Shown here in pieces: positions 1 to 64,000 of a stretch of DNA of 64,000 bases. The DNA is taken from NCBI GenBank assembly GCA_903897855.1, contig CAIUDH010000076.1:97643-161642 (forward strand), given 5' to 3'. The notes beneath the pieces were generated by a model, which made no database searches, had not been told where the DNA came from, and saw nothing but the letters and a program-made list of their open reading frames with translations. A program made the position numbers and the translations under genes. This DNA is from an uncultured Bacteroidota bacterium. GTDB lineage: Bacteria; Bacteroidota; Bacteroidia; UKL13-3. Within the stretch, counting starts at the first letter, position 1, and each line of letters starts with the position of its first letter.

Positions 1-465
1 AGCAAGCACCCCCGTGCCACAGCCCATATCCAAGCATGCTGATCCACTAAAATCCTGTTCAAGCATGAGTTCCATCATCAACTGCGTAGTTTCGTGATGG
101 CCGGTGCCAAAACTCATTTTCGGCTGGATGATAATCTCATGTTTAAAACCATTCCTCTGTTCGTGAAAAAGTGCACGAACATAAATTTCGTTCCCGATAA
201 AAATGGGTTCAAAATTCTCTTCCCATTTCTCATTCCAATTCACGTTGTTTGCTATCACTTTCACAGAAAGTAGTTTTACACCATATTTAGCGATAATTTC
301 TTCCGTTTCCGTTTTTTCAAGTAAATAGGGTGTCGTGAGCGCGTAGGCCATAAGTAGATTTTCCTCTTGAGTGAAATTTTCAAAACTCAGCATGCTGAGT
401 TCTGCAATAAGTAATTCCTGTGTAGCGGTATCGGCTTCAAAACTCAATTCGGTGTAGCTATCCAT
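1..465 (-). CDS. prmA: ribosomal protein L11 methyltransferase, N-terminal part (gene runs off the window start)
   Basis: Hand translation of the minus strand from ATG 465..463 gives MDSYTELSFEADTATQELLIAELS...HEIIIQPKMSFGTGHHETTQLMMELM...CLDMGCGTGVLA. This is the PrmA N-domain plus SAM-MTase motif I. It is open at the window edge, so it is absent from the ORF track. Confidence 0.75.
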   Translation of the reverse strand, partial: MDSYTELSFEADTATQELLIAELSMLSFENFTQEENLLMAYALTTPYLLEKTETEEIIAKYGVKLLSVKVIANNVNWNEKWEENFEPIFIGNEIYVRALFHEQRNGFKHEIIIQPKMSFGTGHHETTQLMMELMLEQDFSGSACLDMGCGTGVLA

Positions 466-606
466 TATTATTCTCTAATCTAAATGTTATAATGCTTTAA
501 GGCCCCTCCTTGCAAGAAAACAAAATGGAGGTTTTCAAATTTACAAATACACGCAAACATCACGTAAAATGTTTTTAACTTATTGCTGACAACTCTCACA
601 ACCGAG

Positions 607-3600
607 TTACACTCCTCCCAGCACCTGCATGGCTTCTACGGTATTCCTCACGTGACGAACCACCAATATCAAATTTTTCGTTGTCTGTTTCATCTGACAT
701 CGAATACTATGTTGTTGCACAAAAGCCATAAACCTCGAAAATTTCTCCGAGGTGAAATAGTCACTTTTGGGGTTGCCGGGAAAATAACACTGCATCACCG
801 ATTGACGTATGGTAATTTTCTCCAATCCTAAATGTTTTCCAACCCATTTCAGTCGGAGTGAGTCGGAGAGGGTATGAACCTGAGGTGGGAGATCACCAAA
901 TCGATCTTTGAGCCTGATAAGAAAACTTTTCAGCTCCTTCTCTTCTTTCAATCCACTGAGCTCGCTATACAGCGCCAGCCGCTCTGCATTGTTACGGATA
1001 AAATAATCCGGGATGAGCATCTCCTCATCCGTTTCAATAGTACAGTTTACGCTTGTTTCTCTAATTTTTGCTACCTCTTCAATAAACAATCCACTAAACT
1101 CATCGAGTTTTAATTCCTGAATGGCCTCATCCAATATTTTATGATACATCTCAAACCCAATTTCCGCAATGAAGCCACTTTGTTCGCCTCCTAATAAATT
1201 TCCTGCACCACGGATATCCAAATCGCGCATGGCCACGTTAAACCCACTGCCAAGCTCCGAAAACTCCTCGATGGCACTCAAGCGTTTTTTAGCATCATCG
1301 GTCATAGCACTAATTAATGGAACCAACAAATAGCAGAAAGCCTTTTTGTTGCTTCTGCCTACCCTGCCGCGCATTTGATGCGTGTCGCTCAAACCAAACA
1401 TGTGAGCGTTATTAATAATAATCGTATTCGCATTACTAATGTCAAGCCCCGACTCAATAATTGTTGTCGCCACTAACACATCGTACTCTCCTTCAACAAA
1501 TTTAATCATCACGTTCTCCAGTTGCACGCCATCCATTTGCCCATGAGCAACGGTAACCCGAGCGCGAGGACAGAGCTTCCGGATCATATTGGCAATGTCT
1601 TCAATATCTTTCACTCGGTGATGCACAAAGAAAACCTGTCCTCCTCGACCGAGTTCATAGTTAATCGCACCTTTAATTAATTCAGGTGTAAAATTATGTA
1701 GCTCGGTGGTTACTGCTTGTCGGTTGGGTGGGGGGGTGTTGATGACACTTAAATCTCGGGCCCCCATCAAAGAAAAATGCAAGGTGCGGGGTATCGGTGT
1801 GGCCGTCAAGGTTAAAGTATCAACATTTACTTTGCGTTCTTTTAATTTTTCTTTTGCGGTAACACCAAACTTTTGTTCTTCATCGATAATCATTAATCCT
1901 AAATCCTTAAATTTCACATCCTTGCTAATGAGGCGATGTGTTCCGATTAGAATATCAACTCGCCCTTCCTTTACTTTTTGTAGGGTTTCTGTTTGTTCTG
2001 CTTTCGTTTTAAAGCGGTTCACGTAATCAACGGTCACCGGAAAATCTTTAAAACGCTCTTTCATTGTTTTATAATGCTGTTGCGCGAGAATTGTCGTTGG
2101 AACTAAAATAGCAACTTGCTTACTATCGCATACCGCCTTAAAAGCAGCCCGCATAGCAACCTCCGTTTTACCAAAGCCCACATCGCCACAAACCAGCCTA
2201 TCCATCGGGTGTGGGCTTTCCATATCCCGCTTCACCTCTTCTGTTGACTTGGTTTGGTCGGGCGTATCTTCGTACATAAAGGAAGCCTCCAATTCCATCT
2301 GCATATAATTGTCGGGGCTATATTGGAAGCCAGGTTCCGCCTTACGTTTGGCATAGAGCAAAATAAGTTCGCGCGCAATATCTTTTACTTTCTTCCGGGT
2401 ATTTTGCTTCATCTTCTCCCATACATCACTGCCTATTTTATGCACTTTGGGTTCGGTGCCATCCTTGCCCACAAATTTTGCAATTTTGTATAAAGAGTTG
2501 ATACCCACGAAAAGCAAGTCCCCATCACGATATACCAGCTTCACCACCTCTTGCATCACACCATTGGGATCTTTCATTTTAGCCAAACCAGCAAATTTAC
2601 CAATGCCATGATCAATATGAGTTACATAATCACCGGGTTGTAAATCACGCAATTCCTTTAGGGTGAGAGCTTTCGATTTCGAAAATATTTGCCTTGTTTT
2701 ATAATTATAAAAACGATCAAAAATCTGATGCTCTGTATAACATGCAACACAGAGCTCATGATCGATAAACCCCTCACTAATGCCATGATAGATAGGTTCG
2801 AACTTAACTGTCTTATCTAAATCATTAAATATAGTGTATAAACGTTCCACCTGTTTCGAGGTGTCGGAAAAGACTAGGTTATAGATGTTTTCAGTCTGAT
2901 TAAGTTTTAAGTTTTCGGTGAGTAAATTAAAGTTCTTGTGAAAAGTTGGTTGGGGTGAAATTTTAAAATCAAACACCACATGATTATGGAATAAAATGCG
3001 CGCACCAATTTCAACAACATGAAACTTCTTCAGGGGCTCTAACAGCTCATCCCCTCCTATAAAGCCAGCAATGAAATCGCCTTGATCTGCAAATTTTTCA
3101 TTCAAGGCGTCCTTCAAGAAACTCAATCCTTCCTTCACGTCTTTCCCATCCTTAACCCAAATCACCGTATCTGCTGGAAGATAATCGATCAAAGTGCTAA
3201 AATGCTCATCGACCTCCTTATTTATTTTGGGAACTATATTTAACCACATAACTTCTTTCTGAGAAAGTTGGGTGATTGGATCGAACTCTCGAAGGCTTTC
3301 AATGGTGTTACCATTAAAATCGAGTCGGTAGGGGTAATGGTGAGCGAAGCTGAACACATCTACAATACCCCCTCTCACAGCATATTGTCCGGCTTCATAA
3401 ACAAAATCAGTACGTTCAAAATCCCATAAACTGAGTTGCTCTACCAAGGCATCCATATTGATCTCTTCATTCACCTTCAGCTGCAACGTTTTATCAGTGA
3501 GCCTCTTTTTGGAAATCACTTTCTCGGCCAAGGCTTCTGTGTAAGTCACGATTAAATTAGGAGTCCCTTCTTTCAAGCTTATTTCTCCGAGCACTTCTGT

Positions 3601-3969
3601 TCGTGAATGCACTTTATTGTTCTCGTAATTCTCCGGATGCACCTCTCGTTTAAAGCTGCCATCGAGGAACAAAACTTTTTTACCATCACTCAAACTTTCA
3701 AGGTCGGTATGGAAATAATGTGCCTCCTCTTTGGTAGCAAAAACAAAACAGTAATTACGCGGATTTTGGTAGTAAAAAGTGGCGGCTAAAAGTGCTTTTG
3801 AGGAGCAAAATAAGCCCTTGAGATGCAGTCTCTGTGGGTTTAATTCACCCAAGCATCTTAATATTTTCTTTGTCTTCTCTTGTTCAGCATATCGCTGCAA
3901 CAACTCGGCTATTTTCAAGAGGGCGAAGATACGAAATAGTGACAAGTAGTTTTGGCTTAGATTTAACAA
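607..3969 (-). CDS. mfd: transcription-repair coupling factor (Mfd/TRCF)
   Basis: 1120 aa. It has a CarD-like segment ([14 protein letters not shown]), helicase motifs ([53 protein letters not shown]) and a TRCF C-terminal domain. Confidence 0.95.
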
Positions 3970-3974
3970 AAGTG

Positions 3975-3982
3975 TACCTTCG
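3975..3982 (+). promoter_or_regulatory. candidate Bacteroidota -7 box variant TACCTTCG upstream of sucB
   Basis: TACCTTCG lies 17 nt before ATG 4000. The 11-mer GTACCTTCGCA is identical to one upstream of cspA (62341..62351). Confidence 0.3.
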
Positions 3983-3999
3983 CAATCGCCCGATTATTC

Positions 4000-5124
4000 A
4001 TGACTAAGATGTTAGAAATTAAAGTACCCGCCGTCGGTGAATCAATAAGTGAAGTCACCGTTGGAAAATATTATAAAAAGGAAGGTGATCACGTTCAGAT
4101 GGATGAAGTGATAGCCGAATTCGAATCGGATAAAGCTACCTTTGAGTTGAGCGCACCTGCTGCCGGAATAATAAAAAAACTCAGTGCCTTAGAAGGCGAT
4201 ACCATCGCTGTGGGTGCCGTGATCTGCTTACTCGATACCCAAGCAGGCATCGCCAACAATTCTAGTGAAAAGATTCAGGAGAAAGAAAAAATAGTGCCGG
4301 TTCCGATAACGTCTCCGTCTCCCGCACCAACGAAACCCATGACCACTCCAGCGGCTTCTACCTCGGTAAAAACAGAATCGACTTTTGATAAACAAGTAAG
4401 TTTGCAAGATGCTGATCTAAAATACCGTGGCGTGCGTGTAGAACGGATGAGCACCTTAAGAAAAACGATTAGTAAGCGCCTCGTTGCTGTAAAGAACGAA
4501 ACAGCCATGCTCACCACCTTTAATGAGGTTGACATGAAACCAATATTGGATTTACGAGCCAAATACAAAGATATTTTTAAAGAGAAGCATGGTGTCGGCC
4601 TCGGCTTTATGTCGTTTTTTACCAAAGCCTGTTGTGAAGCTTTGCTTGCCTTCCCTACCACCAATGCGCAATTAGAAAACGAGAACATCGTCTATCATGA
4701 TTATTGCGACGTAAGTATCGCAGTAAGCACAGAGAAAGGGCTGGTAGTTCCGGTATTACGCAATGCACAAAAAATGTCGATGCCTGAAATCGAAAAAAGC
4801 ATTTTAACTTTAGCCGGCAAGGCCCGCGATGGGAAACTCACTATTGAAGAAATGACTGGAGGCACCTTCACCATTACCAATGGAGGGGTATTTGGCAGCA
4901 TGCTCTCTACGCCTATCATCAATGCACCACAATCGGCTATCCTTGGCATGCATAATATCGTTGAACGTGCCGTTGTGCGCGATGGTCAAATTATCATACG
5001 ACCTATCATGTATATTGCCTTAAGCTATGATCACCGCCTTATTGATGGGAAAGAAAGCGTAGGTTTTCTCGTGAAAGTAAAACAAACTCTTGAAAATCCA
5101 GAGCGACTTCTTTTAGAAGTGTAA
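4000..5124 (+). CDS. sucB: dihydrolipoyllysine-residue succinyltransferase (E2 of 2-oxoglutarate dehydrogenase)
   Basis: N-terminal lipoyl domain ([12 protein letters not shown]), a Pro/Thr/Ser linker, and a catalytic domain ending [41 protein letters not shown]. The ending is almost collinear with E. coli SucB as I remember it. Confidence 0.85.
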
Positions 5125-5146
5125 ACAAGATTAAATTCGAGAATTA

Positions 5147-5551
5147 ATGATTACAAAAAAAGAACCTTATCTTATTGAATTAAAATCCAATGGTTCTCCA
5201 GACCTTGGTTATATTTCGATTGCGGAGTCATTACAAAACATTCCCTTTGAGATTAAGAGAGTGTTTTGGAGTTACTATACCCCACAGCTCATTACCCGAG
5301 GCCGTCATGCACACCATCATCTAGAACAAATTCTAGTTGCAGTAGCTGGGAAAATTGTGGTAACCAACGAATCTCCTGCAGGAGAAACTACGGTTCATAT
5401 TCTCGAAAATCCAAACTTTGGATTATACATTCCGCCCATGTTTTGGCATGTCATGCAATTTAGCCACAATGCTGTAATGCTTAGTTTAGCCTCCACCGCC
5501 TATAATGAAAATGATTATATAAGAGATTATAATGAGTTTAAAAAATATTAG
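5147..5551 (+). CDS. WxcM/FdtA-like cupin (putative dTDP-4-keto-6-deoxy-sugar 3,4-ketoisomerase)
   Basis: 134 aa. The pattern IPFEIKRVFWSYYTP...RGRHAHHHLEQILVAVAGK is typical of FdtA/QdtA/WxcM C-terminal-domain proteins. Confidence 0.65.
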   Translation: MITKKEPYLIELKSNGSPDLGYISIAESLQNIPFEIKRVFWSYYTPQLITRGRHAHHHLEQILVAVAGKIVVTNESPAGETTVHILENPNFGLYIPPMFWHVMQFSHNAVMLSLASTAYNENDYIRDYNEFKKY

Positions 5552-6101
5552 TATTCACGATACCGCTATTGTGGCCTCTAACACCATTGGCAGGGACACT
5601 CGAATCTGGGCTTTTGTAAATATTTTAAAAGGCGCCGTGATAGGTGAAAACTGTAATATCTGCGACCACTGCTTTATTGAAGACGAGGTTGTCATTGGCA
5701 ATAATGTAACCTTGAAATGTGGTATTTATGTTTGGAATGGTGTCACCATTGAAGATGATGTGTTCCTAGGGCCAAACGTCGTATTTACGAATAATATTCG
5801 TCCACGTAGCAAACAGTACAAACCTCTATCACTTACCCTAATTTCTAAAGGCGCTTCCATTGGAGCCAACTCCACAATCTTATCCGGAATTACCATAGGC
5901 AAATATGCCATGACTGGCATCGCATCGGTAGTTACCCGTAGTATTCCTGATTACGCCTTAGTGTATGGAAACCCCGCGAAGTTTAAAGGCTGGATTGATG
6001 AAGAGGGACAAAATCTAATTCACGAAAAGGAGGGACTCTGGAGAAGTAACTCCAATAAGTATTTTGAAGAGGTAAATGGAATTTTAAAACCCAAGATATA
6101 A
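5532..6101 (+). CDS. hexapeptide-repeat (left-handed beta-helix) acyl/acetyltransferase, FdtC/QdtC/WxcM-N-like
   Basis: 189 aa with imperfect hexapeptide repeats (IGENCNICDHCFIEDEVVIGNNVTLKCGIYVWNGVTIEDDVFLGPNVVF...IGANSTILSGITIG). Its start overlaps the preceding gene by 20 nt. Confidence 0.75.
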   Translation: MSLKNISIHDTAIVASNTIGRDTRIWAFVNILKGAVIGENCNICDHCFIEDEVVIGNNVTLKCGIYVWNGVTIEDDVFLGPNVVFTNNIRPRSKQYKPLSLTLISKGASIGANSTILSGITIGKYAMTGIASVVTRSIPDYALVYGNPAKFKGWIDEEGQNLIHEKEGLWRSNSNKYFEEVNGILKPKI

Positions 6102-6107
6102 CTGCAC

Positions 6108-7634
6108 ATGATAAAAACCAGGTGGTGGTGGTATGTCCTTCCATTCGCATTATTGCATCTGCCTTTTGCTTTCAGCCCCATGTGTGTTTGGGATAGCGCC
6201 GTTCAACAACAATTATATAGCACGGCTAATTTTAGTGATGCAAAAAATCTGTTTTTTGATAGCGGTGTTCCCATAAGCTATTTCGAGATGATTGGTTTTG
6301 CCTCCTTGCCATACCCCGTTTTTATGCTTAAAATGTTTTCAATCGTGGTCATGTGTTCCTCAAGCTTAGTTATGGCGGCTGTTTTAGAGGAAATCACGCT
6401 ACTATCTTCACTTGAAATATATTTTATAAGTGTAGGTGCCTTCTTTTTCCCTTCCTATTCAATGTGGTCTCATATTATTATGTCGCCGTATTATTTTTCA
6501 TTGCTTATGTATCTTATTGCTATCCTTCTTTATCTGAAGAAGAAAAGCATATTCATCATCACCCCTATTCTAGTTATCAGCTTCAATATTCAATCCTTCT
6601 TGCCCATCACATATGCGCTCTTACTCATTAATTATGTATATCGGCATCAACATGCTTTGCGTGAAAAAATCATTTCCTATGTTCTTAAAAACGCCATCCT
6701 CCTTTTAATTCCTATAGCATACTATTTGTCAATACGTTATTTTTTTCCCTTGGCCGGATTTTATAAAGTCGATGGATACAACACGTTCAACATTTCTATC
6801 TCGTCCTTGTTTCGAAATTTCAGTATCTCAATAGTGAATACCACCCTTACGCCATTTTATTTATTAGGGAAGTATGCTCTGTCCGATTTTATTAGCTTGT
6901 TCCCAATTGCCCTGATAAGTGCAGCGATTGCATACATCATGTTTAAAACGAGGCTCCTTGCGACAGTTCCAGCAATAATCCAAACTAAACGTCATCTAGG
7001 GTTCTCTATTCTGTTGCTTCTTGCAGCTACTTTTCCTTATGCATTAGTCAATAAGCATGTAACCACCTTTGGTTATGAAACTCGTCATTCTTTATTAATG
7101 ATTATTCCAACGCTGTTAATAATCGTAGTAATGGCCCGATACTTTGGGAAATATCAGGCCCTTTTCTTTCTTCTATTTTCCTTCCTGAGTATCACTATTT
7201 ATTTGAAAAACCAATTACTTTGGGAAAACCGATACATAAAATATCAAGCCATCATTTATCAATTGCAAAAACAACCTTTATTGGACAATGCCAATAACTT
7301 TTTTTTCACCGAAAAAAACAAACACTTTGAGATGCCCGAATATCTGAGGTTTTACGAATGTAATATACTTCTAAAAGAAGCCTATCGTAACGAAAGCAAC
7401 CTTGGCATCAATGAAGAATCAGCTCCACATAACGATTCTTTAATTAACGCATATTCCCAAAAATACATAACAAGAAAAAAGAGTTTATGCTTCGCCGACT
7501 ATACTAAAACAAGTTTGCAGCAGGAGATTGAAATTAGCGATCACTTTGCAGAGGACATCGATGTGTTTTTCGCCTATTACTTCGGTAGTAGAGAGGCGTT
7601 GTTGGAGAAATTAATCACGCTTAAAGTAAAGTAG
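6108..7634 (+). CDS. polytopic inner-membrane protein of unknown function (possibly a GT-C-type glycosyltransferase or polymerase-like protein)
   Basis: 508 aa with roughly 10-12 hydrophobic segments and a soluble C-terminal ~130 aa. It begins 7 nt after the acetyltransferase stop. I recognise no diagnostic motif. Confidence 0.5.
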   Translation: MIKTRWWWYVLPFALLHLPFAFSPMCVWDSAVQQQLYSTANFSDAKNLFFDSGVPISYFEMIGFASLPYPVFMLKMFSIVVMCSSSLVMAAVLEEITLLSSLEIYFISVGAFFFPSYSMWSHIIMSPYYFSLLMYLIAILLYLKKKSIFIITPILVISFNIQSFLPITYALLLINYVYRHQHALREKIISYVLKNAILLLIPIAYYLSIRYFFPLAGFYKVDGYNTFNISISSLFRNFSISIVNTTLTPFYLLGKYALSDFISLFPIALISAAIAYIMFKTRLLATVPAIIQTKRHLGFSILLLLAATFPYALVNKHVTTFGYETRHSLLMIIPTLLIIVVMARYFGKYQALFFLLFSFLSITIYLKNQLLWENRYIKYQAIIYQLQKQPLLDNANNFFFTEKNKHFEMPEYLRFYECNILLKEAYRNESNLGINEESAPHNDSLINAYSQKYITRKKSLCFADYTKTSLQQEIEISDHFAEDIDVFFAYYFGSREALLEKLITLKVK

Positions 7635-7707
7635 CAAAACTTATCTATTTCAATGATTCATGTTTCCGTTCTATCGCTGTTTGTAATCCCATGTCAAAAA
7701 TGTATTT

Positions 7708-9468
7708 TTGAGACTTAAATTCGCCCTCTGCTTCTTGAAAACATACCCCATATATTTATTGATTTTGATACTCGCTTTTGTTGCTTGTAAGGGCACAAAA
7801 ACAGCCGCTCGAAAAAAAAATCATGTTATAGAACACCCTTTGAATGAAGCCGACCAGAGTGCATTCGATGCAGCCTTTTATGAGGGGAATAAACAAATGG
7901 TGCTAAGTAACCATACTGAAGCCATCAAACAATTTAAAAAATGTGTCATACTAAACCAGAAGAACGACGCTACGCTCTATTTACTTGCTAAAGAATATAA
8001 TGCATCGCGGCAGTATAACCTTTCCTTGCCCTACGCGCAACAATCCGTAAAAATTAATGATCAAAATATTTGGTACCAGCTGCTCGTAGCCGATAATCTA
8101 AAACATACGGACCAAAATCTTGAAGCGGCAAAAACCTTAGAAAACATCGCTGATAAATTCAAAGTGAACGAATCCTATTATTTTGATGCTGCTGAAAGTT
8201 ATATTGTATCCAAAAAATTTAATGATGCACTCCACTGCCTCGATAAACTTGAAAAAACGGCAGGTGTTAATGAAGATATTTCCTTTAAAAAAGTCGATCT
8301 GTTTCTGAGATTGTCAAAAAAAGATCAAGCTATTAACGAGTTGCAAAAACTAATGGTGGCATTCCCAACAAGAACCCGCTATCAAGTGGCACTGGCAGAA
8401 ATTTATTTTGGTTTCAAGGAAGAAATCAAAGCCATGGAAATGTTAAAACAAGTTTTAGCCAACCAGCCGAATATGCCTGAGGCACATTTGTTATTGGCCA
8501 ATATTTACAGAATCAATGGTGAAAATGAAAAATCTTTTCTCGAATTGAAATTAGTATTTGCGAATCCGGATGCCGACATCAAGCAGAAACTTGAAATACT
8601 TTCCTCCTTCCTACCTTTGCTTGAACATAATTCATCCCTTCGCGCGCATACCTTGGAATTGGCTGGTTTGCTCGTCATTGCACATCCTTCCGATGATGCC
8701 GGCAATATGCTTTATGCCGATATCCTTTACCATGTTGAAAGATACCAAGAAGCGAAAGTGTACTACCTTAAAGCTTTAAATACTAATAAAACAAATTTTA
8801 ATCTATCACGGAATCTAATTCAGTGTGAAGAGCAACTGAACCAATATGAGGAGGCTTTAAAACATGCCACAGAGGCTTTAGAGGCCTTTCCAAATCAGGC
8901 CATCTTCTATTATTATAAAGCCCACGCCGAATTCTTACTAAAAGATTTTACTGCTGCACTCTCCACCTCAAAAACAGGTTTTGAGATGGGTTCCGAGAAT
9001 ACATCACTACTAATACAATTACTATCTATTCTCGCAGATGCCGGCAATGAATTAAAGAACTATGTTGTAAGTGATGACGCCTTTGATAAAATATTAGCGC
9101 TTGATCCCAATAATTTAGAGACATTGAACAATTATTCATATTATTTATCGTTACGAAGGGTAAAGTTAGATATGGCAGAAAAGATGTCCAAGAAAACGCT
9201 AGATATAGACCCTAATAACGCATCCTATCTCGACACTTATGGTTGGATTTTATATCAACAAGAGAAATATGCCGATGCTAAAATATTCATAGAGAAAGCC
9301 TTAGCCCTTGACCCAGCGAATAACGTATTGTTTGAACATTTAGGCGATGTTTCATTCCAGCTTAATGAAACTGAACTCGCCATGACCTACTGGAAAAAGG
9401 CAAAAGAGAATGGAAATATATCACCCGGATTACAAAAAAAAATCAATTCTAAAAAACTGACCGACTAA
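7708..9468 (+). CDS. TPR-repeat lipoprotein
   Basis: Multiple TPR-like repeats run through the protein (…AKVYYLKALNTNK…, …YADAKIFIEKALALDPAN…). It has a lipobox LAFVAC. The track start is TTG 7708. An in-frame TTG at 7735 would give MKTYPIYLLILILAFVAC and would sit downstream of a TATTTTTG box at 7703..7710, so 7735 may be the real start. Confidence 0.75.
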   Translation: MRLKFALCFLKTYPIYLLILILAFVACKGTKTAARKKNHVIEHPLNEADQSAFDAAFYEGNKQMVLSNHTEAIKQFKKCVILNQKNDATLYLLAKEYNASRQYNLSLPYAQQSVKINDQNIWYQLLVADNLKHTDQNLEAAKTLENIADKFKVNESYYFDAAESYIVSKKFNDALHCLDKLEKTAGVNEDISFKKVDLFLRLSKKDQAINELQKLMVAFPTRTRYQVALAEIYFGFKEEIKAMEMLKQVLANQPNMPEAHLLLANIYRINGENEKSFLELKLVFANPDADIKQKLEILSSFLPLLEHNSSLRAHTLELAGLLVIAHPSDDAGNMLYADILYHVERYQEAKVYYLKALNTNKTNFNLSRNLIQCEEQLNQYEEALKHATEALEAFPNQAIFYYYKAHAEFLLKDFTAALSTSKTGFEMGSENTSLLIQLLSILADAGNELKNYVVSDDAFDKILALDPNNLETLNNYSYYLSLRRVKLDMAEKMSKKTLDIDPNNASYLDTYGWILYQQEKYADAKIFIEKALALDPANNVLFEHLGDVSFQLNETELAMTYWKKAKENGNISPGLQKKINSKKLTD

Positions 9469-9473
9469 ATCCA

Positions 9474-10259
9474 ATGAAGTTAAAACATATTATTTTTATT
9501 TTATGCCTGTTTAGTGTAGTATTCCTATCTGCCTGCAAGCAACATAAGGAAATTCAGAGGGCAAAAACAGAGGATAAAGTAATAGAAGTTCCTGTTTCAT
9601 TTTCTTTAGTCGACAGTCTCAACGTACATTCTTATCATTTTAATACAATTTCAGCGAAGATCAAAACCGATTTCAAGAACAATGACGGAAGTGAATTAAG
9701 CTTAATGATCACCTTGAGAGCCATTCACGACTCGGCAATCTGGATGAGCGCGAGTCCGGCACTTGGCATTGAAGCAGCTCGCATTCTTTTCACTAAAGAC
9801 AGTATAAAAATAATGGATAAGATTAATGGAACCTATGCGCGCGAATCGTATCGTTTCCTCAATACGTTTACGAAGGCCGAACTAAGTTTTGAAATGCTAC
9901 AGAATATCTTATTCGGAAATGCCGCGTTTATGAATACCGAACTCACCACTGACAGTGTCACGAAATACTATCAGGCCCATTGCTCGGAGCATAGCATGCA
10001 ACAAGATCTCACCATAACAAAAGCTTTTCGAATTTTTCTAAATACCCTCACCGATAAAACCACCATGGATAAAATTTATATTTCCTATAACGATTTCCAA
10101 TTTGTTGAAGGAGAATATCTCCCCTTCGATTTAAAAATAGAAGCCAGCTCTCAGGGCAAAAATGCAACCCTTAATTTAAATTATACTAACCTATCGGTAA
10201 ATACTCCGTTGGAAATAAAATTTAATATCCCTTCAAGTTATACCAAAATGAAATACTAA
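9474..10259 (+). CDS. lipoprotein, DUF4292-like (family assignment from memory)
   Basis: 261 aa with signal peptide and lipobox (VVFLSAC). It sits between a TPR protein and an M23 peptidase, which is the arrangement I associate with DUF4292 genes in Bacteroidota. Confidence 0.5.
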   Translation: MKLKHIIFILCLFSVVFLSACKQHKEIQRAKTEDKVIEVPVSFSLVDSLNVHSYHFNTISAKIKTDFKNNDGSELSLMITLRAIHDSAIWMSASPALGIEAARILFTKDSIKIMDKINGTYARESYRFLNTFTKAELSFEMLQNILFGNAAFMNTELTTDSVTKYYQAHCSEHSMQQDLTITKAFRIFLNTLTDKTTMDKIYISYNDFQFVEGEYLPFDLKIEASSQGKNATLNLNYTNLSVNTPLEIKFNIPSSYTKMKY

Positions 10260-10262
10260 CGT

Positions 10263-11528
10263 ATGACACCAAGAAACTTAATCGCCTGTTTCCTTATCTT
10301 TACTGTTACGCTTTTAAATGCGCAATCAAGAAAGCAGTTAGAGCAAAAACGCAAACAGAAGCAACTCGAAATTGAACAAACCAAGAACTATCTCAAAGAA
10401 AATAGCAAAAAGCAAAAAAAATCGTTGTATGAGCTGCAAACGCTCGGTCGTCAAATTCAAGTACGACAAGAAATAATAAACACCGCTGCCGGAGAAATAG
10501 ATTTATTGAGCAGTGAGATTGGCTACCTCGAAACCAATATAAAAAAGTTAGAAGAAAATCTTGATGCCTTAAAACGCCAATATGCCGCGATGATTTACGA
10601 AGCATACAAAAACAGGAGTCTGACCGACAAGATGGCTTTTGTTCTTTCTGCCAAAGATTTTAATCAGAGCTATCAACATCTTAACTATCTGCAACAGATC
10701 GGGAAATTTAGTAAACTCAAAGCGGATGAGATTAATTCAACTCAGAACAAATTAAATCAACGTATTGAAGAGCTTACAGGGTCGAAACGAACCAAGGAAG
10801 AATTGGTAAATTCGAGTAAAACAGAGAAAGTGGAACTCGAAGGCGACAAAAAAACAGAGGCCGTAATGTTATCCCAGCTCAAAGGAAAGGAATCACAAAT
10901 GAAAAAAGACCTTCAGATAAAGCTAGTTCAGATAAAACAACTCGATCTGGCCATTTCCAATGCCATCGCCAAAGAAATAGAATCGGCACGCAAGAAAGCG
11001 GAGGAGGAGGCACGTAAGAAGGCTGCTACTGCGTCGAAGAGTACGGACACAAAAACAGAAAGCAAAAAAGAATCTTCCTTTACCAATCGCAACAATACAG
11101 AAGCTGGTAATGCTCTTAGTGCTGATTTTGAAAAAAACAAAAACCGATTACCCTGGCCTGTCGATAAAGGTTACGTCATCCGCCCTTTTGGGGTTCATTC
11201 ACATCCTACTATACCCAATGTACAAACTGAAAATAATGGGGTAGATATTGCCACCAGTGATGGCGCTATTGCAAAATCAATTTTTAAAGGAGAGGTGCGT
11301 GCCGTTTTCCCTGTGCCAGGCATGGGAACCGCTGTTCTGGTGAGCCACGGAAATTATTATTCGGTGTATTGCAAATTACAAACTGTTACCGTTACTGTTG
11401 GGTCAAGGGTAGCACTAGGAAGTCCTATTGGAGTTATTATGAAAAGTGATGATGATGAAAAAACAGAACTCCATTTAGAAATATGGAAAAATACAGAGAA
11501 GCAAAACCCGGAAGCCTGGTTAAGATAA
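10263..11528 (+). CDS. coiled-coil M23 peptidase (EnvC-like murein hydrolase or activator)
   Basis: Signal peptide, ~270 aa of K/E/Q-rich coiled coil, and a C-terminal LytM/M23 domain (GVDIATSDGAIAKSIFKGEVRAV...VLVSHGNYYSVYCKL...LHLEIW). Confidence 0.85.
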   Translation: MTPRNLIACFLIFTVTLLNAQSRKQLEQKRKQKQLEIEQTKNYLKENSKKQKKSLYELQTLGRQIQVRQEIINTAAGEIDLLSSEIGYLETNIKKLEENLDALKRQYAAMIYEAYKNRSLTDKMAFVLSAKDFNQSYQHLNYLQQIGKFSKLKADEINSTQNKLNQRIEELTGSKRTKEELVNSSKTEKVELEGDKKTEAVMLSQLKGKESQMKKDLQIKLVQIKQLDLAISNAIAKEIESARKKAEEEARKKAATASKSTDTKTESKKESSFTNRNNTEAGNALSADFEKNKNRLPWPVDKGYVIRPFGVHSHPTIPNVQTENNGVDIATSDGAIAKSIFKGEVRAVFPVPGMGTAVLVSHGNYYSVYCKLQTVTVTVGSRVALGSPIGVIMKSDDDEKTELHLEIWKNTEKQNPEAWLR

Positions 11529-11533
11529 AAAAA

Positions 11534-12007
11534 CTATCTGCTGATTTCGAGAATCTCTAGTTTCAATTTCCCTGCTGGCACCTCCACTTCAAATTTATCT
11601 CCCACTTTCTTACCCATTAAGGCCGATCCTATGGGCGATTTCATTGAGATTTTTCCATCTTTAAAATCAGCTTCACTCTCAGATACAATTTTAAAGGTCT
11701 GCTCCTTTTTTAATTTGTGGTTCATAAACCGAACTCTGCTCAACACCGTGACTGAACTCAAGTCTAAATCTCTTTCATCAATGACCCGAGCAAGTGCAAT
11801 AATATTCTGTATTCTGATGATACGAGTCTCATTATGAGACATCGCCTCTTTTGCTGCTTCATATTCGGCATTTTCAGATAAATCTCCTTTGTCGCGAGCT
11901 TCAGCCAACGACTGTTTTATGATTTCGCGCTCTACCGATTTAAGGTGTTTTAATTCCTTTTTCAGTTTATCTAAGCCTTCTTGAGTGAAATATTGTAGTT
12001 CTGCCAT
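11534..12007 (-). CDS. greA: transcription elongation factor GreA
   Basis: MAELQYFTQEGLDKLKKELKHLKSVEREIIKQSLAEARDKGDLSENAEYEAAKEA... is the GreA coiled coil, followed by the C-terminal FKBP-like domain. I use the internal ATG at 12007 because the track extension to 12055 runs through a terminator hairpin. Confidence 0.9.
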   Translation of the reverse strand: MAELQYFTQEGLDKLKKELKHLKSVEREIIKQSLAEARDKGDLSENAEYEAAKEAMSHNETRIIRIQNIIALARVIDERDLDLSSVTVLSRVRFMNHKLKKEQTFKIVSESEADFKDGKISMKSPIGSALMGKKVGDKFEVEVPAGKLKLEILEISR

Positions 12008-12032
12008 TGGTAGTTTATTAGAACGTCTATAC

Positions 12033-12071
12033 AAAAAAAGAAACGTCCCGACCATCGAGGCAGGAACGTTT
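12033..12071 (-). terminator. intrinsic terminator or attenuator between the PorV-like gene and greA
   Basis: Minus strand reads AAACGTTCC-N13-GGGACGTTT (9-bp stem with one G-U pair) followed by CTTTTTTT. It ends 25 nt before the greA ATG. Confidence 0.6.
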
Positions 12072-12081
12072 ATTCTTAATG

Positions 12082-12089
12082 CAAAAATA
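12082..12089 (-). promoter_or_regulatory. candidate -7 box TATTTTTG upstream of the greA leader hairpin
   Basis: CAAAAATA on the plus strand equals TATTTTTG on the minus strand. It lies between the PorV-like stop (12124) and the hairpin. Confidence 0.3.
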
Positions 12090-12123
12090 CGTTATTTTAT
12101 TAAAGAAGTAATATTTTATTTTA

Positions 12124-13224
12124 CTATTCGCTTTCTCCTAAATCTATTCGAATACCAAAACTATGGGTTGCACCCAAAATTCGGCTGTCGCGGAAAGAAT
12201 AATCAAATGCCACTAAATTGTCGCTTCCCCCTTTCTTGAGCGGAATATAAATACTAGCTCCTGCCGCAATTCCAGAAAAAGCATTGATGCGTAAAGCAGC
12301 ATCATTAATTTTATCTTCATATTGATATCCTGCACGAAGGGCGAAAATTTTCTTGTAACCATATTCAAACCCAAGTCCAAACTGGTTGTTAGCGTAAGCG
12401 TTTGAAGTAAAGTTTCCAGCAAGGGTGAATCGGTTGTTATAAACACCCGAATCTTGGTCTAGTCTAAGGTCATAAGACACTCCAATATGCAACTGGGTTG
12501 GCAATTGAAAAGTAGCCGACCGTGCTTGTAAAGTACGTTGAATTCCATCCACATCGGTGGCATGGTAAGATAACCCATCTCCAGCAAATGCGCCGTTTAC
12601 CCCAACACTTCTCAACGATATACCCAAATGAATATCACGTCCTTTCACTGCACTTTTAGGCATTAACACTTTTTTTGACTTGGCCGAAAATTGAACACCG
12701 GCATCGATACATCCGGTACGTGCTTTTACATCGCTCGCCCCTGCCTCTGAGATGCCTCTAAAAACAAGACCACAAGAAATGGCGTCCGAGAATTTGTGAC
12801 CATAGCCAATAGCAAAATTACTAAAGCGAGGAGAGAAGGTTCCAATTCCACCCTCAGGATTATTCACATCGGTGCGCATGATATTGCCAAAATTCATTGA
12901 AAATACCGAGAGCCCTATATACGAGGAGGAGCCAATTTTTTGGGCAAGTCCAAATGAATTAATCTTTATATCCGCCAATTTTAGATAGTCGACATAGGAG
13001 AAAGCAATATTGGAACTGTTGATCTGAGTAATACCCGCGATGTTAAGGTTAAATGCTTCCACGCCCTTTACATTGGCTGTGTTAATACCATTCCATCCAC
13101 TACTATTAGCCCATGGATTAATCATCAATTCGGTGGCCCCTGCAGTACCAGTTCGTGCAGGATTTCCTGCCCAACTTATGGCAGCAATACTTAAGGCCGT
13201 AATACTTATTATAATTCGTTTCAT
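12124..13224 (-). CDS. PorV/PorQ-family outer-membrane beta-barrel protein
   Basis: 366 aa. Signal peptide (ALSIAAISWA), then the N-terminal motif TGTAGATELMINPWANSSGWNG, which resembles the PorV/LptO signature. Amphipathic beta-strand pattern throughout, ending in ...SFGIRIDLGESE. Confidence 0.6.
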   Translation of the reverse strand: MKRIIISITALSIAAISWAGNPARTGTAGATELMINPWANSSGWNGINTANVKGVEAFNLNIAGITQINSSNIAFSYVDYLKLADIKINSFGLAQKIGSSSYIGLSVFSMNFGNIMRTDVNNPEGGIGTFSPRFSNFAIGYGHKFSDAISCGLVFRGISEAGASDVKARTGCIDAGVQFSAKSKKVLMPKSAVKGRDIHLGISLRSVGVNGAFAGDGLSYHATDVDGIQRTLQARSATFQLPTQLHIGVSYDLRLDQDSGVYNNRFTLAGNFTSNAYANNQFGLGFEYGYKKIFALRAGYQYEDKINDAALRINAFSGIAAGASIYIPLKKGGSDNLVAFDYSFRDSRILGATHSFGIRIDLGESE

Positions 13225-13269
13225 CTTGTGCTTTTTTAAATGATATGATTTGCTTTTAAAAACTAATTT

Positions 13270-16200
13270 CTAGAATGAATCCAGATCTACTGGTCGCATC
13301 ACTCCCATCCATTTCAATACTTTAACTCCCAAATCGCCACAATCGATATGGATAATATACATCCCACTAGCAATAGGAACAGCACTTCCGTTGTTTAAAT
13401 CCCAGCGGGTTTCAACGAGGTTGTCGTCTTTCTTGATGGTTTTTACCAAATTACCATTTAAGGTATAGATACGAATAGTACATTTTTGGGGCAAATTAGT
13501 GAACTTAACATAAGTGGCTATTTGATCGCCTTCGTAATCATGTGAAGGTGAGAAACCATAGTATGGATTAGGCACTACATTAATTTTTTCTACTCCTTTT
13601 TTAGCAGCCGCTACCGTAAACTGGGTGGCAATCTCTTTGGTGTCAAATTCGTAGTGTGGTCTTCCGTTATTGGTTGTAATCGAAGTTTTTAGGCGTTGAT
13701 ACGGTTTCGTCACACGATATCGAATACGCACATCATTTGGAATAATACCATCTTTCACTGATTTCAATTTCATTCCTGGTGCCAGATAAGACATCATCAC
13801 ATACATACATGAACGATACACTTTTATCATATCGGTAGTGGCGTTGCTAGCTAAAAGTGTTGCGATGCCATTACATTCGTCATACCCGCCAAATTTAAAT
13901 GCACTCGTGCCAATACCAACGGTATCGTCAGTGAAAACATAAACATAATGTTTGCCTCCAATTAAAGGATAGTCGTCTACTTGTGAGAAGGTATTAGAGG
14001 TAGGATTCCAAATCATATCAGCTCCATTTTCTCCCTGCAAATGTGAATCTTCTCCAAAGGCTATGTTTAAACGCTGGCCTGTTTCTATATTAATGGCATA
14101 TCCTGGGAACCATCCTTTTCCATTTCCAGTTCCATCGGCATTACCTTCCTTATCAACAGATTGTGATCTACGAAGTCCTAATTTTACAGCACCTCCAATA
14201 GCATCCGTGGGTTGTTCTGCCTCTTCTAATACAACACAACGTGTCCATTTAGTCTTATCTGAAGTGAACACCAAATCAATACTGGAAAGGTTTTCCATTC
14301 TGTTCTGAGCGGTAGAAGTACTACTATTAAATGCAGGGCCGAAGGTGTTTCCTTTTGTAGCGCTATAGGGCGAATAGGCACATAAACGGTAAGGAGCAAA
14401 AGTGCCTTCGAGTGCTTTTTCATAAACTTGCTGCGGATCTATCATCTCGGTTGCACCCCCGAAGTCACCGTAATAATCATGTAGATAAGGATCATAGCTT
14501 GTGGGTGTTGACCTTATTATTTGTTCGCCTACTTTTCCTGAGCGTATCCAATTGTAAATTGAGACAAAACTCAAATCAACATCCGGAAGGCCCGTAAGCC
14601 ATCTTTGATTTTTGTCACTCCACTCAAAGGATGCCTCAATGAAGCCATTCTTCACCGACTCATCAATACTGAACGCCCAACTTCCGGGATTACTTGCTTG
14701 TTTTATAGCAACACTGATACCCCATTTGGCAATAATTTGTTCAGCTCCAATCGTAATATCCGCATCACTTTTCACCGTATCTCCAGTAGATTGTCTTACA
14801 ATTATCCAGCGACTTGTTGGCCATATAGAATCGCCTTTAACTTTGCTCATTGGGCTAAATTTATTCGCCGGGTCATAGGCAATATAAACTTCAAATTTAT
14901 CGTTGGGTACTTTTAAAGGATCTATAACTTTTATTCTTACGGGGGTAGAACCGCCTTTGTAGATCGGGAACTCCGATTTGCCTTTCGCTAAAATCTCATC
15001 AATCGTTTCTTGAGTTAACTCTAAAGAATTACCTCCATTTCCCCTTCCTTCTAAACGTTTCATTAATGGTCCGGCACCATATTTAGCCAATGAATCGTTG
15101 TCAATACCATTATTCACACTCCAAACTTTATGAGGCGAAACACTTAACGTATTGGTATTTAAACGACCCGCAAGATACTGTTCTGGATCATTTTGGTCAT
15201 TGGTCGCATTGGAGTATGACACAATCTTAAAGCTATAGTTCTTATAATTAACCAAGGCGCTATTCCCTGTGGCAAAGGCATCCGATTTAATCTGAAAAGA
15301 ATGGCGTAAACCAACATTTTCACCGGTAACTTTAAGTATTTTTACAAAATCAGAAACAGTGGGGTCGAATACTTTATTCACTAATCGATCGGCATCATCT
15401 TTAATATCGCACTGAAATATGAGACGCGCTCTATCTGGATTATTCAACTCGGCAGAGGTAACAGAAGCATCTTTTAACTGATAAATTTGATATCCCTGAA
15501 ATTTATATAAAATCGCATTGCCTGCCGATCCTTTCACGATGGCATTGTACTTTTCAACTTTTTGAGTACAATATTTTGATGTTGTATCCGATGATAAATT
15601 CAAGATGAACTCTTGATCTAAAGTTTGAATCGTAAAATCAGGAGATGGAGGCCCATCTGTAATTTCAAAATTGTTATTAAACAACTTCTGCGCTTTATCA
15701 TCAGCTTGCCTTAAGAGTTCAAGTGAACCTGTAGCCCCACCAGAAGATGCTCTTGCCCATACAACTCCAACGGTAACTTCATTACGAGCTCCTGGTAATA
15801 GCTTGAAAGGTCCAGCACTTTGTAAAAATCGACGGTCGCCAGGTTCGTTCCCCGCACTTTTTTCAGTCCAGCTATATCTTCCTGCCGGATCGGTAGTACC
15901 TGGAAACATATAACTGCAGGTATCCGTCCCGCTTCTACCTCTGCCTCCGTAGGTCATCTGAACATTACTTTTCCATATTCCTTTTAAGTAATTATAATAA
16001 TGCTGTGATTTTTCAGGATTTCCAAAGAGGGTAAAATCATTATCATAATATACAAATTTTGCCATTCCTAAAGTATTACCGTTCTCGTCTTTAGGGCCTT
16101 TAAAAAAATCTATCCCTACGCTAGGTGGATTTAAACCATAACCTAAAATTCCATCGTCGTTATCGTCTCCATTATAGCAATAACCTAAACTACGTCCTAC

Positions 16201-17088
16201 ATCACAACCAACATAGTCGTCGGCATAATTTCCTAAATCAGGGTCAGCCCACAGTCCAAAATAACATTTATCCAAAAAATCACTTCCCCTGTTTATAATT
16301 TCGGTCTTATAAAACGTCATGTTATTGATTTCATCGTTTGTCTGAAATGCAAAAGCCATCGTATGAAGTTCTAAGCCAATAGCTAAGGCATCTGTTTCTG
16401 TATGAACATTACCTTTATCATTATAAGCCCACCAGATAGCCATATCTCCTAAGATATTGGGGTAATCGGTGCCTGGCTCATAATCGAGTGATCCTCCAAC
16501 ATTGATATATGGAGCTAAAAAATGAGATATCGAACCTGAACCGAAGTTGAAATTATTTCCCGGCCACGATTTCATATCATCCGTGGTAATATTCTTTTTA
16601 GGATCCAAAAAGTTCTCAATTTCCAAACGGGTAACTTTCCATAACCTATCGTACTCTGTACAAGTATTGGCGCTTACAGAGGCTAACGTATCTAGTGGCC
16701 CAGCAAAAAAGTCCACTCCGTTTTGGCGATAGGTGTTGGCGGCAATCTTTAAGTTGCTACTTCCATCTAGGCCACCTATCCATAAGGAACCAGAAAAGAT
16801 AGAGTTCAATTTCCGCTGATTCGGATCGGTCACCTTTGGAATTTCATATTTGGCAGAATTCAGATCCCACCACATATCGCCCCCATTCAAGATGGTAGTT
16901 CGTACGTTGTTTATATCGAGGATAGCCTGAGCAGTAGGACGAGCACAACCACCTGCCGTTTTCATTAAACTCGATGCATTCTGGTTATTATTGGAGGGTT
17001 TTAATCCAATAACCTCTCTGGCCTGCAGTGCCATGGCAAAAAATGGTATCGTGATTAAGATTATAATTTTTATGTTATTAAGTTTCAT
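13270..17088 (-). CDS. 1272-aa secreted protein of unknown function with a variant T9SS/FlgD-Ig-like C-terminal domain
   Basis: Signal peptide (IPFFAMALQA). No catalytic motif that I recognise. The last ~100 aa read INVVPNPYYG...CTIRIYTLNGNLVKTIKK...RWDLNNGSAVPIASGMYIIHIDCG...KWMGVMRPVDLDSF, which resembles CTD-type sorting domains. Confidence 0.8.
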   Translation of the reverse strand: MKLNNIKIIILITIPFFAMALQAREVIGLKPSNNNQNASSLMKTAGGCARPTAQAILDINNVRTTILNGGDMWWDLNSAKYEIPKVTDPNQRKLNSIFSGSLWIGGLDGSSNLKIAANTYRQNGVDFFAGPLDTLASVSANTCTEYDRLWKVTRLEIENFLDPKKNITTDDMKSWPGNNFNFGSGSISHFLAPYINVGGSLDYEPGTDYPNILGDMAIWWAYNDKGNVHTETDALAIGLELHTMAFAFQTNDEINNMTFYKTEIINRGSDFLDKCYFGLWADPDLGNYADDYVGCDVGRSLGYCYNGDDNDDGILGYGLNPPSVGIDFFKGPKDENGNTLGMAKFVYYDNDFTLFGNPEKSQHYYNYLKGIWKSNVQMTYGGRGRSGTDTCSYMFPGTTDPAGRYSWTEKSAGNEPGDRRFLQSAGPFKLLPGARNEVTVGVVWARASSGGATGSLELLRQADDKAQKLFNNNFEITDGPPSPDFTIQTLDQEFILNLSSDTTSKYCTQKVEKYNAIVKGSAGNAILYKFQGYQIYQLKDASVTSAELNNPDRARLIFQCDIKDDADRLVNKVFDPTVSDFVKILKVTGENVGLRHSFQIKSDAFATGNSALVNYKNYSFKIVSYSNATNDQNDPEQYLAGRLNTNTLSVSPHKVWSVNNGIDNDSLAKYGAGPLMKRLEGRGNGGNSLELTQETIDEILAKGKSEFPIYKGGSTPVRIKVIDPLKVPNDKFEVYIAYDPANKFSPMSKVKGDSIWPTSRWIIVRQSTGDTVKSDADITIGAEQIIAKWGISVAIKQASNPGSWAFSIDESVKNGFIEASFEWSDKNQRWLTGLPDVDLSFVSIYNWIRSGKVGEQIIRSTPTSYDPYLHDYYGDFGGATEMIDPQQVYEKALEGTFAPYRLCAYSPYSATKGNTFGPAFNSSTSTAQNRMENLSSIDLVFTSDKTKWTRCVVLEEAEQPTDAIGGAVKLGLRRSQSVDKEGNADGTGNGKGWFPGYAINIETGQRLNIAFGEDSHLQGENGADMIWNPTSNTFSQVDDYPLIGGKHYVYVFTDDTVGIGTSAFKFGGYDECNGIATLLASNATTDMIKVYRSCMYVMMSYLAPGMKLKSVKDGIIPNDVRIRYRVTKPYQRLKTSITTNNGRPHYEFDTKEIATQFTVAAAKKGVEKINVVPNPYYGFSPSHDYEGDQIATYVKFTNLPQKCTIRIYTLNGNLVKTIKKDDNLVETRWDLNNGSAVPIASGMYIIHIDCGDLGVKVLKWMGVMRPVDLDSF

Positions 17089-17125
17089 AATTAAACTTTT
17101 TAAATAATGTGTCGTTGCTAAAATA

Positions 17126-20100
17126 TTAGAGGTCCTTTCTGCTGTTGAAAATCATACGCACCCCTATTCGGGCTTGACGAGGTAAGGCATAAAGTCCGGG
17201 GTTATTAAGTCGTAATTTGTATTGATCAATAAATGCTTGTTCGTTTATTTGACTTTGTGCTGCACGAATACCATCAGCAGAGGTAAGATAGCCGTCATCG
17301 GTAGGTAGACCTGTGTTACTGTATACGCCGAGCACATTTTGTGTATTTAGGATATTGTTACAAGCAATGTATACATTCAACAGAAACGACTTTTTGCCAT
17401 CCTTGTCAACATTTTCACTTTTGCTTTTATATTTCACAACAAAATTCTTATCCATGGTCACATCAACATATACCTGACCTGGTAAGCGCTGTCCGTTAAG
17501 AGAACCTTGAATTGGATTTCTTGAAACACTACCTCCAATGACTTGAGAAACATTTTTATTCGCTGATGCTGTGTAAGGGGCACCTGAAAATCCTTGCAGT
17601 TGCACATTTAAACCAAAATCTTCGAATACGTTACGGTCTTTCCCTTTCAACTTCATTACAGGACCATCGTAAGGATGCTCTTTATCTGTTTTAAATCGGT
17701 AATCAACACCTATTTTAAAGGTATGACGAAAATCAACATCCAGAGGCTGCAGTGTTTTCAAACTTGGTTTGTTTACGGCGATCAATCCTGCACTGGTAGA
17801 AGCTGAAGAGCCTGTACCATCGGCAAATAGAAGACTGTAATTCGCTACAATATCCATATGTCTGAAGGCATATAAGAAGTATTCTAAACGAAAGGCCTTA
17901 GAGGTAGAAAAATCTTCATTACCAAAAGCGGTATAACTCGTTGGAAAAGCTTGATAAAAGCGCTTTAATTGAATCAAATCGCGAGTCTCCGAGTATGAAG
18001 CAATGAAGCTAATCGCCGAGGCTGGCGTTAACGTTTGCTTGTAGCCTACTTCATAGCTTGTTTTTTTCGAAGGTCTCAAATTGGGATTCGCTAAAGTACC
18101 ATCCAGAGCACGACGTTCGAAATATTGATAGTCATCATTAGTAGCAAAAAAACCTTCCGCTGGCCTTTGACTCAATACATCATAGTTGGCAAAAAATTCC
18201 GCGTCGTCATTAATTGGAAATGAGAACCAAATTCGAGGCATAAAAATCGGAGTCGGAGTATAATCCTGAAACGCATTTGCATCGAGTTTATACTTACCTA
18301 AATCAACCGACGGATTAACCAACCATGGCTGAATACGTCCTTCGTCCTGAGACAATACAGAGGGGTCGGTTAGTACATTCCCCTCCTTATTATACCAAGT
18401 GCTTCCGCTTCTGAAACCCAATAAATTAGGTGACGAACTTTTGTAGGCATCTACATATACTGTATAGTCGCTGCCAATGGTACTTGGTATCTGACTTTGA
18501 TCTTTCCATTCGGCAGCGGTATGAGCAGGAAACAGCAAATAGGGGTCTTTCAAAACTTTAATATTGGCATCAAACTGTTCTGCTCTCAAACCGAGGCGGA
18601 ATTTTATTTCTTTATAGCTAAATTGATCTTGAACCCAAGCTGCGGCATTGATGGGTGCAAATGCTCCAATAGGTCTGTTCGGATCTTCGTTCCAATCTTT
18701 TATGGATGGACGACCTTTGATCACGTTGCCCAAATAATCGTATCCATAAACATCGATGGATTGATTTCCATTATTATACAAGTCATCGGGTGCAAACCAA
18801 GCCAACTTCATGTCTTCTGGTTTCATCGCATTCACATCTATCCATGAATTTTGTGTCACTGGATTTCCGTAAACATCTTTTGCCCCTTTACTAATCAATT
18901 CTTGACGTAAATTCTTGGCAAATACACTTTCGTCGGAGGCATTAAATAGACGATTATAATATACTGTATCTTGAAATACTCCATTGGCATCATAGGCTAA
19001 GATAGGATGTGCAAGATCCAACTCCTCCACAGCCTTATTTGCGAGTGCCGTAGCCCGGCCCCACAAACCAGCAGCAGCAATACTATAGCCGCGTTGTACA
19101 CGTTGTTCGTAGGATAATCCAAATTGCAAATCATGCTTTTTCGATCGATCCGTTACTGGAGCTAAAGACGCTTCACCAATAGCATAAAGGGTGAACTGAT
19201 CAGAGCGGCTTTTACTATAACCACTTGGATATGACCCCACATTGGCCCACATACTATAAACTGAGCTAGGGCCATCGCCATTCATTAAACCTCCATACGC
19301 TTGAACCCAATTCGAATTTCTTATGATTCTACCATACTCATCAAAAACTTGCTGTGTATAATTGGCTGCAATTGGATTTAAATCACTTTTCTGAAAAGTC
19401 ATCGCAGTATCCCCAAAACCAATGGTTTTGTAGTAATCACGTAACTTTACCGATTTGTTATACTGATCTACAAATTCATCCGGTAACTCGTCGGCCTTCT
19501 TACTTACCTTTCCGTAACCTGCTACCTTATAGGTTGTAAACTTACCTATATAACCATAGTCCCAGGTGTTGAAATCATGTCGTGGATCATAATTAGAGCC
19601 CGACACAACGGTATAATCGGCTCTCACAGTATAGAGGGCGTCGGTAACGATTGACTTGTCTTTTTCTTTGTCCTCTTTTTTGTCGGCCCCCGATTTTAAT
19701 TTATGCGTCATACTCACACTAAAACGGTTCGTTAAATTCGTGCTCTCCGAAGCGTTTTTATAATTAAACATCGAGCTTGTGAAACTGTAACCAGCTCCAC
19801 GGCTCCAGCCTCCATTGAGTCCGACTTGTATGTTTACGTTTTTAGATGGCTGAATCGTTAAACTACTGATATATGAAATGCCCGATGACGCAGCATTAAG
19901 CCTGTATTTCACTCGCTCTAAATCGCTTTGGTTGATGTAACTTGCACTCGGCACTAACCCTGTACCTGAAGGACTTGGAGAATTCGGTTTAATTTCAAGC
20001 TCTGCCAACTTCGCATCACTCAATTTATAGATTGGAATCGCAGAAGGACTGCCATCACGCTGATGTACAGCAGAGAAGCCAACCGTATAGCCCAACACCA

Positions 20101-20923
20101 CACGCTCTTTTCCTGGGTCTTGTTTATTGATTACTTTTAACGGTCCTGAGAAATAACCTTGAAACTGTTGATAATTATATCGGTCGAACAGCATGGATGT
20201 TGAATAATCGAATAGATTAACGTAAGCTAAGGTTGGTGATTTAAAAGTTAAATTGATAGCCCCCCCTGTAAAATCGCCATATTGAGCGGGAACGCCACCG
20301 GTAATAACCGAAACTTCGTTCAGTGCGTCAGGAATGAGAGGAATAGAACCGATTACTTTGACTCCATTGATAAAATATCCCGTTTGATTGGCACGTGAGC
20401 CTAAAAATGAGGGGGTTGAGCCATTCTTTGAGATGACCCCTGCAGCAGCCGAAACTAATTTATTAATACTTGTTGCTTTCTGATTTTTAGCTTGATCACC
20501 AGAAAAACGTGTACCAATGTCGCCTTGCTTTACAGGCGGGCTCTGTATTCTGATAATCTCAATTACTTTCCCTTGCCCTTCCAAAGGTTTTGAAATTAGG
20601 GCTGGTTTCATTACCATGACTTGATCATCATTAATTTTGATGCCTTCCAACACCAATTCCATATAGCCTAGTGCCGTAAAGGTAAGGGTATAAACGCCTG
20701 CAGGCAGCGATTTGATATCATAAAAGCCCTTATCGTCGGTATACACATCACCTTTGTAGATGCCATTTAGTTTTGCCACAACGTGAGCATCTTCAATGGG
20801 AATATTTGCTTTTGAATCTCTTAAAAAACCTCTGACAGAGCCATCGGCTAAGGCATTCAAGGCGGTGAAAACAAAGGCTAAAATCAGGACAGCCTTTCTG
20901 CTTATGTGGTAAACCTTATTCAT
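17126..20923 (-). CDS. oversized TonB-dependent-receptor-like outer-membrane protein (CarboxypepD_reg + plug + large barrel)
   Basis: 1265 aa. Signal peptide, a CarboxypepD_reg-like beta-sandwich (VRGFLRDSKANIPIEDAHVV...YTDDKGFYDIKSLPAGVYTLTFTALGY), a plug-like segment (...NEVSVITGGVPAQYGDFTGGAINLTFK), then ~1000 aa of barrel-like sequence. Confidence 0.75.
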   Translation of the reverse strand: MNKVYHISRKAVLILAFVFTALNALADGSVRGFLRDSKANIPIEDAHVVAKLNGIYKGDVYTDDKGFYDIKSLPAGVYTLTFTALGYMELVLEGIKINDDQVMVMKPALISKPLEGQGKVIEIIRIQSPPVKQGDIGTRFSGDQAKNQKATSINKLVSAAAGVISKNGSTPSFLGSRANQTGYFINGVKVIGSIPLIPDALNEVSVITGGVPAQYGDFTGGAINLTFKSPTLAYVNLFDYSTSMLFDRYNYQQFQGYFSGPLKVINKQDPGKERVVLGYTVGFSAVHQRDGSPSAIPIYKLSDAKLAELEIKPNSPSPSGTGLVPSASYINQSDLERVKYRLNAASSGISYISSLTIQPSKNVNIQVGLNGGWSRGAGYSFTSSMFNYKNASESTNLTNRFSVSMTHKLKSGADKKEDKEKDKSIVTDALYTVRADYTVVSGSNYDPRHDFNTWDYGYIGKFTTYKVAGYGKVSKKADELPDEFVDQYNKSVKLRDYYKTIGFGDTAMTFQKSDLNPIAANYTQQVFDEYGRIIRNSNWVQAYGGLMNGDGPSSVYSMWANVGSYPSGYSKSRSDQFTLYAIGEASLAPVTDRSKKHDLQFGLSYEQRVQRGYSIAAAGLWGRATALANKAVEELDLAHPILAYDANGVFQDTVYYNRLFNASDESVFAKNLRQELISKGAKDVYGNPVTQNSWIDVNAMKPEDMKLAWFAPDDLYNNGNQSIDVYGYDYLGNVIKGRPSIKDWNEDPNRPIGAFAPINAAAWVQDQFSYKEIKFRLGLRAEQFDANIKVLKDPYLLFPAHTAAEWKDQSQIPSTIGSDYTVYVDAYKSSSPNLLGFRSGSTWYNKEGNVLTDPSVLSQDEGRIQPWLVNPSVDLGKYKLDANAFQDYTPTPIFMPRIWFSFPINDDAEFFANYDVLSQRPAEGFFATNDDYQYFERRALDGTLANPNLRPSKKTSYEVGYKQTLTPASAISFIASYSETRDLIQLKRFYQAFPTSYTAFGNEDFSTSKAFRLEYFLYAFRHMDIVANYSLLFADGTGSSASTSAGLIAVNKPSLKTLQPLDVDFRHTFKIGVDYRFKTDKEHPYDGPVMKLKGKDRNVFEDFGLNVQLQGFSGAPYTASANKNVSQVIGGSVSRNPIQGSLNGQRLPGQVYVDVTMDKNFVVKYKSKSENVDKDGKKSFLLNVYIACNNILNTQNVLGVYSNTGLPTDDGYLTSADGIRAAQSQINEQAFIDQYKLRLNNPGLYALPRQARIGVRMIFNSRKDL

Positions 20924-21027
20924 ATAATATCATTTAAGTGTGTTCAAGTTTGTTAAGTCGGCAATTTTATCAAATAAAAACAAGCAAAAAAAGTAAAATT
21001 TGTTGATTATTTATCGTGCAATTAACA

Positions 21028-21038
21028 TTTTTTTTTTT
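21028..21038. repeat. T11 homopolymer tract in the intergenic region upstream of the triad
   Basis: Counted directly: 11 consecutive T (A11 on the coding strand of the triad), ~105-115 nt upstream of ATG 20923. Confidence 0.9.
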
Positions 21039-21063
21039 ACATATTTCTCAATAGGTCTAAATT

Positions 21064-22029
21064 TTATTCTGAATTACTTTTGCTCTGATAAAAGTTTATA
21101 ATTTTAGCACATAAAACAGTGCTTATTCGTTCATAGCTTTGAGCACTCCAACCGGCGATATGGGGTGTAAAAATGACATTCTCCATATCGCGTAATGCGT
21201 TAAACGTGGCATCAGGCTGTCCATCCTCACTAAATGGAGGCTCTTGCTCCAAAACATCAAGCGCAGCACCCGTTAACTTTCCACCTTGCAACGCTTCCAA
21301 TAAGTCCGTTGTGTTCACAATTTTACCCCGAGAGGTGTTAATAAAAACAATCGACTTTTTAAATTTCTTGAAAAAATCTTTATTTACCCACCCTTTGGTT
21401 TCTTTCGTCAGCGGCACATGCATCGTCAGTATGTCTGCTTGCTCGTAAATCGTGTTAAGGGAACATGAGGTTGCATAGGCATCAAAATAAAAACCATCCC
21501 CACTTTTTTCTGCTGTTTTATATTTGTCATAGGCAATAACACGAGCGCCAAAACCATGTAGCTTCTTTGCAACTGCACTGCCTGTGTGACCAAACCCAAT
21601 TATTCCAACGGTGCTGTTCATAAGCTCTATACCACGGTTTGCTTCCCTGTTCCATTGAAGGTTTTTAACCTCATTATTACTTTTTATGATTTTATGTTGA
21701 AGGGCTAAGATCAGACCTATCGTATGCTCTGCCACAGCATCGCACAATCCTTCGGGAGCATTTAAAACTACAATTCCACGTTGATTCGCATAATCGAGTT
21801 CTATATTATCGGTACCACTGCCTGCACGGGCTATAAATTGAAGACGTGAGGCCTGATCGATAAAATTTTTATCAATAAAAAGTTTAGTACGAACAATCAA
21901 CCCTTCATATTGTGCAATAATATCAAGGACTTCAGGTAGCGAAATTTCAGGCTGGTAATGAAATGGTATTTGCCGCTCTTGCAAGCCCTGAATTAAGGCG
22001 GGGTGCATTTCGTCGGCGATGAGAATCAT
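21064..22029 (-). CDS. D-isomer-specific 2-hydroxyacid dehydrogenase (SerA/phosphoglycerate dehydrogenase-like)
   Basis: 321 aa. NAD-binding GxGxxG (VGIIGFGHTGSAVAKKL), a catalytic region (...FINTSRG...ALDVLEQEP...TPHIAG). Confidence 0.85.
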   Translation of the reverse strand: MILIADEMHPALIQGLQERQIPFHYQPEISLPEVLDIIAQYEGLIVRTKLFIDKNFIDQASRLQFIARAGSGTDNIELDYANQRGIVVLNAPEGLCDAVAEHTIGLILALQHKIIKSNNEVKNLQWNREANRGIELMNSTVGIIGFGHTGSAVAKKLHGFGARVIAYDKYKTAEKSGDGFYFDAYATSCSLNTIYEQADILTMHVPLTKETKGWVNKDFFKKFKKSIVFINTSRGKIVNTTDLLEALQGGKLTGAALDVLEQEPPFSEDGQPDATFNALRDMENVIFTPHIAGWSAQSYERISTVLCAKIINFYQSKSNSE

Positions 22030-22080
22030 TGAGAATTTTAATTGAAGCTGGATGATTTAGCAATCTTAAGAAGCTCCATT

Positions 22081-23022
22081 TTAGAATAAATCTTTCTTTC
22101 TAAAATAGAGGTATCCTATGGTTGAGAGCATAATGGAGCAAAATAAAATAATAGTGAACCCATGCGGGTTAAGTGAAAAAGGGATACTATCGGGGTTTAC
22201 ATTCATTCCGAAAAAACTCGAAATTAATGTTGGTATCATTAACACGATGGTGATGGTGGTCAAAGTTTTAATAACTACATTTTGGTTATTACTGATGATA
22301 CTGGCAAAGGTATCCATGGTTCCACTCATAATATTGGTATGAATGCTGGTTTGTTCGATCGCCTGACGGTTCTCGATAATCACATCGTCAATGAGATCTT
22401 CGTCCTCTTCATTCATTTTACTGAATTTGCTTCTTTTAAGCTTTTCAATCATCAGCTCATTACTTTTGAGTGAGGTGCTAAAATAAACAAGCGACTTCTC
22501 CATATCGAGCAACTTTAAAAGTTCCTCATTCTTCACAGAGATATTAATTTTCTTTTCTATTTCTCGTTGTGTTCTACTAATGTCCTTTAAGTTTCTAAGA
22601 TACTGGGTACTTATGCGGAGAAACATTTGCAAAACGAACCGACGATGATTACCCATGTCGAAGTTTTTAATGCGATTGTTTTTTACATCGTTGGTGATAT
22701 CATTTTCGATATTACTCACCGATATAAAATAGTCATTAGAGATTAAAATGCCCAGAGGGACCGTCACATATGGAATATCCGAATCGTCGCTATTGAGTAC
22801 CGGGATTTTAACAATGATAATAAGATAACGTCCCTCCACTTCAATCCGTGCCGATTCGTCACTATCTAAAATGTCGGTAAGAATTTCAATGGGGATTTTG
22901 AATTGGGTTGTTAAGAGTTCGATTTCTTGAGTAGACGGGGCAGTAACATTTATCCAACACTTTTTATCAAGTGCTGGCAATTTCGTTACCACGTTGTTTA
23001 CTGAGCCAAAGTATTCGATCAT
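22081..23022 (-). CDS. corA: CorA-family magnesium/cobalt transporter
   Basis: 313 aa with two C-terminal TM helices bracketing the signature FFGMNV. Confidence 0.85.
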   Translation of the reverse strand: MIEYFGSVNNVVTKLPALDKKCWINVTAPSTQEIELLTTQFKIPIEILTDILDSDESARIEVEGRYLIIIVKIPVLNSDDSDIPYVTVPLGILISNDYFISVSNIENDITNDVKNNRIKNFDMGNHRRFVLQMFLRISTQYLRNLKDISRTQREIEKKINISVKNEELLKLLDMEKSLVYFSTSLKSNELMIEKLKRSKFSKMNEEDEDLIDDVIIENRQAIEQTSIHTNIMSGTMDTFASIISNNQNVVIKTLTTITIVLMIPTLISSFFGMNVNPDSIPFSLNPHGFTIILFCSIMLSTIGYLYFRKKDLF

Positions 23023-23337
23023 AACTATACATAGATGCCTTTTACGAAAGGCAGCGCGAAGGTAAGTTTTTAAAATTCATTTAAACAAGTCAAATAAAAT
23101 AAAAATGTTGACTCGGCTTGGCTAAATTTTTTCTTAGGAGATAAACCTCGTATCCGCTTCATTGAAAAAATAATTACTTTAGGGTACAGCCGCAATATGA
23201 ATATGCTAAATGACAAGGGTGCTTTCCGCCTCTGCAAAATAAAAAAACACGAGAATAAATTGGGCGGCTTTTTACGATACTTATTAAAGGATATAAAACA
23301 ATAGAGTTGCACTGTGACAAGCGCAAACACCATAACA

Positions 23338-23874
23338 TTAGCTTACGAGTTCCATCACTTTCTCTAAAGTATTTGCATTTTTAATGAAGGTCGAAAAATT
23401 TGAGGGTATAAATTTTTGAGTATGCATTTTGTGAATCATCTCTAACAGTGGATCAAAGTAGCCTTCTACATTATAAATAGCAACAGGCTTTTCGTGCAGC
23501 AATAACTGGTGCCAAGTAATGATCTCAAACAATTCATCGAGGGTTCCAAAACCACCTGGCATCGCTACAAAAGCATCGCTGAGTTGGTACATCATCTGCT
23601 TGCGCGTGTGCATATCGTCCACCTCATAACATTGGGTTAATCCATCGTGTTTTATTTCCGAAGTGGATAAAAATTTGGGGATCACACCCACTACGCTGCC
23701 CCCGTTTTTCAAGGCTGCCTCGGCCATCAGGCCCATCAAACCAATACGGCCACCGCCATAGACCAGGGTAATCTTGTTTTTAGCAAGGTATTCTCCCATG
23801 GCTATTGCAGCCTCTTTAAAACGATGGTCGACACCAACACTGGAGCCACAAAAAACACAAAGTGATTTAATCAT
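23338..23874 (-). CDS. LOG-family (TIGR00730-type) nucleotide phosphoribohydrolase
   Basis: 178 aa with the motifs VYGGGRIGLMG and PGGFGTLDELFE. Confidence 0.85.
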   Translation of the reverse strand: MIKSLCVFCGSSVGVDHRFKEAAIAMGEYLAKNKITLVYGGGRIGLMGLMAEAALKNGGSVVGVIPKFLSTSEIKHDGLTQCYEVDDMHTRKQMMYQLSDAFVAMPGGFGTLDELFEIITWHQLLLHEKPVAIYNVEGYFDPLLEMIHKMHTQKFIPSNFSTFIKNANTLEKVMELVS

Positions 23875-23877
23875 AAT

Positions 23878-25626
23878 TTATTTCAAACCTAATTCTTTCA
23901 TTTGTTTACTTTCGATGACACTAGGTGCATCAATCATCACATCGCGCCCTGAATTATTTTTGGGAAATGCAATATAATCGCGAATACTTTCGCTACCCCC
24001 AAACAAACTGCATAATCTATCGAAGCCGAAGGCCAATCCTCCATGAGGAGGTGCACCATATTCAAAGGCATTCATTAAAAAGCCAAATTGATTCTGTGCC
24101 TCTTCTTTTGTGAAGCCCAGCAAATCGAACATGCGCGATTGCAATTCTTTATTGAAGATGCGAATGCTTCCACCTCCTACTTCAACTCCGTTAATAACCA
24201 TGTCGTAGGCATTGGCTCTAACGGCTCCAGGATCAGATTCAAGGAGGACAATATCTTCGGGTTTGGGCGATGTGAAAGGATGATGCATGGCATAATACCT
24301 CCCATCCTCCTCATTAAATTCTAATAGTGGGAAATCGACAACCCATAAAGGTGAAAATTTATTTTTATCACGCAAGCCCATTCTCTCCCCCATAAGCAAA
24401 CGCAGATCGCCCATCGCTTTCTGTGCTTTTTCCTTTACACCACTGAGCACCAAAACTAAGTCGCCTTCAGTGGCATCGCAGGCTAAAGCCCATTTCTGTA
24501 AATCTTCAGTACTATAAAATTTATCCGCCGACGACTTAAATGATCCATTCTCACATCGAAAATATATCAATCCACCCATCCCACGTTTAGGATCCTTTAC
24601 CCATTCGGTAAGCTCATCTAATTGTTTACGTGTATAGTTAAAGCAACCTTTCGCGTTGATGGCGATAACAGCCTCGGCCGCATCGAAAACACCAAAGTTT
24701 TTTCCTCCCACCAAATCCACACCGTTTCCTTTTAGATAATTAAACTTCATCCCGAAACGAGTATCTGGCTTATCGCAACCATAACTTTCCATCGCTTCAT
24801 GGTATGTCATACGGGGCAACTTATCTATTTTAATCCCTTTCACCTTTTCAAACAAATGCTTTACTAAACCTTCAAACATATTCAGAATATCTTCTTGTTC
24901 AATGAAGCTCATCTCGCAATCAATTTGAGTGAATTCAGGTTGTCGGTCGGCGCGCAGATCCTCGTCGCGAAAACACTTCACAATTTGATAGTACCTGTCG
25001 AACCCCGCCACCATAAGCAATTGCTTAAATGTTTGAGGCGACTGAGGTAATGCATAAAACTGTCCTTCATTCATGCGTGAGGGTACTACAAAATCGCGTG
25101 CCCCTTCGGGTGTTGATTTAATTAAGACGGGAGTCTCAACTTCTATAAAATCCTGCGCATCAAGAAAATTACGTGTTGCTTTAGCCACCTGATGGCGCAA
25201 TTGTAGTTTGTTGCGAACTTCTGTTCTTCGTAAATCGAGATAACGGTACTTCATTCGTAATTCGTCGCCACCGTCCGTTTCATCTTCAATAGTGAACGGT
25301 GGGGTTAGCGAACGATTTAATATCTCGATGGACTGTGGGATGATTTCGACATCACCCGTGGCTATTTTATCTGTTTTTGAATACCGCTCAGAAACGATCC
25401 CGGTCACTTTTACAACGTACTCTCTTCCGAGACTACGAGCCAGATCAATAATTTCACCGGAAGTTTTATCGGTTTCCACCGTGATTTGAGTGATGCCGTA
25501 GCGGTCGCGCAAATCAATCCATAGCAGCGCCCCTTTATCTCTAACCCCTTGAACCCATCCGCAGAGGGTAATGGTTTCATTGATGTTTTGTATCCGTAAT
25601 TCGCCGCAGGTGTGTGTTCTAAGCAT
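23878..25626 (-). CDS. aspS: aspartate--tRNA ligase
   Basis: 582 aa. OB-fold N-terminus ([11 protein letters not shown]...), class II motifs ([33 protein letters not shown]). Confidence 0.95.
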
Positions 25627-25876
25627 TTTGACTTTTAAATAAGAACTGCGAAATTAGGAAATTAATTTTTGTAAGACTAAGTATTGCTTGAAGTAGTCGG
25701 AAATAGTGAATTCAATGATTAAAATTAGGCTCTCAAAATGCTCTTGCATGGCATCAATTTATTCATGCTACCCCTTCTCGGGCCAATGAATACCCTTGTA
25801 AAATTTAATTCTAATCTTAAGTGGATTTAGTCTATACAATAGAATTCTTTATCAACTCATACCTAAATTAAGTAGA

Positions 25877-25884
25877 TAATTTTG
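25877..25884 (+). promoter_or_regulatory. candidate -7 box TAATTTTG upstream of the fumarase gene
   Basis: It matches TAnnTTTG and lies 12 nt before ATG 25897. Confidence 0.35.
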
Positions 25885-25896
25885 TTGATTTGCAGT

Positions 25897-27420
25897 ATGA
25901 ATCCATCAAACCTCAAGAGTAGCATATATCAACTTATTGTTGAAACCAGCACGAACCTCCCCAGTGATGTACGACGCACCATATTAGCGGCGAATTCCCG
26001 TGAAGATAAAGCGGGGAAAAGTGGTATTGCGATGAACACCATCACAAAAAATATTGATATGGCGTGTGAGAATATTGGTCCTATTTGCCAGGATACGGGG
26101 ATGCCTACCTTTGAAATTCATACCCCTGTTGGTACTGACCAACTTGAGATTGAGGAGATTATTTTCGAGCAGATAGCATTGGCAACGAAAAACGGGAAAC
26201 TGCGAACCAATAGTGTTGACAGTATTGATGGTTCCAATACAGGAACCAATTTAGGCCCTGGCACTCCTGTAATACACTTTAAGCAATGGCGTAAAAATTA
26301 TATCGAAATAAAATTAATTTTAAAAGGCGGAGGCTGCGAGAATAAAAATATTCAATATTCACTGCCCTGCGAATTAGAACATTTGGGAAAGGCCGGAAGA
26401 GATATCGACGGGGTGCGCAAATGTATCATGCATGCGGTATGGCAGGCGCAAGGGCAAGGCTGTAGTGCCGGTTTTATTGGCGTTGGCATCGGAGGCGACC
26501 GCACCAGTGGTTATGCTTTAGCAAAAGAACAACTCTTCAGAGCAACGGATGATGTGAATGAGGATGCGAAACTGGGGGAGCTTGAAAACTATGTGATGGC
26601 CAATGCAGATAAATTAAAAATTGGTACCATGGGATTTGGTGGTAATGTAACCTTATTAGGTTGTAAGATTGGTAAAAACAATCGTTTGCCGGCCTCGTAT
26701 TTTGTAAGTGTTGCCTATAACTGTTGGGCTTACCGAAGACTCGGAATAGAGTTAGACGCTAGCAGTGGAGAAATTTTAAAGTGGCAGTTCAGAGATGCAG
26801 AAGAACCTAAAAAAATGCATATGGCAGAAGAGACGCCAGCGGGGAATACAATCCAGATTGTTTTAGGGGAGCATGGAATTAGTGAGGCTGAGGTGCGTAA
26901 AATAAAGGCAGGAGATATCCTTGAAATCACCGGCCTCATGTTTACAGGCAGGGATGCCATGCATCATTATATGATGGAGCATGATGCCCCTTTTAATTTG
27001 AGTGGAGGCGCAATCTATCATTGCGGACCTGTAATCAATAAAAACGAAGAAGGGAAATGGAAAATTAATGCAGCAGGACCAACTACCAGTAGCCGTGAGG
27101 AACCCTATCAGGCCGACGTGTTAAAGAAAACAGGAGCACGCATCGTGATCGGGAAAGGTGGCATGGGACCCAAAACACTTAAAGGACTTCAAGATCACGG
27201 AGGTATTTATCTGAATGCCATTGGCGGCGCGGCACAATACTACGCCGAATGCATTAAAGAGGTGTTGGATGTAGGATGTCTTGAGTTTGGCACACCCGAA
27301 GCGATGTGGAAATTACGTGTAGAGAAGTTTCAAGCTATTTGCACCATGGATAGTCATGGCAACTCATTGCACAAAGAAGTGTTGGACAGCAGTGGAAAAT
27401 TATTGGAGCAATTTCAATAA
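25897..27420 (+). CDS. class I (Fe-S) fumarate hydratase, fused alpha+beta
   Basis: The alpha region has GPICQDTGMPTF and GGGCENK. The beta region has GLMFTGRDAMHHYM...GKGGMG. I start it at the ATG (MNPSNLK) rather than the TTG at 25882. Confidence 0.9.
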   Translation: MNPSNLKSSIYQLIVETSTNLPSDVRRTILAANSREDKAGKSGIAMNTITKNIDMACENIGPICQDTGMPTFEIHTPVGTDQLEIEEIIFEQIALATKNGKLRTNSVDSIDGSNTGTNLGPGTPVIHFKQWRKNYIEIKLILKGGGCENKNIQYSLPCELEHLGKAGRDIDGVRKCIMHAVWQAQGQGCSAGFIGVGIGGDRTSGYALAKEQLFRATDDVNEDAKLGELENYVMANADKLKIGTMGFGGNVTLLGCKIGKNNRLPASYFVSVAYNCWAYRRLGIELDASSGEILKWQFRDAEEPKKMHMAEETPAGNTIQIVLGEHGISEAEVRKIKAGDILEITGLMFTGRDAMHHYMMEHDAPFNLSGGAIYHCGPVINKNEEGKWKINAAGPTTSSREEPYQADVLKKTGARIVIGKGGMGPKTLKGLQDHGGIYLNAIGGAAQYYAECIKEVLDVGCLEFGTPEAMWKLRVEKFQAICTMDSHGNSLHKEVLDSSGKLLEQFQ

Positions 27421-27437
27421 GGCGAGCCGTATCCCAT

Positions 27438-28007
27438 TTATTCTTCCGAATACCACTTCATTATTTCGCCCTCAACCTGAGGGGGAACCAAGTAACGAAT
27501 ACTCTTTTTTTCTTTGACTAAATGACGAATATACGTTGCGGAAATATGAATATAGGGCACATCATACAAAATTATATTTCTATACTGTTCCCATTTTTCA
27601 TCGATGATGCCGCGGGTATAAACTAACAGTTTAAAGCCATTCAATATTTTTTCATAGTTTTTCCAGAGCACGAATTTCTCCAAGTTGTCACTCCCTAACA
27701 GCATAGAAAAAGTATGTTCTGGGAACTCCTGTACCAATTTATCCAAGGTGTCAATCGTAAAAGAAGGTTTGGGCATGTTTAACTCCACCTCGCTAACCTC
27801 GAAGCGGTCGTTTCCTTTAATTGCACTCCTTAAAAGTATTAATCTTTTTTCCTCTGCCAATAAATTCTGACTTAATTTTAGTGGATTTTGTGGACTTAAT
27901 ACAAACCATACCTTATCCAAACCGGCCTGTACTAATAGTTGTTGTGCCACTATGAGATGCCCAGCATGAATCGGGTTAAAGGAGCCGAAGTATAATCCTA
28001 TTTTCAT
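27438..28007 (-). CDS. nadD: nicotinate-nucleotide adenylyltransferase
   Basis: MKIGLYFGSFNPIHAGHL... (HxGH motif) and ISATYIR near the C-terminus. Confidence 0.9.
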   Translation of the reverse strand: MKIGLYFGSFNPIHAGHLIVAQQLLVQAGLDKVWFVLSPQNPLKLSQNLLAEEKRLILLRSAIKGNDRFEVSEVELNMPKPSFTIDTLDKLVQEFPEHTFSMLLGSDNLEKFVLWKNYEKILNGFKLLVYTRGIIDEKWEQYRNIILYDVPYIHISATYIRHLVKEKKSIRYLVPPQVEGEIMKWYSEE

Positions 28008-28567
28008 AGCCCTAAGAATTGCGATACCATTTTTTCTGCCTCTTCAAGGGCATGATCAAGATTATCGTTCACCAGAACTTTATCGAAAAAAGGCTCGTAT
28101 TTCATTTCATAGACGGCTTTGCCCAAGCGCATTTTCAATTTCTCCTCACTCTCTGTGCTTCGTTGCAAAAGCCTCTTCTGTAGTACTTCAAGCGATGGGG
28201 GCTTTACAAAGATTGCTAAGGCATTTTCGCCAAAATATTTTTTAATATTGAGCCCTCCTTTGACGTCAACATCGAAAATCACAAATTTATTATCATCGTG
28301 AATTCTCTGCACCTCGCTTTTTAAAGTGCCATAAAAAATGTCTTTATACACTTCTTCATACTCTAGAAAGTCTTTGTCATGCAGATGCTTCTTAAACTTT
28401 TCAAGCGTCATAAAATAATAGTCTTTCCCGTCCACCTCATGCGGGCGTGGCTCTCTGGTGCAAGCGCTCACACTAAACTCAAGGGCTAGTTTTGGATTCG
28501 AGAGCAAATGCCTAACGATGGTGGTTTTGCCTGCTCCACTTGGAGCTGAGAATATTATTACTTTCAT
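28004..28567 (-). CDS. gmk: guanylate kinase
   Basis: P-loop SAPSGAGKTT, then TREPRPHEVDGKDYYF. The 4-nt overlap with nadD suggests an operon. Confidence 0.9.
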   Translation of the reverse strand: MKVIIFSAPSGAGKTTIVRHLLSNPKLALEFSVSACTREPRPHEVDGKDYYFMTLEKFKKHLHDKDFLEYEEVYKDIFYGTLKSEVQRIHDDNKFVIFDVDVKGGLNIKKYFGENALAIFVKPPSLEVLQKRLLQRSTESEEKLKMRLGKAVYEMKYEPFFDKVLVNDNLDHALEEAEKMVSQFLGL

Positions 28568-28607
28568 TTACGAGACAATTATCAGCTACAAAGAAACTAT
28601 AAAAAAA

Positions 28608-29312
28608 CTACTTCGAAGAAGCCACCCTTTCCTTTCGAAATTCTAAGTATTTATAGATGGCCGTATTGAGGAGTATCAGAAGCATCCCATAAATGAAATC
28701 TTCGATTGGAATCGTAAGGATTCTAAGTCCCATGTTTTCATTATTATTATACCAAACTACCGCCTCGTCGAGACCTGTGCCTGTTAATATTCCATTCACG
28801 ATAAAAAATGGGATAAGTAGAATTAGATAATAGATATAAAAACGACCCAGCCAGTTCACCTGGAGCCCAAATTTGAGCAAGAGTATCAAGGCCAATAACC
28901 CAGAAATGGAAGCCATTGTGTACAAGCAACCTATATAAAAAAGCCCTATACCAAAGAGCCCCGTCAATAATATTAAAGTTGCCGTTTTTTCGTCAAATAC
29001 CAATGACTCCTTCCTGAACAATAAATCCAAACAATGGATTGTAAAAAGGCATGAATAAGGGATACAGAAAAAGAACAACACCTCTTCTATAGGAAGATTA
29101 AAAAAATAGATTCCCAAAAGATATTTCGGATTGAATCCCCACACACCCCAATCGGTATACAACACATCCCAAAGTACAAAAACAAGGGCCGATATGAGGA
29201 TGGCTCTCCAGGCCGACTTCCAGTGTTTGTAGAATGCCAGCTTAGGATGAAAAGAGAAAATTAATGGCACCATCACGGAGGCCACATTTATGATTAAATA
29301 TAATGATTTCAT
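28608..29312 (-). CDS. lycopene cyclase domain protein (fused CrtYc/CrtYd-type)
   Basis: 234 aa and polytopic (~7 TM). Two halves each carry a PxEE(V/D)-like segment (NLPIEEVLFF, TIPIEDFIYG). The gene is embedded in the crt operon with an ATGA overlap with crtZ. Confidence 0.65.
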   Translation of the reverse strand: MKSLYLIINVASVMVPLIFSFHPKLAFYKHWKSAWRAILISALVFVLWDVLYTDWGVWGFNPKYLLGIYFFNLPIEEVLFFFCIPYSCLFTIHCLDLLFRKESLVFDEKTATLILLTGLFGIGLFYIGCLYTMASISGLLALILLLKFGLQVNWLGRFYIYYLILLIPFFIVNGILTGTGLDEAVVWYNNNENMGLRILTIPIEDFIYGMLLILLNTAIYKYLEFRKERVASSK

Positions 29313-29782
29313 TTTGATTTAGCATTGAATGCCTCCTTAAAATATCTAAAGGAAACCCAGAGCATTCCAAATGATTCACCATCCTCTTTGCCAAGATGTT
29401 TATGATGCATCTTATGTGCTTTGCGAATGGCTCTTAAATAAACAGAATCGGTATTTCTAAAAAAATCAAAACGTTGATGAATAAAGATGTCGTGAACCAA
29501 AAAATAGGCTGCTCCATAAAAGGTAATTCCCAACCCTATCCAATAGAGAAAATTATAATCGAGGTACATGCCTATAGCCAACCCGGTGATCCCTGGTAAT
29601 GCGAAAATGACAAAAAAATAATCATTCCGTTCGAAGAATCTTTCAATCTTTTTATTATGATGATCTTGGTGCAAAAACCAAGCAATGCCATGCATAATAT
29701 ATTTATGTACTAGCCACGCCACGCACTCCATGGTAACGAAAGCGCTCAGTACGATAGTGAAGTTTACGATTATTGGTGCCAC
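29309..29782 (-). CDS. crtZ: beta-carotene 3-hydroxylase
   Basis: 157 aa with histidine boxes (HKYIMHG, HQDHH, HDIFIHQR, HKMHHKH). GTG start. Confidence 0.85.
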   Translation of the reverse strand: MAPIIVNFTIVLSAFVTMECVAWLVHKYIMHGIAWFLHQDHHNKKIERFFERNDYFFVIFALPGITGLAIGMYLDYNFLYWIGLGITFYGAAYFLVHDIFIHQRFDFFRNTDSVYLRAIRKAHKMHHKHLGKEDGESFGMLWVSFRYFKEAFNAKSK

Positions 29783-29803
29783 TGTTTTAGGTTAAAAGGT
29801 GAA

Positions 29804-30361
29804 TTAACTAATTTTTAAATCTTGAAAGTGAGCAACTACCTTATCGAAACAGTCTTTAAGCCATTCGGTATAGTTTTCGGGGTTGAGCCGAATGCTTTTA
29901 GACAAATTTTCCATGGACTCATATTTCCAGTCCAACACTTCCAATGTGTTGATCTCGGGAGTGCTATCGGAAACACCCAAAAAAACGTGATCAAACTCAT
30001 GTTCTATAAGGCCTTTGTCGAGATGGGCCTTATAAATAAAATTAAAAACGGGCTTAATGTCGCATTCGATGCCCATCTCTTCCTGCATTCTTCTCAATGC
30101 TGCATTCAGGGTAGTTTCTCCTTTTCGAGGATGACTACAACAGGTGTTGGTCCAGAGGCCTCCCGAGTGATACTTTTCTAATGCGCGTTGTTGCATCAAT
30201 AATTCGCCCTTGGTATTAAAAATAAAAACAGAAAAGGCGCGATGCAGTTCACCCTTGCGATGAGCCTCCATTTTCCCCATCGTACCTAACTCAATATCAT
30301 TTGAGTCGACTAAAATCACTTCTTCTTCCTTTAACATCATATTTTGTAAGGTTGAGTACAC
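29804..30361 (-). CDS. idi: isopentenyl-diphosphate delta-isomerase, type 1 (Nudix)
   Basis: LHRAFSVFIFN...LLMQQRALEKYHSGGLWTNTCCSHP...EHEFDHVF. The track start is GTG at 30361; an ATG at 30340 is an alternative. Confidence 0.85.
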   Translation of the reverse strand: MYSTLQNMMLKEEEVILVDSNDIELGTMGKMEAHRKGELHRAFSVFIFNTKGELLMQQRALEKYHSGGLWTNTCCSHPRKGETTLNAALRRMQEEMGIECDIKPVFNFIYKAHLDKGLIEHEFDHVFLGVSDSTPEINTLEVLDWKYESMENLSKSIRLNPENYTEWLKDCFDKVVAHFQDLKIS

Positions 30362-30405
30362 CTTAAATTATTGACTCAACAAAGATAAGTTCGAGATTGT
30401 TTATT

Positions 30406-31242
30406 TTACAATAAATTCATTTGATAACGCAGGTATGACTTCAACAACAAGAATAATTTCAAGGTGTTATTAATGCCAATTCGATCATTCATAATTCTTT
30501 TGGGCGGTACTTTTTTTATTTTTTTAAGTAAATTTTTATAATAATAGTAAGCTAGATACACACCCATCCTTGAACTCGTAGGTAACTGTCCGATTCCCAC
30601 CAAAGCCAATTTAAAGTCTTCCTCAATTTCTTCTTCAATTTTTAACTTTTCGGAGGCAGAGAGAGCGTCCAAATTCACCCCTGGAAAATAGGTCCTGCCC
30701 AATTGTTCATAATCTTGTTTTATGTCTCTCAAGAAATTTACTTTTTGAAATGCAGCTCCCAATTTCATGGCTGAAGGTTTCAATTTTTCATACGCTTCCG
30801 AATTGCCTTGGATAAACACGCGCAAGCACATCAGGCCCACCACTTCGGCTGAGCCAAAAATATATTGTTCATAACGACTTTTGTCATAATCATTTTTATG
30901 CAAATCCATCTCCATACTTCTAAAGAAGGTATCCGTTAATTCCATTTCAATATTATATTTGTTCACCACTTCCTGGTAAGCATTTATAATCGGATTTAAA
31001 GAAATTTTCTGTTCGATGGCTTCGTATGTGTCCTTTTTAAATTTGTCCAATAAGTATTTCTTATCAAAGCCATCAAAGCTATCGACAATTTCATCAGCAA
31101 ATCTCACAAATCCATAAATGGAATAAATGGGAGGATGCAATTTCGGGTCGAGGAAAAAGATTCCCATGGAAAAGCTAGTACTATAGGCTCTGGTGGTGAC
31201 TTTGCTGCACACTCTAGAGACCTCGTCAAAGATTGATTTCAT
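30406..31242 (-). CDS. crtB: phytoene synthase
   Basis: 278 aa. Squalene/phytoene synthase motifs (YGFVRFADEIVD, ...GSAEVVGLM..., FQKVNFLRDIKQDYEQLGRTYFP). Confidence 0.9.
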   Translation of the reverse strand: MKSIFDEVSRVCSKVTTRAYSTSFSMGIFFLDPKLHPPIYSIYGFVRFADEIVDSFDGFDKKYLLDKFKKDTYEAIEQKISLNPIINAYQEVVNKYNIEMELTDTFFRSMEMDLHKNDYDKSRYEQYIFGSAEVVGLMCLRVFIQGNSEAYEKLKPSAMKLGAAFQKVNFLRDIKQDYEQLGRTYFPGVNLDALSASEKLKIEEEIEEDFKLALVGIGQLPTSSRMGVYLAYYYYKNLLKKIKKVPPKRIMNDRIGINNTLKLFLLLKSYLRYQMNLL

Positions 31243-32759
31243 TAATTTTGTGGTTGTAAAGTAATTGATTTAAGTAATTCGTTCGCGGCTATTTGGCCCG
31301 AAATTATGGATGGTGGAACTCCTGGTCCTGGCACCGTAAGCTGTCCTGCAAAAAAGAGATTATTTACTTTTCTGCTTTTCAGTTTTGGTTTAAATATAGC
31401 GGTTTGCATGAGTGTATTTGCAAGTCCGTAAGCATTTCCTTTATAGGCATTATAGTCGGCTTTGAAATTCGAAACAGAATACGTTTTTTTAGTGGTCACA
31501 TGAGCCCGAATTTCTTCGCCGGTAAACTTTTCCAATCGACTCATTAACATATCGTAGTAATGTGTTCTTATTTCTTCGGTATCATCAAGACCCGCAGCTA
31601 CAGGCATCAGCACAAAAAGGTTTTCACAACCTTCGGGAGCTACTGTCGAATCGGTTTTAGAGGGACAACACACATAAAACAATGGATTCGATGGCCATTT
31701 TTTTGACTCATAAATTTCTATGGCGTGTTGGTTCAAGTCTTCGTCGAAGAATAAATTGTGATGAATTAATTTTTCAATTTTTTTGTTCACTCCTAAATAG
31801 AAGATCAAACACGATGGAGCAAAAACTTTCTTATTCCAATAAGCCTCGTCATAAGTGCGATACTCTTGGGGAAGGAGTGCCTTTTCAACATGATGATAGT
31901 CGGCAGAAGCGACGACGGCGTCGACAGCCATAGGAGCCCCATTGGAATGGAGATTTATGATATTTCCTGACTTTATTTCTAACCGTTCTACCCTTTCGTT
32001 GGTTTTAATAGTAACACCCTGTTCCTCGGCTATTTTTTGAAACGCATCCACCACCTTGCCAAAACCACCCAGTGGATAAAAAGTACCTTGTTTTAAACCT
32101 GAGTAATTCATTAAGCTATAGAGTGCCGGCGTATCTTTGGGCATGGCGCCCAAGAACAGCACAGGAAATTCCATTAAAGCTAACAATCGTGGGTTTTTAA
32201 AGAAAGAGCGAATATGCTTGCTGAAGGAAGAGAACAATTGAAGTTTGAATGCATCTTTGAGTAACCGCAGGCTAAAGTACTCGCTCAGCGAATGACTCGG
32301 CAGGTATACCATATTATTCATACCCACCGAATATTTGTACGCTGCTTGCTTCATAAATTTTCGCAACTGCATCGCACTTCCCTTTTCAATACTTTCGAAG
32401 AGTGTACATAACTGTTCGAAGTTTTCAGGCACATCTAAATAATCATCTATACCAAAGACGACTCTAAAGCCAGGGTCCAGCTTCTTTAGCTCATAAAAAT
32501 CGCTGGTAGTATGTCCAAAAAGATTAAAATACTTCTCATAAACGTCGGGCATCCAATACCAGCTCGGTCCCATATCGAAAACAAATCCATCCATGGTCAT
32601 CGTCCGAGCTCGGCCGCCTAGGTTGGTATTCTTTTCAAAAATGGTTACTGCCGCACCGGCCGCTCCGAGCATGGCAGCCGATGTTAAACCGGCAAAACCA
32701 GATCCAATCACTGCAATGTTTGGCTTCTTGTTTAATTTATTTATATTTTTATTAAGCAT
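31242..32759 (-). CDS. crtI: phytoene desaturase
   Basis: 505 aa. N-terminal FAD fold (IAVIGSGFAGLTSAAML) and C-terminal ...NLFFAGQLTVPGPGVPPSIISG. The stop overlaps the crtB start (TAATG). Confidence 0.9.
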   Translation of the reverse strand: MLNKNINKLNKKPNIAVIGSGFAGLTSAAMLGAAGAAVTIFEKNTNLGGRARTMTMDGFVFDMGPSWYWMPDVYEKYFNLFGHTTSDFYELKKLDPGFRVVFGIDDYLDVPENFEQLCTLFESIEKGSAMQLRKFMKQAAYKYSVGMNNMVYLPSHSLSEYFSLRLLKDAFKLQLFSSFSKHIRSFFKNPRLLALMEFPVLFLGAMPKDTPALYSLMNYSGLKQGTFYPLGGFGKVVDAFQKIAEEQGVTIKTNERVERLEIKSGNIINLHSNGAPMAVDAVVASADYHHVEKALLPQEYRTYDEAYWNKKVFAPSCLIFYLGVNKKIEKLIHHNLFFDEDLNQHAIEIYESKKWPSNPLFYVCCPSKTDSTVAPEGCENLFVLMPVAAGLDDTEEIRTHYYDMLMSRLEKFTGEEIRAHVTTKKTYSVSNFKADYNAYKGNAYGLANTLMQTAIFKPKLKSRKVNNLFFAGQLTVPGPGVPPSIISGQIAANELLKSITLQPQN

Positions 32760-33647
32760 TTAGTTTGAAACTGCTATTAATTTTTCGATGTCGTTAATCC
32801 AACATAAATTATCGTGATTTTGCATCGCTTGGTCCACTACTTCTAAACGTCCGGAAACACAAAGTTTCACATAAGGAAAGTCTTTACAAAGGTTCGAGAA
32901 AAGCTTATTCAGCTCGGATACAGGGAGATTTTTTGTTAAAAAAGAATATAGATGCGTTGGATTACATACCGCTATTACGGATGCCAAATTGTCGTAGGGG
33001 ACATTACCACCTAAATAAATAACCTTTTTCCCTTGTTGGCGTAATATATAGGATGCGAACAGGAGCCCGATTTCGTGTTCTTCTCGCTCGTTAAGAAATA
33101 GCACCCAGGTTTGACTTGAATTGCCAGGCAATGGGAGGGCATCAATGGAGGCAAAGAGTTTCTGTTTAATAAGATTCGACATAAAGTGCTCCTGCGCAGG
33201 CATCAAGTCGCTTCTGCTCCACATCAAACCGGTTTTAATCATTAAGGGATATACCACCTTCAAGTAAGTTTTTACCAACCCAAATCTAAGAAGTGCATTT
33301 GAAAATATCTTCTCGAAGAGTGGCTCGTCGTAGGCTGTGATTGCTATTAACGCCTGATGTGCGATGGTTTCCTCCTGCAGATCATTTCCAAAAGCACCAT
33401 CCATAAGCCTCACGATCTCCAATAAAATTTGTTCATCGGTAAGCTTACTCACTTTTGAAATTTTGATTCCAGAGTTTATTAAAACACACACATTTAACAA
33501 TTTTTTCAGATGCTCATCGTCATAGTAACGAATGTTCGTATCCGTTCGATGAGGTTTCAATAAATTATATCGAAGTTCCCAAGTTCGAATGGTGTGTGCC
33601 TTCAAATTGGTTAAGCCTTCAAGTGTTTTTATGGAATAAGTAGACAT
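32760..33647 (-). CDS. MerR-family, B12-binding light-responsive transcriptional regulator (CarH/LitR type)
   Basis: N-terminal MerR HTH (IKTLEGLTNLKAHTIRTWELRYNLLKPHRTDTNIRYY). Wx9EH motif (W143-SRSDLMPAQ-E153-H154). Cobalamin-binding ExHxxG (EEHEIG, H191) with a downstream GG (YLGGNVP). The stop abuts the crtI ATG. Confidence 0.8.
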   Translation of the reverse strand: MSTYSIKTLEGLTNLKAHTIRTWELRYNLLKPHRTDTNIRYYDDEHLKKLLNVCVLINSGIKISKVSKLTDEQILLEIVRLMDGAFGNDLQEETIAHQALIAITAYDEPLFEKIFSNALLRFGLVKTYLKVVYPLMIKTGLMWSRSDLMPAQEHFMSNLIKQKLFASIDALPLPGNSSQTWVLFLNEREEHEIGLLFASYILRQQGKKVIYLGGNVPYDNLASVIAVCNPTHLYSFLTKNLPVSELNKLFSNLCKDFPYVKLCVSGRLEVVDQAMQNHDNLCWINDIEKLIAVSN

Positions 33648-33667
33648 ATATTTTGCTTAATCTTTTA

Positions 33668-33675
33668 CAAAGATA
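33668..33675 (-). promoter_or_regulatory. candidate -7 box TATCTTTG upstream of the carH-like/crt operon
   Basis: CAAAGATA on the plus strand equals TATCTTTG on the minus strand, 21 nt upstream of ATG 33647. Confidence 0.35.
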
Positions 33676-33845
33676 GTTAAACAATTTATATTTCCAAAAA
33701 AAATAGACTTGCCTTCACCAATTAATAGCAGCAGTTTTAATGAATCTAACTGTGGAGTGTCTTTAAATACCCTTGAGAGTCGTTTCAAAGGCCGCTGGGA
33801 AAGATTCTGAAGGCAATAGTTGTTCGGGGCAATGACTCAGGAATT

Positions 33846-33880
33846 AAACAAAAAAGCCATCTAAGTAATCTTAGATGGCT
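33846..33880 (-). terminator. intrinsic terminator after tRNA-Asn
   Basis: Perfect 10-bp stem GCCATCTAAG/CTTAGATGGC with a 4-nt loop, followed on the minus strand by TTTTTTGTTT. Confidence 0.6.
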
Positions 33881-33883
33881 TTG

Positions 33884-33957
33884 CTCCCTGATCTGGGCTC
33901 GAACCAGAGACCTAGTGATTAACAGTCACTCGCTCTAACCAACTGAGCTATCAAGGA
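33884..33957 (-). tRNA. tRNA-Asn (anticodon GTT)
   Basis: Minus strand reads TCCTTGATAGCTCAGTTGGTTAGAGCGAGTGACTGTTAATCACTAGGTCTCTGGTTCGAGCCCAGATCAGGGAG. It has a 7-bp acceptor stem, D loop AGCTCAGTTGGTTAGAGC, anticodon loop CTGTTAA and T arm GGTTCGAGCCC. CCA is not encoded. Confidence 0.9.
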
Positions 33958-34028
33958 ATTTAATTCAGGCTATTTGCCTGCGTTTTTTTAAGGAGTGCAA
34001 AAGTATGAATAACTCTCAAAATAAAAAA

Positions 34029-34036
34029 TATCTTTG
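34029..34036 (+). promoter_or_regulatory. candidate -7 box TATCTTTG upstream of the pfkB-family kinase gene
   Basis: TATCTTTGCAAA lies 13 nt before ATG 34050. Confidence 0.35.
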
Positions 34037-34049
34037 CAAAAATATTTTT

Positions 34050-34958
34050 ATGAGTCTACTAAGTATCGGAACGGTCGCTTTTGACGCCATTGAAACCCCC
34101 TTCGGGAAAACAGATAAGATTATTGGTGGTGCTGCCACCTTTATCTCACTTTCGGCGTCTTATTTCACAAAAAACATAAATCTGGTAGCCGTTGTGGGCG
34201 ACGATTTCCCTCAAGAGTATATCGCTTTGCTAAATAAAAAAGGCGTTAACACCGATGGATTGCAGATAAAGAAAGGGGAGAAATCCTTTTTCTGGAGTGG
34301 CAAATACCATAATGACATGAATGGGAGAGATACTCTTATTACTGAACTTAACGTGCTTGCCGACTTCGATCCAATCATTCCGGAGCGTTATCAGGATTGC
34401 GAATACCTCATGCTGGGTAACCTTACCCCTATGGTACAGGAATTGGTGACTCAACGATTGACGAAACGCCCGAAATTGGTCGTCCTTGACACCATGAACT
34501 TCTGGATGGACGTGGCTTTAGAGGATTTAAAACGCGTTTTGAAAAAAATTGATGTGTTAACAATTAATGATGAAGAGGCTCGCCAACTTAGTGGGGAGCA
34601 TAATATTTTAAAGGCGGCGAGGAAGATTCTTGGAATGGGTCCAAAAACACTCATCATTAAAAAAGGAGAGCATGGCGCTTTAATAATCAATGATAATGAT
34701 ATGTTTTATGCCCCTGGTTTGCCTTTAGAAGAGGTTTTCGACCCAACAGGTGCGGGCGACACTTTTGCTGGTGGTTTTATTGGCTATTTGGCGAGCACCG
34801 GTGATACTAGTTTTGAGAATATGAAAAAGGCTGTAATTCATGGATCGGCCATGGCTTCTTTTTGTGTAGAAAAGTTTGGTACTGAAAACCTACTGAACTT
34901 AACGCCAGAACTCATTGCAGAAAGAGTACGTAAATTCTCTAAGTTAGTCAGTTTTTAA
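34050..34958 (+). CDS. PfkB-family carbohydrate/nucleoside kinase
   Basis: Ribokinase-like fold with the signature DPTGAGDTFAGGFIGYL. I start it at ATG 34050 (MSLLSIG...) because the 34005 extension overlaps the promoter box. Confidence 0.8.
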   Translation: MSLLSIGTVAFDAIETPFGKTDKIIGGAATFISLSASYFTKNINLVAVVGDDFPQEYIALLNKKGVNTDGLQIKKGEKSFFWSGKYHNDMNGRDTLITELNVLADFDPIIPERYQDCEYLMLGNLTPMVQELVTQRLTKRPKLVVLDTMNFWMDVALEDLKRVLKKIDVLTINDEEARQLSGEHNILKAARKILGMGPKTLIIKKGEHGALIINDNDMFYAPGLPLEEVFDPTGAGDTFAGGFIGYLASTGDTSFENMKKAVIHGSAMASFCVEKFGTENLLNLTPELIAERVRKFSKLVSF

Positions 34959-35617
34959 GGAGCTAATCTTACCCAACTCCACGATGCATCCTTTTTAGTG
35001 AATTGAATTCTGTCGTGGAACCGGCTTTCACGTCCTTGCCAGAATTCAATAGTAGTAGGGCTGAGAAGGAATCCTCCCCAATGATCGGGGAAAGGCACTT
35101 TTGCCCCTAAATACATTTCCGTTGTTTTTTTGTGCAATGCTTCTAATTCAAGTTTCCCTTCAATCGCTTTACTCTGAGGGGAGATCATGGCACTCACCTG
35201 ACTTTCAAAGGGGCGAGAGTAGAAATACTGTTCACTTTCTTCCCGAGTTACTTTCTTCACAACGCCTTCAATCCTAACTTGCCGTTCCAATTCCAGCCAT
35301 AGAAAAACCACTGAAGCTTGTGGGTTTTGAGCCAATTCAAGCCCTTTACGACTTTCATAATTAGTATAGAAAATAAAGCCCTCTGGGGTTACCCCTTTTA
35401 GCAACATCACTCGCGCTGATGGTTTGGCTTCAGCCGAGCAGGTAGCCAGTATCATGGCATTCGGCTCTGGCACTTGGGCCTCGATCGATTCTTCAAACCA
35501 TTGCTTAAATTGCTGCATCGGATCATGAATGACGGCTTCTTCACTCAGGTTTTTCATCTTATACTCTTTTCGCATTGAGGCAATATCCATAATAAATACT
35601 TTTAATTTGTTATCCAT
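34955..35617 (-). CDS. pdxH: pyridoxamine 5'-phosphate oxidase
   Basis: ...PSARVMLLKGV...GFIFYTNYESRKG...EFWQGRESRFHDRIQFTK...W.W.RLAP is the characteristic PdxH C-terminus. An internal ATG at 35590 is an alternative start. Confidence 0.9.
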   Translation of the reverse strand: MDNKLKVFIMDIASMRKEYKMKNLSEEAVIHDPMQQFKQWFEESIEAQVPEPNAMILATCSAEAKPSARVMLLKGVTPEGFIFYTNYESRKGLELAQNPQASVVFLWLELERQVRIEGVVKKVTREESEQYFYSRPFESQVSAMISPQSKAIEGKLELEALHKKTTEMYLGAKVPFPDHWGGFLLSPTTIEFWQGRESRFHDRIQFTKKDASWSWVRLAP

Positions 35618-35731
35618 CGAAGACTCCTGATCCTCGTTTTCTGATGCAAATTTAAAGAAGTATATCTGTTTAAATTAAAATAAAAAGGCAACACTAAAAG
35701 CATTGCCGATTTACAAAAAAACAAACTAACC

Positions 35732-35915
35732 CTATTCTTTTACGACTCTTATAGTTTGAGATATATTAAGAGATCACATATTTACGAAATAAACCCCTGA
35801 TAGCTGTCGGCTGTGATGATGTAAGGAGGTCGTAATACCGCCCAATAATAGGCACAGCAGGCAAGGTATACCTATTCATGACTAACACATTGGAAGTATT
35901 TGTACCAGAGCCCAT
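35732..35915 (-). pseudogene. decayed T9SS type-A C-terminal sorting domain fragment
   Basis: Hand translation of one minus frame gives TSLHHHSRQLSGVYFVNM*SLNISQTIRVVKE*. This mirrors the neighbouring adhesin's CTD end (TMEAGIYFVKVTSRQTSQIIRVTKK) but has an in-frame TGA. The upstream part (MGSGTNTSNVLVMNRY...) continues in a different frame. Confidence 0.45.
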
Positions 35916-36248
35916 GATTGCTTTATAATAAAAAGAATGCCGAAGCGAAAATCAGGGTGAGAAATTTGAATGGAGTTGAAAACTGAGCCATAGATTACGT
36001 GGATTTAAACGATTAATTTTTATTTCTATATTGCTAAATTAGCTCAACTGCTGCGATTGTAAAATTTTTATGGCCGAAGGTGGCAGATTTTAGGATGATT
36101 GGGATTAATTAGAGTTCGAATTGAAGCCCCATTTTTCATTTCCATCGAAATGGGGCAATATTCGAGTCATTAAAATCAACTTGATTTCATTGTTTTCATC
36201 AGTCGTGGTCGGATGACTGATAAGATACTGCATTACCCTTACTAAAAT

Positions 36249-39200
36249 TTATTTTTTAGTCACGCGTATAATTTGAGAGGTTTGACGAGAAGTGACTTTC
36301 ACAAAATAAATACCTGCTTCCATCGTTCGAAAATCGATTACTGCTTTGCTATCTGTTTCATTGCCTTTGCTTAATTCTCTACCAGAGGCATCAAAAACAA
36401 TTATTTCTCGCGAGCCATAGGATACGAAATTTAGCTGCAAGCTATTACTTACAGGGTTTGGAAATGCATTCAGCACCTCTGAAACAGGACCTTCATCGAT
36501 GCCTGTAGGTATTACAAAAATTCCAGAGGAGACGTTTTTACAGCCATTCGTACCAACAATTTCAACCGTATATGTTCCAGTTCCGGTTACAGTAAAGTTT
36601 TGAGATTTGGCGCCACTTACAGCGACTCCATTTTTAAACCATTGGTAACCATCGGCCAAGGAGCTAGTTAGCAAATCAGTATTTCTAGTAACTACCGGCA
36701 AGGCAGGTATTGGCTTTTCCGACATCGTAATCGTATTGGAAATCTTCTGGCACGATCCTAAGATGACTCTTACCTCGTATACACCCTGTTGTGTGACATA
36801 ATAGGTAGCTTTATTGCTGTTATTGATAATCACATTATTTCTTACCCATTGATAAGTAGCACCCGAAACGGTGGCCGTAGTTAAGGCTGCCGAATCACCA
36901 GTACAGAAAGCCGTATTCCCGGAGGCGATAAAAGCAGTTGGAGTTGGATTTATTTTTACATTCCTGATGGCAGAGGTCAGCATACATGAACCGTTATCAG
37001 CGGTAACAAAATAATTACCACTATCCACGACGAGCAAGGAATTTAGATTGGCGCCAATAATTGGGTTCCCGTTTTTATACCATTTATATTGTATTCCACT
37101 AATGGCTGGAACTTGGTAGGTTACTCCATTACTATCACTACAAATCACAGCATTGACGGAAGGAAGCATTGTTACATCGGGTTGATTGGTTGGAATGCTC
37201 AAAACAATTGAGTTGGTAGCTCGGCTACAGCCGGAGGCATTCGATATCCGTAAAGTATAGTTTCCACTTTGTGTTACATTCACTACCGAATCAATTGAAT
37301 TGAAAACTACCCCATTACGTTGCCACTCGTAATTAAGAGCACCTGCATTTCGAACCTTCAAAAAATAAGCACACCCGCTTTTTATTGAATCGATAAAATT
37401 GGCTGCTGGTGCAGCAATTATTCTAACATTTCGAGTTGATGAGGTTACTGCACACGATCCATTATCCACTAACACATAGTAGTTTCCACTGTCGACCAAA
37501 TTTAATGCATTTTGATTTGCACCATTGATGATACTTCCATTTTTGAACCATTTATAAGTGACACCGTTGGCGAAAGGTACCTGATAGGTTACCCCACTAC
37601 TATCACTACAAAGGATTGCATTTGTTAATGGCGTGATATTTGAATTTGGTGCATTCGCGATGACAAGCGAGATTGAATTTGTAACGATACTGCATCCCGA
37701 TGAATTCGATATCACCAGAGAATACAAACCTGATTGCGTGGCCGTAATAATAGTGTCGGTAGTGTTAATGGTGATTCCATTAAGTTGCCATTCAAACTTA
37801 AAAGTACCTGTATTCCTTAGTCTCAGTGAATAAGTGCACGCATTCTTTACTGAGTCAATAAAATTATTGGCAGGTAAAGAATTCACTACAATAGGTTTTG
37901 AAGAGGTAGTGCCTATACAACCCCTGTTTGTTGTAAGCTCCACCGTATAAAGGCCAGATTGCTTGGCATAATAGCTTTTGCCATTAATACCCGAGATATT
38001 CGAACCGTTCCTTTTCCATTGATAGCTTGTTATGGTATCGGTAGAAGAGGCGATGAGAAGTATAGAATCGCCCTGACAAACACTGTCAATAGGGGCAACA
38101 ATAGTACCGGCTGGCTTGGGATTCATACTCAGTGTGATGACATTTGACAATTTATTACAACCAAGAGCGGTGACTATTTTTACATTATAGTTCCCATTCT
38201 GTTTTACGTAATAGTTGGAATCGAGCGACTGTAGTAGTAGCACATTATCTTTATACCAATAGTAGCTATAATTTGTTCCACTATTGGCTTTCAACCAGAT
38301 ACTATCGCCTTGGCAAGTCGTATTTCCATTGGGAGCTACCAACACGGCTTGCGGTTTAATATTAAAAGTGAGACTTGCTGTGGCAGAAATGGTATTACAT
38401 CCATTATTTGAAATGATGACTCTAAAATTTCCCGACTGCTTTGCATAATATGCAAAAGAGTTAGCACCATTAATATTGCTTCCGTCTTTTTGCCACTGAT
38501 AGGAATAACCAGAAACATTTGGAACACTTAAGGGCAGCGAGTCGCCATCGCATAGAACCACCGTGCTATTATAGGAGAGTGTGGCTGTTGGAAATGCATT
38601 TATGGTCACCGACTTGGTAGTGTACGCTGATTGTATAATATTATTAGCTACGCGAAGAGAACAAAGTTTATTCCCTGAAGTAAATTTCACCCAAACATTT
38701 TGCAGGGTTGAAGTGGCCGGGGTACCATTTTGAAAAGTCCACTGGTAGGAAGAGGTAGAATTGGTGCCACTAGCCGAGAATAAGATGGAATCATTTTGAC
38801 AGGTGGAATTAACATTGGTTGTTATTGTAGCTACCGGCACGTTGGTAGTTTGCGGGAAAGAAAAATCATTTAAATGTATTTCATCACCAGAGTTCGATCC
38901 ACTATTATCTGTGGCATTCATAGCTACATATAATCGTGCATCACCTTGAAGCGTGGAGGGTGCTTGCCAATCGAACACCCAATCGGTACTATCGGTATAG
39001 CCTGCCGCAGTGCCTGAGGAGGTATGTGAAATATAATCTCTAGCACCCGTACTTAACTGAATTTTGGTAGCTGCGGTTGGGACAGCCAGAGTTCCTAATT
39101 TGGATGGAGACCCTGTATTGTTAAGCATGGTAGTTTCAAACCCGAACTTCACACAACCAGTAGTTCTAGCTCGAATGGTAATGTGATACGTTGAATCGGG

Positions 39201-39419
39201 AATGTATTGTCCATTAGTCATATTGCTATACACTGAAATGGCCGATGAGTTCGCGGTGGCCGTTCCTGAATGGCAGGAGGTACAATCGCTTTCTCCTGGA
39301 GCTCCAGTAACCCCTGACACTGGACCAGAAGCAGAAGAGAATGCCTGTTGTATAATAAAGAGAAATGCTGAGGCGAAAAAAATTGTAATAAGTTTAGAAG
39401 GGGTAGAGAATTTTACCAT
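36249..39419 (-). CDS. T9SS type-A CTD surface protein with multiple Cys-pair Ig-like repeats (putative adhesin)
   Basis: I start it at ATG 39419 (MVKFSTPSKLITIFFASAFLFIIQQAFS, a signal peptide). It has an N-terminal ~200-aa domain with GVTGAPGESDCTSCHSG. It then has ~10 modules of ~75-80 aa with the pattern C.GDS..L...Y.W..NG..I.GA....Y....SG.Y.V......GC. The C-terminus FPNPVSNSLQLNF...GIYFVKV...IIRVTKK is a Por secretion tail (TIGR04183-type). Confidence 0.85.
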   Translation of the reverse strand: MVKFSTPSKLITIFFASAFLFIIQQAFSSASGPVSGVTGAPGESDCTSCHSGTATANSSAISVYSNMTNGQYIPDSTYHITIRARTTGCVKFGFETTMLNNTGSPSKLGTLAVPTAATKIQLSTGARDYISHTSSGTAAGYTDSTDWVFDWQAPSTLQGDARLYVAMNATDNSGSNSGDEIHLNDFSFPQTTNVPVATITTNVNSTCQNDSILFSASGTNSTSSYQWTFQNGTPATSTLQNVWVKFTSGNKLCSLRVANNIIQSAYTTKSVTINAFPTATLSYNSTVVLCDGDSLPLSVPNVSGYSYQWQKDGSNINGANSFAYYAKQSGNFRVIISNNGCNTISATASLTFNIKPQAVLVAPNGNTTCQGDSIWLKANSGTNYSYYWYKDNVLLLQSLDSNYYVKQNGNYNVKIVTALGCNKLSNVITLSMNPKPAGTIVAPIDSVCQGDSILLIASSTDTITSYQWKRNGSNISGINGKSYYAKQSGLYTVELTTNRGCIGTTSSKPIVVNSLPANNFIDSVKNACTYSLRLRNTGTFKFEWQLNGITINTTDTIITATQSGLYSLVISNSSGCSIVTNSISLVIANAPNSNITPLTNAILCSDSSGVTYQVPFANGVTYKWFKNGSIINGANQNALNLVDSGNYYVLVDNGSCAVTSSTRNVRIIAAPAANFIDSIKSGCAYFLKVRNAGALNYEWQRNGVVFNSIDSVVNVTQSGNYTLRISNASGCSRATNSIVLSIPTNQPDVTMLPSVNAVICSDSNGVTYQVPAISGIQYKWYKNGNPIIGANLNSLLVVDSGNYFVTADNGSCMLTSAIRNVKINPTPTAFIASGNTAFCTGDSAALTTATVSGATYQWVRNNVIINNSNKATYYVTQQGVYEVRVILGSCQKISNTITMSEKPIPALPVVTRNTDLLTSSLADGYQWFKNGVAVSGAKSQNFTVTGTGTYTVEIVGTNGCKNVSSGIFVIPTGIDEGPVSEVLNAFPNPVSNSLQLNFVSYGSREIIVFDASGRELSKGNETDSKAVIDFRTMEAGIYFVKVTSRQTSQIIRVTKK
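36939..37874 (-). repeat. tandem duplication of a two-domain (~155-aa, 465-nt) unit inside the adhesin gene
   Basis: Unit 1 (PANNFIDSVKNACTYSLRLRNTG...RNVRIIAA) and unit 2 (PAANFIDSIKSGCAYFLKVRNAG...RNVKINPT) are collinear. The P codons are at 37874 and 37409, giving a 465-nt offset. Confidence 0.8.
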
Positions 39420-40852
39420 TATCGAGAGATTAGTTTTTTGAATTGATTTAGACTGAAAACATTCGAATATAGGAGAATGTAGACAGCGGTTATCAACTGC
39501 AAAACTATTTTTACGATAATATGACAATTTATATTTTGAAAAAATATGGGGAGTGTAAACTGAAATATAGTGAACACCATAAGTTTCCACAAAAGAGGAA
39601 TATCAAAATGTATATTAAATCTTTTGTGCACCATCGTGTAATGACAAACGGCTACAAATACTTGGGTAATTAACGTTGACCACGCAGCACCGACGATGCC
39701 ATAACTCTTCACCAAGAGGATATTGCAGGTGAAATTCAAGAGGCAAGCTGTGAATGCGATTCTGTTTAATGGCCTTAATTCGCCACGAGCCGTTAAGTAA
39801 GTTCCATAAATATATATGGTGCATGTAAAAATGAAGGAGAACATAAGTAGCGATAGCACCTTCTCTATTTCTGTATTATTGGTTTTGTTTAGCCATAAAA
39901 TTATTTCGTGATTATAGAAATAACAGAGCGATGCTCCGGTTAAAGCAGCCGTAATAATAACACTAAAACTTAATTGCAGTAGAGCATTGGGTTGTTCCTT
40001 TCGTTGAGTGATACGAGCAAAAATGGGTAAGAGTAGGCCTGCAAATAAAACAGCAATCATATTGGCGGCATCAAACAATCGATAGGCTGATGCATAATGG
40101 CCTGCTTCTGTTTTGCCGGAAGGTAAAAGACGTTCAATGAGCACCCCATCCATTTTTGAGTAGAATCCCATGAATATTCCAAGCAAGGCATAGGGATAGC
40201 TTTTTTTAATTAAATGAACCGTAAAGGCTTTATTCCATTTCCAGGATAGATTGAGTAGATGCGTTTTGAGCACAAGAAAACAAACGAACATCGTAATTCC
40301 ATAAGAGAGTGTTTGTGAATAAACAAACCATTCTAACTTCATCTCACCAAAAACATGTCCCCAAAGTAATAACCCGCAAAAAAGAATCATCAGCAAACGA
40401 TCAAGAACAGAAAGCAGGCTATCGGTGATAAAATATTGCAGCCCTGCAATGTTCGATCGGAGATAGGTGATGGCAAAAGACAAAATTTGATTCATACACA
40501 AGACCATCAACAACTGAAAATGGGCAGCATCGTAACCCATACCGAAAGCAACAATTACCGTAATAATGATGTAGACCAGTACCAGTATGAGTTTAAGCAT
40601 TGCCAGCTGTGAAAATTTCTTACTCAGAAGTTGTGGATGTTTTGCAATAAAAGTACTGTTATAGTTATTGATCCCGAAATCCAAAATCACATTAAAGAGA
40701 AACGAAAAACTAAAAAGAGAAAAGTAGAAGCCATATTGCTCAGCACCAACGGCGTTTTGAACGCCACGCTCAACACCTAGAACCCAAAAGGGTTTGATGA
40801 GTAGATTAATACCAACGGCAAAAATTAAATTAATAATGAACTTCCTATTCAT
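39419..40852 (-). CDS. Wzx-like oligosaccharide flippase (MOP superfamily polysaccharide biosynthesis protein)
   Basis: ~12-14 TM segments and a typical length. I start it at ATG 40852 (MNRKFIINLIFAVGINLLIKPFWV...). Its stop TAA shares one base with the adhesin ATG (TAATG at 39421..39417). Confidence 0.7.
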   Translation of the reverse strand: MNRKFIINLIFAVGINLLIKPFWVLGVERGVQNAVGAEQYGFYFSLFSFSFLFNVILDFGINNYNSTFIAKHPQLLSKKFSQLAMLKLILVLVYIIITVIVAFGMGYDAAHFQLLMVLCMNQILSFAITYLRSNIAGLQYFITDSLLSVLDRLLMILFCGLLLWGHVFGEMKLEWFVYSQTLSYGITMFVCFLVLKTHLLNLSWKWNKAFTVHLIKKSYPYALLGIFMGFYSKMDGVLIERLLPSGKTEAGHYASAYRLFDAANMIAVLFAGLLLPIFARITQRKEQPNALLQLSFSVIITAALTGASLCYFYNHEIILWLNKTNNTEIEKVLSLLMFSFIFTCTIYIYGTYLTARGELRPLNRIAFTACLLNFTCNILLVKSYGIVGAAWSTLITQVFVAVCHYTMVHKRFNIHFDIPLLWKLMVFTIFQFTLPIFFQNINCHIIVKIVLQLITAVYILLYSNVFSLNQFKKLISR

Positions 40853-40882
40853 GAATACTTCAATAAATTTAATGTACACTTG

Positions 40883-40890
40883 TAACTTTG
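40883..40890 (+). promoter_or_regulatory. candidate -7 box TAACTTTG upstream of the GT4 gene
   Basis: TAACTTTGCAAA lies 20 nt before ATG 40911, inside the 58-nt divergent intergenic region. Confidence 0.35.
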
Positions 40891-40910
40891 CAAATATATC
40901 CTTTACACGC

Positions 40911-42029
40911 ATGAAGATTGCAGTAAATACAAGATTCTTAATTCACGACAAACTGGAAGGTATTGGTCGATTTACCTATGAAACGTTGAAATGCATGGTA
41001 TTGAAGCATCCTGAGCATGAATTCATGTTTTTTTTCGATCGCCCTTTTAGTCAGGAATATCTCTTTTCTAAGAACGTAACAGGCATTATTTTATATCCAC
41101 CCGCCCGCCACCCTTTACTTTTTATTTGGTATTTCGAATGGAGTATATTCAGAGCCTTACGCAAGTTTAAGCCAGATGTTTTTTTGAGCTGTGATGGCTT
41201 TTTATGTTTACGCAGCAAGGTGCCACAACTGGCCGTAATTCACGATCTGGCTTTTGAGCACAACCCTGAGGATGTTTCGTTTTTTGCGCGCACCTACTAT
41301 AAATATTTCTTCCCTCGGTTTGCCAGAAAAGCGAGTCATATCTGTACTGTTTCAGATTTTTCAAAACAAGATATTATTGAGAAATATCATATTGACAACA
41401 CAAAAATAAGTGTCATCTATAATGGAGCTTCTGCCATTTTTAAGCCGATCAATGAATTAGAGAAGCAAGCAATAAAATCACAATTTTCGGATGGAGAAAA
41501 TTATTTTGTTTATGTAGGCGCTTTACAACCTCGTAAAAATATCAGCCGATTATTACAGGCATTCGAAAAGTTTAAGATCGCACATGATACCCCCTGCAAA
41601 CTCTTAATCGTAGGCCGCAAAGCCTGGAAAACCCAGTCAATTGAAGATACCTATGAGCGGATGAAATTTAAGTGTGATGTTCTCTTTACAGGAAGAGTGT
41701 CTGATGAGGATTTATCGAAAATTATTGCTGGCGCGACAGCGCTCACCTATATTCCATATTTAGAAGGCTTTGGTATCCCAATTTTAGAAGCGATGCAATG
41801 CGGTACCCCTGTTATAACGAGCAATAGAAGTGCTCTGCCTGAGGTGGCAGGCGATGCCGCAATTTTAATTAATCCTTTTGATAGTGATGAAATTTGTGCG
41901 GCTATGGTGGCACTTTATTTCGACAAAAACCAACAAATAACGCTCTCCAATAATGGTCTCATACAATCGGGTAAATTTAGTTGGGAGAAAACGGCTGACT
42001 TGCTTTGGAATTGCCTTGAACCTTATTGA
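40911..42029 (+). CDS. family 4 (GT-B) glycosyltransferase
   Basis: MKIAVNTRFL...; C-terminal E(x7)E region (PYLEGFGIPILEAMQCGTPVITS). The ATG at 40911 is preferred over the 40794 extension, which overlaps the flippase gene. Confidence 0.85.
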   Translation: MKIAVNTRFLIHDKLEGIGRFTYETLKCMVLKHPEHEFMFFFDRPFSQEYLFSKNVTGIILYPPARHPLLFIWYFEWSIFRALRKFKPDVFLSCDGFLCLRSKVPQLAVIHDLAFEHNPEDVSFFARTYYKYFFPRFARKASHICTVSDFSKQDIIEKYHIDNTKISVIYNGASAIFKPINELEKQAIKSQFSDGENYFVYVGALQPRKNISRLLQAFEKFKIAHDTPCKLLIVGRKAWKTQSIEDTYERMKFKCDVLFTGRVSDEDLSKIIAGATALTYIPYLEGFGIPILEAMQCGTPVITSNRSALPEVAGDAAILINPFDSDEICAAMVALYFDKNQQITLSNNGLIQSGKFSWEKTADLLWNCLEPY

Positions 42030-42721
42030 TTTTCGAACTCTATTGCTTTTTGTTTAATGAAAACGGCCAGGTCATAGTCGCTCACTTCCAACAAATAATC
42101 CCAACTCAAACCCAGACTTTCGATAAACTTTTCATACTGTTCGTGTTTCATTTGAATTATGCCTTGCAAGGTGTAAATATCGAGGAGTTCGCCAATCAAC
42201 TTCTTTTTAGCGAGTTCGAAATTATACTCCACCAGAAGTCTTTTACTCTGGGCCTTTTTACTATTCATCTCATACAAGTAGCTGATGGGGCTTTGTATAG
42301 AACTCGCACGATCTGATGAAAAGACATATTCCGCAACCAAATTTTTTACCTCACGTCGAATATCTCTTTGAGAACGTGGTTCGTTGATGGTAATCTCGTT
42401 GATCTCCTCATTTAGATGGTACATCAAAATATTCATCTTTAAAAAATCAGTATTCAACGCTGAATCTTTTAAGCACAGATACTTCACCTTAAAACCATAG
42501 AGGCCGAAAATCAAAGTGTCGGTAGGTTTAACGAATACGCTAAAACTGCCATCGGCCTTATTTTGCATGATCCGAGAAGTGTGCTTTACAATAACGGTTA
42601 CACTATCCAAAACACTGTTACTGTCGGCATCATAAATGACCCCTTTTATTTGTACCATACTCTGTGATGAGGCGAAGGATGCAGTACATAAAAAGAGAAA
42701 AAAGAGAAAATGTCTTCTCAT
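42023..42721 (-). CDS. secreted hypothetical protein with an N-terminal CarboxypepD_reg-like fold
   Basis: Signal peptide (FLFLCTASFASSQS), then IKGVIYDADSNSVLDSVTVIV...ADGSFSVFV. The rest is unrecognised. It converges on and overlaps the GT4 gene by 7 nt. Confidence 0.55.
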   Translation of the reverse strand: MRRHFLFFLFLCTASFASSQSMVQIKGVIYDADSNSVLDSVTVIVKHTSRIMQNKADGSFSVFVKPTDTLIFGLYGFKVKYLCLKDSALNTDFLKMNILMYHLNEEINEITINEPRSQRDIRREVKNLVAEYVFSSDRASSIQSPISYLYEMNSKKAQSKRLLVEYNFELAKKKLIGELLDIYTLQGIIQMKHEQYEKFIESLGLSWDYLLEVSDYDLAVFIKQKAIEFENQ

Positions 42722-42750
42722 GGTGGCGATACGAATATATTCTGTTAAAG

Positions 42751-43434
42751 TTACTTTTGATGAAACGTACTTTGAGTTACAAACTCTTTTAAGTAAAAAG
42801 GTTCAAAGTAGGCCAGGTTTTCAAATTGCTTTTGAACATATTTTTGGTGTGCCAGAAAACCTATCGCGGTGGCAGAAGCCTCCACCCCCTCAACAAAAAA
42901 CCAATTGGTTCTAAAAGATAATATGTCTCTACACTTAGGCATTCCATCACCAAAAAAATAACATGCCTTGTTTTGAAATTCATCGAAACTTTGCCCATCG
43001 ATGATGGTTGCTTGGGTAGGTATAACTTCATTTAAATTCATGTCATAAACAGCATTATATACTTCCATGCGTCGGGCGTCGATCATCGGAATTAAGACCG
43101 CCTTTTCATCAGCCATCTGTAATTTAGCCGAATGCGCCATTCCCGCCAAGGTATGCACACTCAGAAGGGGTAAGTTAAGGCTATAACATAAGCCTTTAGC
43201 GGCACTTACGCCGATACGCAAACCGGTGTAGGAGCCGGGACCTTTACTTACGGCAACTGCTTTGAGTTGGCTAAATTGGATCTTGTGTAAATTCAATAAT
43301 TCATGAATAAAAACAAACAACTGAGAGGCATGAACATTCGGTTCATTATGTTCTTTTACACCAACGAGTTCACCCGCTGCGTTGTGCAAGGCCACAGAGC
43401 AATTCGATGTCGACGTTTCAATACTTAAGATCAT
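42751..43434 (-). CDS. tsaB: tRNA t6A biosynthesis protein TsaB
   Basis: MILSIETSTSNCSVAL...VSKGPGSYTGLRIGVSAAKGL. Confidence 0.85.
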   Translation of the reverse strand: MILSIETSTSNCSVALHNAAGELVGVKEHNEPNVHASQLFVFIHELLNLHKIQFSQLKAVAVSKGPGSYTGLRIGVSAAKGLCYSLNLPLLSVHTLAGMAHSAKLQMADEKAVLIPMIDARRMEVYNAVYDMNLNEVIPTQATIIDGQSFDEFQNKACYFFGDGMPKCRDILSFRTNWFFVEGVEASATAIGFLAHQKYVQKQFENLAYFEPFYLKEFVTQSTFHQK

Positions 43435-43435
43435 G

Positions 43436-44257
43436 TTACACTATTTCAAGAAGCATTTTTAGGATAATGAGGGCACTGAAAACGATAAATACTTTTTTAA
43501 GTGTTTGAGGTTTAATTCTATTGGCTGTGCTTACACCCAAAGGAGAAACCAGAACCACGCCAGCGATGAGAGGCAAAAGAGCAAAAACCATGATATAACC
43601 AATATGAAAGATTCCAGCAGGGTAACTCTGTGGTTGCTGTATCATATAATAAAGTACGAGCGGAATGGAAATAAGGGGGATTGTACCTGTTGATACTGCG
43701 GTTGATTCTTTGATATCAATTTTAAGCCACTGTACAAAAAGCATGACCATGATAAAGCCTCCACCTAAGCCGGAAAGTGCTGCAAAAGTTCCGGTTAAAA
43801 TTCCAATCATAATAAACCTTCCAACAGCAAAATTTTTAATTTTCAGAACCGTTTCTTTATTCCGTTGAATAAACAATCGAACATTAAGAAATATCAACAC
43901 GGCAATAAAAAAAATTGAAAATATGGCTTTGCTATACCAGTGACCCAGGCTAATAAGCCAAGAAACAAAGAGAGAAGCTGCAATGGCGCCGGCAGAAGTG
44001 GCGAGCACTTCTCGCGGAAAAAATTGGCCACTTTTATACTGCTTTATGCTTGCGCTAATGCCCGAAAAGATAATTGCAAAAAAAGAGTTTGCTATAAACG
44101 CCTTCGTCAGATCGGGATCGATAATGCCCATTTGGATGAAGAAATAACTCAGCACAGGAATGAAAACCATACCTCCACCAATGCCTAATAATCCGGCGAA
44201 GAAACCACCGAGGCAGCCCCCTAAGAAAAGCAATACAATAGTGTATATATCAAGCAT
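43436..44257 (-). CDS. TauE/SafE-family anion exporter membrane protein
   Basis: 273 aa, ~8 TM, with duplicated GxGGG motifs (LLGIGGGMVFIPVL, LSGLGGGFIMV). Confidence 0.8.
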   Translation of the reverse strand: MLDIYTIVLLFLGGCLGGFFAGLLGIGGGMVFIPVLSYFFIQMGIIDPDLTKAFIANSFFAIIFSGISASIKQYKSGQFFPREVLATSAGAIAASLFVSWLISLGHWYSKAIFSIFFIAVLIFLNVRLFIQRNKETVLKIKNFAVGRFIMIGILTGTFAALSGLGGGFIMVMLFVQWLKIDIKESTAVSTGTIPLISIPLVLYYMIQQPQSYPAGIFHIGYIMVFALLPLIAGVVLVSPLGVSTANRIKPQTLKKVFIVFSALIILKMLLEIV

Positions 44258-44356
44258 TTTGAGCGGCCTGACGCGGCCATTGATTTAATTCTATAAGCTG
44301 ACAAACAACCTCAAGCGGATAAAACTCAACTAAACCATTTATTAGAATCCATTGCA

Positions 44357-45637
44357 TTAATTTTTGTAGAGCGGGAAACGACTCATAAAAAGTTTCACTT
44401 CACTTTTTACATTTTCTATTTCACCTTCATTTTCAGTATTTCCTAACACCCGGTCAATTAAATTTGCGAATTCAACCATGTCATGTTCTTTTAATCCACG
44501 CGACGTAATGGCAGCCGTTCCTAATCTCATGCCACTTGTAGTAAAGGGGGTACGGCTATCAAAAGGCACCATATTTTTATTGATGGTGATATGCGCTTTC
44601 ACCAGAGCATTCTCGGCTGCTTTTCCATGTAAAGTAGGGAATTTTGTTCTTAAATCGATAAGCATAGAATGGTTATCGGTACCCCCGCTTATTACTTTAT
44701 ACCCTCTGTCCATCATAGCTTTGGCTAAAGCACGAGCATTGGTTCGAACCTGCAAAATATAATCTTTATACTCTTGTGTCAAGGCCTCACCAAAAGCAAT
44801 CGCTTTTCCGGCAATTACATGTTCTAATGGCCCTCCTTGGGTTCCGGGAAACACAGCGCTATCAAGTATGGCACTCATCATCTTAATTTCGCCTTTAGGT
44901 GTTTTAACGCCCCATGGATTTTCAAAATCTTTTCCCATCATGATGATGCCACCTCGCGGGCCACGCAATGTTTTGTGCGTAGTGCTTGTTACAATATGAC
45001 AATGAGGAATTGGGTTATTGAGTAATCCTGTGGCGATGAGTCCCGCTGGATGTGCTATATCGGCCATGAGCAGAGCGCCTACTTTATCGGCCACTTCCCG
45101 TAATTTTTTATAATCCCAATCACGGCTATAACTACTTGCTCCGCAAATAATTAATTTCGGTTTTTCGCGCAGGGCGATTTCCTCTATTTTATCAAAGTCG
45201 ATTAACCCCGTCGCTTCTTCTACTCCATAGAATGATGGGGTATATGTTTGTCCGCTGAAGTTTACCGAAGACCCGTGAGTCAAATGTCCACCATGACTTA
45301 AATCAAAACCCAGAATTTTATCGCCTGCTTTTAGGCAGCCCAACATTACGGCTGCATTGGCTTGGGAACCGCTATGCGGTTGCACATTGGCCCAGGAGGC
45401 GCCAAACAATTCCTTTAAGCGATCGATCGCAAGTTGTTCAATTTTATCCACTACTTCACAGCCACCATAGTAGCGTTTGCCTGGATATCCTTCTGCATAT
45501 TTATTGGTAAGGCTGCTTCCAACAGCCTCCATAACTTGTTTTGAAACAAAATTTTCCGAAGCTATTAATTCTATTCCTTCCTGTTGCCTAATAAGTTCTT
45601 GATCAATTAAATTAAATATCGTGGTATCGCGTTGCAT
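44357..45637 (-). CDS. glyA: serine hydroxymethyltransferase
   Basis: ELIASENF...[15 protein letters not shown]...[15 protein letters not shown] (PLP lysine motif). Confidence 0.95.
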
Positions 45638-45653
45638 AGCTATTTTTTTTGGG

Positions 45654-45661
45654 CAAAAGTA
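45654..45661 (-). promoter_or_regulatory. candidate -7 box TACTTTTG upstream of glyA
   Basis: CAAAAGTA on the plus strand, 17 nt upstream of ATG 45637. Confidence 0.35.
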
Positions 45662-45775
45662 ATGGTTAATGTGCTAATGTGCTAATTTCAGAAAATATGG
45701 TTTTCTGTGAAGAAAATAGAGGTTATTCCATATTTGATTTGCTAGAGAAAAAAAATGATACGCTCGATACAGTTC

Positions 45776-48661
45776 TTACTTCTCAATAAACTCAACAGCC
45801 TTTTCTTCGGTTGCCTTTCCTTGCACAATTCGAAGAATGTAGGTGCCTTTGGAGAGATAGACCTTGCCGTTTTCTGCGGGTTTGGGAGCGACCCATCCTG
45901 ATTTACTTTTTATAAAAGAAGATTTTTGTATGGTATAATCATATTCTAAACTATTTAATCCAGCATGCGCTGTATCATGAATTACTTGCAACACCGTCTT
46001 TTTTGACGAATCCAACAACTCGATCATAACACTCCCTGCTTGCTTGGCATAATAATTTATTTCCACCATAGGGGTCTTTTTACTGGCATCATATTCAGTG
46101 TTTAACTTTCCTAACATTCGAGGTAGTTTATATTTTGCGTTCGTGAAAAGTTTCAGCGCTGTATTCAACACTTTTTCATCGAGCTGTTTAATCAGGCTTA
46201 TGTCGACAGTATAAATACTGCGACCATGTGTGCCAACCACCAATTCGTTTTCACGTTTCTGTATTACCATATCATGCACTGGTACATTAGGCATTCCATG
46301 ACTCCAGCGCATCCAGGTATTCCCTTGATTGAGGCTTACATAAACCCCATCATCCGTTCCCAGGTATAAAATATTTTCGTTGTCATTGTCTTCTCTAATC
46401 ACATTAATAGGTTGGTTCGGTAAATTATTACCTATGTTTTTCCATGTAACACCATAATCGTTACTCACAAAAATATACGCCTTAAAATTATCGTTTCTAT
46501 AACCATTTAGGGTGATATACACTCTGCCTAATTTATGGCTTGAGGCAATCACTCTACTCACCCATAATTTTCGTGGAATATTTAATTGCGAACAGATCGA
46601 CGTTCCTATTTCGGACCAAATTACTCCACCTGTTTGTGTTACAAATACTTTTCCATCGTCGCTACCGGTATAAATTAATCCGAACTGTAATGACGATTCA
46701 TCAATACTGGTGAGGGTTCCAAAGGCTATATCGCCTTCTTGTTTACCGCCTGTTAAATCGCCGCTGATGGTTTGCCAGGTTTCCCCTTGATCCAAGCTTC
46801 GATGCAGCTTGTTACTCCCCCAATACAATATATCCTGACTGCTTTTTGAAATTAATAGTGGCGTATTCCAATTCCAACGAAGTTTTTCTTCTCCAATATT
46901 CTCCTCAACATGCAACGCCCTTGTTTTGCCCGTTGCCTTATTGATTCTAAAATAGTTGCCAAACTGGTAACCAGTATAAACGGTATTATTATCTCTGTTG
47001 TCAATCTGTACCTGCATGCCATCACCTCCAATGAGTGCTTTAAAATTATAGTCACCCTCTTGGTGCCATGCTACACTTTCGTCGCCTCTATGTGTGCCTG
47101 CCCATACATTATTATCCTGTAACCCGGCATAAACATTATACTCTTCAGCATAGTCGACATTCACACTATAACATTGTGCCACAGGAATACTATTGCATTT
47201 TATCCAATGTTCGCCTTCATCGTAACTAATATTAACGCCCCCATCATTACCACAAATCAGATGTTTTGTGTTGTTCGGGTCAATCCATAAAACATGGTAG
47301 TCGCCATGTACATTTTCGCCATCAATACTTGTCCAGGTGGTACCCGCATCAGCGCTTTTAAGCAAGGGAACTCCAAAAGTATAGACCTTTTTTTCATCTG
47401 TTGGAGATACTACAATTTGACCAAAATAATATCCATAGGTATTGTAAACATAATCCAAGTATTTGGCATTTTGCTTCTTCCAGTGAATGCCAGCGTCGAC
47501 GCTTTGATAAACTTCAGCACCGATGATAGGAGTTCTAAATAGGAGGCTATTGGCATCATCGGTATAAATAACTATATCGTGCACTGTGATTTTATTGCTA
47601 CGCACCAGTTCCTTGAGAAGGGCTGCTGTATATCTCTCTGGGAACTCCCTGTCAATTAAATAGTCATTCAGTTTTTTATCCTCCAACTTTAAGAACTCCT
47701 CCTTCGATAATTTGTTGAGCTGATCTGCTGTGAGGTTTTTTTCGTTTAACGTGATAGTGTCGGCACGGTGATTTTGATTATCGACCACACCATAAAGTAT
47801 AGAGGGATCCTTTACCGATACAGCAATTCCACTTCGGCCAAAACCTTCACCGTCGGGCAATCCGCTGGCAGCCGTCGAAATTTTCGTCCAAGAGTCGCCA
47901 CCATCTATGCTTTTATAGATACCACTTGATTTGCCACTCTCTTCAAAATTCCAGGCACGACGAGTTCGGTACCACATATTTGCATATAAAATATTCGCAT
48001 TCGTCGGATCTATTTGCAACTGCACACAGCCTGTATTGCTATCAACAAAAAGGGTTTTTTTCCAAGTTCTACCAGCATCGTTTGTTTTGTAAATTCCGCG
48101 CTCTTCATTGGCTGAATATAAATGCCCCAATACACCCACCCATGCAATATTTGGATCGGTAGGATGCAAGATGATTTTTCCGATATGGTGACTTTCATGT
48201 AAGCCAATATTCACCCATGATTTACCACCGTCCATACTTTTAAAAACACCTAAACCACTATACGACGACCGGGAAGAGTTCACTTCTCCTGTTCCCACCC
48301 AAATTTCATTGTTGTTTAAGGAGGTCCAACGTACCGCAATGGCGCCAATAGTTAGCACTGCTTGGTTATCGAAAACGGGAATAAAAGACTGTCCGTTATT
48401 AGAAGTATACCATAACCCCCCACTGGCGAAGGCAACATAAAACTCAATGGTATGATTAGGATTAACTGCCAAATCAACTACCCGACCGCTCATAATTCGA
48501 GGTCCAATACTCTTAAATGGAATCGCATTAATTAAGGATTGCTCATCAAGAATCTTTCGCTGACTTGCCGCCAACCATCGATCGGATGCCAACGTGGTTT
48601 GAGCTTGTGCGAATGTATGAAACGAAAGCAGGAGTATGGATGCGAGGAAATATTTAATCAT
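45776..48661 (-). CDS. secreted BNR/Sortilin-VPS10-like beta-propeller repeat protein (glycosyl-hydrolase-like, function unknown)
   Basis: Signal peptide (LLLSFHTFAQA). Repeated S.D.G.(S/T)W motifs (SMDGGKSWV, TNDAGRTWK, SIDGGDSWT, SVDAGIHWK, SADAGTTWT, SLDQGETWQ, SNDYGVTWK, SLNQGNTWM). I start it at ATG 48661. Confidence 0.75.
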   Translation of the reverse strand: MIKYFLASILLLSFHTFAQAQTTLASDRWLAASQRKILDEQSLINAIPFKSIGPRIMSGRVVDLAVNPNHTIEFYVAFASGGLWYTSNNGQSFIPVFDNQAVLTIGAIAVRWTSLNNNEIWVGTGEVNSSRSSYSGLGVFKSMDGGKSWVNIGLHESHHIGKIILHPTDPNIAWVGVLGHLYSANEERGIYKTNDAGRTWKKTLFVDSNTGCVQLQIDPTNANILYANMWYRTRRAWNFEESGKSSGIYKSIDGGDSWTKISTAASGLPDGEGFGRSGIAVSVKDPSILYGVVDNQNHRADTITLNEKNLTADQLNKLSKEEFLKLEDKKLNDYLIDREFPERYTAALLKELVRSNKITVHDIVIYTDDANSLLFRTPIIGAEVYQSVDAGIHWKKQNAKYLDYVYNTYGYYFGQIVVSPTDEKKVYTFGVPLLKSADAGTTWTSIDGENVHGDYHVLWIDPNNTKHLICGNDGGVNISYDEGEHWIKCNSIPVAQCYSVNVDYAEEYNVYAGLQDNNVWAGTHRGDESVAWHQEGDYNFKALIGGDGMQVQIDNRDNNTVYTGYQFGNYFRINKATGKTRALHVEENIGEEKLRWNWNTPLLISKSSQDILYWGSNKLHRSLDQGETWQTISGDLTGGKQEGDIAFGTLTSIDESSLQFGLIYTGSDDGKVFVTQTGGVIWSEIGTSICSQLNIPRKLWVSRVIASSHKLGRVYITLNGYRNDNFKAYIFVSNDYGVTWKNIGNNLPNQPINVIREDNDNENILYLGTDDGVYVSLNQGNTWMRWSHGMPNVPVHDMVIQKRENELVVGTHGRSIYTVDISLIKQLDEKVLNTALKLFTNAKYKLPRMLGKLNTEYDASKKTPMVEINYYAKQAGSVMIELLDSSKKTVLQVIHDTAHAGLNSLEYDYTIQKSSFIKSKSGWVAPKPAENGKVYLSKGTYILRIVQGKATEEKAVEFIEK

Positions 48662-48720
48662 TATAATGCAAAGCAAAGCAAAAAGATAACACTATCCAAA
48701 AAATAAAGAGACCGCTCAAC

Positions 48721-50976
48721 TTAAGCATTCACCCGCTTTACATTGTCGAGGCCAGTAACATTTTTGAGTTTTTCCATCAGGCCTTCCAAGTGAGAAACAT
48801 CGGTAATATATAGATTTATTTTCCCTTCGAATACACCATCTTTACTATCGAAAGAGATAGACTGCATATTCACTTTTAATTCTTTGCTAATCACGTTTGT
48901 CAAGCGGCTTACCAAGCCTACGCTATCGATACCAGAAACAGAAATACTCGCTAAAAAATCTTTCTTGGCCTCATCAGAAGCCCATCGGGCTTTCATTACG
49001 CGATAGCCATACTGACTAAAGAGAGAAGTGGCATTGGGGCAATCGGTACGATGAATTTTTATTCCTTCTCCTATGGTTACGAAACCAAAAACATTATCAC
49101 CAGGAATCGGGGTGCAGCATTTTGCAAAAGTATAATCAAGGGCTAAATCTTCCCCTAAGATGATCGTGTCTTTATTATTCACTTTAGTACGCGAATAATC
49201 TTGTTGAATTTTTACTTTAGAATCGTCGTTGGTTTTGGCATCAATTTTACGTTTATAAATTTCTTCTTGAATTTTTTTCAAGTCGAGCTTCTCTTTCGCA
49301 ATTTTACCTGTAGCAATATCATAGTAGAGGTCGAGTGTACTATGCAATCTGAAAAAAGTAACCAACTCGTCTAGTTTCTGTGCTTTGAAAGGGATATCAG
49401 CAGAGGAGAATTTTTTCTGTAGGATTTCCTTCCCAATATCGGCGACTACTTTTTTCTCTTCACGCAAGGCCTCACGAATTCTTTGCCGTGCTTTACTTGT
49501 AACCACAAAACGCAACCAATCTTCATTCGGGCGTTGGGTTTGCGAAGTGATGATTTCTACTCTGTCGCCACTTTTTAGTTTATGACTCAGCGGTAACATA
49601 CGGCCATTCACTTTTGCACCCAGGCATTTGCTTCCCACGTCGGTATGTATTTCAAAGGCATAGTCGAGTGCGGTAGCCCCCAGAGGCAACTTTTTTAAAT
49701 CACCCTTTGGAGTAAATACGAATATTTCTTCTGTATAGAGATGAAGTCTGAAATCTTCTAAGAATTCGAGTGCTGTTCCTTTAGAGCCTTCTAACCCATC
49801 GCGTACTTTTTTCAACCATTCGTCGATTGATGAATCTTTAATGTCTTGTTTTTGTTTATCGGCAGGCAACTCTGTTCCTTCCTTGTATTTCCAGTGTGCA
49901 GCATATCCTTTCTCGGCAATTTCATCCATACGAACACTTCGAATTTGCACCTCAACATATCTGCCATTAGGCCCAACAAAGGTATTATGAATTGACTCGT
50001 ACCCATTTTCTTTGGGGTTTGAAATCCAGTCTTTAAAACGATTCGGAACAGGCGTATATATTTCTGTGATGCCACCATATACAAGCCAGCAATCATTTTT
50101 TTCTGTTTCAGGGGGTGAATCTAAAATAATACGTATGGCGAAAATATCATAGAGGTCTTCAAACTCCATCGAATTTTTCTCCATCTTATTATAGATTGAG
50201 GAGATCGATTTTGCACGCCCTTTAATTTCAAATTTAATTCCGGCCCCTTCTAGCTTTTTCTCGAGTGGCGCAATAAACTGGTTGATATAGCGACTGCGTT
50301 GTGTTTTCGTTGCCTGTAATTTCTCTGCTAGGTTTCGGTATTCAACAGGATGAAGGTATCGTAGAGCAAGGTCTTCGAGTTCGGTTTTGATGTTATATAA
50401 TCCCAAACGATGCGCCAGCGGAGCAAAAATATATTGTGTTTCTGAAGAAATCTTCAATTGCGTATTCGAACTCATACTTTCGAGTGTACGCATGTTATGA
50501 AGTCGATCGGCAAGCTTTATTAAAATTACACGTATATCATCATTCAGAGTGAGGAGCATTTTCTTGAAATTCTCTGCCTGAATGCTTCCGTGCTGATCGA
50601 CCAAGTTTGAAATCTTGGTAAGTCCATCGATAATTTTAGCCGTTTGATCATCGAAGTTTTGTTTAATAAAGTCGAGTGATACTTCTGTGTCTTCTACCAC
50701 ATCGTGCATCAAAGCACACGCGATACTTGTAGCACCCAGGCCAATATCTTCGGCCACAATTTGAGCTACCGCGAGTGGATGAAAGATATAGGGTTCACCA
50801 CTTTTACGACGGACATCTTTATGGGCATTTACAGCAATATTAAACGCTTTACTTATTCTGTCTCTGTCGGCTTTGCTTAAATTGTTTTTATTGGCAGTAC
50901 GTAGTAATGTCCTGTAACGCCTAATGAGTTCTTGTTTTTCTTGCTCGGCACTCTCTGTTATGGGTAATTGAGGCAT
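48721..50976 (-). CDS. bifunctional (p)ppGpp synthetase/hydrolase, RelA/SpoT family
   Basis: HD hydrolase (HPLAVAQIV...HDVVEDT), a synthetase domain (...YESIHNTF...VEVQIRS), TGS (IFVFTPKGD...LGATALDYAFEIH) and a C-terminal ACT. Confidence 0.9.
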   Translation of the reverse strand: MPQLPITESAEQEKQELIRRYRTLLRTANKNNLSKADRDRISKAFNIAVNAHKDVRRKSGEPYIFHPLAVAQIVAEDIGLGATSIACALMHDVVEDTEVSLDFIKQNFDDQTAKIIDGLTKISNLVDQHGSIQAENFKKMLLTLNDDIRVILIKLADRLHNMRTLESMSSNTQLKISSETQYIFAPLAHRLGLYNIKTELEDLALRYLHPVEYRNLAEKLQATKTQRSRYINQFIAPLEKKLEGAGIKFEIKGRAKSISSIYNKMEKNSMEFEDLYDIFAIRIILDSPPETEKNDCWLVYGGITEIYTPVPNRFKDWISNPKENGYESIHNTFVGPNGRYVEVQIRSVRMDEIAEKGYAAHWKYKEGTELPADKQKQDIKDSSIDEWLKKVRDGLEGSKGTALEFLEDFRLHLYTEEIFVFTPKGDLKKLPLGATALDYAFEIHTDVGSKCLGAKVNGRMLPLSHKLKSGDRVEIITSQTQRPNEDWLRFVVTSKARQRIREALREEKKVVADIGKEILQKKFSSADIPFKAQKLDELVTFFRLHSTLDLYYDIATGKIAKEKLDLKKIQEEIYKRKIDAKTNDDSKVKIQQDYSRTKVNNKDTIILGEDLALDYTFAKCCTPIPGDNVFGFVTIGEGIKIHRTDCPNATSLFSQYGYRVMKARWASDEAKKDFLASISVSGIDSVGLVSRLTNVISKELKVNMQSISFDSKDGVFEGKINLYITDVSHLEGLMEKLKNVTGLDNVKRVNA

Positions 50977-51204
50977 CTAAATTTTTTATGAATTAGCTAG
51001 ATTTCAATGGCAATATAGACAAAATTAATTTACTCTCGTTTTGGGTTTTTAGTTACCCTTTAAAGCGACGGCTTTCTTGAGCAGCGAAACTTCCGACTGA
51101 GGCAGGAAGTAACACAACAACCATTTCATGAACCATTTTTAGCATCAAATGACCCCCCAAGGACGAAAAACAGACTCGATTTCCTTATTTAGAATTATTT
51201 TAAT

Positions 51205-51212
51205 TAACTTTG
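51205..51212 (+). promoter_or_regulatory. candidate -7 box TAACTTTG upstream of the nfu-like gene
   Basis: It lies 22 nt before ATG 51235. Confidence 0.35.
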
Positions 51213-51234
51213 CCAACAACTTATTTAAAGCACC

Positions 51235-51813
51235 ATGGAAACCCTTGATTTAAAAAATATGATTACCGTGTATAGTGAAGCTACACCAAACCCAGAAACA
51301 ATGAAGTTTGTGTTGAACCGGCTCCTATTACCCAATGATACCGCCGACTTTCCTGATGTGGACTCGGCCTCCGACTCACCCTTGGCGTCCGAATTGTTCA
51401 ATACTTTCGACTATGTACGTGGGGTATTTGTCATGAACAATTTTGTGACCGTGACAAAATCTGAAGCAACTGACTGGTACGACATTATTCCTACCATGAA
51501 AGAATTCATTAAAACATATGTAGAGCAGGACAAGCCAATTATCAATGCCCGCACACCAGGCCTTTCTGACGATGAAGATGATGAAGTGGTAAAAAAAATC
51601 AAAGAATTGCTTGACACCCATGTGAAGCCTGCCGTTGAGATGGATGGGGGTGCAATCACCTTTAAATCATTTGATCAAGGGGTGGTAACCTTAAGCTTAA
51701 AAGGCTCTTGCAGTGGCTGTCCATCATCCACGGTAACCTTAAAAGCAGGGATCGAAGGATTACTAAAAAGAATGGTTCCTGAGGTGAGTGAAGTCATTGC
51801 AGACGCAGATTAG
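51235..51813 (+). CDS. NifU/Nfu-type Fe-S cluster assembly protein (Nfu_N + NifU C-terminal domain)
   Basis: EATPNPETMKF (Nfu_N) and HVKPAVEMDGGAITF...LKGSCSGCPSSTVTLK (CxxC). Confidence 0.85.
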   Translation: METLDLKNMITVYSEATPNPETMKFVLNRLLLPNDTADFPDVDSASDSPLASELFNTFDYVRGVFVMNNFVTVTKSEATDWYDIIPTMKEFIKTYVEQDKPIINARTPGLSDDEDDEVVKKIKELLDTHVKPAVEMDGGAITFKSFDQGVVTLSLKGSCSGCPSSTVTLKAGIEGLLKRMVPEVSEVIADAD

Positions 51814-51841
51814 GCCCACATTTTAAATCTAAATATTTAAT

Positions 51842-51876
51842 TGCCATCTTGGAAAAACCAAGGTGGCATTTTTTTG
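51842..51876 (+). terminator. intrinsic terminator after the nfu-like gene
   Basis: TGCCATCTTGG-N5-CCAAGGTGGCA (11-bp stem with one G-U pair) followed by TTTTTTTGTTT. Confidence 0.6.
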
Positions 51877-51953
51877 TTTCTTCTTTTTATAAATGAATTT
51901 CAAGACCTTAGAGCCTTAAGTGATTTGTTAAATTATGATATTAAATAATTTAA

Positions 51954-51961
51954 TACATTTG
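51954..51961 (+). promoter_or_regulatory. candidate -7 box TACATTTG upstream of the 1835-aa gene
   Basis: It lies 36 nt before ATG 51998. Confidence 0.3.
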
Positions 51962-51997
51962 CTATGAAAAAACAAATCGCTTAAAAAAAATCTAAGA

Positions 51998-54900
51998 ATG
52001 AAAAGAGCCTTACTTCTGTATACCCTTTGTGTTTTATTTTTCTGCGCCAATAGCCAACAGACCTCTACAAGAGGCAAAGAGTTTTGGATGACCTTCATGG
52101 AAAATAATCCTACCAATAGTATTGTTCTATCACTGCATTTTAGTGCGTTCCAAAACTCAGTTGTCACCATTACAAATCCAAATACATCCTATTCTCAAAC
52201 CCTTACTGTTAATGCGAATACTTTAGTTTCCTTGGTGGTTCCAAATACCGAATGCTATAATACTGGCTCTGGTGCGATTGCCAATAAAGTATTAAAAATT
52301 ACTGCCACTACCGAAATCACGATGTATGCTTTGGATTATAGCATGTATACCACTGATGGGACCGTGATTTTACCTGTTCAAGCCTTGGGTGTTAACTACA
52401 GGATAATTTCCTACCAAGGACTCATTGGTTATCCTTCTGAATTTTGCCTAGTAGCCACAAAAGACACAACCATTATTAAAATTACTCCTAGCTGTAATAC
52501 TTTAGATAATAAAATAAAAGGCGTTCCCTATTATATTACACTCAATAAAGGACAATCATATCAGGTACAATCAAAAGTTGATTCCTCCTTAACCGGATCT
52601 CTTGTAGAAGTTCAAAACTGTAAGCCTATAGCCGTTTATGGGGGCAGTGTTTGTAGCAACGTTCCTGGCGGAAATACCTGTCCTTATTGCGACCATTTGT
52701 ATGAACAATTATATCCTATCAATATGTGGGGAAAGGAATATATTTTAGTGCCTACTGCAACACGCACCAAAGATCGTTTTGTGATTTTAGCCGATCAGAA
52801 TGCCACCCAGCTCACTATTAACGGAGTGCCTATAACCATTGCTTTAGCCGGTGGAACTTATGAAGCTGACATCAACTCACCCCAATATATTCAATCGTCA
52901 AAACCAGTATGTGTTGCTCTGTATGCCGAAGGGCAGTTGTGCGCAGGGGGCTTTGGCGACCCGATGATGATGTGGGTAAGTCCTTTAGAGCAAGGTATCG
53001 ACAGCATTATTTTTGTTGCCCAAAACTCTGCGGTTATTGACAGTCATTATGTAAATATTGTTGCTAAAACTTCCACTTTAGCATCGGTTAAACTAAATGG
53101 GGTAAGTATAGGAGCCATATTCTCGCCGGTGGCACCCAATACGGCGTATTCTTATATCAAGAAACATATCTCCTCCGGCACCAACACTATTACCTCCGAT
53201 TCGGGTTTTACTGCCTATGCTTATGGTTATGGAAATTTTGAATCCTATGGTTATAATGTAGGCTCTTCGATCCATGATTTAAATCGCTTCTTTACCGTGA
53301 ATGGCTATAACAGTGATAATTATAGTACGGCCTCAGCACCTTTGAAATTATGTAAAAACTCAGCCGTAGTATTAAGTGGTAATTCGGGAAGTTATGTGCC
53401 TCTATTCTGGCATTGGAAATTTAATAATGACACCACTAGCGGACAAAATGTGATAAAGTCATTCCCCGATACCGGGCTAGTTCACGTTTTAATGATAACG
53501 AGTTGGGTGGGTACCAACTTATGCTCTCCGAACGACACCACCCTGGATACTGTATCGATGTATATCAGAATTATTGGACCTCAGGTGAATATTATTACCC
53601 CAGACACCGCCGTATGTCGGGGCAGTTCTTTTCAGGTGAGAATATCTTTCTTCGGCGATTCGACAGTGACTTGGAGTGCGAATTCTGATTTAAGTTGTAC
53701 CCAATGTGTAAACCCTGTGATTACACCGAGCTCGAGTGGATGGTATAAGGTTACCACCGTGGGAAATTTACTCGGCTGCGTTGCATCCGACTCCATCTTT
53801 GTGCATATTATCGATAGCATTCAATTTGTAATTTCAGGTGATACCCTCATTTGTGCTGGGCAGAAGGCCCAAATAAAAGCAACTTTGCTCAATAAGGATA
53901 CTAGCACACATTATATCTACAAATTATATAGCAATTCTGTTTTTATTCGACAGGATACCTCCGCTATTTTCACGGAGACGCTCGACACCACAAAAACATT
54001 TGTGATTAAAGTGAATAATGGCTGCTCAGATGCCATCTCCACTCCAATGACGGTCTTCGTAAGAACACCCCTTCATGTGCAATTCACAGATTCTTTTTTA
54101 ATATGCCGCAATAATAACAACAGTTTCACCTTTAGTGCGAGCGGGGGCGATAGTTCTTATACCATTTTTCTGCTTGAAAATAACACCATTATTGATTCGA
54201 TTAATAATGCCACCCCAAGCATCAATTATAGTTTCACATTTACACCCAATCCTATTTATGCTTATCGGATTTTATTAACCGATGGATGTACTAAACTAGG
54301 CGACACTGCTACGATCCATTTCAGATATCGATTACCGCTCAGTTTCACACATACCAACGACACTCTAATTTGTGTAAATCAGATGCAACTTCAGGTCACT
54401 CCTTGGGGTGGCGACAGCACCTATACTTTCTATTTATTGAAGAATAATCTCGTGATCGATTCCATATTCAATGCAACGATAGGCAACACTAATTTCTTCA
54501 CGATCTCTCCCTTGACTAGCACCCTATATAAAATCGTGCTAAAAGACGGATGCACGATAGTCCATGACACTCAAGCGGTATCAATTTTAGTAAGAAATCC
54601 ATTGAGTCTTATCATTTCCCACCCTCCGATGATTTGCCGTGGTCAATTTCTAAATATGAATGTTACCGCTGCCGGTGGCGACAGCACTTATGATATCTAT
54701 TTGTTGAATAATAACATCGTGATTGATAGCGTAAAAAATGCCACCCCAACAACGAGCTATAATTTTACCCAACAACCTACACCAACTGCGAACTATAGAA
54801 TAGTTTTAAAGGATGGTTGCACCTTACTTCATGACACACAATCGGTTCCTTTTAGTTTCAGAGCTCCACTGACTTTTACGCATTCGCCCGATTCCATCAT

Positions 54901-57505
54901 TTGCATAGGGCCATTCCCTATTCGTGTTACTCCTTTTGGCGGCGACAGTTCGTATACTTTTTATTTGCTTAAGAATAATTCAGTGATTGATTCCATTCGA
55001 AACGCCACCCTAGGTAATTCTTATTCATTCTTAGTATCGCCACGAACAACTACGTCCTATACTTTAGTATTAAAAGATGGATGTACGTTAATAAACGACA
55101 CACAACTCATCAACTTAACGGTAAGAGACTCTCTCCATTTCACGCATACACCCGACACTACAATATGCCTCAATCAAGTGCAACTTCATGTTACGCCTTT
55201 CGGTGGCGACAGTACCTATAGCATATACCTAACAGCTAATAATTTAATCGTTGATTCCATACAAAATGCTACGATTGGCAATAACTATTTCTTCAGTGTG
55301 TCGCCCATAGTAAACACGACTTTTAAAATTATATTAAAAGACGGATGTACCGCATTAAATGACACGCAAACATTAACAGTCACGGTTAAGAACCCATTGA
55401 GTTTCACGCACTCACCCGATACGATGATTTGTATTAAACAGTTTCAGCTTGAGGTGACACCTTTAGGTGGAAATGGAATCTATGTAATCTATTTATTAAA
55501 AAATAATATTCGTCTTGATTCCATAGAAAATGCCATTATGGGCAATAATTACGCCTTCACTATTTTGCCTTCCGTGAGCACAATTTACACCCTCGTTTTG
55601 AAAGATGGATGCACTTTGTTAAATGATACACAGTATTTCACTATTTTAGTTCGAAACCCATTAAGCATAATTTCATCGAATAGCTCGATCATTTGTCGCG
55701 GTCAAAATCTGAATATCACCGTGACACCTTCTGGTGGAGATAGCACTTATACCCTTTATTTACTCAACAATAATATCGTGATCGATAGTATTACCAATGC
55801 CACACCGGGGGTGCCTTACAACTTCAATCCAAAACCGGCTATCTCTGCTAATTATCGAATCGTATTGATGGATGGCTGTACCAATTTAAATGATACCCAA
55901 TCGATTATATTTAGTTTCAGGGATGCTCTAAGCTTCACGCGCACGCCCAATCAAACCATCTGTATAGGGCAGAGCCAGAGCATACAAGTAGTGCCTTTCG
56001 GTGGCGATAGCACCTATTCTTTTTATTTACTTAAAAACAATGTAATTATTGACTCAATGCTAAACACGACCCTTGGCAACAACTATTATTTTACACAAGC
56101 ACCTACCACCACAACTCAATATACGATAGTCTTAAAAGATGGCTGTACGATACTTAACGATAGCCAGAAAATAACAATCTTTGTTCGTAATGCATTAAAG
56201 CTCTCGACAACTAAAGACACTATTATTTGCCGTGGTCAAAAACTTGCGATCACCTCAACCCCCACTGGTGGCGACAGTACGTATGCACTTTATTTGTTTC
56301 AAGGCGCACTTTGTATCGACTCCATCAAGAATGCACTCAGTGGTTTCTCCTATATTTTTAATGTTAGTCCAATAGCCAAAACACAATATAAAATAGTGCT
56401 CAAAGACGGGTGCACCAAACTCACTGATTCTAACTACATCACCATTGATTTGCATGCACCACTCAGTGTAAAGGCAACGACCTCAAAGATTAAGATTTGT
56501 TTCAAAGATAGTGTTACCATCTCCGCATTAGCATCTGGTGGTTTACCTAATGCCACCTTTAGCTACCTTTGGAACAAGGGTGCAGGCAACAAGGCTACCA
56601 CCAAGGTTTCGCCACCACAATCGGGGTGGTTTCTAGTTCGGGCCAGCGACGGCTGTTCAACGCCAGCCTATGACTCAATTTATATAGAGGTAGAACCTCT
56701 GCCGATCGTTGATTTTGTTGCCGACAACACCTCCGGTTGCGAACCATTCACCACACAATTTACAAACAACTCAACCGCACTTAGCGGGTCTACGTATTGG
56801 TGGAAGTTCGGAGATGGTAGTACCGACAACTCACAAACACCACCCAGTCATACATATGTTAAACCCGGCAGCTATAAGGTTGTTTTAATCGTTACTTCTC
56901 CCTTGGGCTGTATCGATTCGATGGTACAGAACAGTTATATCACCGTGTATTCTAATCCTCAGATTACATTAAAAATTGACCCTAAAAAAGTGAAGCTGAA
57001 CAATGGAAAGATTTCCTTCATTACGAGTTTTAAATTTACGGATGACTATGATTTCGATTTTGGTGATGGGAAATCTGTGAACACAGAACCCATTACCAAT
57101 AATGTGTTTGCACATATCTATACCGACACCGGATATTTTGTAGTGAAATTAGTGGCACACAATAATTTTGGATGTTTTGCTGAACGAAGCGACACCTTAT
57201 TTATTGAGGACTACTATACTGTTTTTATTCCGAATGTTTTTTCTCCGACTAAGAAAGATGGGGTCAACGATTATTTCAGGCCCGTTTCCACCTTCACCAA
57301 GCGATACGACATGACTATTTACGACCGTTGGGGGAATTTTGTTTATTCGGAAACTTGCGAAGGCAAATGGTATAATTGTAAAGGATGGGATGGAACCGTA
57401 AATAACCAACCTGTATTGGAGGATAATTATATTTATCTGATTACCTTATTTGAAGAAGATGGCCAACGTCATTATGTGAAGGGCACCTTTATTATTTTAA
57501 AATAA
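51998..57505 (+). CDS. 1835-aa T9SS type-B CTD (gliding-motility-associated C-terminal domain) surface protein
   Basis: Signal peptide. N-terminal GKEFWMTFMEN... domain (IgGFc-binding-protein-N-like, as seen in many Bacteroidota type-B cargos). Cys-containing Ig-like modules, nine ~88-aa tandem repeats, and a PKD-like domain (WKFGDGSTDNSQTPPSHTYVKPGSYKVVL). C-terminus FIPNVFSPTKKDGVNDYFRP...MTIYDRWGNFVY...WDGT...YIY, matching the TIGR04131-type sorting domain. Confidence 0.85.
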   Translation: MKRALLLYTLCVLFFCANSQQTSTRGKEFWMTFMENNPTNSIVLSLHFSAFQNSVVTITNPNTSYSQTLTVNANTLVSLVVPNTECYNTGSGAIANKVLKITATTEITMYALDYSMYTTDGTVILPVQALGVNYRIISYQGLIGYPSEFCLVATKDTTIIKITPSCNTLDNKIKGVPYYITLNKGQSYQVQSKVDSSLTGSLVEVQNCKPIAVYGGSVCSNVPGGNTCPYCDHLYEQLYPINMWGKEYILVPTATRTKDRFVILADQNATQLTINGVPITIALAGGTYEADINSPQYIQSSKPVCVALYAEGQLCAGGFGDPMMMWVSPLEQGIDSIIFVAQNSAVIDSHYVNIVAKTSTLASVKLNGVSIGAIFSPVAPNTAYSYIKKHISSGTNTITSDSGFTAYAYGYGNFESYGYNVGSSIHDLNRFFTVNGYNSDNYSTASAPLKLCKNSAVVLSGNSGSYVPLFWHWKFNNDTTSGQNVIKSFPDTGLVHVLMITSWVGTNLCSPNDTTLDTVSMYIRIIGPQVNIITPDTAVCRGSSFQVRISFFGDSTVTWSANSDLSCTQCVNPVITPSSSGWYKVTTVGNLLGCVASDSIFVHIIDSIQFVISGDTLICAGQKAQIKATLLNKDTSTHYIYKLYSNSVFIRQDTSAIFTETLDTTKTFVIKVNNGCSDAISTPMTVFVRTPLHVQFTDSFLICRNNNNSFTFSASGGDSSYTIFLLENNTIIDSINNATPSINYSFTFTPNPIYAYRILLTDGCTKLGDTATIHFRYRLPLSFTHTNDTLICVNQMQLQVTPWGGDSTYTFYLLKNNLVIDSIFNATIGNTNFFTISPLTSTLYKIVLKDGCTIVHDTQAVSILVRNPLSLIISHPPMICRGQFLNMNVTAAGGDSTYDIYLLNNNIVIDSVKNATPTTSYNFTQQPTPTANYRIVLKDGCTLLHDTQSVPFSFRAPLTFTHSPDSIICIGPFPIRVTPFGGDSSYTFYLLKNNSVIDSIRNATLGNSYSFLVSPRTTTSYTLVLKDGCTLINDTQLINLTVRDSLHFTHTPDTTICLNQVQLHVTPFGGDSTYSIYLTANNLIVDSIQNATIGNNYFFSVSPIVNTTFKIILKDGCTALNDTQTLTVTVKNPLSFTHSPDTMICIKQFQLEVTPLGGNGIYVIYLLKNNIRLDSIENAIMGNNYAFTILPSVSTIYTLVLKDGCTLLNDTQYFTILVRNPLSIISSNSSIICRGQNLNITVTPSGGDSTYTLYLLNNNIVIDSITNATPGVPYNFNPKPAISANYRIVLMDGCTNLNDTQSIIFSFRDALSFTRTPNQTICIGQSQSIQVVPFGGDSTYSFYLLKNNVIIDSMLNTTLGNNYYFTQAPTTTTQYTIVLKDGCTILNDSQKITIFVRNALKLSTTKDTIICRGQKLAITSTPTGGDSTYALYLFQGALCIDSIKNALSGFSYIFNVSPIAKTQYKIVLKDGCTKLTDSNYITIDLHAPLSVKATTSKIKICFKDSVTISALASGGLPNATFSYLWNKGAGNKATTKVSPPQSGWFLVRASDGCSTPAYDSIYIEVEPLPIVDFVADNTSGCEPFTTQFTNNSTALSGSTYWWKFGDGSTDNSQTPPSHTYVKPGSYKVVLIVTSPLGCIDSMVQNSYITVYSNPQITLKIDPKKVKLNNGKISFITSFKFTDDYDFDFGDGKSVNTEPITNNVFAHIYTDTGYFVVKLVAHNNFGCFAERSDTLFIEDYYTVFIPNVFSPTKKDGVNDYFRPVSTFTKRYDMTIYDRWGNFVYSETCEGKWYNCKGWDGTVNNQPVLEDNYIYLITLFEEDGQRHYVKGTFIILK
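54068..56460 (+). repeat. nine in-frame tandem coding repeats, period 264 or 267 nt
   Basis: The GG(D/N)(S/G).Y anchor codons start at 54143, 54407, 54674, 54938, 55202, 55466, 55733, 56000 and 56267. The spacings are 264, 267, 264, 264, 264, 267, 267 and 267. The repeat consensus is PLSFTH.PDT.IC..Q.QL.VTPFGGDSTY.FYLLKNN.VIDSI.NAT.GN.Y.F...P...T.Y.IVLKDGCT.LNDTQ......VRN. Confidence 0.9.
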
Positions 57506-57616
57506 AGGATGGTGAATCCAATACTAATTTAATTCGACCCCCTCATGAACCCATTGGAAGAATATTCTGCCGCACCAAAACAAGGAATAATAAATATTAC
57601 TTAAGCATTCATTAAC

Positions 57617-58735
57617 CTACCATTTCTTGTTTTTCACAAGCAATGTTTTTATTCCAATCAAAAGGTAATAAAAGACATAGATAAAATCGAAAAGTAGGAT
57701 TCCCCACCATAATGAGAAGCATTTCAGTTTTTTCATTATCGGTGCAAAAATCGAATATTGAAAAAACATTCTTACACCGAAAGCTCCTAAAGCAAACCAG
57801 CGGGTGGGCTCGAAGAACACCAGGAAAATGGTGAGGGCGTACGTAAGAATATGGGTAATGCTGAAGATGCCCAATAGATATTTAAATTTACTTTTATACT
57901 CCTTGCCTGTACTCAAATGCCTGGATTTCTGCTGCCAGAATCCACTCCACGTTTTTTTTGCATCGCTGTAGGTGAAAGTCTCTTTATTTATCTCAATAAC
58001 AGTATTCGTTGAGTTCGACGTTTCATTCACAAATAAATCATCATCTCCACTGAGTAAATGATTATGGCTTGCGAATCCTTTGTAGGCGAAAAATAAACTC
58101 TTACGATAACTCAGATTTCTCCCCACACCCATATAAGGTATTTTCGCTATGGCATAGCTAAGGTATTGTAATGCGGTATAGAATGTTTCAAATCGCACAA
58201 ATCTATTTAATAGCCCTTTCGCTCTTTTATAAGGTGAATACCCTAAAACCAAGTGTGTATCGGGCTTATACTGTTGTTGCATAATACGAAGCCATTCCTT
58301 ACCCGTAGGTTCGCAATCGGCATCGGTAAGCAGGAGCAATTCGTACTTTGAGGCTTTTATGGCTAAAGTCAAAACAAACTTCTTGCCTTTCGGATAACGT
58401 TCATTTTCGACATACCGCACTTCTCTAAGGTTCGCATATTGTGTTGCCAATTCAGATAAAAAATCGGAAGTGCCATCCCCGCTGTTATCATTGGCTACAA
58501 TAACTTCAAAATCAGGATAATCTTGTTGTAAAATTATAGGGAGGTTCTTTCTCAGATTCTCTATCTCATTTCTGGCACAGATAATTATGGATACTGGCTC
58601 CTCTTTTTTTAAGACGTTTTTGGGACTCTTATACAAAGCAAGACGCAGAAACAGGAAGAGATAATACATCAACTGTACTCCAACAACAAAAAAAAGCAAG
58701 CCAAGCAAGGCATTTAAAATATCGATTCGTTCCAT
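57617..58735 (-). CDS. membrane-anchored family 2 glycosyltransferase
   Basis: I start it at ATG 58735 (MERIDILNALLGLLFFVV...). GT-A motifs are VSIIICARNE, DYPDFEVIVANDNSGDGT and LLLTDADC, with C-terminal TM helices. Confidence 0.8.
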   Translation of the reverse strand: MERIDILNALLGLLFFVVGVQLMYYLFLFLRLALYKSPKNVLKKEEPVSIIICARNEIENLRKNLPIILQQDYPDFEVIVANDNSGDGTSDFLSELATQYANLREVRYVENERYPKGKKFVLTLAIKASKYELLLLTDADCEPTGKEWLRIMQQQYKPDTHLVLGYSPYKRAKGLLNRFVRFETFYTALQYLSYAIAKIPYMGVGRNLSYRKSLFFAYKGFASHNHLLSGDDDLFVNETSNSTNTVIEINKETFTYSDAKKTWSGFWQQKSRHLSTGKEYKSKFKYLLGIFSITHILTYALTIFLVFFEPTRWFALGAFGVRMFFQYSIFAPIMKKLKCFSLWWGILLFDFIYVFYYLLIGIKTLLVKNKKW

Positions 58736-58748
58736 TATAAAAGAGGTG

Positions 58749-58756
58749 CAAAAATA
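58749..58756 (-). promoter_or_regulatory. candidate -7 box TATTTTTG upstream of the GT2 gene
   Basis: CAAAAATA on the plus strand, 14 nt upstream of ATG 58735. Confidence 0.3.
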
Positions 58757-58882
58757 ACACATTCACTATTTTAAAACTGAGGTAATTAATCAACATATTT
58801 TATTTTTTTCTATATGCTGTTTTTTTTCGTTCTTTTGTATAGCAAAATAAAAAACTGAAAAAACGAAAGAATCATAGAATTT

Positions 58883-60085
58883 ATGCGTGCGATACACTTC
58901 TATCTTAGTCTTCTTTTTCCCATTGCCGGCTTTGCTCAGCAAGCTATCGATTCCATCCACTGCGACTGCTCTAAAGCCCTGAGCATACCCATTTACAAGA
59001 AGCATCATCATAGCGCTCCAAAGGGCCGTGGAGCCGTGATGGAAATTGAACATAATGGGATGAAGAATGGGAAATACTTCGACAAAGAGCATAATACCAT
59101 CTGGTACTCCATCACGATTCCTAACGATGGCCTTTTAACATTCGACATCATACCCGATACGCTCAAAGACGATTATGATTTTATGCTGTTCAAACAGGGT
59201 GGACGGGGCACCTGCGACAGCATCCAAGCGAAAACACTACTCCCAATGAGAGCCAATATTTCTCATAATGCACCGGCAACCAGAGGAATTACTGGCTTGT
59301 CGACCCACGCACGTTTCGATTTTAATAAGCCTGGAGCGCACGACCATTACAGCAAAGCACTTCCAGTGAAATTTGGTGACCGCTATCTTTTGGTGCTGGA
59401 TAATGTTTATGAGAAGGGGAAAGGACATACCGTCAAGTTTTATTTCGACTTCAAGCTTCATGGCATCGTGCTCGACTCTTCAACAGGCAAACCATTAACA
59501 GCCACAATCACATTAACCGATTTGAGGTCCAACACGATTCTTAGTAAATCGAAAAGTGACTCTTTAAATAATGGATTGTTTGAGTTTGCTGTTTTACTCG
59601 AAGATACCCTTCGGTGGGATTTAAACCTCAGTGTTCCAGGTTATTTCAGCGAAAGTGCGGTATTCACCCAGAAGAGCATCATGGCATTGCTACAACGCCC
59701 GCGTGTTTTTAAACTACGTAAGATAGAGAAGAATAGAAGTTTTGCCTTGAAGGACATTAACTTTTTTCCCAATAAAGATATATTTCGTCCCACCTCAACA
59801 CCTGCCTTACAAAATTTGCTTCATGTAATGAAAGACAATGGGAGCTTGAAAATTTTAATCGAGGGGCATACCAATTTCGACCCCAATACCACCAAAGAAA
59901 AGGACTTGAAACTCTCAGAAAACAGAGCGATGGCGGTAAAAAAATATTTAAACGATAATGGTATCGATAACGACCGTATTGCCACACGAGGTTACGGTAG
60001 CACGCGAATGATATATCCTAATCCACGTACCCCCGACCAACAACAGATGAATATGAGGGTGGAAATCAAAGTAGAGGATTATTGA
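58883..60085 (+). CDS. OmpA-family protein with N-terminal Bacteroidota-specific domain and CarboxypepD_reg-like middle domain
   Basis: Signal peptide (LLFPIAGFAQQ). N-domain (CDCSKALSI...NTIWYSITIPNDGLLTFDIIPD...DDYDFMLF). LHGIVLDSSTGKPLTATITLTD. C-terminal OmpA-like peptidoglycan-binding domain (LIEGHTNFD...LSENRAMAVKKYL...RGYGSTRMI). Confidence 0.8.
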   Translation: MRAIHFYLSLLFPIAGFAQQAIDSIHCDCSKALSIPIYKKHHHSAPKGRGAVMEIEHNGMKNGKYFDKEHNTIWYSITIPNDGLLTFDIIPDTLKDDYDFMLFKQGGRGTCDSIQAKTLLPMRANISHNAPATRGITGLSTHARFDFNKPGAHDHYSKALPVKFGDRYLLVLDNVYEKGKGHTVKFYFDFKLHGIVLDSSTGKPLTATITLTDLRSNTILSKSKSDSLNNGLFEFAVLLEDTLRWDLNLSVPGYFSESAVFTQKSIMALLQRPRVFKLRKIEKNRSFALKDINFFPNKDIFRPTSTPALQNLLHVMKDNGSLKILIEGHTNFDPNTTKEKDLKLSENRAMAVKKYLNDNGIDNDRIATRGYGSTRMIYPNPRTPDQQQMNMRVEIKVEDY

Positions 60086-60262
60086 TCTTAAATACAGCGA
60101 ATCGTGAATTTGATTAAAACAGGAATCGGTATCTCTTGAATCTCAAAAAAAGCAAAAATCAAGAGAAGAAAATCCTATCTTCGTTGGTGAAAAGTGCATC
60201 ACCAAGGAGGTGATTTAAAGATTATCGTGCTATATTGGATCAAACCCGTCAATAATATTGCC

Positions 60263-60526
60263 ATGAAAAAAGTTTTCGCCTTCATTGCTTTTTGCCTCTT
60301 CACCGTTGCTGCTTCCGCGCAGCTGAATACCGATAGTTCACAAACTACCCCCATAAAAATATCAAGCTATGACGCCCGAGCCAATGCCTCTTCTGAGCAT
60401 TTGCATCCCAAATACCCGAACCTGGCCAACCCTGCTGGTCCAGGATATGAGATGGATGGCACCGTGTATCATGGTGAAGCCATTGTGAATAGGCATATCA
60501 CCAATATTAACGATTTGTTTCGTTAA
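60263..60526 (+). CDS. small secreted hypothetical protein (87 aa)
   Basis: ATG 60263 gives MKKVFAFIAFCLFTVAASAQ..., a clean signal peptide. I recognise no homology. Confidence 0.45.
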   Translation: MKKVFAFIAFCLFTVAASAQLNTDSSQTTPIKISSYDARANASSEHLHPKYPNLANPAGPGYEMDGTVYHGEAIVNRHITNINDLFR

Positions 60527-60587
60527 GAACCTACAAATGCTAACTTTGAAGGGGGGCAGAAAGTTTCCTTCCTTACCCAAATTGTTT

Positions 60588-60595
60588 TATTTTTG
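60588..60595 (+). promoter_or_regulatory. candidate -7 box TATTTTTG upstream of hmgA
   Basis: It lies 29 nt before ATG 60625. Confidence 0.3.
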
Positions 60596-60624
60596 CTGAA
60601 AATCATTCAATCCTAAAATCGATT

Positions 60625-61782
60625 ATGCCTTTTTATTACACGCTTGGAAATATTCCACCAAAACGCCATACGCAATTTCGTAAGCCCGATGGAACGCTAT
60701 ACGCTGAAGAACTCGTAAGTACCGAAGGCTTCAGTAGTATGTACAGCTTAGTTTACCATTGTCATCCACCTACTTTGGTAAAAAATATCGATGAGGCCTA
60801 CAGTGTAAAGCCTATCGCTAAACTCGAGCACAACCTGCAAAATCGATCCTTCCTTACTTTCAAAACGGCCGCCGAAGACGACTATTTAAAGTCGCGTAAA
60901 GTGCTGCTATTTAATTCGGATTTACACATGAGTTGTGCTGCTCCACGCAAAAGCATGACAGACTATTTTTTTAAAAATGCCGATGCCGACGAGATGATTT
61001 TTGTGCATGAAGGAAGCGGAAAATTAAAAACCTTATACGGTGAAATTCCTTTTGAGTATGGCGATTATTTAGTGATTCCTCGTGGAATAATTTATCAGAT
61101 GGAATTTAACGATGAAAATAATCGTTTAATGATTGTGGAGAGCTTCTCGCCTATTCGTCCACCGAAACGTTATATCAACGAATACGGGCAGCTGCATGAA
61201 CATTCGCCGTATTGCGAGCGCGACATCAAACTGCCCCGTAACCTCGTAACCCATGATGAGTTGGGCGACTTTAAAGTTTTAATAAAAAAACAAGATCATA
61301 TATACCCTTACACCCTAGGCGCTCATCCATTCGGTGCTATTGGATGGGACGGGTTTCAATATCCTTACGGCTTTAGTATTCATAACTATGAGCCAATCAC
61401 AGGGAGGGTTCATTTGCCCCCACCCATTCATCAAACCTTTGAAGGGCATAATTTTGTGATTTGCTCTTTCGTACCACGCATGTACGATTATCATCCCTTG
61501 AGCATTCCTGCACCATACAACCATAGTAATGTTGATAGTGATGAGGTGCTCTATTATGTAGATGGCGATTTTATGAGCCGCAAGCAGGTAGAGCGTGGCA
61601 TGATTTCACTGCATCCCAAAGGCATCCCACACGGGCCACACCCGGGCACCATTGAGAAAAGTATTGGGCAAGCCGAGACCAAGGAGCTCGCCGTAATGAT
61701 TGACCCTTTTTACCCGCTAATGATTACAGAAGAAGCGATGCGATGCGAAGACCCTTCGTATTACAAGAGCTGGATTGAATAA
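60625..61782 (+). CDS. hmgA: homogentisate 1,2-dioxygenase
   Basis: 385 aa. MPFYYTLGNIPPKRHTQFRKPDGTLYAEEL...STEGFSS..., a cupin core, and C-terminal ...SLHPKGIPHGPHPG, typical of the short bacterial HGD form. Confidence 0.85.
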   Translation: MPFYYTLGNIPPKRHTQFRKPDGTLYAEELVSTEGFSSMYSLVYHCHPPTLVKNIDEAYSVKPIAKLEHNLQNRSFLTFKTAAEDDYLKSRKVLLFNSDLHMSCAAPRKSMTDYFFKNADADEMIFVHEGSGKLKTLYGEIPFEYGDYLVIPRGIIYQMEFNDENNRLMIVESFSPIRPPKRYINEYGQLHEHSPYCERDIKLPRNLVTHDELGDFKVLIKKQDHIYPYTLGAHPFGAIGWDGFQYPYGFSIHNYEPITGRVHLPPPIHQTFEGHNFVICSFVPRMYDYHPLSIPAPYNHSNVDSDEVLYYVDGDFMSRKQVERGMISLHPKGIPHGPHPGTIEKSIGQAETKELAVMIDPFYPLMITEEAMRCEDPSYYKSWIE

Positions 61783-61938
61783 GTTAAAAAATAAGAAGCA
61801 AAGAAGATTTCTTTAGATTACCGTATAAAACGACCGTTATGGTGCCTGAGAATTTTCATAAAAAGATTTTGTTTTTTATCCGGTTTTTTTTATTTATTTG
61901 CGACCTTGAAATTTAATATAATAAATTAAAGATATATT

Positions 61939-62160
61939 ATGTATTGGACACTCGAATTAGCCTCTTATTTAGATGATGCACCTTGGCCTGCTACCAAAGA
62001 CGAACTGATAGATTTTGCCATCAGAAGTGGTGCCCCATTGGAGGTCATAGAAAATTTACAGGAACTGGAAGACGATGGAGAGCCTTTTGAAACCATTGAA
62101 GAGGTATGGCCCGACTATCCCACACCCGAAGATTACTTCTTTAACGAAGACGAATTATAA
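61939..62160 (+). CDS. DUF2795-like small acidic protein
   Basis: 73 aa. LDDAPWPATKDELIDFAIRSGAPLEVIENL matches my memory of the DUF2795 core. Confidence 0.6.
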   Translation: MYWTLELASYLDDAPWPATKDELIDFAIRSGAPLEVIENLQELEDDGEPFETIEEVWPDYPTPEDYFFNEDEL

Positions 62161-62166
62161 TTCACA

Positions 62167-62200
62167 AACCCCTTCCAAAATTTCGGAAGGGGTTTTTATT
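62167..62200 (+). terminator. intrinsic terminator after the DUF2795 gene
   Basis: AACCCCTTCC-N8-GGAAGGGGTT followed by TTTTATTT. Confidence 0.7.
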
Positions 62201-62380
62201 TGTGTCTTTTTTCGAGAAGAGCGCTTAGGAACACCCCCTTTCAATAAATAATATGCTCATTAAAAGCCACTTACAACTCCATTTTCAGCCTGCGCCCCTC
62301 CATCAAAACAGAATAAGTCGGGTAGTGTCGATTATTTAGCGTACCTTCGCATATTACAATTTTAAATACAATACAATTAA

Positions 62381-62575
62381 ATGTCACAACAAGGTACAGT
62401 AAAATTCTTTAATGATGAAAAAGGTTTCGGATTCATCACACCTTCAACAGGTGGTAGCGAAATATTTGTTCATTCATCTGGCTTAATCGACAAAATTCGT
62501 GAGAACGATTCTGTTAGCTACGATGTAGAACAAGGCAAAAAAGGCCCTAATGCGGTAAATGTAAAAAAAGCGTAA
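62381..62575 (+). CDS. cold-shock protein (CspA family)
   Basis: 64 aa with RNP1/RNP2 motifs: GTVKFFNDEKGFGFITP...IFVHSS. Confidence 0.9.
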   Translation: MSQQGTVKFFNDEKGFGFITPSTGGSEIFVHSSGLIDKIRENDSVSYDVEQGKKGPNAVNVKKA

Positions 62576-62596
62576 AGCAATACAAGCATAAATCGT

Positions 62597-62637
62597 AAAT
62601 GCCTCCTTCCAATATTGGACGGAGGCATTTTTTTTTA
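62597..62637 (+). terminator. intrinsic terminator after csp
   Basis: AAATGCCTCC-N14-GGAGGCATTT followed by a T run. Confidence 0.7.
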
Positions 62638-62672
62638 TACAAGCAATTTTATAGGGCAAGCAAGTGTGTCTG

Positions 62673-63431
62673 CTACTTCTTCTTTATCCCCTCTATTTCT
62701 ACGCGCATGCTGCGCAGCATCGTCATAATACTATCCAGGTTCAACTCTTCCTCTTTCTTATCGGAGATATTAAGATTGCATACAAACTCCCATACTTCGA
62801 GAACATCAGCAGCCTTTACTGTAAAAGGATCGTAGCTCTTATTGTCGGAATGCAGGTGCAATAGGTTGCCTTCCATCATCACACGCTTATACACCACCCC
62901 ATCGGTCTTGGTAATTAAAACATAGGTTCGTCCGTTGCGTACCGATTTTAACGATTCAACATATTTCCCTATCACATAACACCCATCTTTCAAAGGGGGC
63001 ATAGAATCGCCTTTGATAATAAATGCCCGATGCTTGCCAATGATACGGAAAGGCAAACTCATGATGGGTAGTTTCCCGATATACTCCGGGTCGGCGTAGC
63101 CATTTAAATAGCCAGCAGAAGCCCGTACGGTAACTACTTCCACCTGGTCGTTGTTTTCCCTGTCGACCATAATAGGAAACAAAATACGGTTCTCCCCTAC
63201 TTTTATAAAGGAGTCCCCATTGAACTTGCTCAGATCGGCTTTGATGAGCGCATCTACTGCGATATGAAATAAGTTAGATATTCGTATCAGCACATCGATG
63301 GGTGGGTCGCACCGCTCCTCTTCATACGAGCCAATACGTGCACGGGAGATATCCAATTTGAGCGCTAACTGTTCCTGCGACCATTTTTTTATAGTACGCA
63401 AATGCCGGATGTTGGTAGAAATTTTACTCAT
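62673..63431 (-). CDS. LexA-like autocleavable repressor (XRE-type HTH + S24 peptidase domain)
   Basis: N-terminal Cro/C1 HTH (IRHLRTIKKWSQEQLALKLDISRARIGSYE). Candidate cleavage site SAG. S24 catalytic Ser (IKGDSMPP) and Lys (GVVYKRV). Confidence 0.8.
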   Translation of the reverse strand: MSKISTNIRHLRTIKKWSQEQLALKLDISRARIGSYEEERCDPPIDVLIRISNLFHIAVDALIKADLSKFNGDSFIKVGENRILFPIMVDRENNDQVEVVTVRASAGYLNGYADPEYIGKLPIMSLPFRIIGKHRAFIIKGDSMPPLKDGCYVIGKYVESLKSVRNGRTYVLITKTDGVVYKRVMMEGNLLHLHSDNKSYDPFTVKAADVLEVWEFVCNLNISDKKEEELNLDSIMTMLRSMRVEIEGIKKK

Positions 63432-63447
63432 GCTAAAATATTTAGCA
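63431..63447. promoter_or_regulatory. perfect palindrome TGCTAAA-ATA-TTTAGCA, candidate operator
   Basis: 7-bp inverted arms with a 3-bp spacer. The first base is the first base of the repressor's start codon, and the site lies in the divergent repressor/dinB intergenic region. Confidence 0.35.
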
Positions 63448-63607
63448 CAAACATACTAAATTATTTGGTAATTTTCAAACCGAAAAAATAAAATAAATTA
63501 AGGTATGAAATAAGAGCGGTGAACCCTGCGTAAATACAGAACAAATAACCCACCTTCGATTCACCATTCACTTTTACGATTTACCTGATACTATTCACCA
63601 CCAACCT

Positions 63608-64000
63608 ATGGACCGCAACATCGTACATATTGATTTAGACTCTTTTTTTGTCTCTGTGGAACGACTTATCAATCCAAAGCTAATCGGGAAACCCGTACTG
63701 GTGGGGGGCACTAGCGACCGCGGCGTGGTGGCCTCATGCAGCTATGAAGCCCGGGCTTTTGGTGTTCATTCGGCCATGCCTATGAAAACAGCGAGGCAGC
63801 TTTGTCCGGAAGCCATCATCGTAAAAGGCGACTCCGCAGAGTACAGCAAATACTCCAACCTTGTTACCGATATCATCAGCAACGATATGCCGCTGTATGA
63901 GAAATCGTCGATCGATGAATTTTATATCGACCTCACCGGCATGGATCGCTTTTTTGGTTGTTATAAGATGGCTACCGAGCTGCGACAGAAGATTATGAAA
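63608..64000 (+). CDS. dinB: DNA polymerase IV (Y-family), N-terminal part; runs off the window end
   Basis: Hand translation from ATG 63608 gives MDRNIVHIDLDSFFVSVERLINPKLIGKPVLVGG...VVASCSYEARAFGVHSAMPM...SIDEFYIDLTG, which carries the canonical Y-family motifs. Confidence 0.85.
   Translation, partial: MDRNIVHIDLDSFFVSVERLINPKLIGKPVLVGGTSDRGVVASCSYEARAFGVHSAMPMKTARQLCPEAIIVKGDSAEYSKYSNLVTDIISNDMPLYEKSSIDEFYIDLTGMDRFFGCYKMATELRQKIMK

What the first reader, a model, noticed from the sequence alone, without database searches (positions are those of the whole stretch)
12124..20923. Tight three-gene envelope operon: giant plug-barrel, 1272-aa orphan CTD protein and a private PorV/PorQ-like barrel (best candidate for an undescribed system)
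Three minus-strand genes are separated by only 37 and 45 nt. They are preceded by a 140-nt intergenic region and closed by a strong hairpin plus T-run at 12033..12071, so they look like one transcription unit. Gene 1 (1265 aa) has a CarboxypepD_reg sandwich, a TonB-receptor-type plug and a very large barrel. Gene 2 (1272 aa) has a signal peptide, no motif I can assign to any enzyme or binding family, and a C-terminal beta-sandwich resembling T9SS/FlgD-Ig sorting domains. Gene 3 (366 aa) carries the PorV-type N-terminal motif. Canonical PorV is a general shuttle for CTD cargo and normally sits next to the C25-family sortase PorU. Here the neighbour lacks any GHG/Cys peptidase signature. TonB-type barrels normally pair with SusD-like lipoproteins or stand alone. 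A single cargo with its own PorV paralogue and its own oversized plug-barrel fits neither the Sus nor the core T9SS model, and suggests a dedicated surface-assembly, anchoring or uptake machine. My unverified recollection is that similar TBDT-like / large hypothetical / PorV-PorQ triads are annotated in other FCB-group genomes without an assigned function.
Basis: partly seen in the sequence, partly recalled or inferred. Interest (0 to 1): 0.75.

Follow-up and report, generated by a model that had tools for sequence, protein, structure and literature searches.

The report
Conserved TonB-barrel, surface-protein, anchor-barrel operon
Three tightly packed outer-membrane genes, kept together in hundreds of uncultured Bacteroidota species, look like an undescribed cell-surface machine whose central 1272-residue protein has no known relatives.

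Summary
Three minus-strand genes sit at the stated coordinates with 37- and 45-nt gaps.

- **Gene 1** is a genuine TonB-dependent transporter (TBDT). It has a CarboxypepD_reg domain, a plug and a predicted TBDT-type barrel. The model matches YddB, FhuA and FusA at Foldseek E about 1e-26. It has about 450 extra residues, and it is not a SusC.
- **Gene 2** has a signal peptide and a 1150-residue passenger that is mostly beta. The passenger has no Pfam, NCBIfam or PDB sequence match and only weak fold similarity to CAZyme beta-sandwich domains. Its C-terminal domain (CTD) is an unusually conserved T9SS type-A CTD. That CTD resembles the retained CTDs of PorZ and PorU and carries an invariant ...DLD[ST][FY] tail.
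- **Gene 3** passes the PorV/PorQ family model but falls far below the PorV and PorQ ortholog cut-offs.

The order g1-g2-g3 is kept in 50 of 55 evaluable species-level loci, all uncultured Bacteroidota. The gene 2 family has about 7,700 clusters at 50% identity, all unannotated. I found no paper describing it.

Most likely, T9SS exports gene 2, gene 3 holds it on the surface by its retained CTD, and it captures or processes a substrate for import by the TBDT. That mechanism is inferred, not shown.

In passing: the "operon terminator" looks like a conserved hairpin in the greA leader.

The parts
20961..20969 (-). Candidate Bacteroidetes-type -7 promoter box (TAAAATTGC), 46 nt upstream of the gene 1 ATG
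   Evidence: Sequence read. The relaxed motif TAnn[AT]TT[GA]C occurs in 24 of 53 orthologous upstream regions, clustered at -46 to -57. It occurs in 10 of 64 regions upstream of g2 and 0 of 64 upstream of g3. Weak evidence.
17126..20923 (-). Gene 1: 1265-aa TonB-dependent transporter-like protein (signal peptide, CarboxypepD_reg, TonB-box-like strand, plug, TBDT-type barrel with about 450 extra residues)
   Evidence: ORF. Pfam. AF2 model pLDDT 87, pTM 0.82. Foldseek against PDB: YddB 9.8e-26, also FhuA, FptA, PhuR, FusA, TbpA and BtuB, TM-score on target 0.6-0.79. Many homologs carry PF07715 plus PF00593.
20612..20839 (-). Gene 1 N-terminal CarboxypepD_reg domain (aa 29-104)
   Evidence: Pfam PF13620, 45.7 bits, E 8.6e-12.
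20261..20506 (-). Gene 1 plug domain (aa 140-221), preceded by a TonB-box-like segment KVIEIIRIQ
   Evidence: Pfam PF07715, 24.4 bits, cut-off 23.9. The alignment of orthologs shows an alternating-hydrophobic segment before the plug.
13270..17088 (-). Gene 2: 1272-aa secreted protein (signal peptide, disordered linker, about 1150-aa mostly-beta passenger of unknown family, type-A CTD)
   Evidence: ORF, translation. No Pfam hit, including fragments and family consensus. No PDB profile hit. AF2 pLDDT 83. Only weak Foldseek hits, E about 2e-5, TM at most 0.23. Family size: more than 5,241 hits and 7,692 clusters at 50% identity.
13270..13602 (-). Gene 2 C-terminal domain (last 110 aa plus stop): T9SS type-A CTD of the PorZ/PorU-like kind, with the conserved tail ...GVMRPVDLDSF
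   Evidence: TIGR04183 26.3 bits (cut-off 23) when scanned alone. PorZ-CTD region hit in 20 of 20 orthologs (best 2.4e-10), TIGR04183 in 19 of 20, PorU-CTD region in 17 of 20. Pfam Por_Secre_tail in 13 of 20. Column identity 69%. The CTD is more conserved than the passenger, 0.62 against 0.53.
12124..13224 (-). Gene 3: 366-aa PorV/PorQ-family outer-membrane barrel of a distinct subfamily
   Evidence: NF033709 104.8 bits (cut-off 90). PorV ortholog model 55.8 against 250, PorQ 45.4 against 220. A profile of 35 orthologs hits F. johnsoniae PorV 6h3i_F at E 3.5e-15 as the only significant PDB match.
12033..12071 (-). Hairpin plus U-run: intrinsic terminator after gene 3, also positioned as a 5' leader element of greA
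   Evidence: dG -17.5 kcal/mol, z -3.8. An equivalent hairpin plus T-run is present in 55 of 64 orthologous g3-greA spacers. In 30 of those 55 a strict TAnnTTTG box lies within 25 nt upstream of the hairpin foot.

Best explanation
The three genes form one transcription unit that encodes an outer-membrane complex.

[quoted passage not shown] Ordinary cargo loses that domain. Here it is retained and docks onto the dedicated PorV/PorQ-family barrel (gene 3), as PorU is held by PorV and PorZ by PorQ. This displays the 130-kDa beta-rich passenger on the cell surface.

There the passenger works with the co-encoded TonB-dependent transporter (gene 1). It would act as a substrate-capturing or substrate-processing partner, in the role SusD, surface glycan-binding proteins, TbpB or BtuG play for their transporters. 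The substrate is possibly a glycan or another polymer. The transporter then imports it using TonB energy.

Shown: gene order and its conservation; the TBDT fold of gene 1; PorV/PorQ-family membership of gene 3; the type-A, PorZ/PorU-like and unusually conserved CTD of gene 2.

Inferred: T9SS dependence, CTD retention, g2-g3 docking, g1-g2 cooperation, the import direction and the substrate.
For: **Operon and conservation**
- Gaps are 37 and 45 nt in the window. Median gaps are about 14 and 48 nt in orthologous loci, and the triad is present in 50 of 55 evaluable loci.
- The same order is found in a 3.79-Mb contig, a 2.11-Mb chromosome-size record and a 1.19-Mb contig.
- A promoter-like box precedes g1 only.

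**Gene 1**
- It has the TBDT fold with a plug and a TonB-box-like segment.
- It is not SusC: TIGR04056 did not appear in the NCBIfam scan.

**Gene 3**
- It is a PorV/PorQ-family member below both ortholog cut-offs and homologous to solved PorV.

**Gene 2 CTD**
- It best matches the CTD regions of PorZ (20 of 20 orthologs), type-A CTDs (19 of 20) and PorU (17 of 20). PorZ (5m11) is one of only two weak PDB profile hits, at E 0.21.
- It is more conserved than the passenger and carries an invariant C-terminal extension. An ordinary type-A CTD in the same window lacks that extension.
- Published principle: the PorU CTD stays bound to PorV and the PorZ CTD to PorQ, and cognate PorV-like barrels may protect CTDs from cleavage (PMC10202324). 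FadL-family BamG similarly binds the surface lipoprotein BamH (PMC12578637 and PMC12611786).

**Other**
- Extra, lone gene 2 paralogs keep the same CTD tail but have no barrels of their own. This fits shared use of one anchor.
- The window encodes other T9SS cargo, so the organism has a T9SS.
- The passenger shows weak fold similarity to beta-sandwich domains of glycan-active enzymes.
Against: - There is no direct evidence for any protein-protein contact, for CTD retention or for import.
- Foldseek matches for gene 2 are weak (TM at most 0.23, rmsd 9-14 Å) and cover only non-catalytic-type domains. A glycan link is therefore only a hint.
- No riboswitch or recognisable nutrient-responsive element lies upstream.
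- The locus sits among housekeeping genes (2-hydroxyacid dehydrogenase upstream; greA-HIT-ruvC downstream; skp-murI nearby in some genomes). Its very high sequence conservation is more typical of a core envelope machine than of a nutrient-specific uptake system.
- Copy numbers of g1, g2 and g3 are not strictly matched. There are second g1 or g2 copies in several loci and a second g3-like hit in one.
- Whether a canonical PorV or PorQ exists in the same genome was not tested.
Confidence: 0.45

Rival explanations
1. T9SS accessory or attachment-type module. Gene 2 and gene 3 would be a lineage-specific functional analogue of PorZ/PorQ or PorU/PorV, acting on other T9SS cargo or on surface glycolipid (delivery or attachment). 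The TBDT-like barrel would serve as a platform or regulator rather than as a nutrient importer.
For: The gene 2 CTD is closest to the PorZ and PorU CTDs. The gene order, large CTD protein then PorV-family barrel, mirrors porU-porV (my own knowledge of F. johnsoniae and P. gingivalis loci). The locus has core-like conservation and housekeeping synteny. Two T9SS components are encoded at the bamA locus (PMC12611786), and skp-murI lie just upstream of the triad in some genomes.
Against: The passenger has no similarity to the C25 peptidase of PorU or to the beta-propellers of PorZ by HMM or Foldseek. No known attachment complex contains a TBDT. Lone extra gene 2 paralogs are hard to explain for a machine component.
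Confidence: 0.17
2. Self-contained export and assembly route. The TBDT-like barrel would act outward, as proposed for Myxococcus Oar with PopC. It would translocate or assemble gene 2 independently of the SprA translocon, and gene 3 would anchor it.
For: Gene 1 shares the CarboxypepD_reg-plug-barrel layout of Oar-type TBDTs (plus my own knowledge of Gómez-Santos et al. 2019). The g1-g2 coupling is very tight, median gap about 14 nt. The CTD ends in an aromatic residue, like a beta-signal.
Against: The CTD matches T9SS type-A models and the organism has other T9SS cargo, so the known route suffices. A folded 130-kDa beta-rich protein would not pass a plugged barrel of ordinary TBDT size. The plug and TonB-box-like segment are conserved as in importers.
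Confidence: 0.08
3. Structural surface layer, or an envelope-integrity or biogenesis complex with no transport role. Gene 2 would be an abundant surface coat or canopy protein held by two barrels.
For: The protein is large, beta-rich and multi-domain. It is present in streamlined 1.2-2.1-Mb-contig aquatic genomes and sits in a housekeeping neighbourhood. There is a precedent of large extracellular canopies on Bacteroidota outer-membrane machines.
Against: Identity of 45-50% across orders, with more than 150 invariant positions including many Asp, Glu, Arg and His, is atypical for coat proteins or adhesins and suggests a binding or catalytic site. A plug-bearing TBDT is an odd anchor.
Confidence: 0.12
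4. The three genes are merely neighbours without a joint function.
For: No experimental link exists between them. Some gene 2 paralogs stand alone.
Against: The order and strand are kept in 50 of 55 loci from species whose gene 2 proteins are only 37-48% identical, with short gaps. The exceptions are extra gene 2 copies or second copies. L053 is a lone copy in a MAG whose triad is in L032, L001 is a lone copy in the genome of L004, and L083 has the triad adjacent.
Confidence: 0.03

Closest known systems
PorU-PorV and PorZ-PorQ pairs of the T9SS attachment complex (P. gingivalis, F. johnsoniae)
   Same: A large secreted protein with a type-A CTD is encoded with a PorV/PorQ-family barrel. The CTD resembles those of PorZ and PorU, which are retained and serve as the anchor (PMC10202324).
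   Different: The passenger is unrelated to the C25 sortase or to the PorZ propellers. The barrel is below the PorV and PorQ ortholog cut-offs. A TBDT is co-encoded, which no attachment complex has. The CTD has an extra conserved ...DLD[ST][FY] tail.
SusC/SusD-type and other TBDT plus surface-partner systems (SusCD, RagAB, BtuB-BtuG, TbpA-TbpB)
   Same: A TBDT is co-encoded and tightly coupled with a large surface-exposed partner. The N-terminal CarboxypepD_reg extension is as in Bacteroidota TBDTs.
   Different: Gene 1 does not match the SusC/RagA signature model. The partner is not a lipoprotein and not SusD-like. It would be delivered by T9SS and tethered through a separate barrel. There are no adjacent CAZymes or regulators as in a PUL.
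SprB-SprF, PG1035-PorP (type-B CTD cargo with cognate PorP/SprF barrels) and BamH-BamG
   Same: A dedicated small outer-membrane barrel is encoded with, or bound to, one specific surface protein (PMC10202324; PMC12578637; PMC12611786).
   Different: Here the CTD is type A, not type B. The barrel is PorV/PorQ-family, not PorP/SprF. BamH is a lipoprotein bound by its N-terminus.
Oar-type TBDT of Myxococcus xanthus (PopC secretion)
   Same: The CarboxypepD_reg plus plug plus barrel architecture, with a functional link to a secreted protein (my own knowledge).
   Different: No sequence-level assignment to an Oar-type family was obtained. Gene 2 carries its own T9SS signal. Outward transport is unproven even for Oar.

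Membership tests
TonB-dependent transporter (gene 1) | N-terminal plug domain inside the barrel | tested here: met
   Pfam PF07715 24.4 bits against cut-off 23.9. Plug motifs are conserved in 73 homologs. The plug region is modelled.
TonB-dependent transporter (gene 1) | TBDT-type (22-stranded) beta-barrel | tested here: met
   AF2 pLDDT 87. Foldseek E 1e-26 to 1e-20 and TM-score on target 0.6-0.79 to YddB, FhuA, BtuB and others. This is a prediction, not an experiment. The strand count was not read from coordinates.
TonB-dependent transporter (gene 1) | TonB box and energy dependence on TonB | tested here: inconclusive
   An alternating-hydrophobic segment lies before the plug (KVIEIIRIQ; family consensus LxxVxVxxYKxPLI). 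Dependence on TonB is not testable here.
SusC/RagA subfamily (gene 1) | Match to the SusC/RagA signature model and an adjacent SusD-like lipoprotein gene | tested here: not met
   No TIGR04056 or other SusC model appears in the NCBIfam scan at E<=0.01. Neither neighbour has a SusD family hit.
PorV/PorQ family (gene 3) | Score above the family model cut-off | tested here: met
   NF033709 104.8 bits against cut-off 90, covering aa 28-361. The ortholog profile hits PorV 6h3i_F at E 3.5e-15.
PorV proper (gene 3) | Ortholog-level score; neighbour is PorU | tested here: not met
   NF033710 55.8 bits against cut-off 250. The upstream gene matches PorU only in its CTD, 15.6 bits against 420.
PorQ proper (gene 3) | Ortholog-level score | tested here: not met
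   NF033711 45.4 bits against cut-off 220.
T9SS type-A CTD cargo (gene 2) | Sec signal peptide plus a C-terminal type-A sorting domain | tested here: met
   The signal peptide was read from the sequence. TIGR04183 scores 21.4 bits full-length (below cut-off 23) but 26.3 bits for the isolated CTD. 19 of 20 orthologs match. NCBI names several orthologs 'T9SS type A sorting domain-containing protein'.
T9SS type-A CTD cargo (gene 2) | Secretion depends on the T9SS; fate of the CTD (cleaved or retained) | not testable with these tools
   Needs genetics and proteomics.
PorU sortase (gene 2) | C25-type cysteine peptidase domain | tested here: not met
   No Peptidase_C25 or NF033707 match outside the CTD. 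No PorU among the Foldseek or PDB-profile hits.
PorZ (gene 2) | Two beta-propellers plus CTD; ortholog-level score | tested here: not met
   NF052228 23-27 bits against cut-off 260, CTD region only. No propeller hits in Foldseek.
Glycoside hydrolase or phosphorylase (gene 2) | A recognisable catalytic domain such as the (alpha/alpha)6 barrel of GH116, GH94 or GH15 | tested here: not met
   The model is almost all beta. Foldseek similarity is weak and partial, TM at most 0.23. There is no Pfam GH family.

The most novel reading that the evidence does not exclude
The triad is an autonomous outer-membrane machine of a new kind. In this reading the TonB-powered barrel works outward, or as an assembly platform, for its own 130-kDa passenger, which a private PorV-like barrel then locks in place. 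That would make it a dedicated secretion and assembly pathway, or an essential envelope-biogenesis device, specific to abundant uncultured aquatic Bacteroidota, rather than a nutrient importer.
Probability: 0.1. Interest if true: 0.9.

Novelty: new variant of a known kind. Interest (0 to 1): 0.68.

Why it matters
Gene 2 heads a very large protein family: about 7,700 clusters at 50% identity and at least 597 species-level genomes. The family has no Pfam, NCBIfam or PDB relative and no literature that I could find. It is nevertheless 45-50% identical across Bacteroidota orders and is retained in assemblies from uncultured freshwater and marine Flavobacteriales and relatives (contigs of 1.2-2.1 Mb).

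If the model holds, it adds a third cognate pair of CTD protein and PorV-like barrel to T9SS biology. It also adds a new way of equipping a TonB-dependent transporter with a surface partner: T9SS-delivered and barrel-tethered, rather than a lipoprotein. This bears on how abundant aquatic Bacteroidota acquire substrates, and on the open question of how some T9SS CTDs escape cleavage.

It also gives a clear experimental handle. There are three genes and one operon, with predicted structures of good confidence for the two large proteins.

Tried and rejected
- **Gene 2 as PorU, PorZ, a protease or a glycoside hydrolase.** Rejected: there are no HMM, PDB-profile or convincing fold matches.
- **Fragment and family-consensus scans of gene 2 against Pfam at E<=5.** Only noise.
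- **Foldseek of gene 2 against viral BFVD.** Nothing meaningful.
- **Gene 1 as SusC.** Rejected.
- **Gene 1 as an oversized barrel.** Rejected: ordinary TBDT fold with extra residues.
- **Riboswitch or other Rfam element upstream of the operon**, in the window and four orthologous loci. None found.
- **Sigma-70 consensus scan.** No enrichment over shuffles, and not the right promoter type for Bacteroidota.
- **Context of lone gene 2 paralogs as a functional clue.** Unrelated neighbours: dapA, a TPR protein, another CTD protein.
- **Search for distant PorV-like paralogs** in the window and 84 loci with a gene 3 HMM. None found.
- **Attempts to find a cultured or characterised host.** Top hits from three homolog searches, the genome scan and a cluster look-up are all MAGs or metagenomes named 'hypothetical'.
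- **Literature searches for the triad.** Nothing found.
- **One Pfam scan of the whole alignment A1** failed on size.
Full report
**Observation**

The coordinates give gaps of 37 and 45 nt and a 140-nt upstream spacer, and I read the junctions directly.

A hairpin with dG -17.5 kcal/mol (z -3.8; none of 200 shuffles folds as well), followed by a U7 run, lies at about 12033-12071. The flanking genes are housekeeping. A 2-hydroxyacid dehydrogenase, CorA, a LOG-family protein and AspRS lie upstream. greA lies downstream.

**Gene 1**

Pfam finds CarboxypepD_reg (aa 29-104) and a plug (aa 140-221, just above the cut-off). No SusC/RagA model appears in the NCBIfam scan. Full-length homologs (33-84% identity) frequently carry PF07715 plus PF00593.

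An AF2 model of aa 110-1265, built on 73 sequences, reached pLDDT 87 and pTM 0.82. Its Foldseek hits are classical TonB-dependent transporters: YddB at 9.8e-26, then FhuA, FptA, PhuR, FusA, TbpA and BtuB, with TM-score on target 0.6-0.79.

So gene 1 is a true TBDT fold. Its unusual size comes from about 450 extra residues outside the barrel strands, probably long loop insertions, rather than from a bigger barrel. An alternating-hydrophobic, TonB-box-like segment precedes the plug across the family.

**Gene 3**

Gene 3 passes the NCBIfam PorV/PorQ family model (104.8 bits, cut-off 90). It is far below the ortholog models for PorV (55.8 against 250) and PorQ (45.4 against 220). A profile of 35 orthologs finds F. 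johnsoniae PorV (6h3i_F) at E 3.5e-15 as the only significant PDB match. It is therefore a third, distinct subfamily of PorV-like barrels.

**Gene 2: passenger**

Gene 2 has a signal peptide, a disordered linker and a passenger of about 1150 aa. The passenger has no Pfam or NCBIfam family, even when scanned as fragments or as the family consensus. A profile search finds no PDB sequence relative.

The AF2 model (72 sequences, pLDDT 83) is almost entirely beta. Foldseek gives only weak, partial matches (E about 2e-5, TM at most 0.23). They are to enzymes that contain a beta-supersandwich domain (GH116, GH94, GH15-type, OpgD, heparinase II), and none is to PorU, PorZ or a protease. The viral library adds nothing.

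The alignment shows more than 150 invariant positions. They include a D-x-D-L-G...DD..G.D cluster, an RR pair and several His and Glu residues. This suggests a defined binding or catalytic site.

**Gene 2: C-terminal domain**

The last 110 aa form a T9SS type-A CTD.
- Scanned alone, it passes TIGR04183 (26.3 bits, cut-off 23).
- Among 20 orthologs, the best matches are the CTD regions of PorZ (20 of 20, best 2.4e-10), generic type-A CTDs (19 of 20) and PorU (17 of 20).
- PorZ (5m11) is also one of only two weak PDB profile hits, at E 0.21.
- The CTD is more conserved than the passenger (0.62 against 0.53 column homogeneity; 69% column identity).
- It ends in an invariant ...D-[LF]-D-[ST]-[FY] extension. 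An ordinary type-A cargo in the same window lacks that extension.

PorU and PorZ are the two T9SS proteins known to keep their CTDs and be held by PorV and PorQ. A review explicitly suggests that cognate PorV-like barrels protect CTDs from cleavage (PMC10202324).

**Conservation**

The gene 2 family is very large. One search gave more than 5,241 hits. An exhaustive search gave 7,692 clusters at 50% identity with E<=1e-3 and 2,665 with E<=1e-30. The genome scan found at least 597 species-level genomes.

The 80 best genome loci are all Bacteroidota MAGs, labelled Flavobacteriales, Cryomorphaceae, Sphingobacteriales, Bacteroidales and similar. All source names are 'hypothetical protein' or 'T9SS type A sorting domain-containing protein'.

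tblastn of the three window proteins on these loci shows g1-g2-g3 in the same order and strand in 50 of 55 loci with enough flanking DNA. Median gaps are about 14 and 48 nt. The five exceptions are extra gene 2 copies. Some sit in genomes that also have the triad: L001 with L004, and L053 with L032. L083 has the triad adjacent. Lone copies keep the same CTD tail but have unrelated neighbours.

The triad also occurs in chromosome-scale assemblies with the same flanks (2-hydroxyacid dehydrogenase ... greA-HIT-ruvC). Some genomes have a second TBDT paralog upstream.

A relaxed Bacteroidetes -7 box clusters 46-57 nt upstream of g1 in 24 of 53 loci. It is found upstream of g3 in none of 64. This is consistent with one promoter. 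No Rfam element lies upstream.

**Interpretation**

The best-supported model has three steps.
1. Gene 2 is a T9SS cargo.
2. Its CTD is retained and docked on the private PorV-like barrel (gene 3), which displays the passenger on the surface.
3. The passenger cooperates with the co-translated TBDT (gene 1), capturing or processing a substrate for TonB-powered import.

This would be a barrel-tethered, T9SS-delivered counterpart of SusD, surface glycan-binding proteins, TbpB or BtuG.

The identities of the parts and their linkage are shown. T9SS dependence, CTD retention, the contacts, the transport direction and the substrate are inferred. I give the full model 0.45.

The rivals are:
- an attachment-complex-like T9SS accessory module (0.17);
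- a structural or envelope-biogenesis complex (0.12);
- an Oar-like outward route (0.08);
- mere neighbours (0.03).

The housekeeping synteny, the very high conservation and the lack of nutrient-type regulation argue against a simple nutrient system. They keep the more novel readings alive.

**Comparison and novelty**

Each component belongs to a known kind: a TBDT, a type-A CTD cargo and a PorV/PorQ-family barrel. The combination does not fit any described system.
- It fails the membership tests for SusCD, PorU-PorV and PorZ-PorQ.
- The passenger is an unmodelled family.
- Six literature searches found no description of it.

I rate it a new variant of a known kind, with interest 0.68.

**Side finding**

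g3 is followed by greA in 64 of 73 loci that hold both genes. In 55 of those 64, the spacer holds a strong hairpin plus T-run whose sequence varies while the structure is kept. In 30 of the 55 a strict TAnnTTTG -7 box lies within 25 nt upstream of the hairpin foot. The hairpin would then be the very 5' end of the greA mRNA. That would make it a conserved promoter-proximal terminator or attenuator, reminiscent of the E. coli greA leader (my own knowledge). It probably doubles as the terminator of the triad operon.

Noticed in passing
window 12007-12090 (minus strand); loci L002-L085, g3-greA spacers: The hairpin plus U-run after gene 3 lies just downstream of a Bacteroidetes -7 box (TAttTTTG, about 12088-12081) and upstream of the true greA ATG (12007). 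The same arrangement (a -7 box, then a hairpin with a T-run, then greA) recurs in orthologous loci. A hairpin is present in 55 of 64 spacers, and a strict box lies within 25 nt upstream of it in 30 of those 55. The hairpin sequences vary while the structure is kept. This looks like a conserved greA leader terminator or attenuator, comparable to the E. coli greA leader (GraL).
   Followed up: partly
window 11534-12055 (-): ORF-listing runs greA from an ATG at 12055 that lies inside the hairpin. The likely real start is the ATG at 12007, giving 157 aa, the length of the greA genes called in other loci.
   Followed up: partly
window 13270-13302 (-), and all gene 2 orthologs: The gene 2 CTD carries an invariant C-terminal extension ...GVMR-x-x-D-[LF]-D-[ST]-[FY]-COOH beyond the usual last strand of a type-A CTD. 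The terminal aromatic residue resembles an outer-membrane-protein beta-signal. Its role is unknown.
   Followed up: partly
L002/L003 1307-4993; L004 2258-5944; L043; L050: Several genomes carry a second, 33-36% identical paralog of the gene 1 TBDT just upstream, with skp(OmpH)-murI before it. A published note says two T9SS components are encoded at the bamA locus (PMC12611786).
   Followed up: no
L018 13222-17106; L029 13331-17374; L083 2009-6045; L056 13362-14024: Second copies of gene 2 lie immediately downstream of the triad in L018 and L029, and next to it in L083. In L056 a second, partial gene 3-like hit directly follows gene 3. Copy numbers of the three parts are therefore not fixed.
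   Followed up: no
window 36249-39590 (-) and 51998-57505 (+): Two other T9SS cargo genes are present. One is a 1113-aa Ig/PKD-repeat protein with an ordinary type-A CTD. The other is an 1835-aa protein with IgGFc-binding-like and PKD domains and a type-B (CHU_C) CTD. The organism therefore has a working T9SS repertoire.
   Followed up: partly
window 6108-7634 (+): A 508-aa ORF with no Pfam family sits upstream of a TPR / DUF4292 / M23-peptidase gene row (7708-11528).
   Followed up: no
window 39419-40912 (-) and 36249-39590 (-); 40794-42029 (+): The listed ORFs overlap by about 170 nt (polysaccharide-synthesis flippase-like against the CTD protein) and by about 120 nt on the opposite strand. 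These are probably start-codon over-extensions by the mechanical ORF caller.
   Followed up: no
window 17126-20923 (-), protein P0121: The identical gene 1 protein is found on at least 15 contigs from several independent metagenome samples. The source organism is therefore a recurrent, uncultured environmental Bacteroidota population.
   Followed up: no
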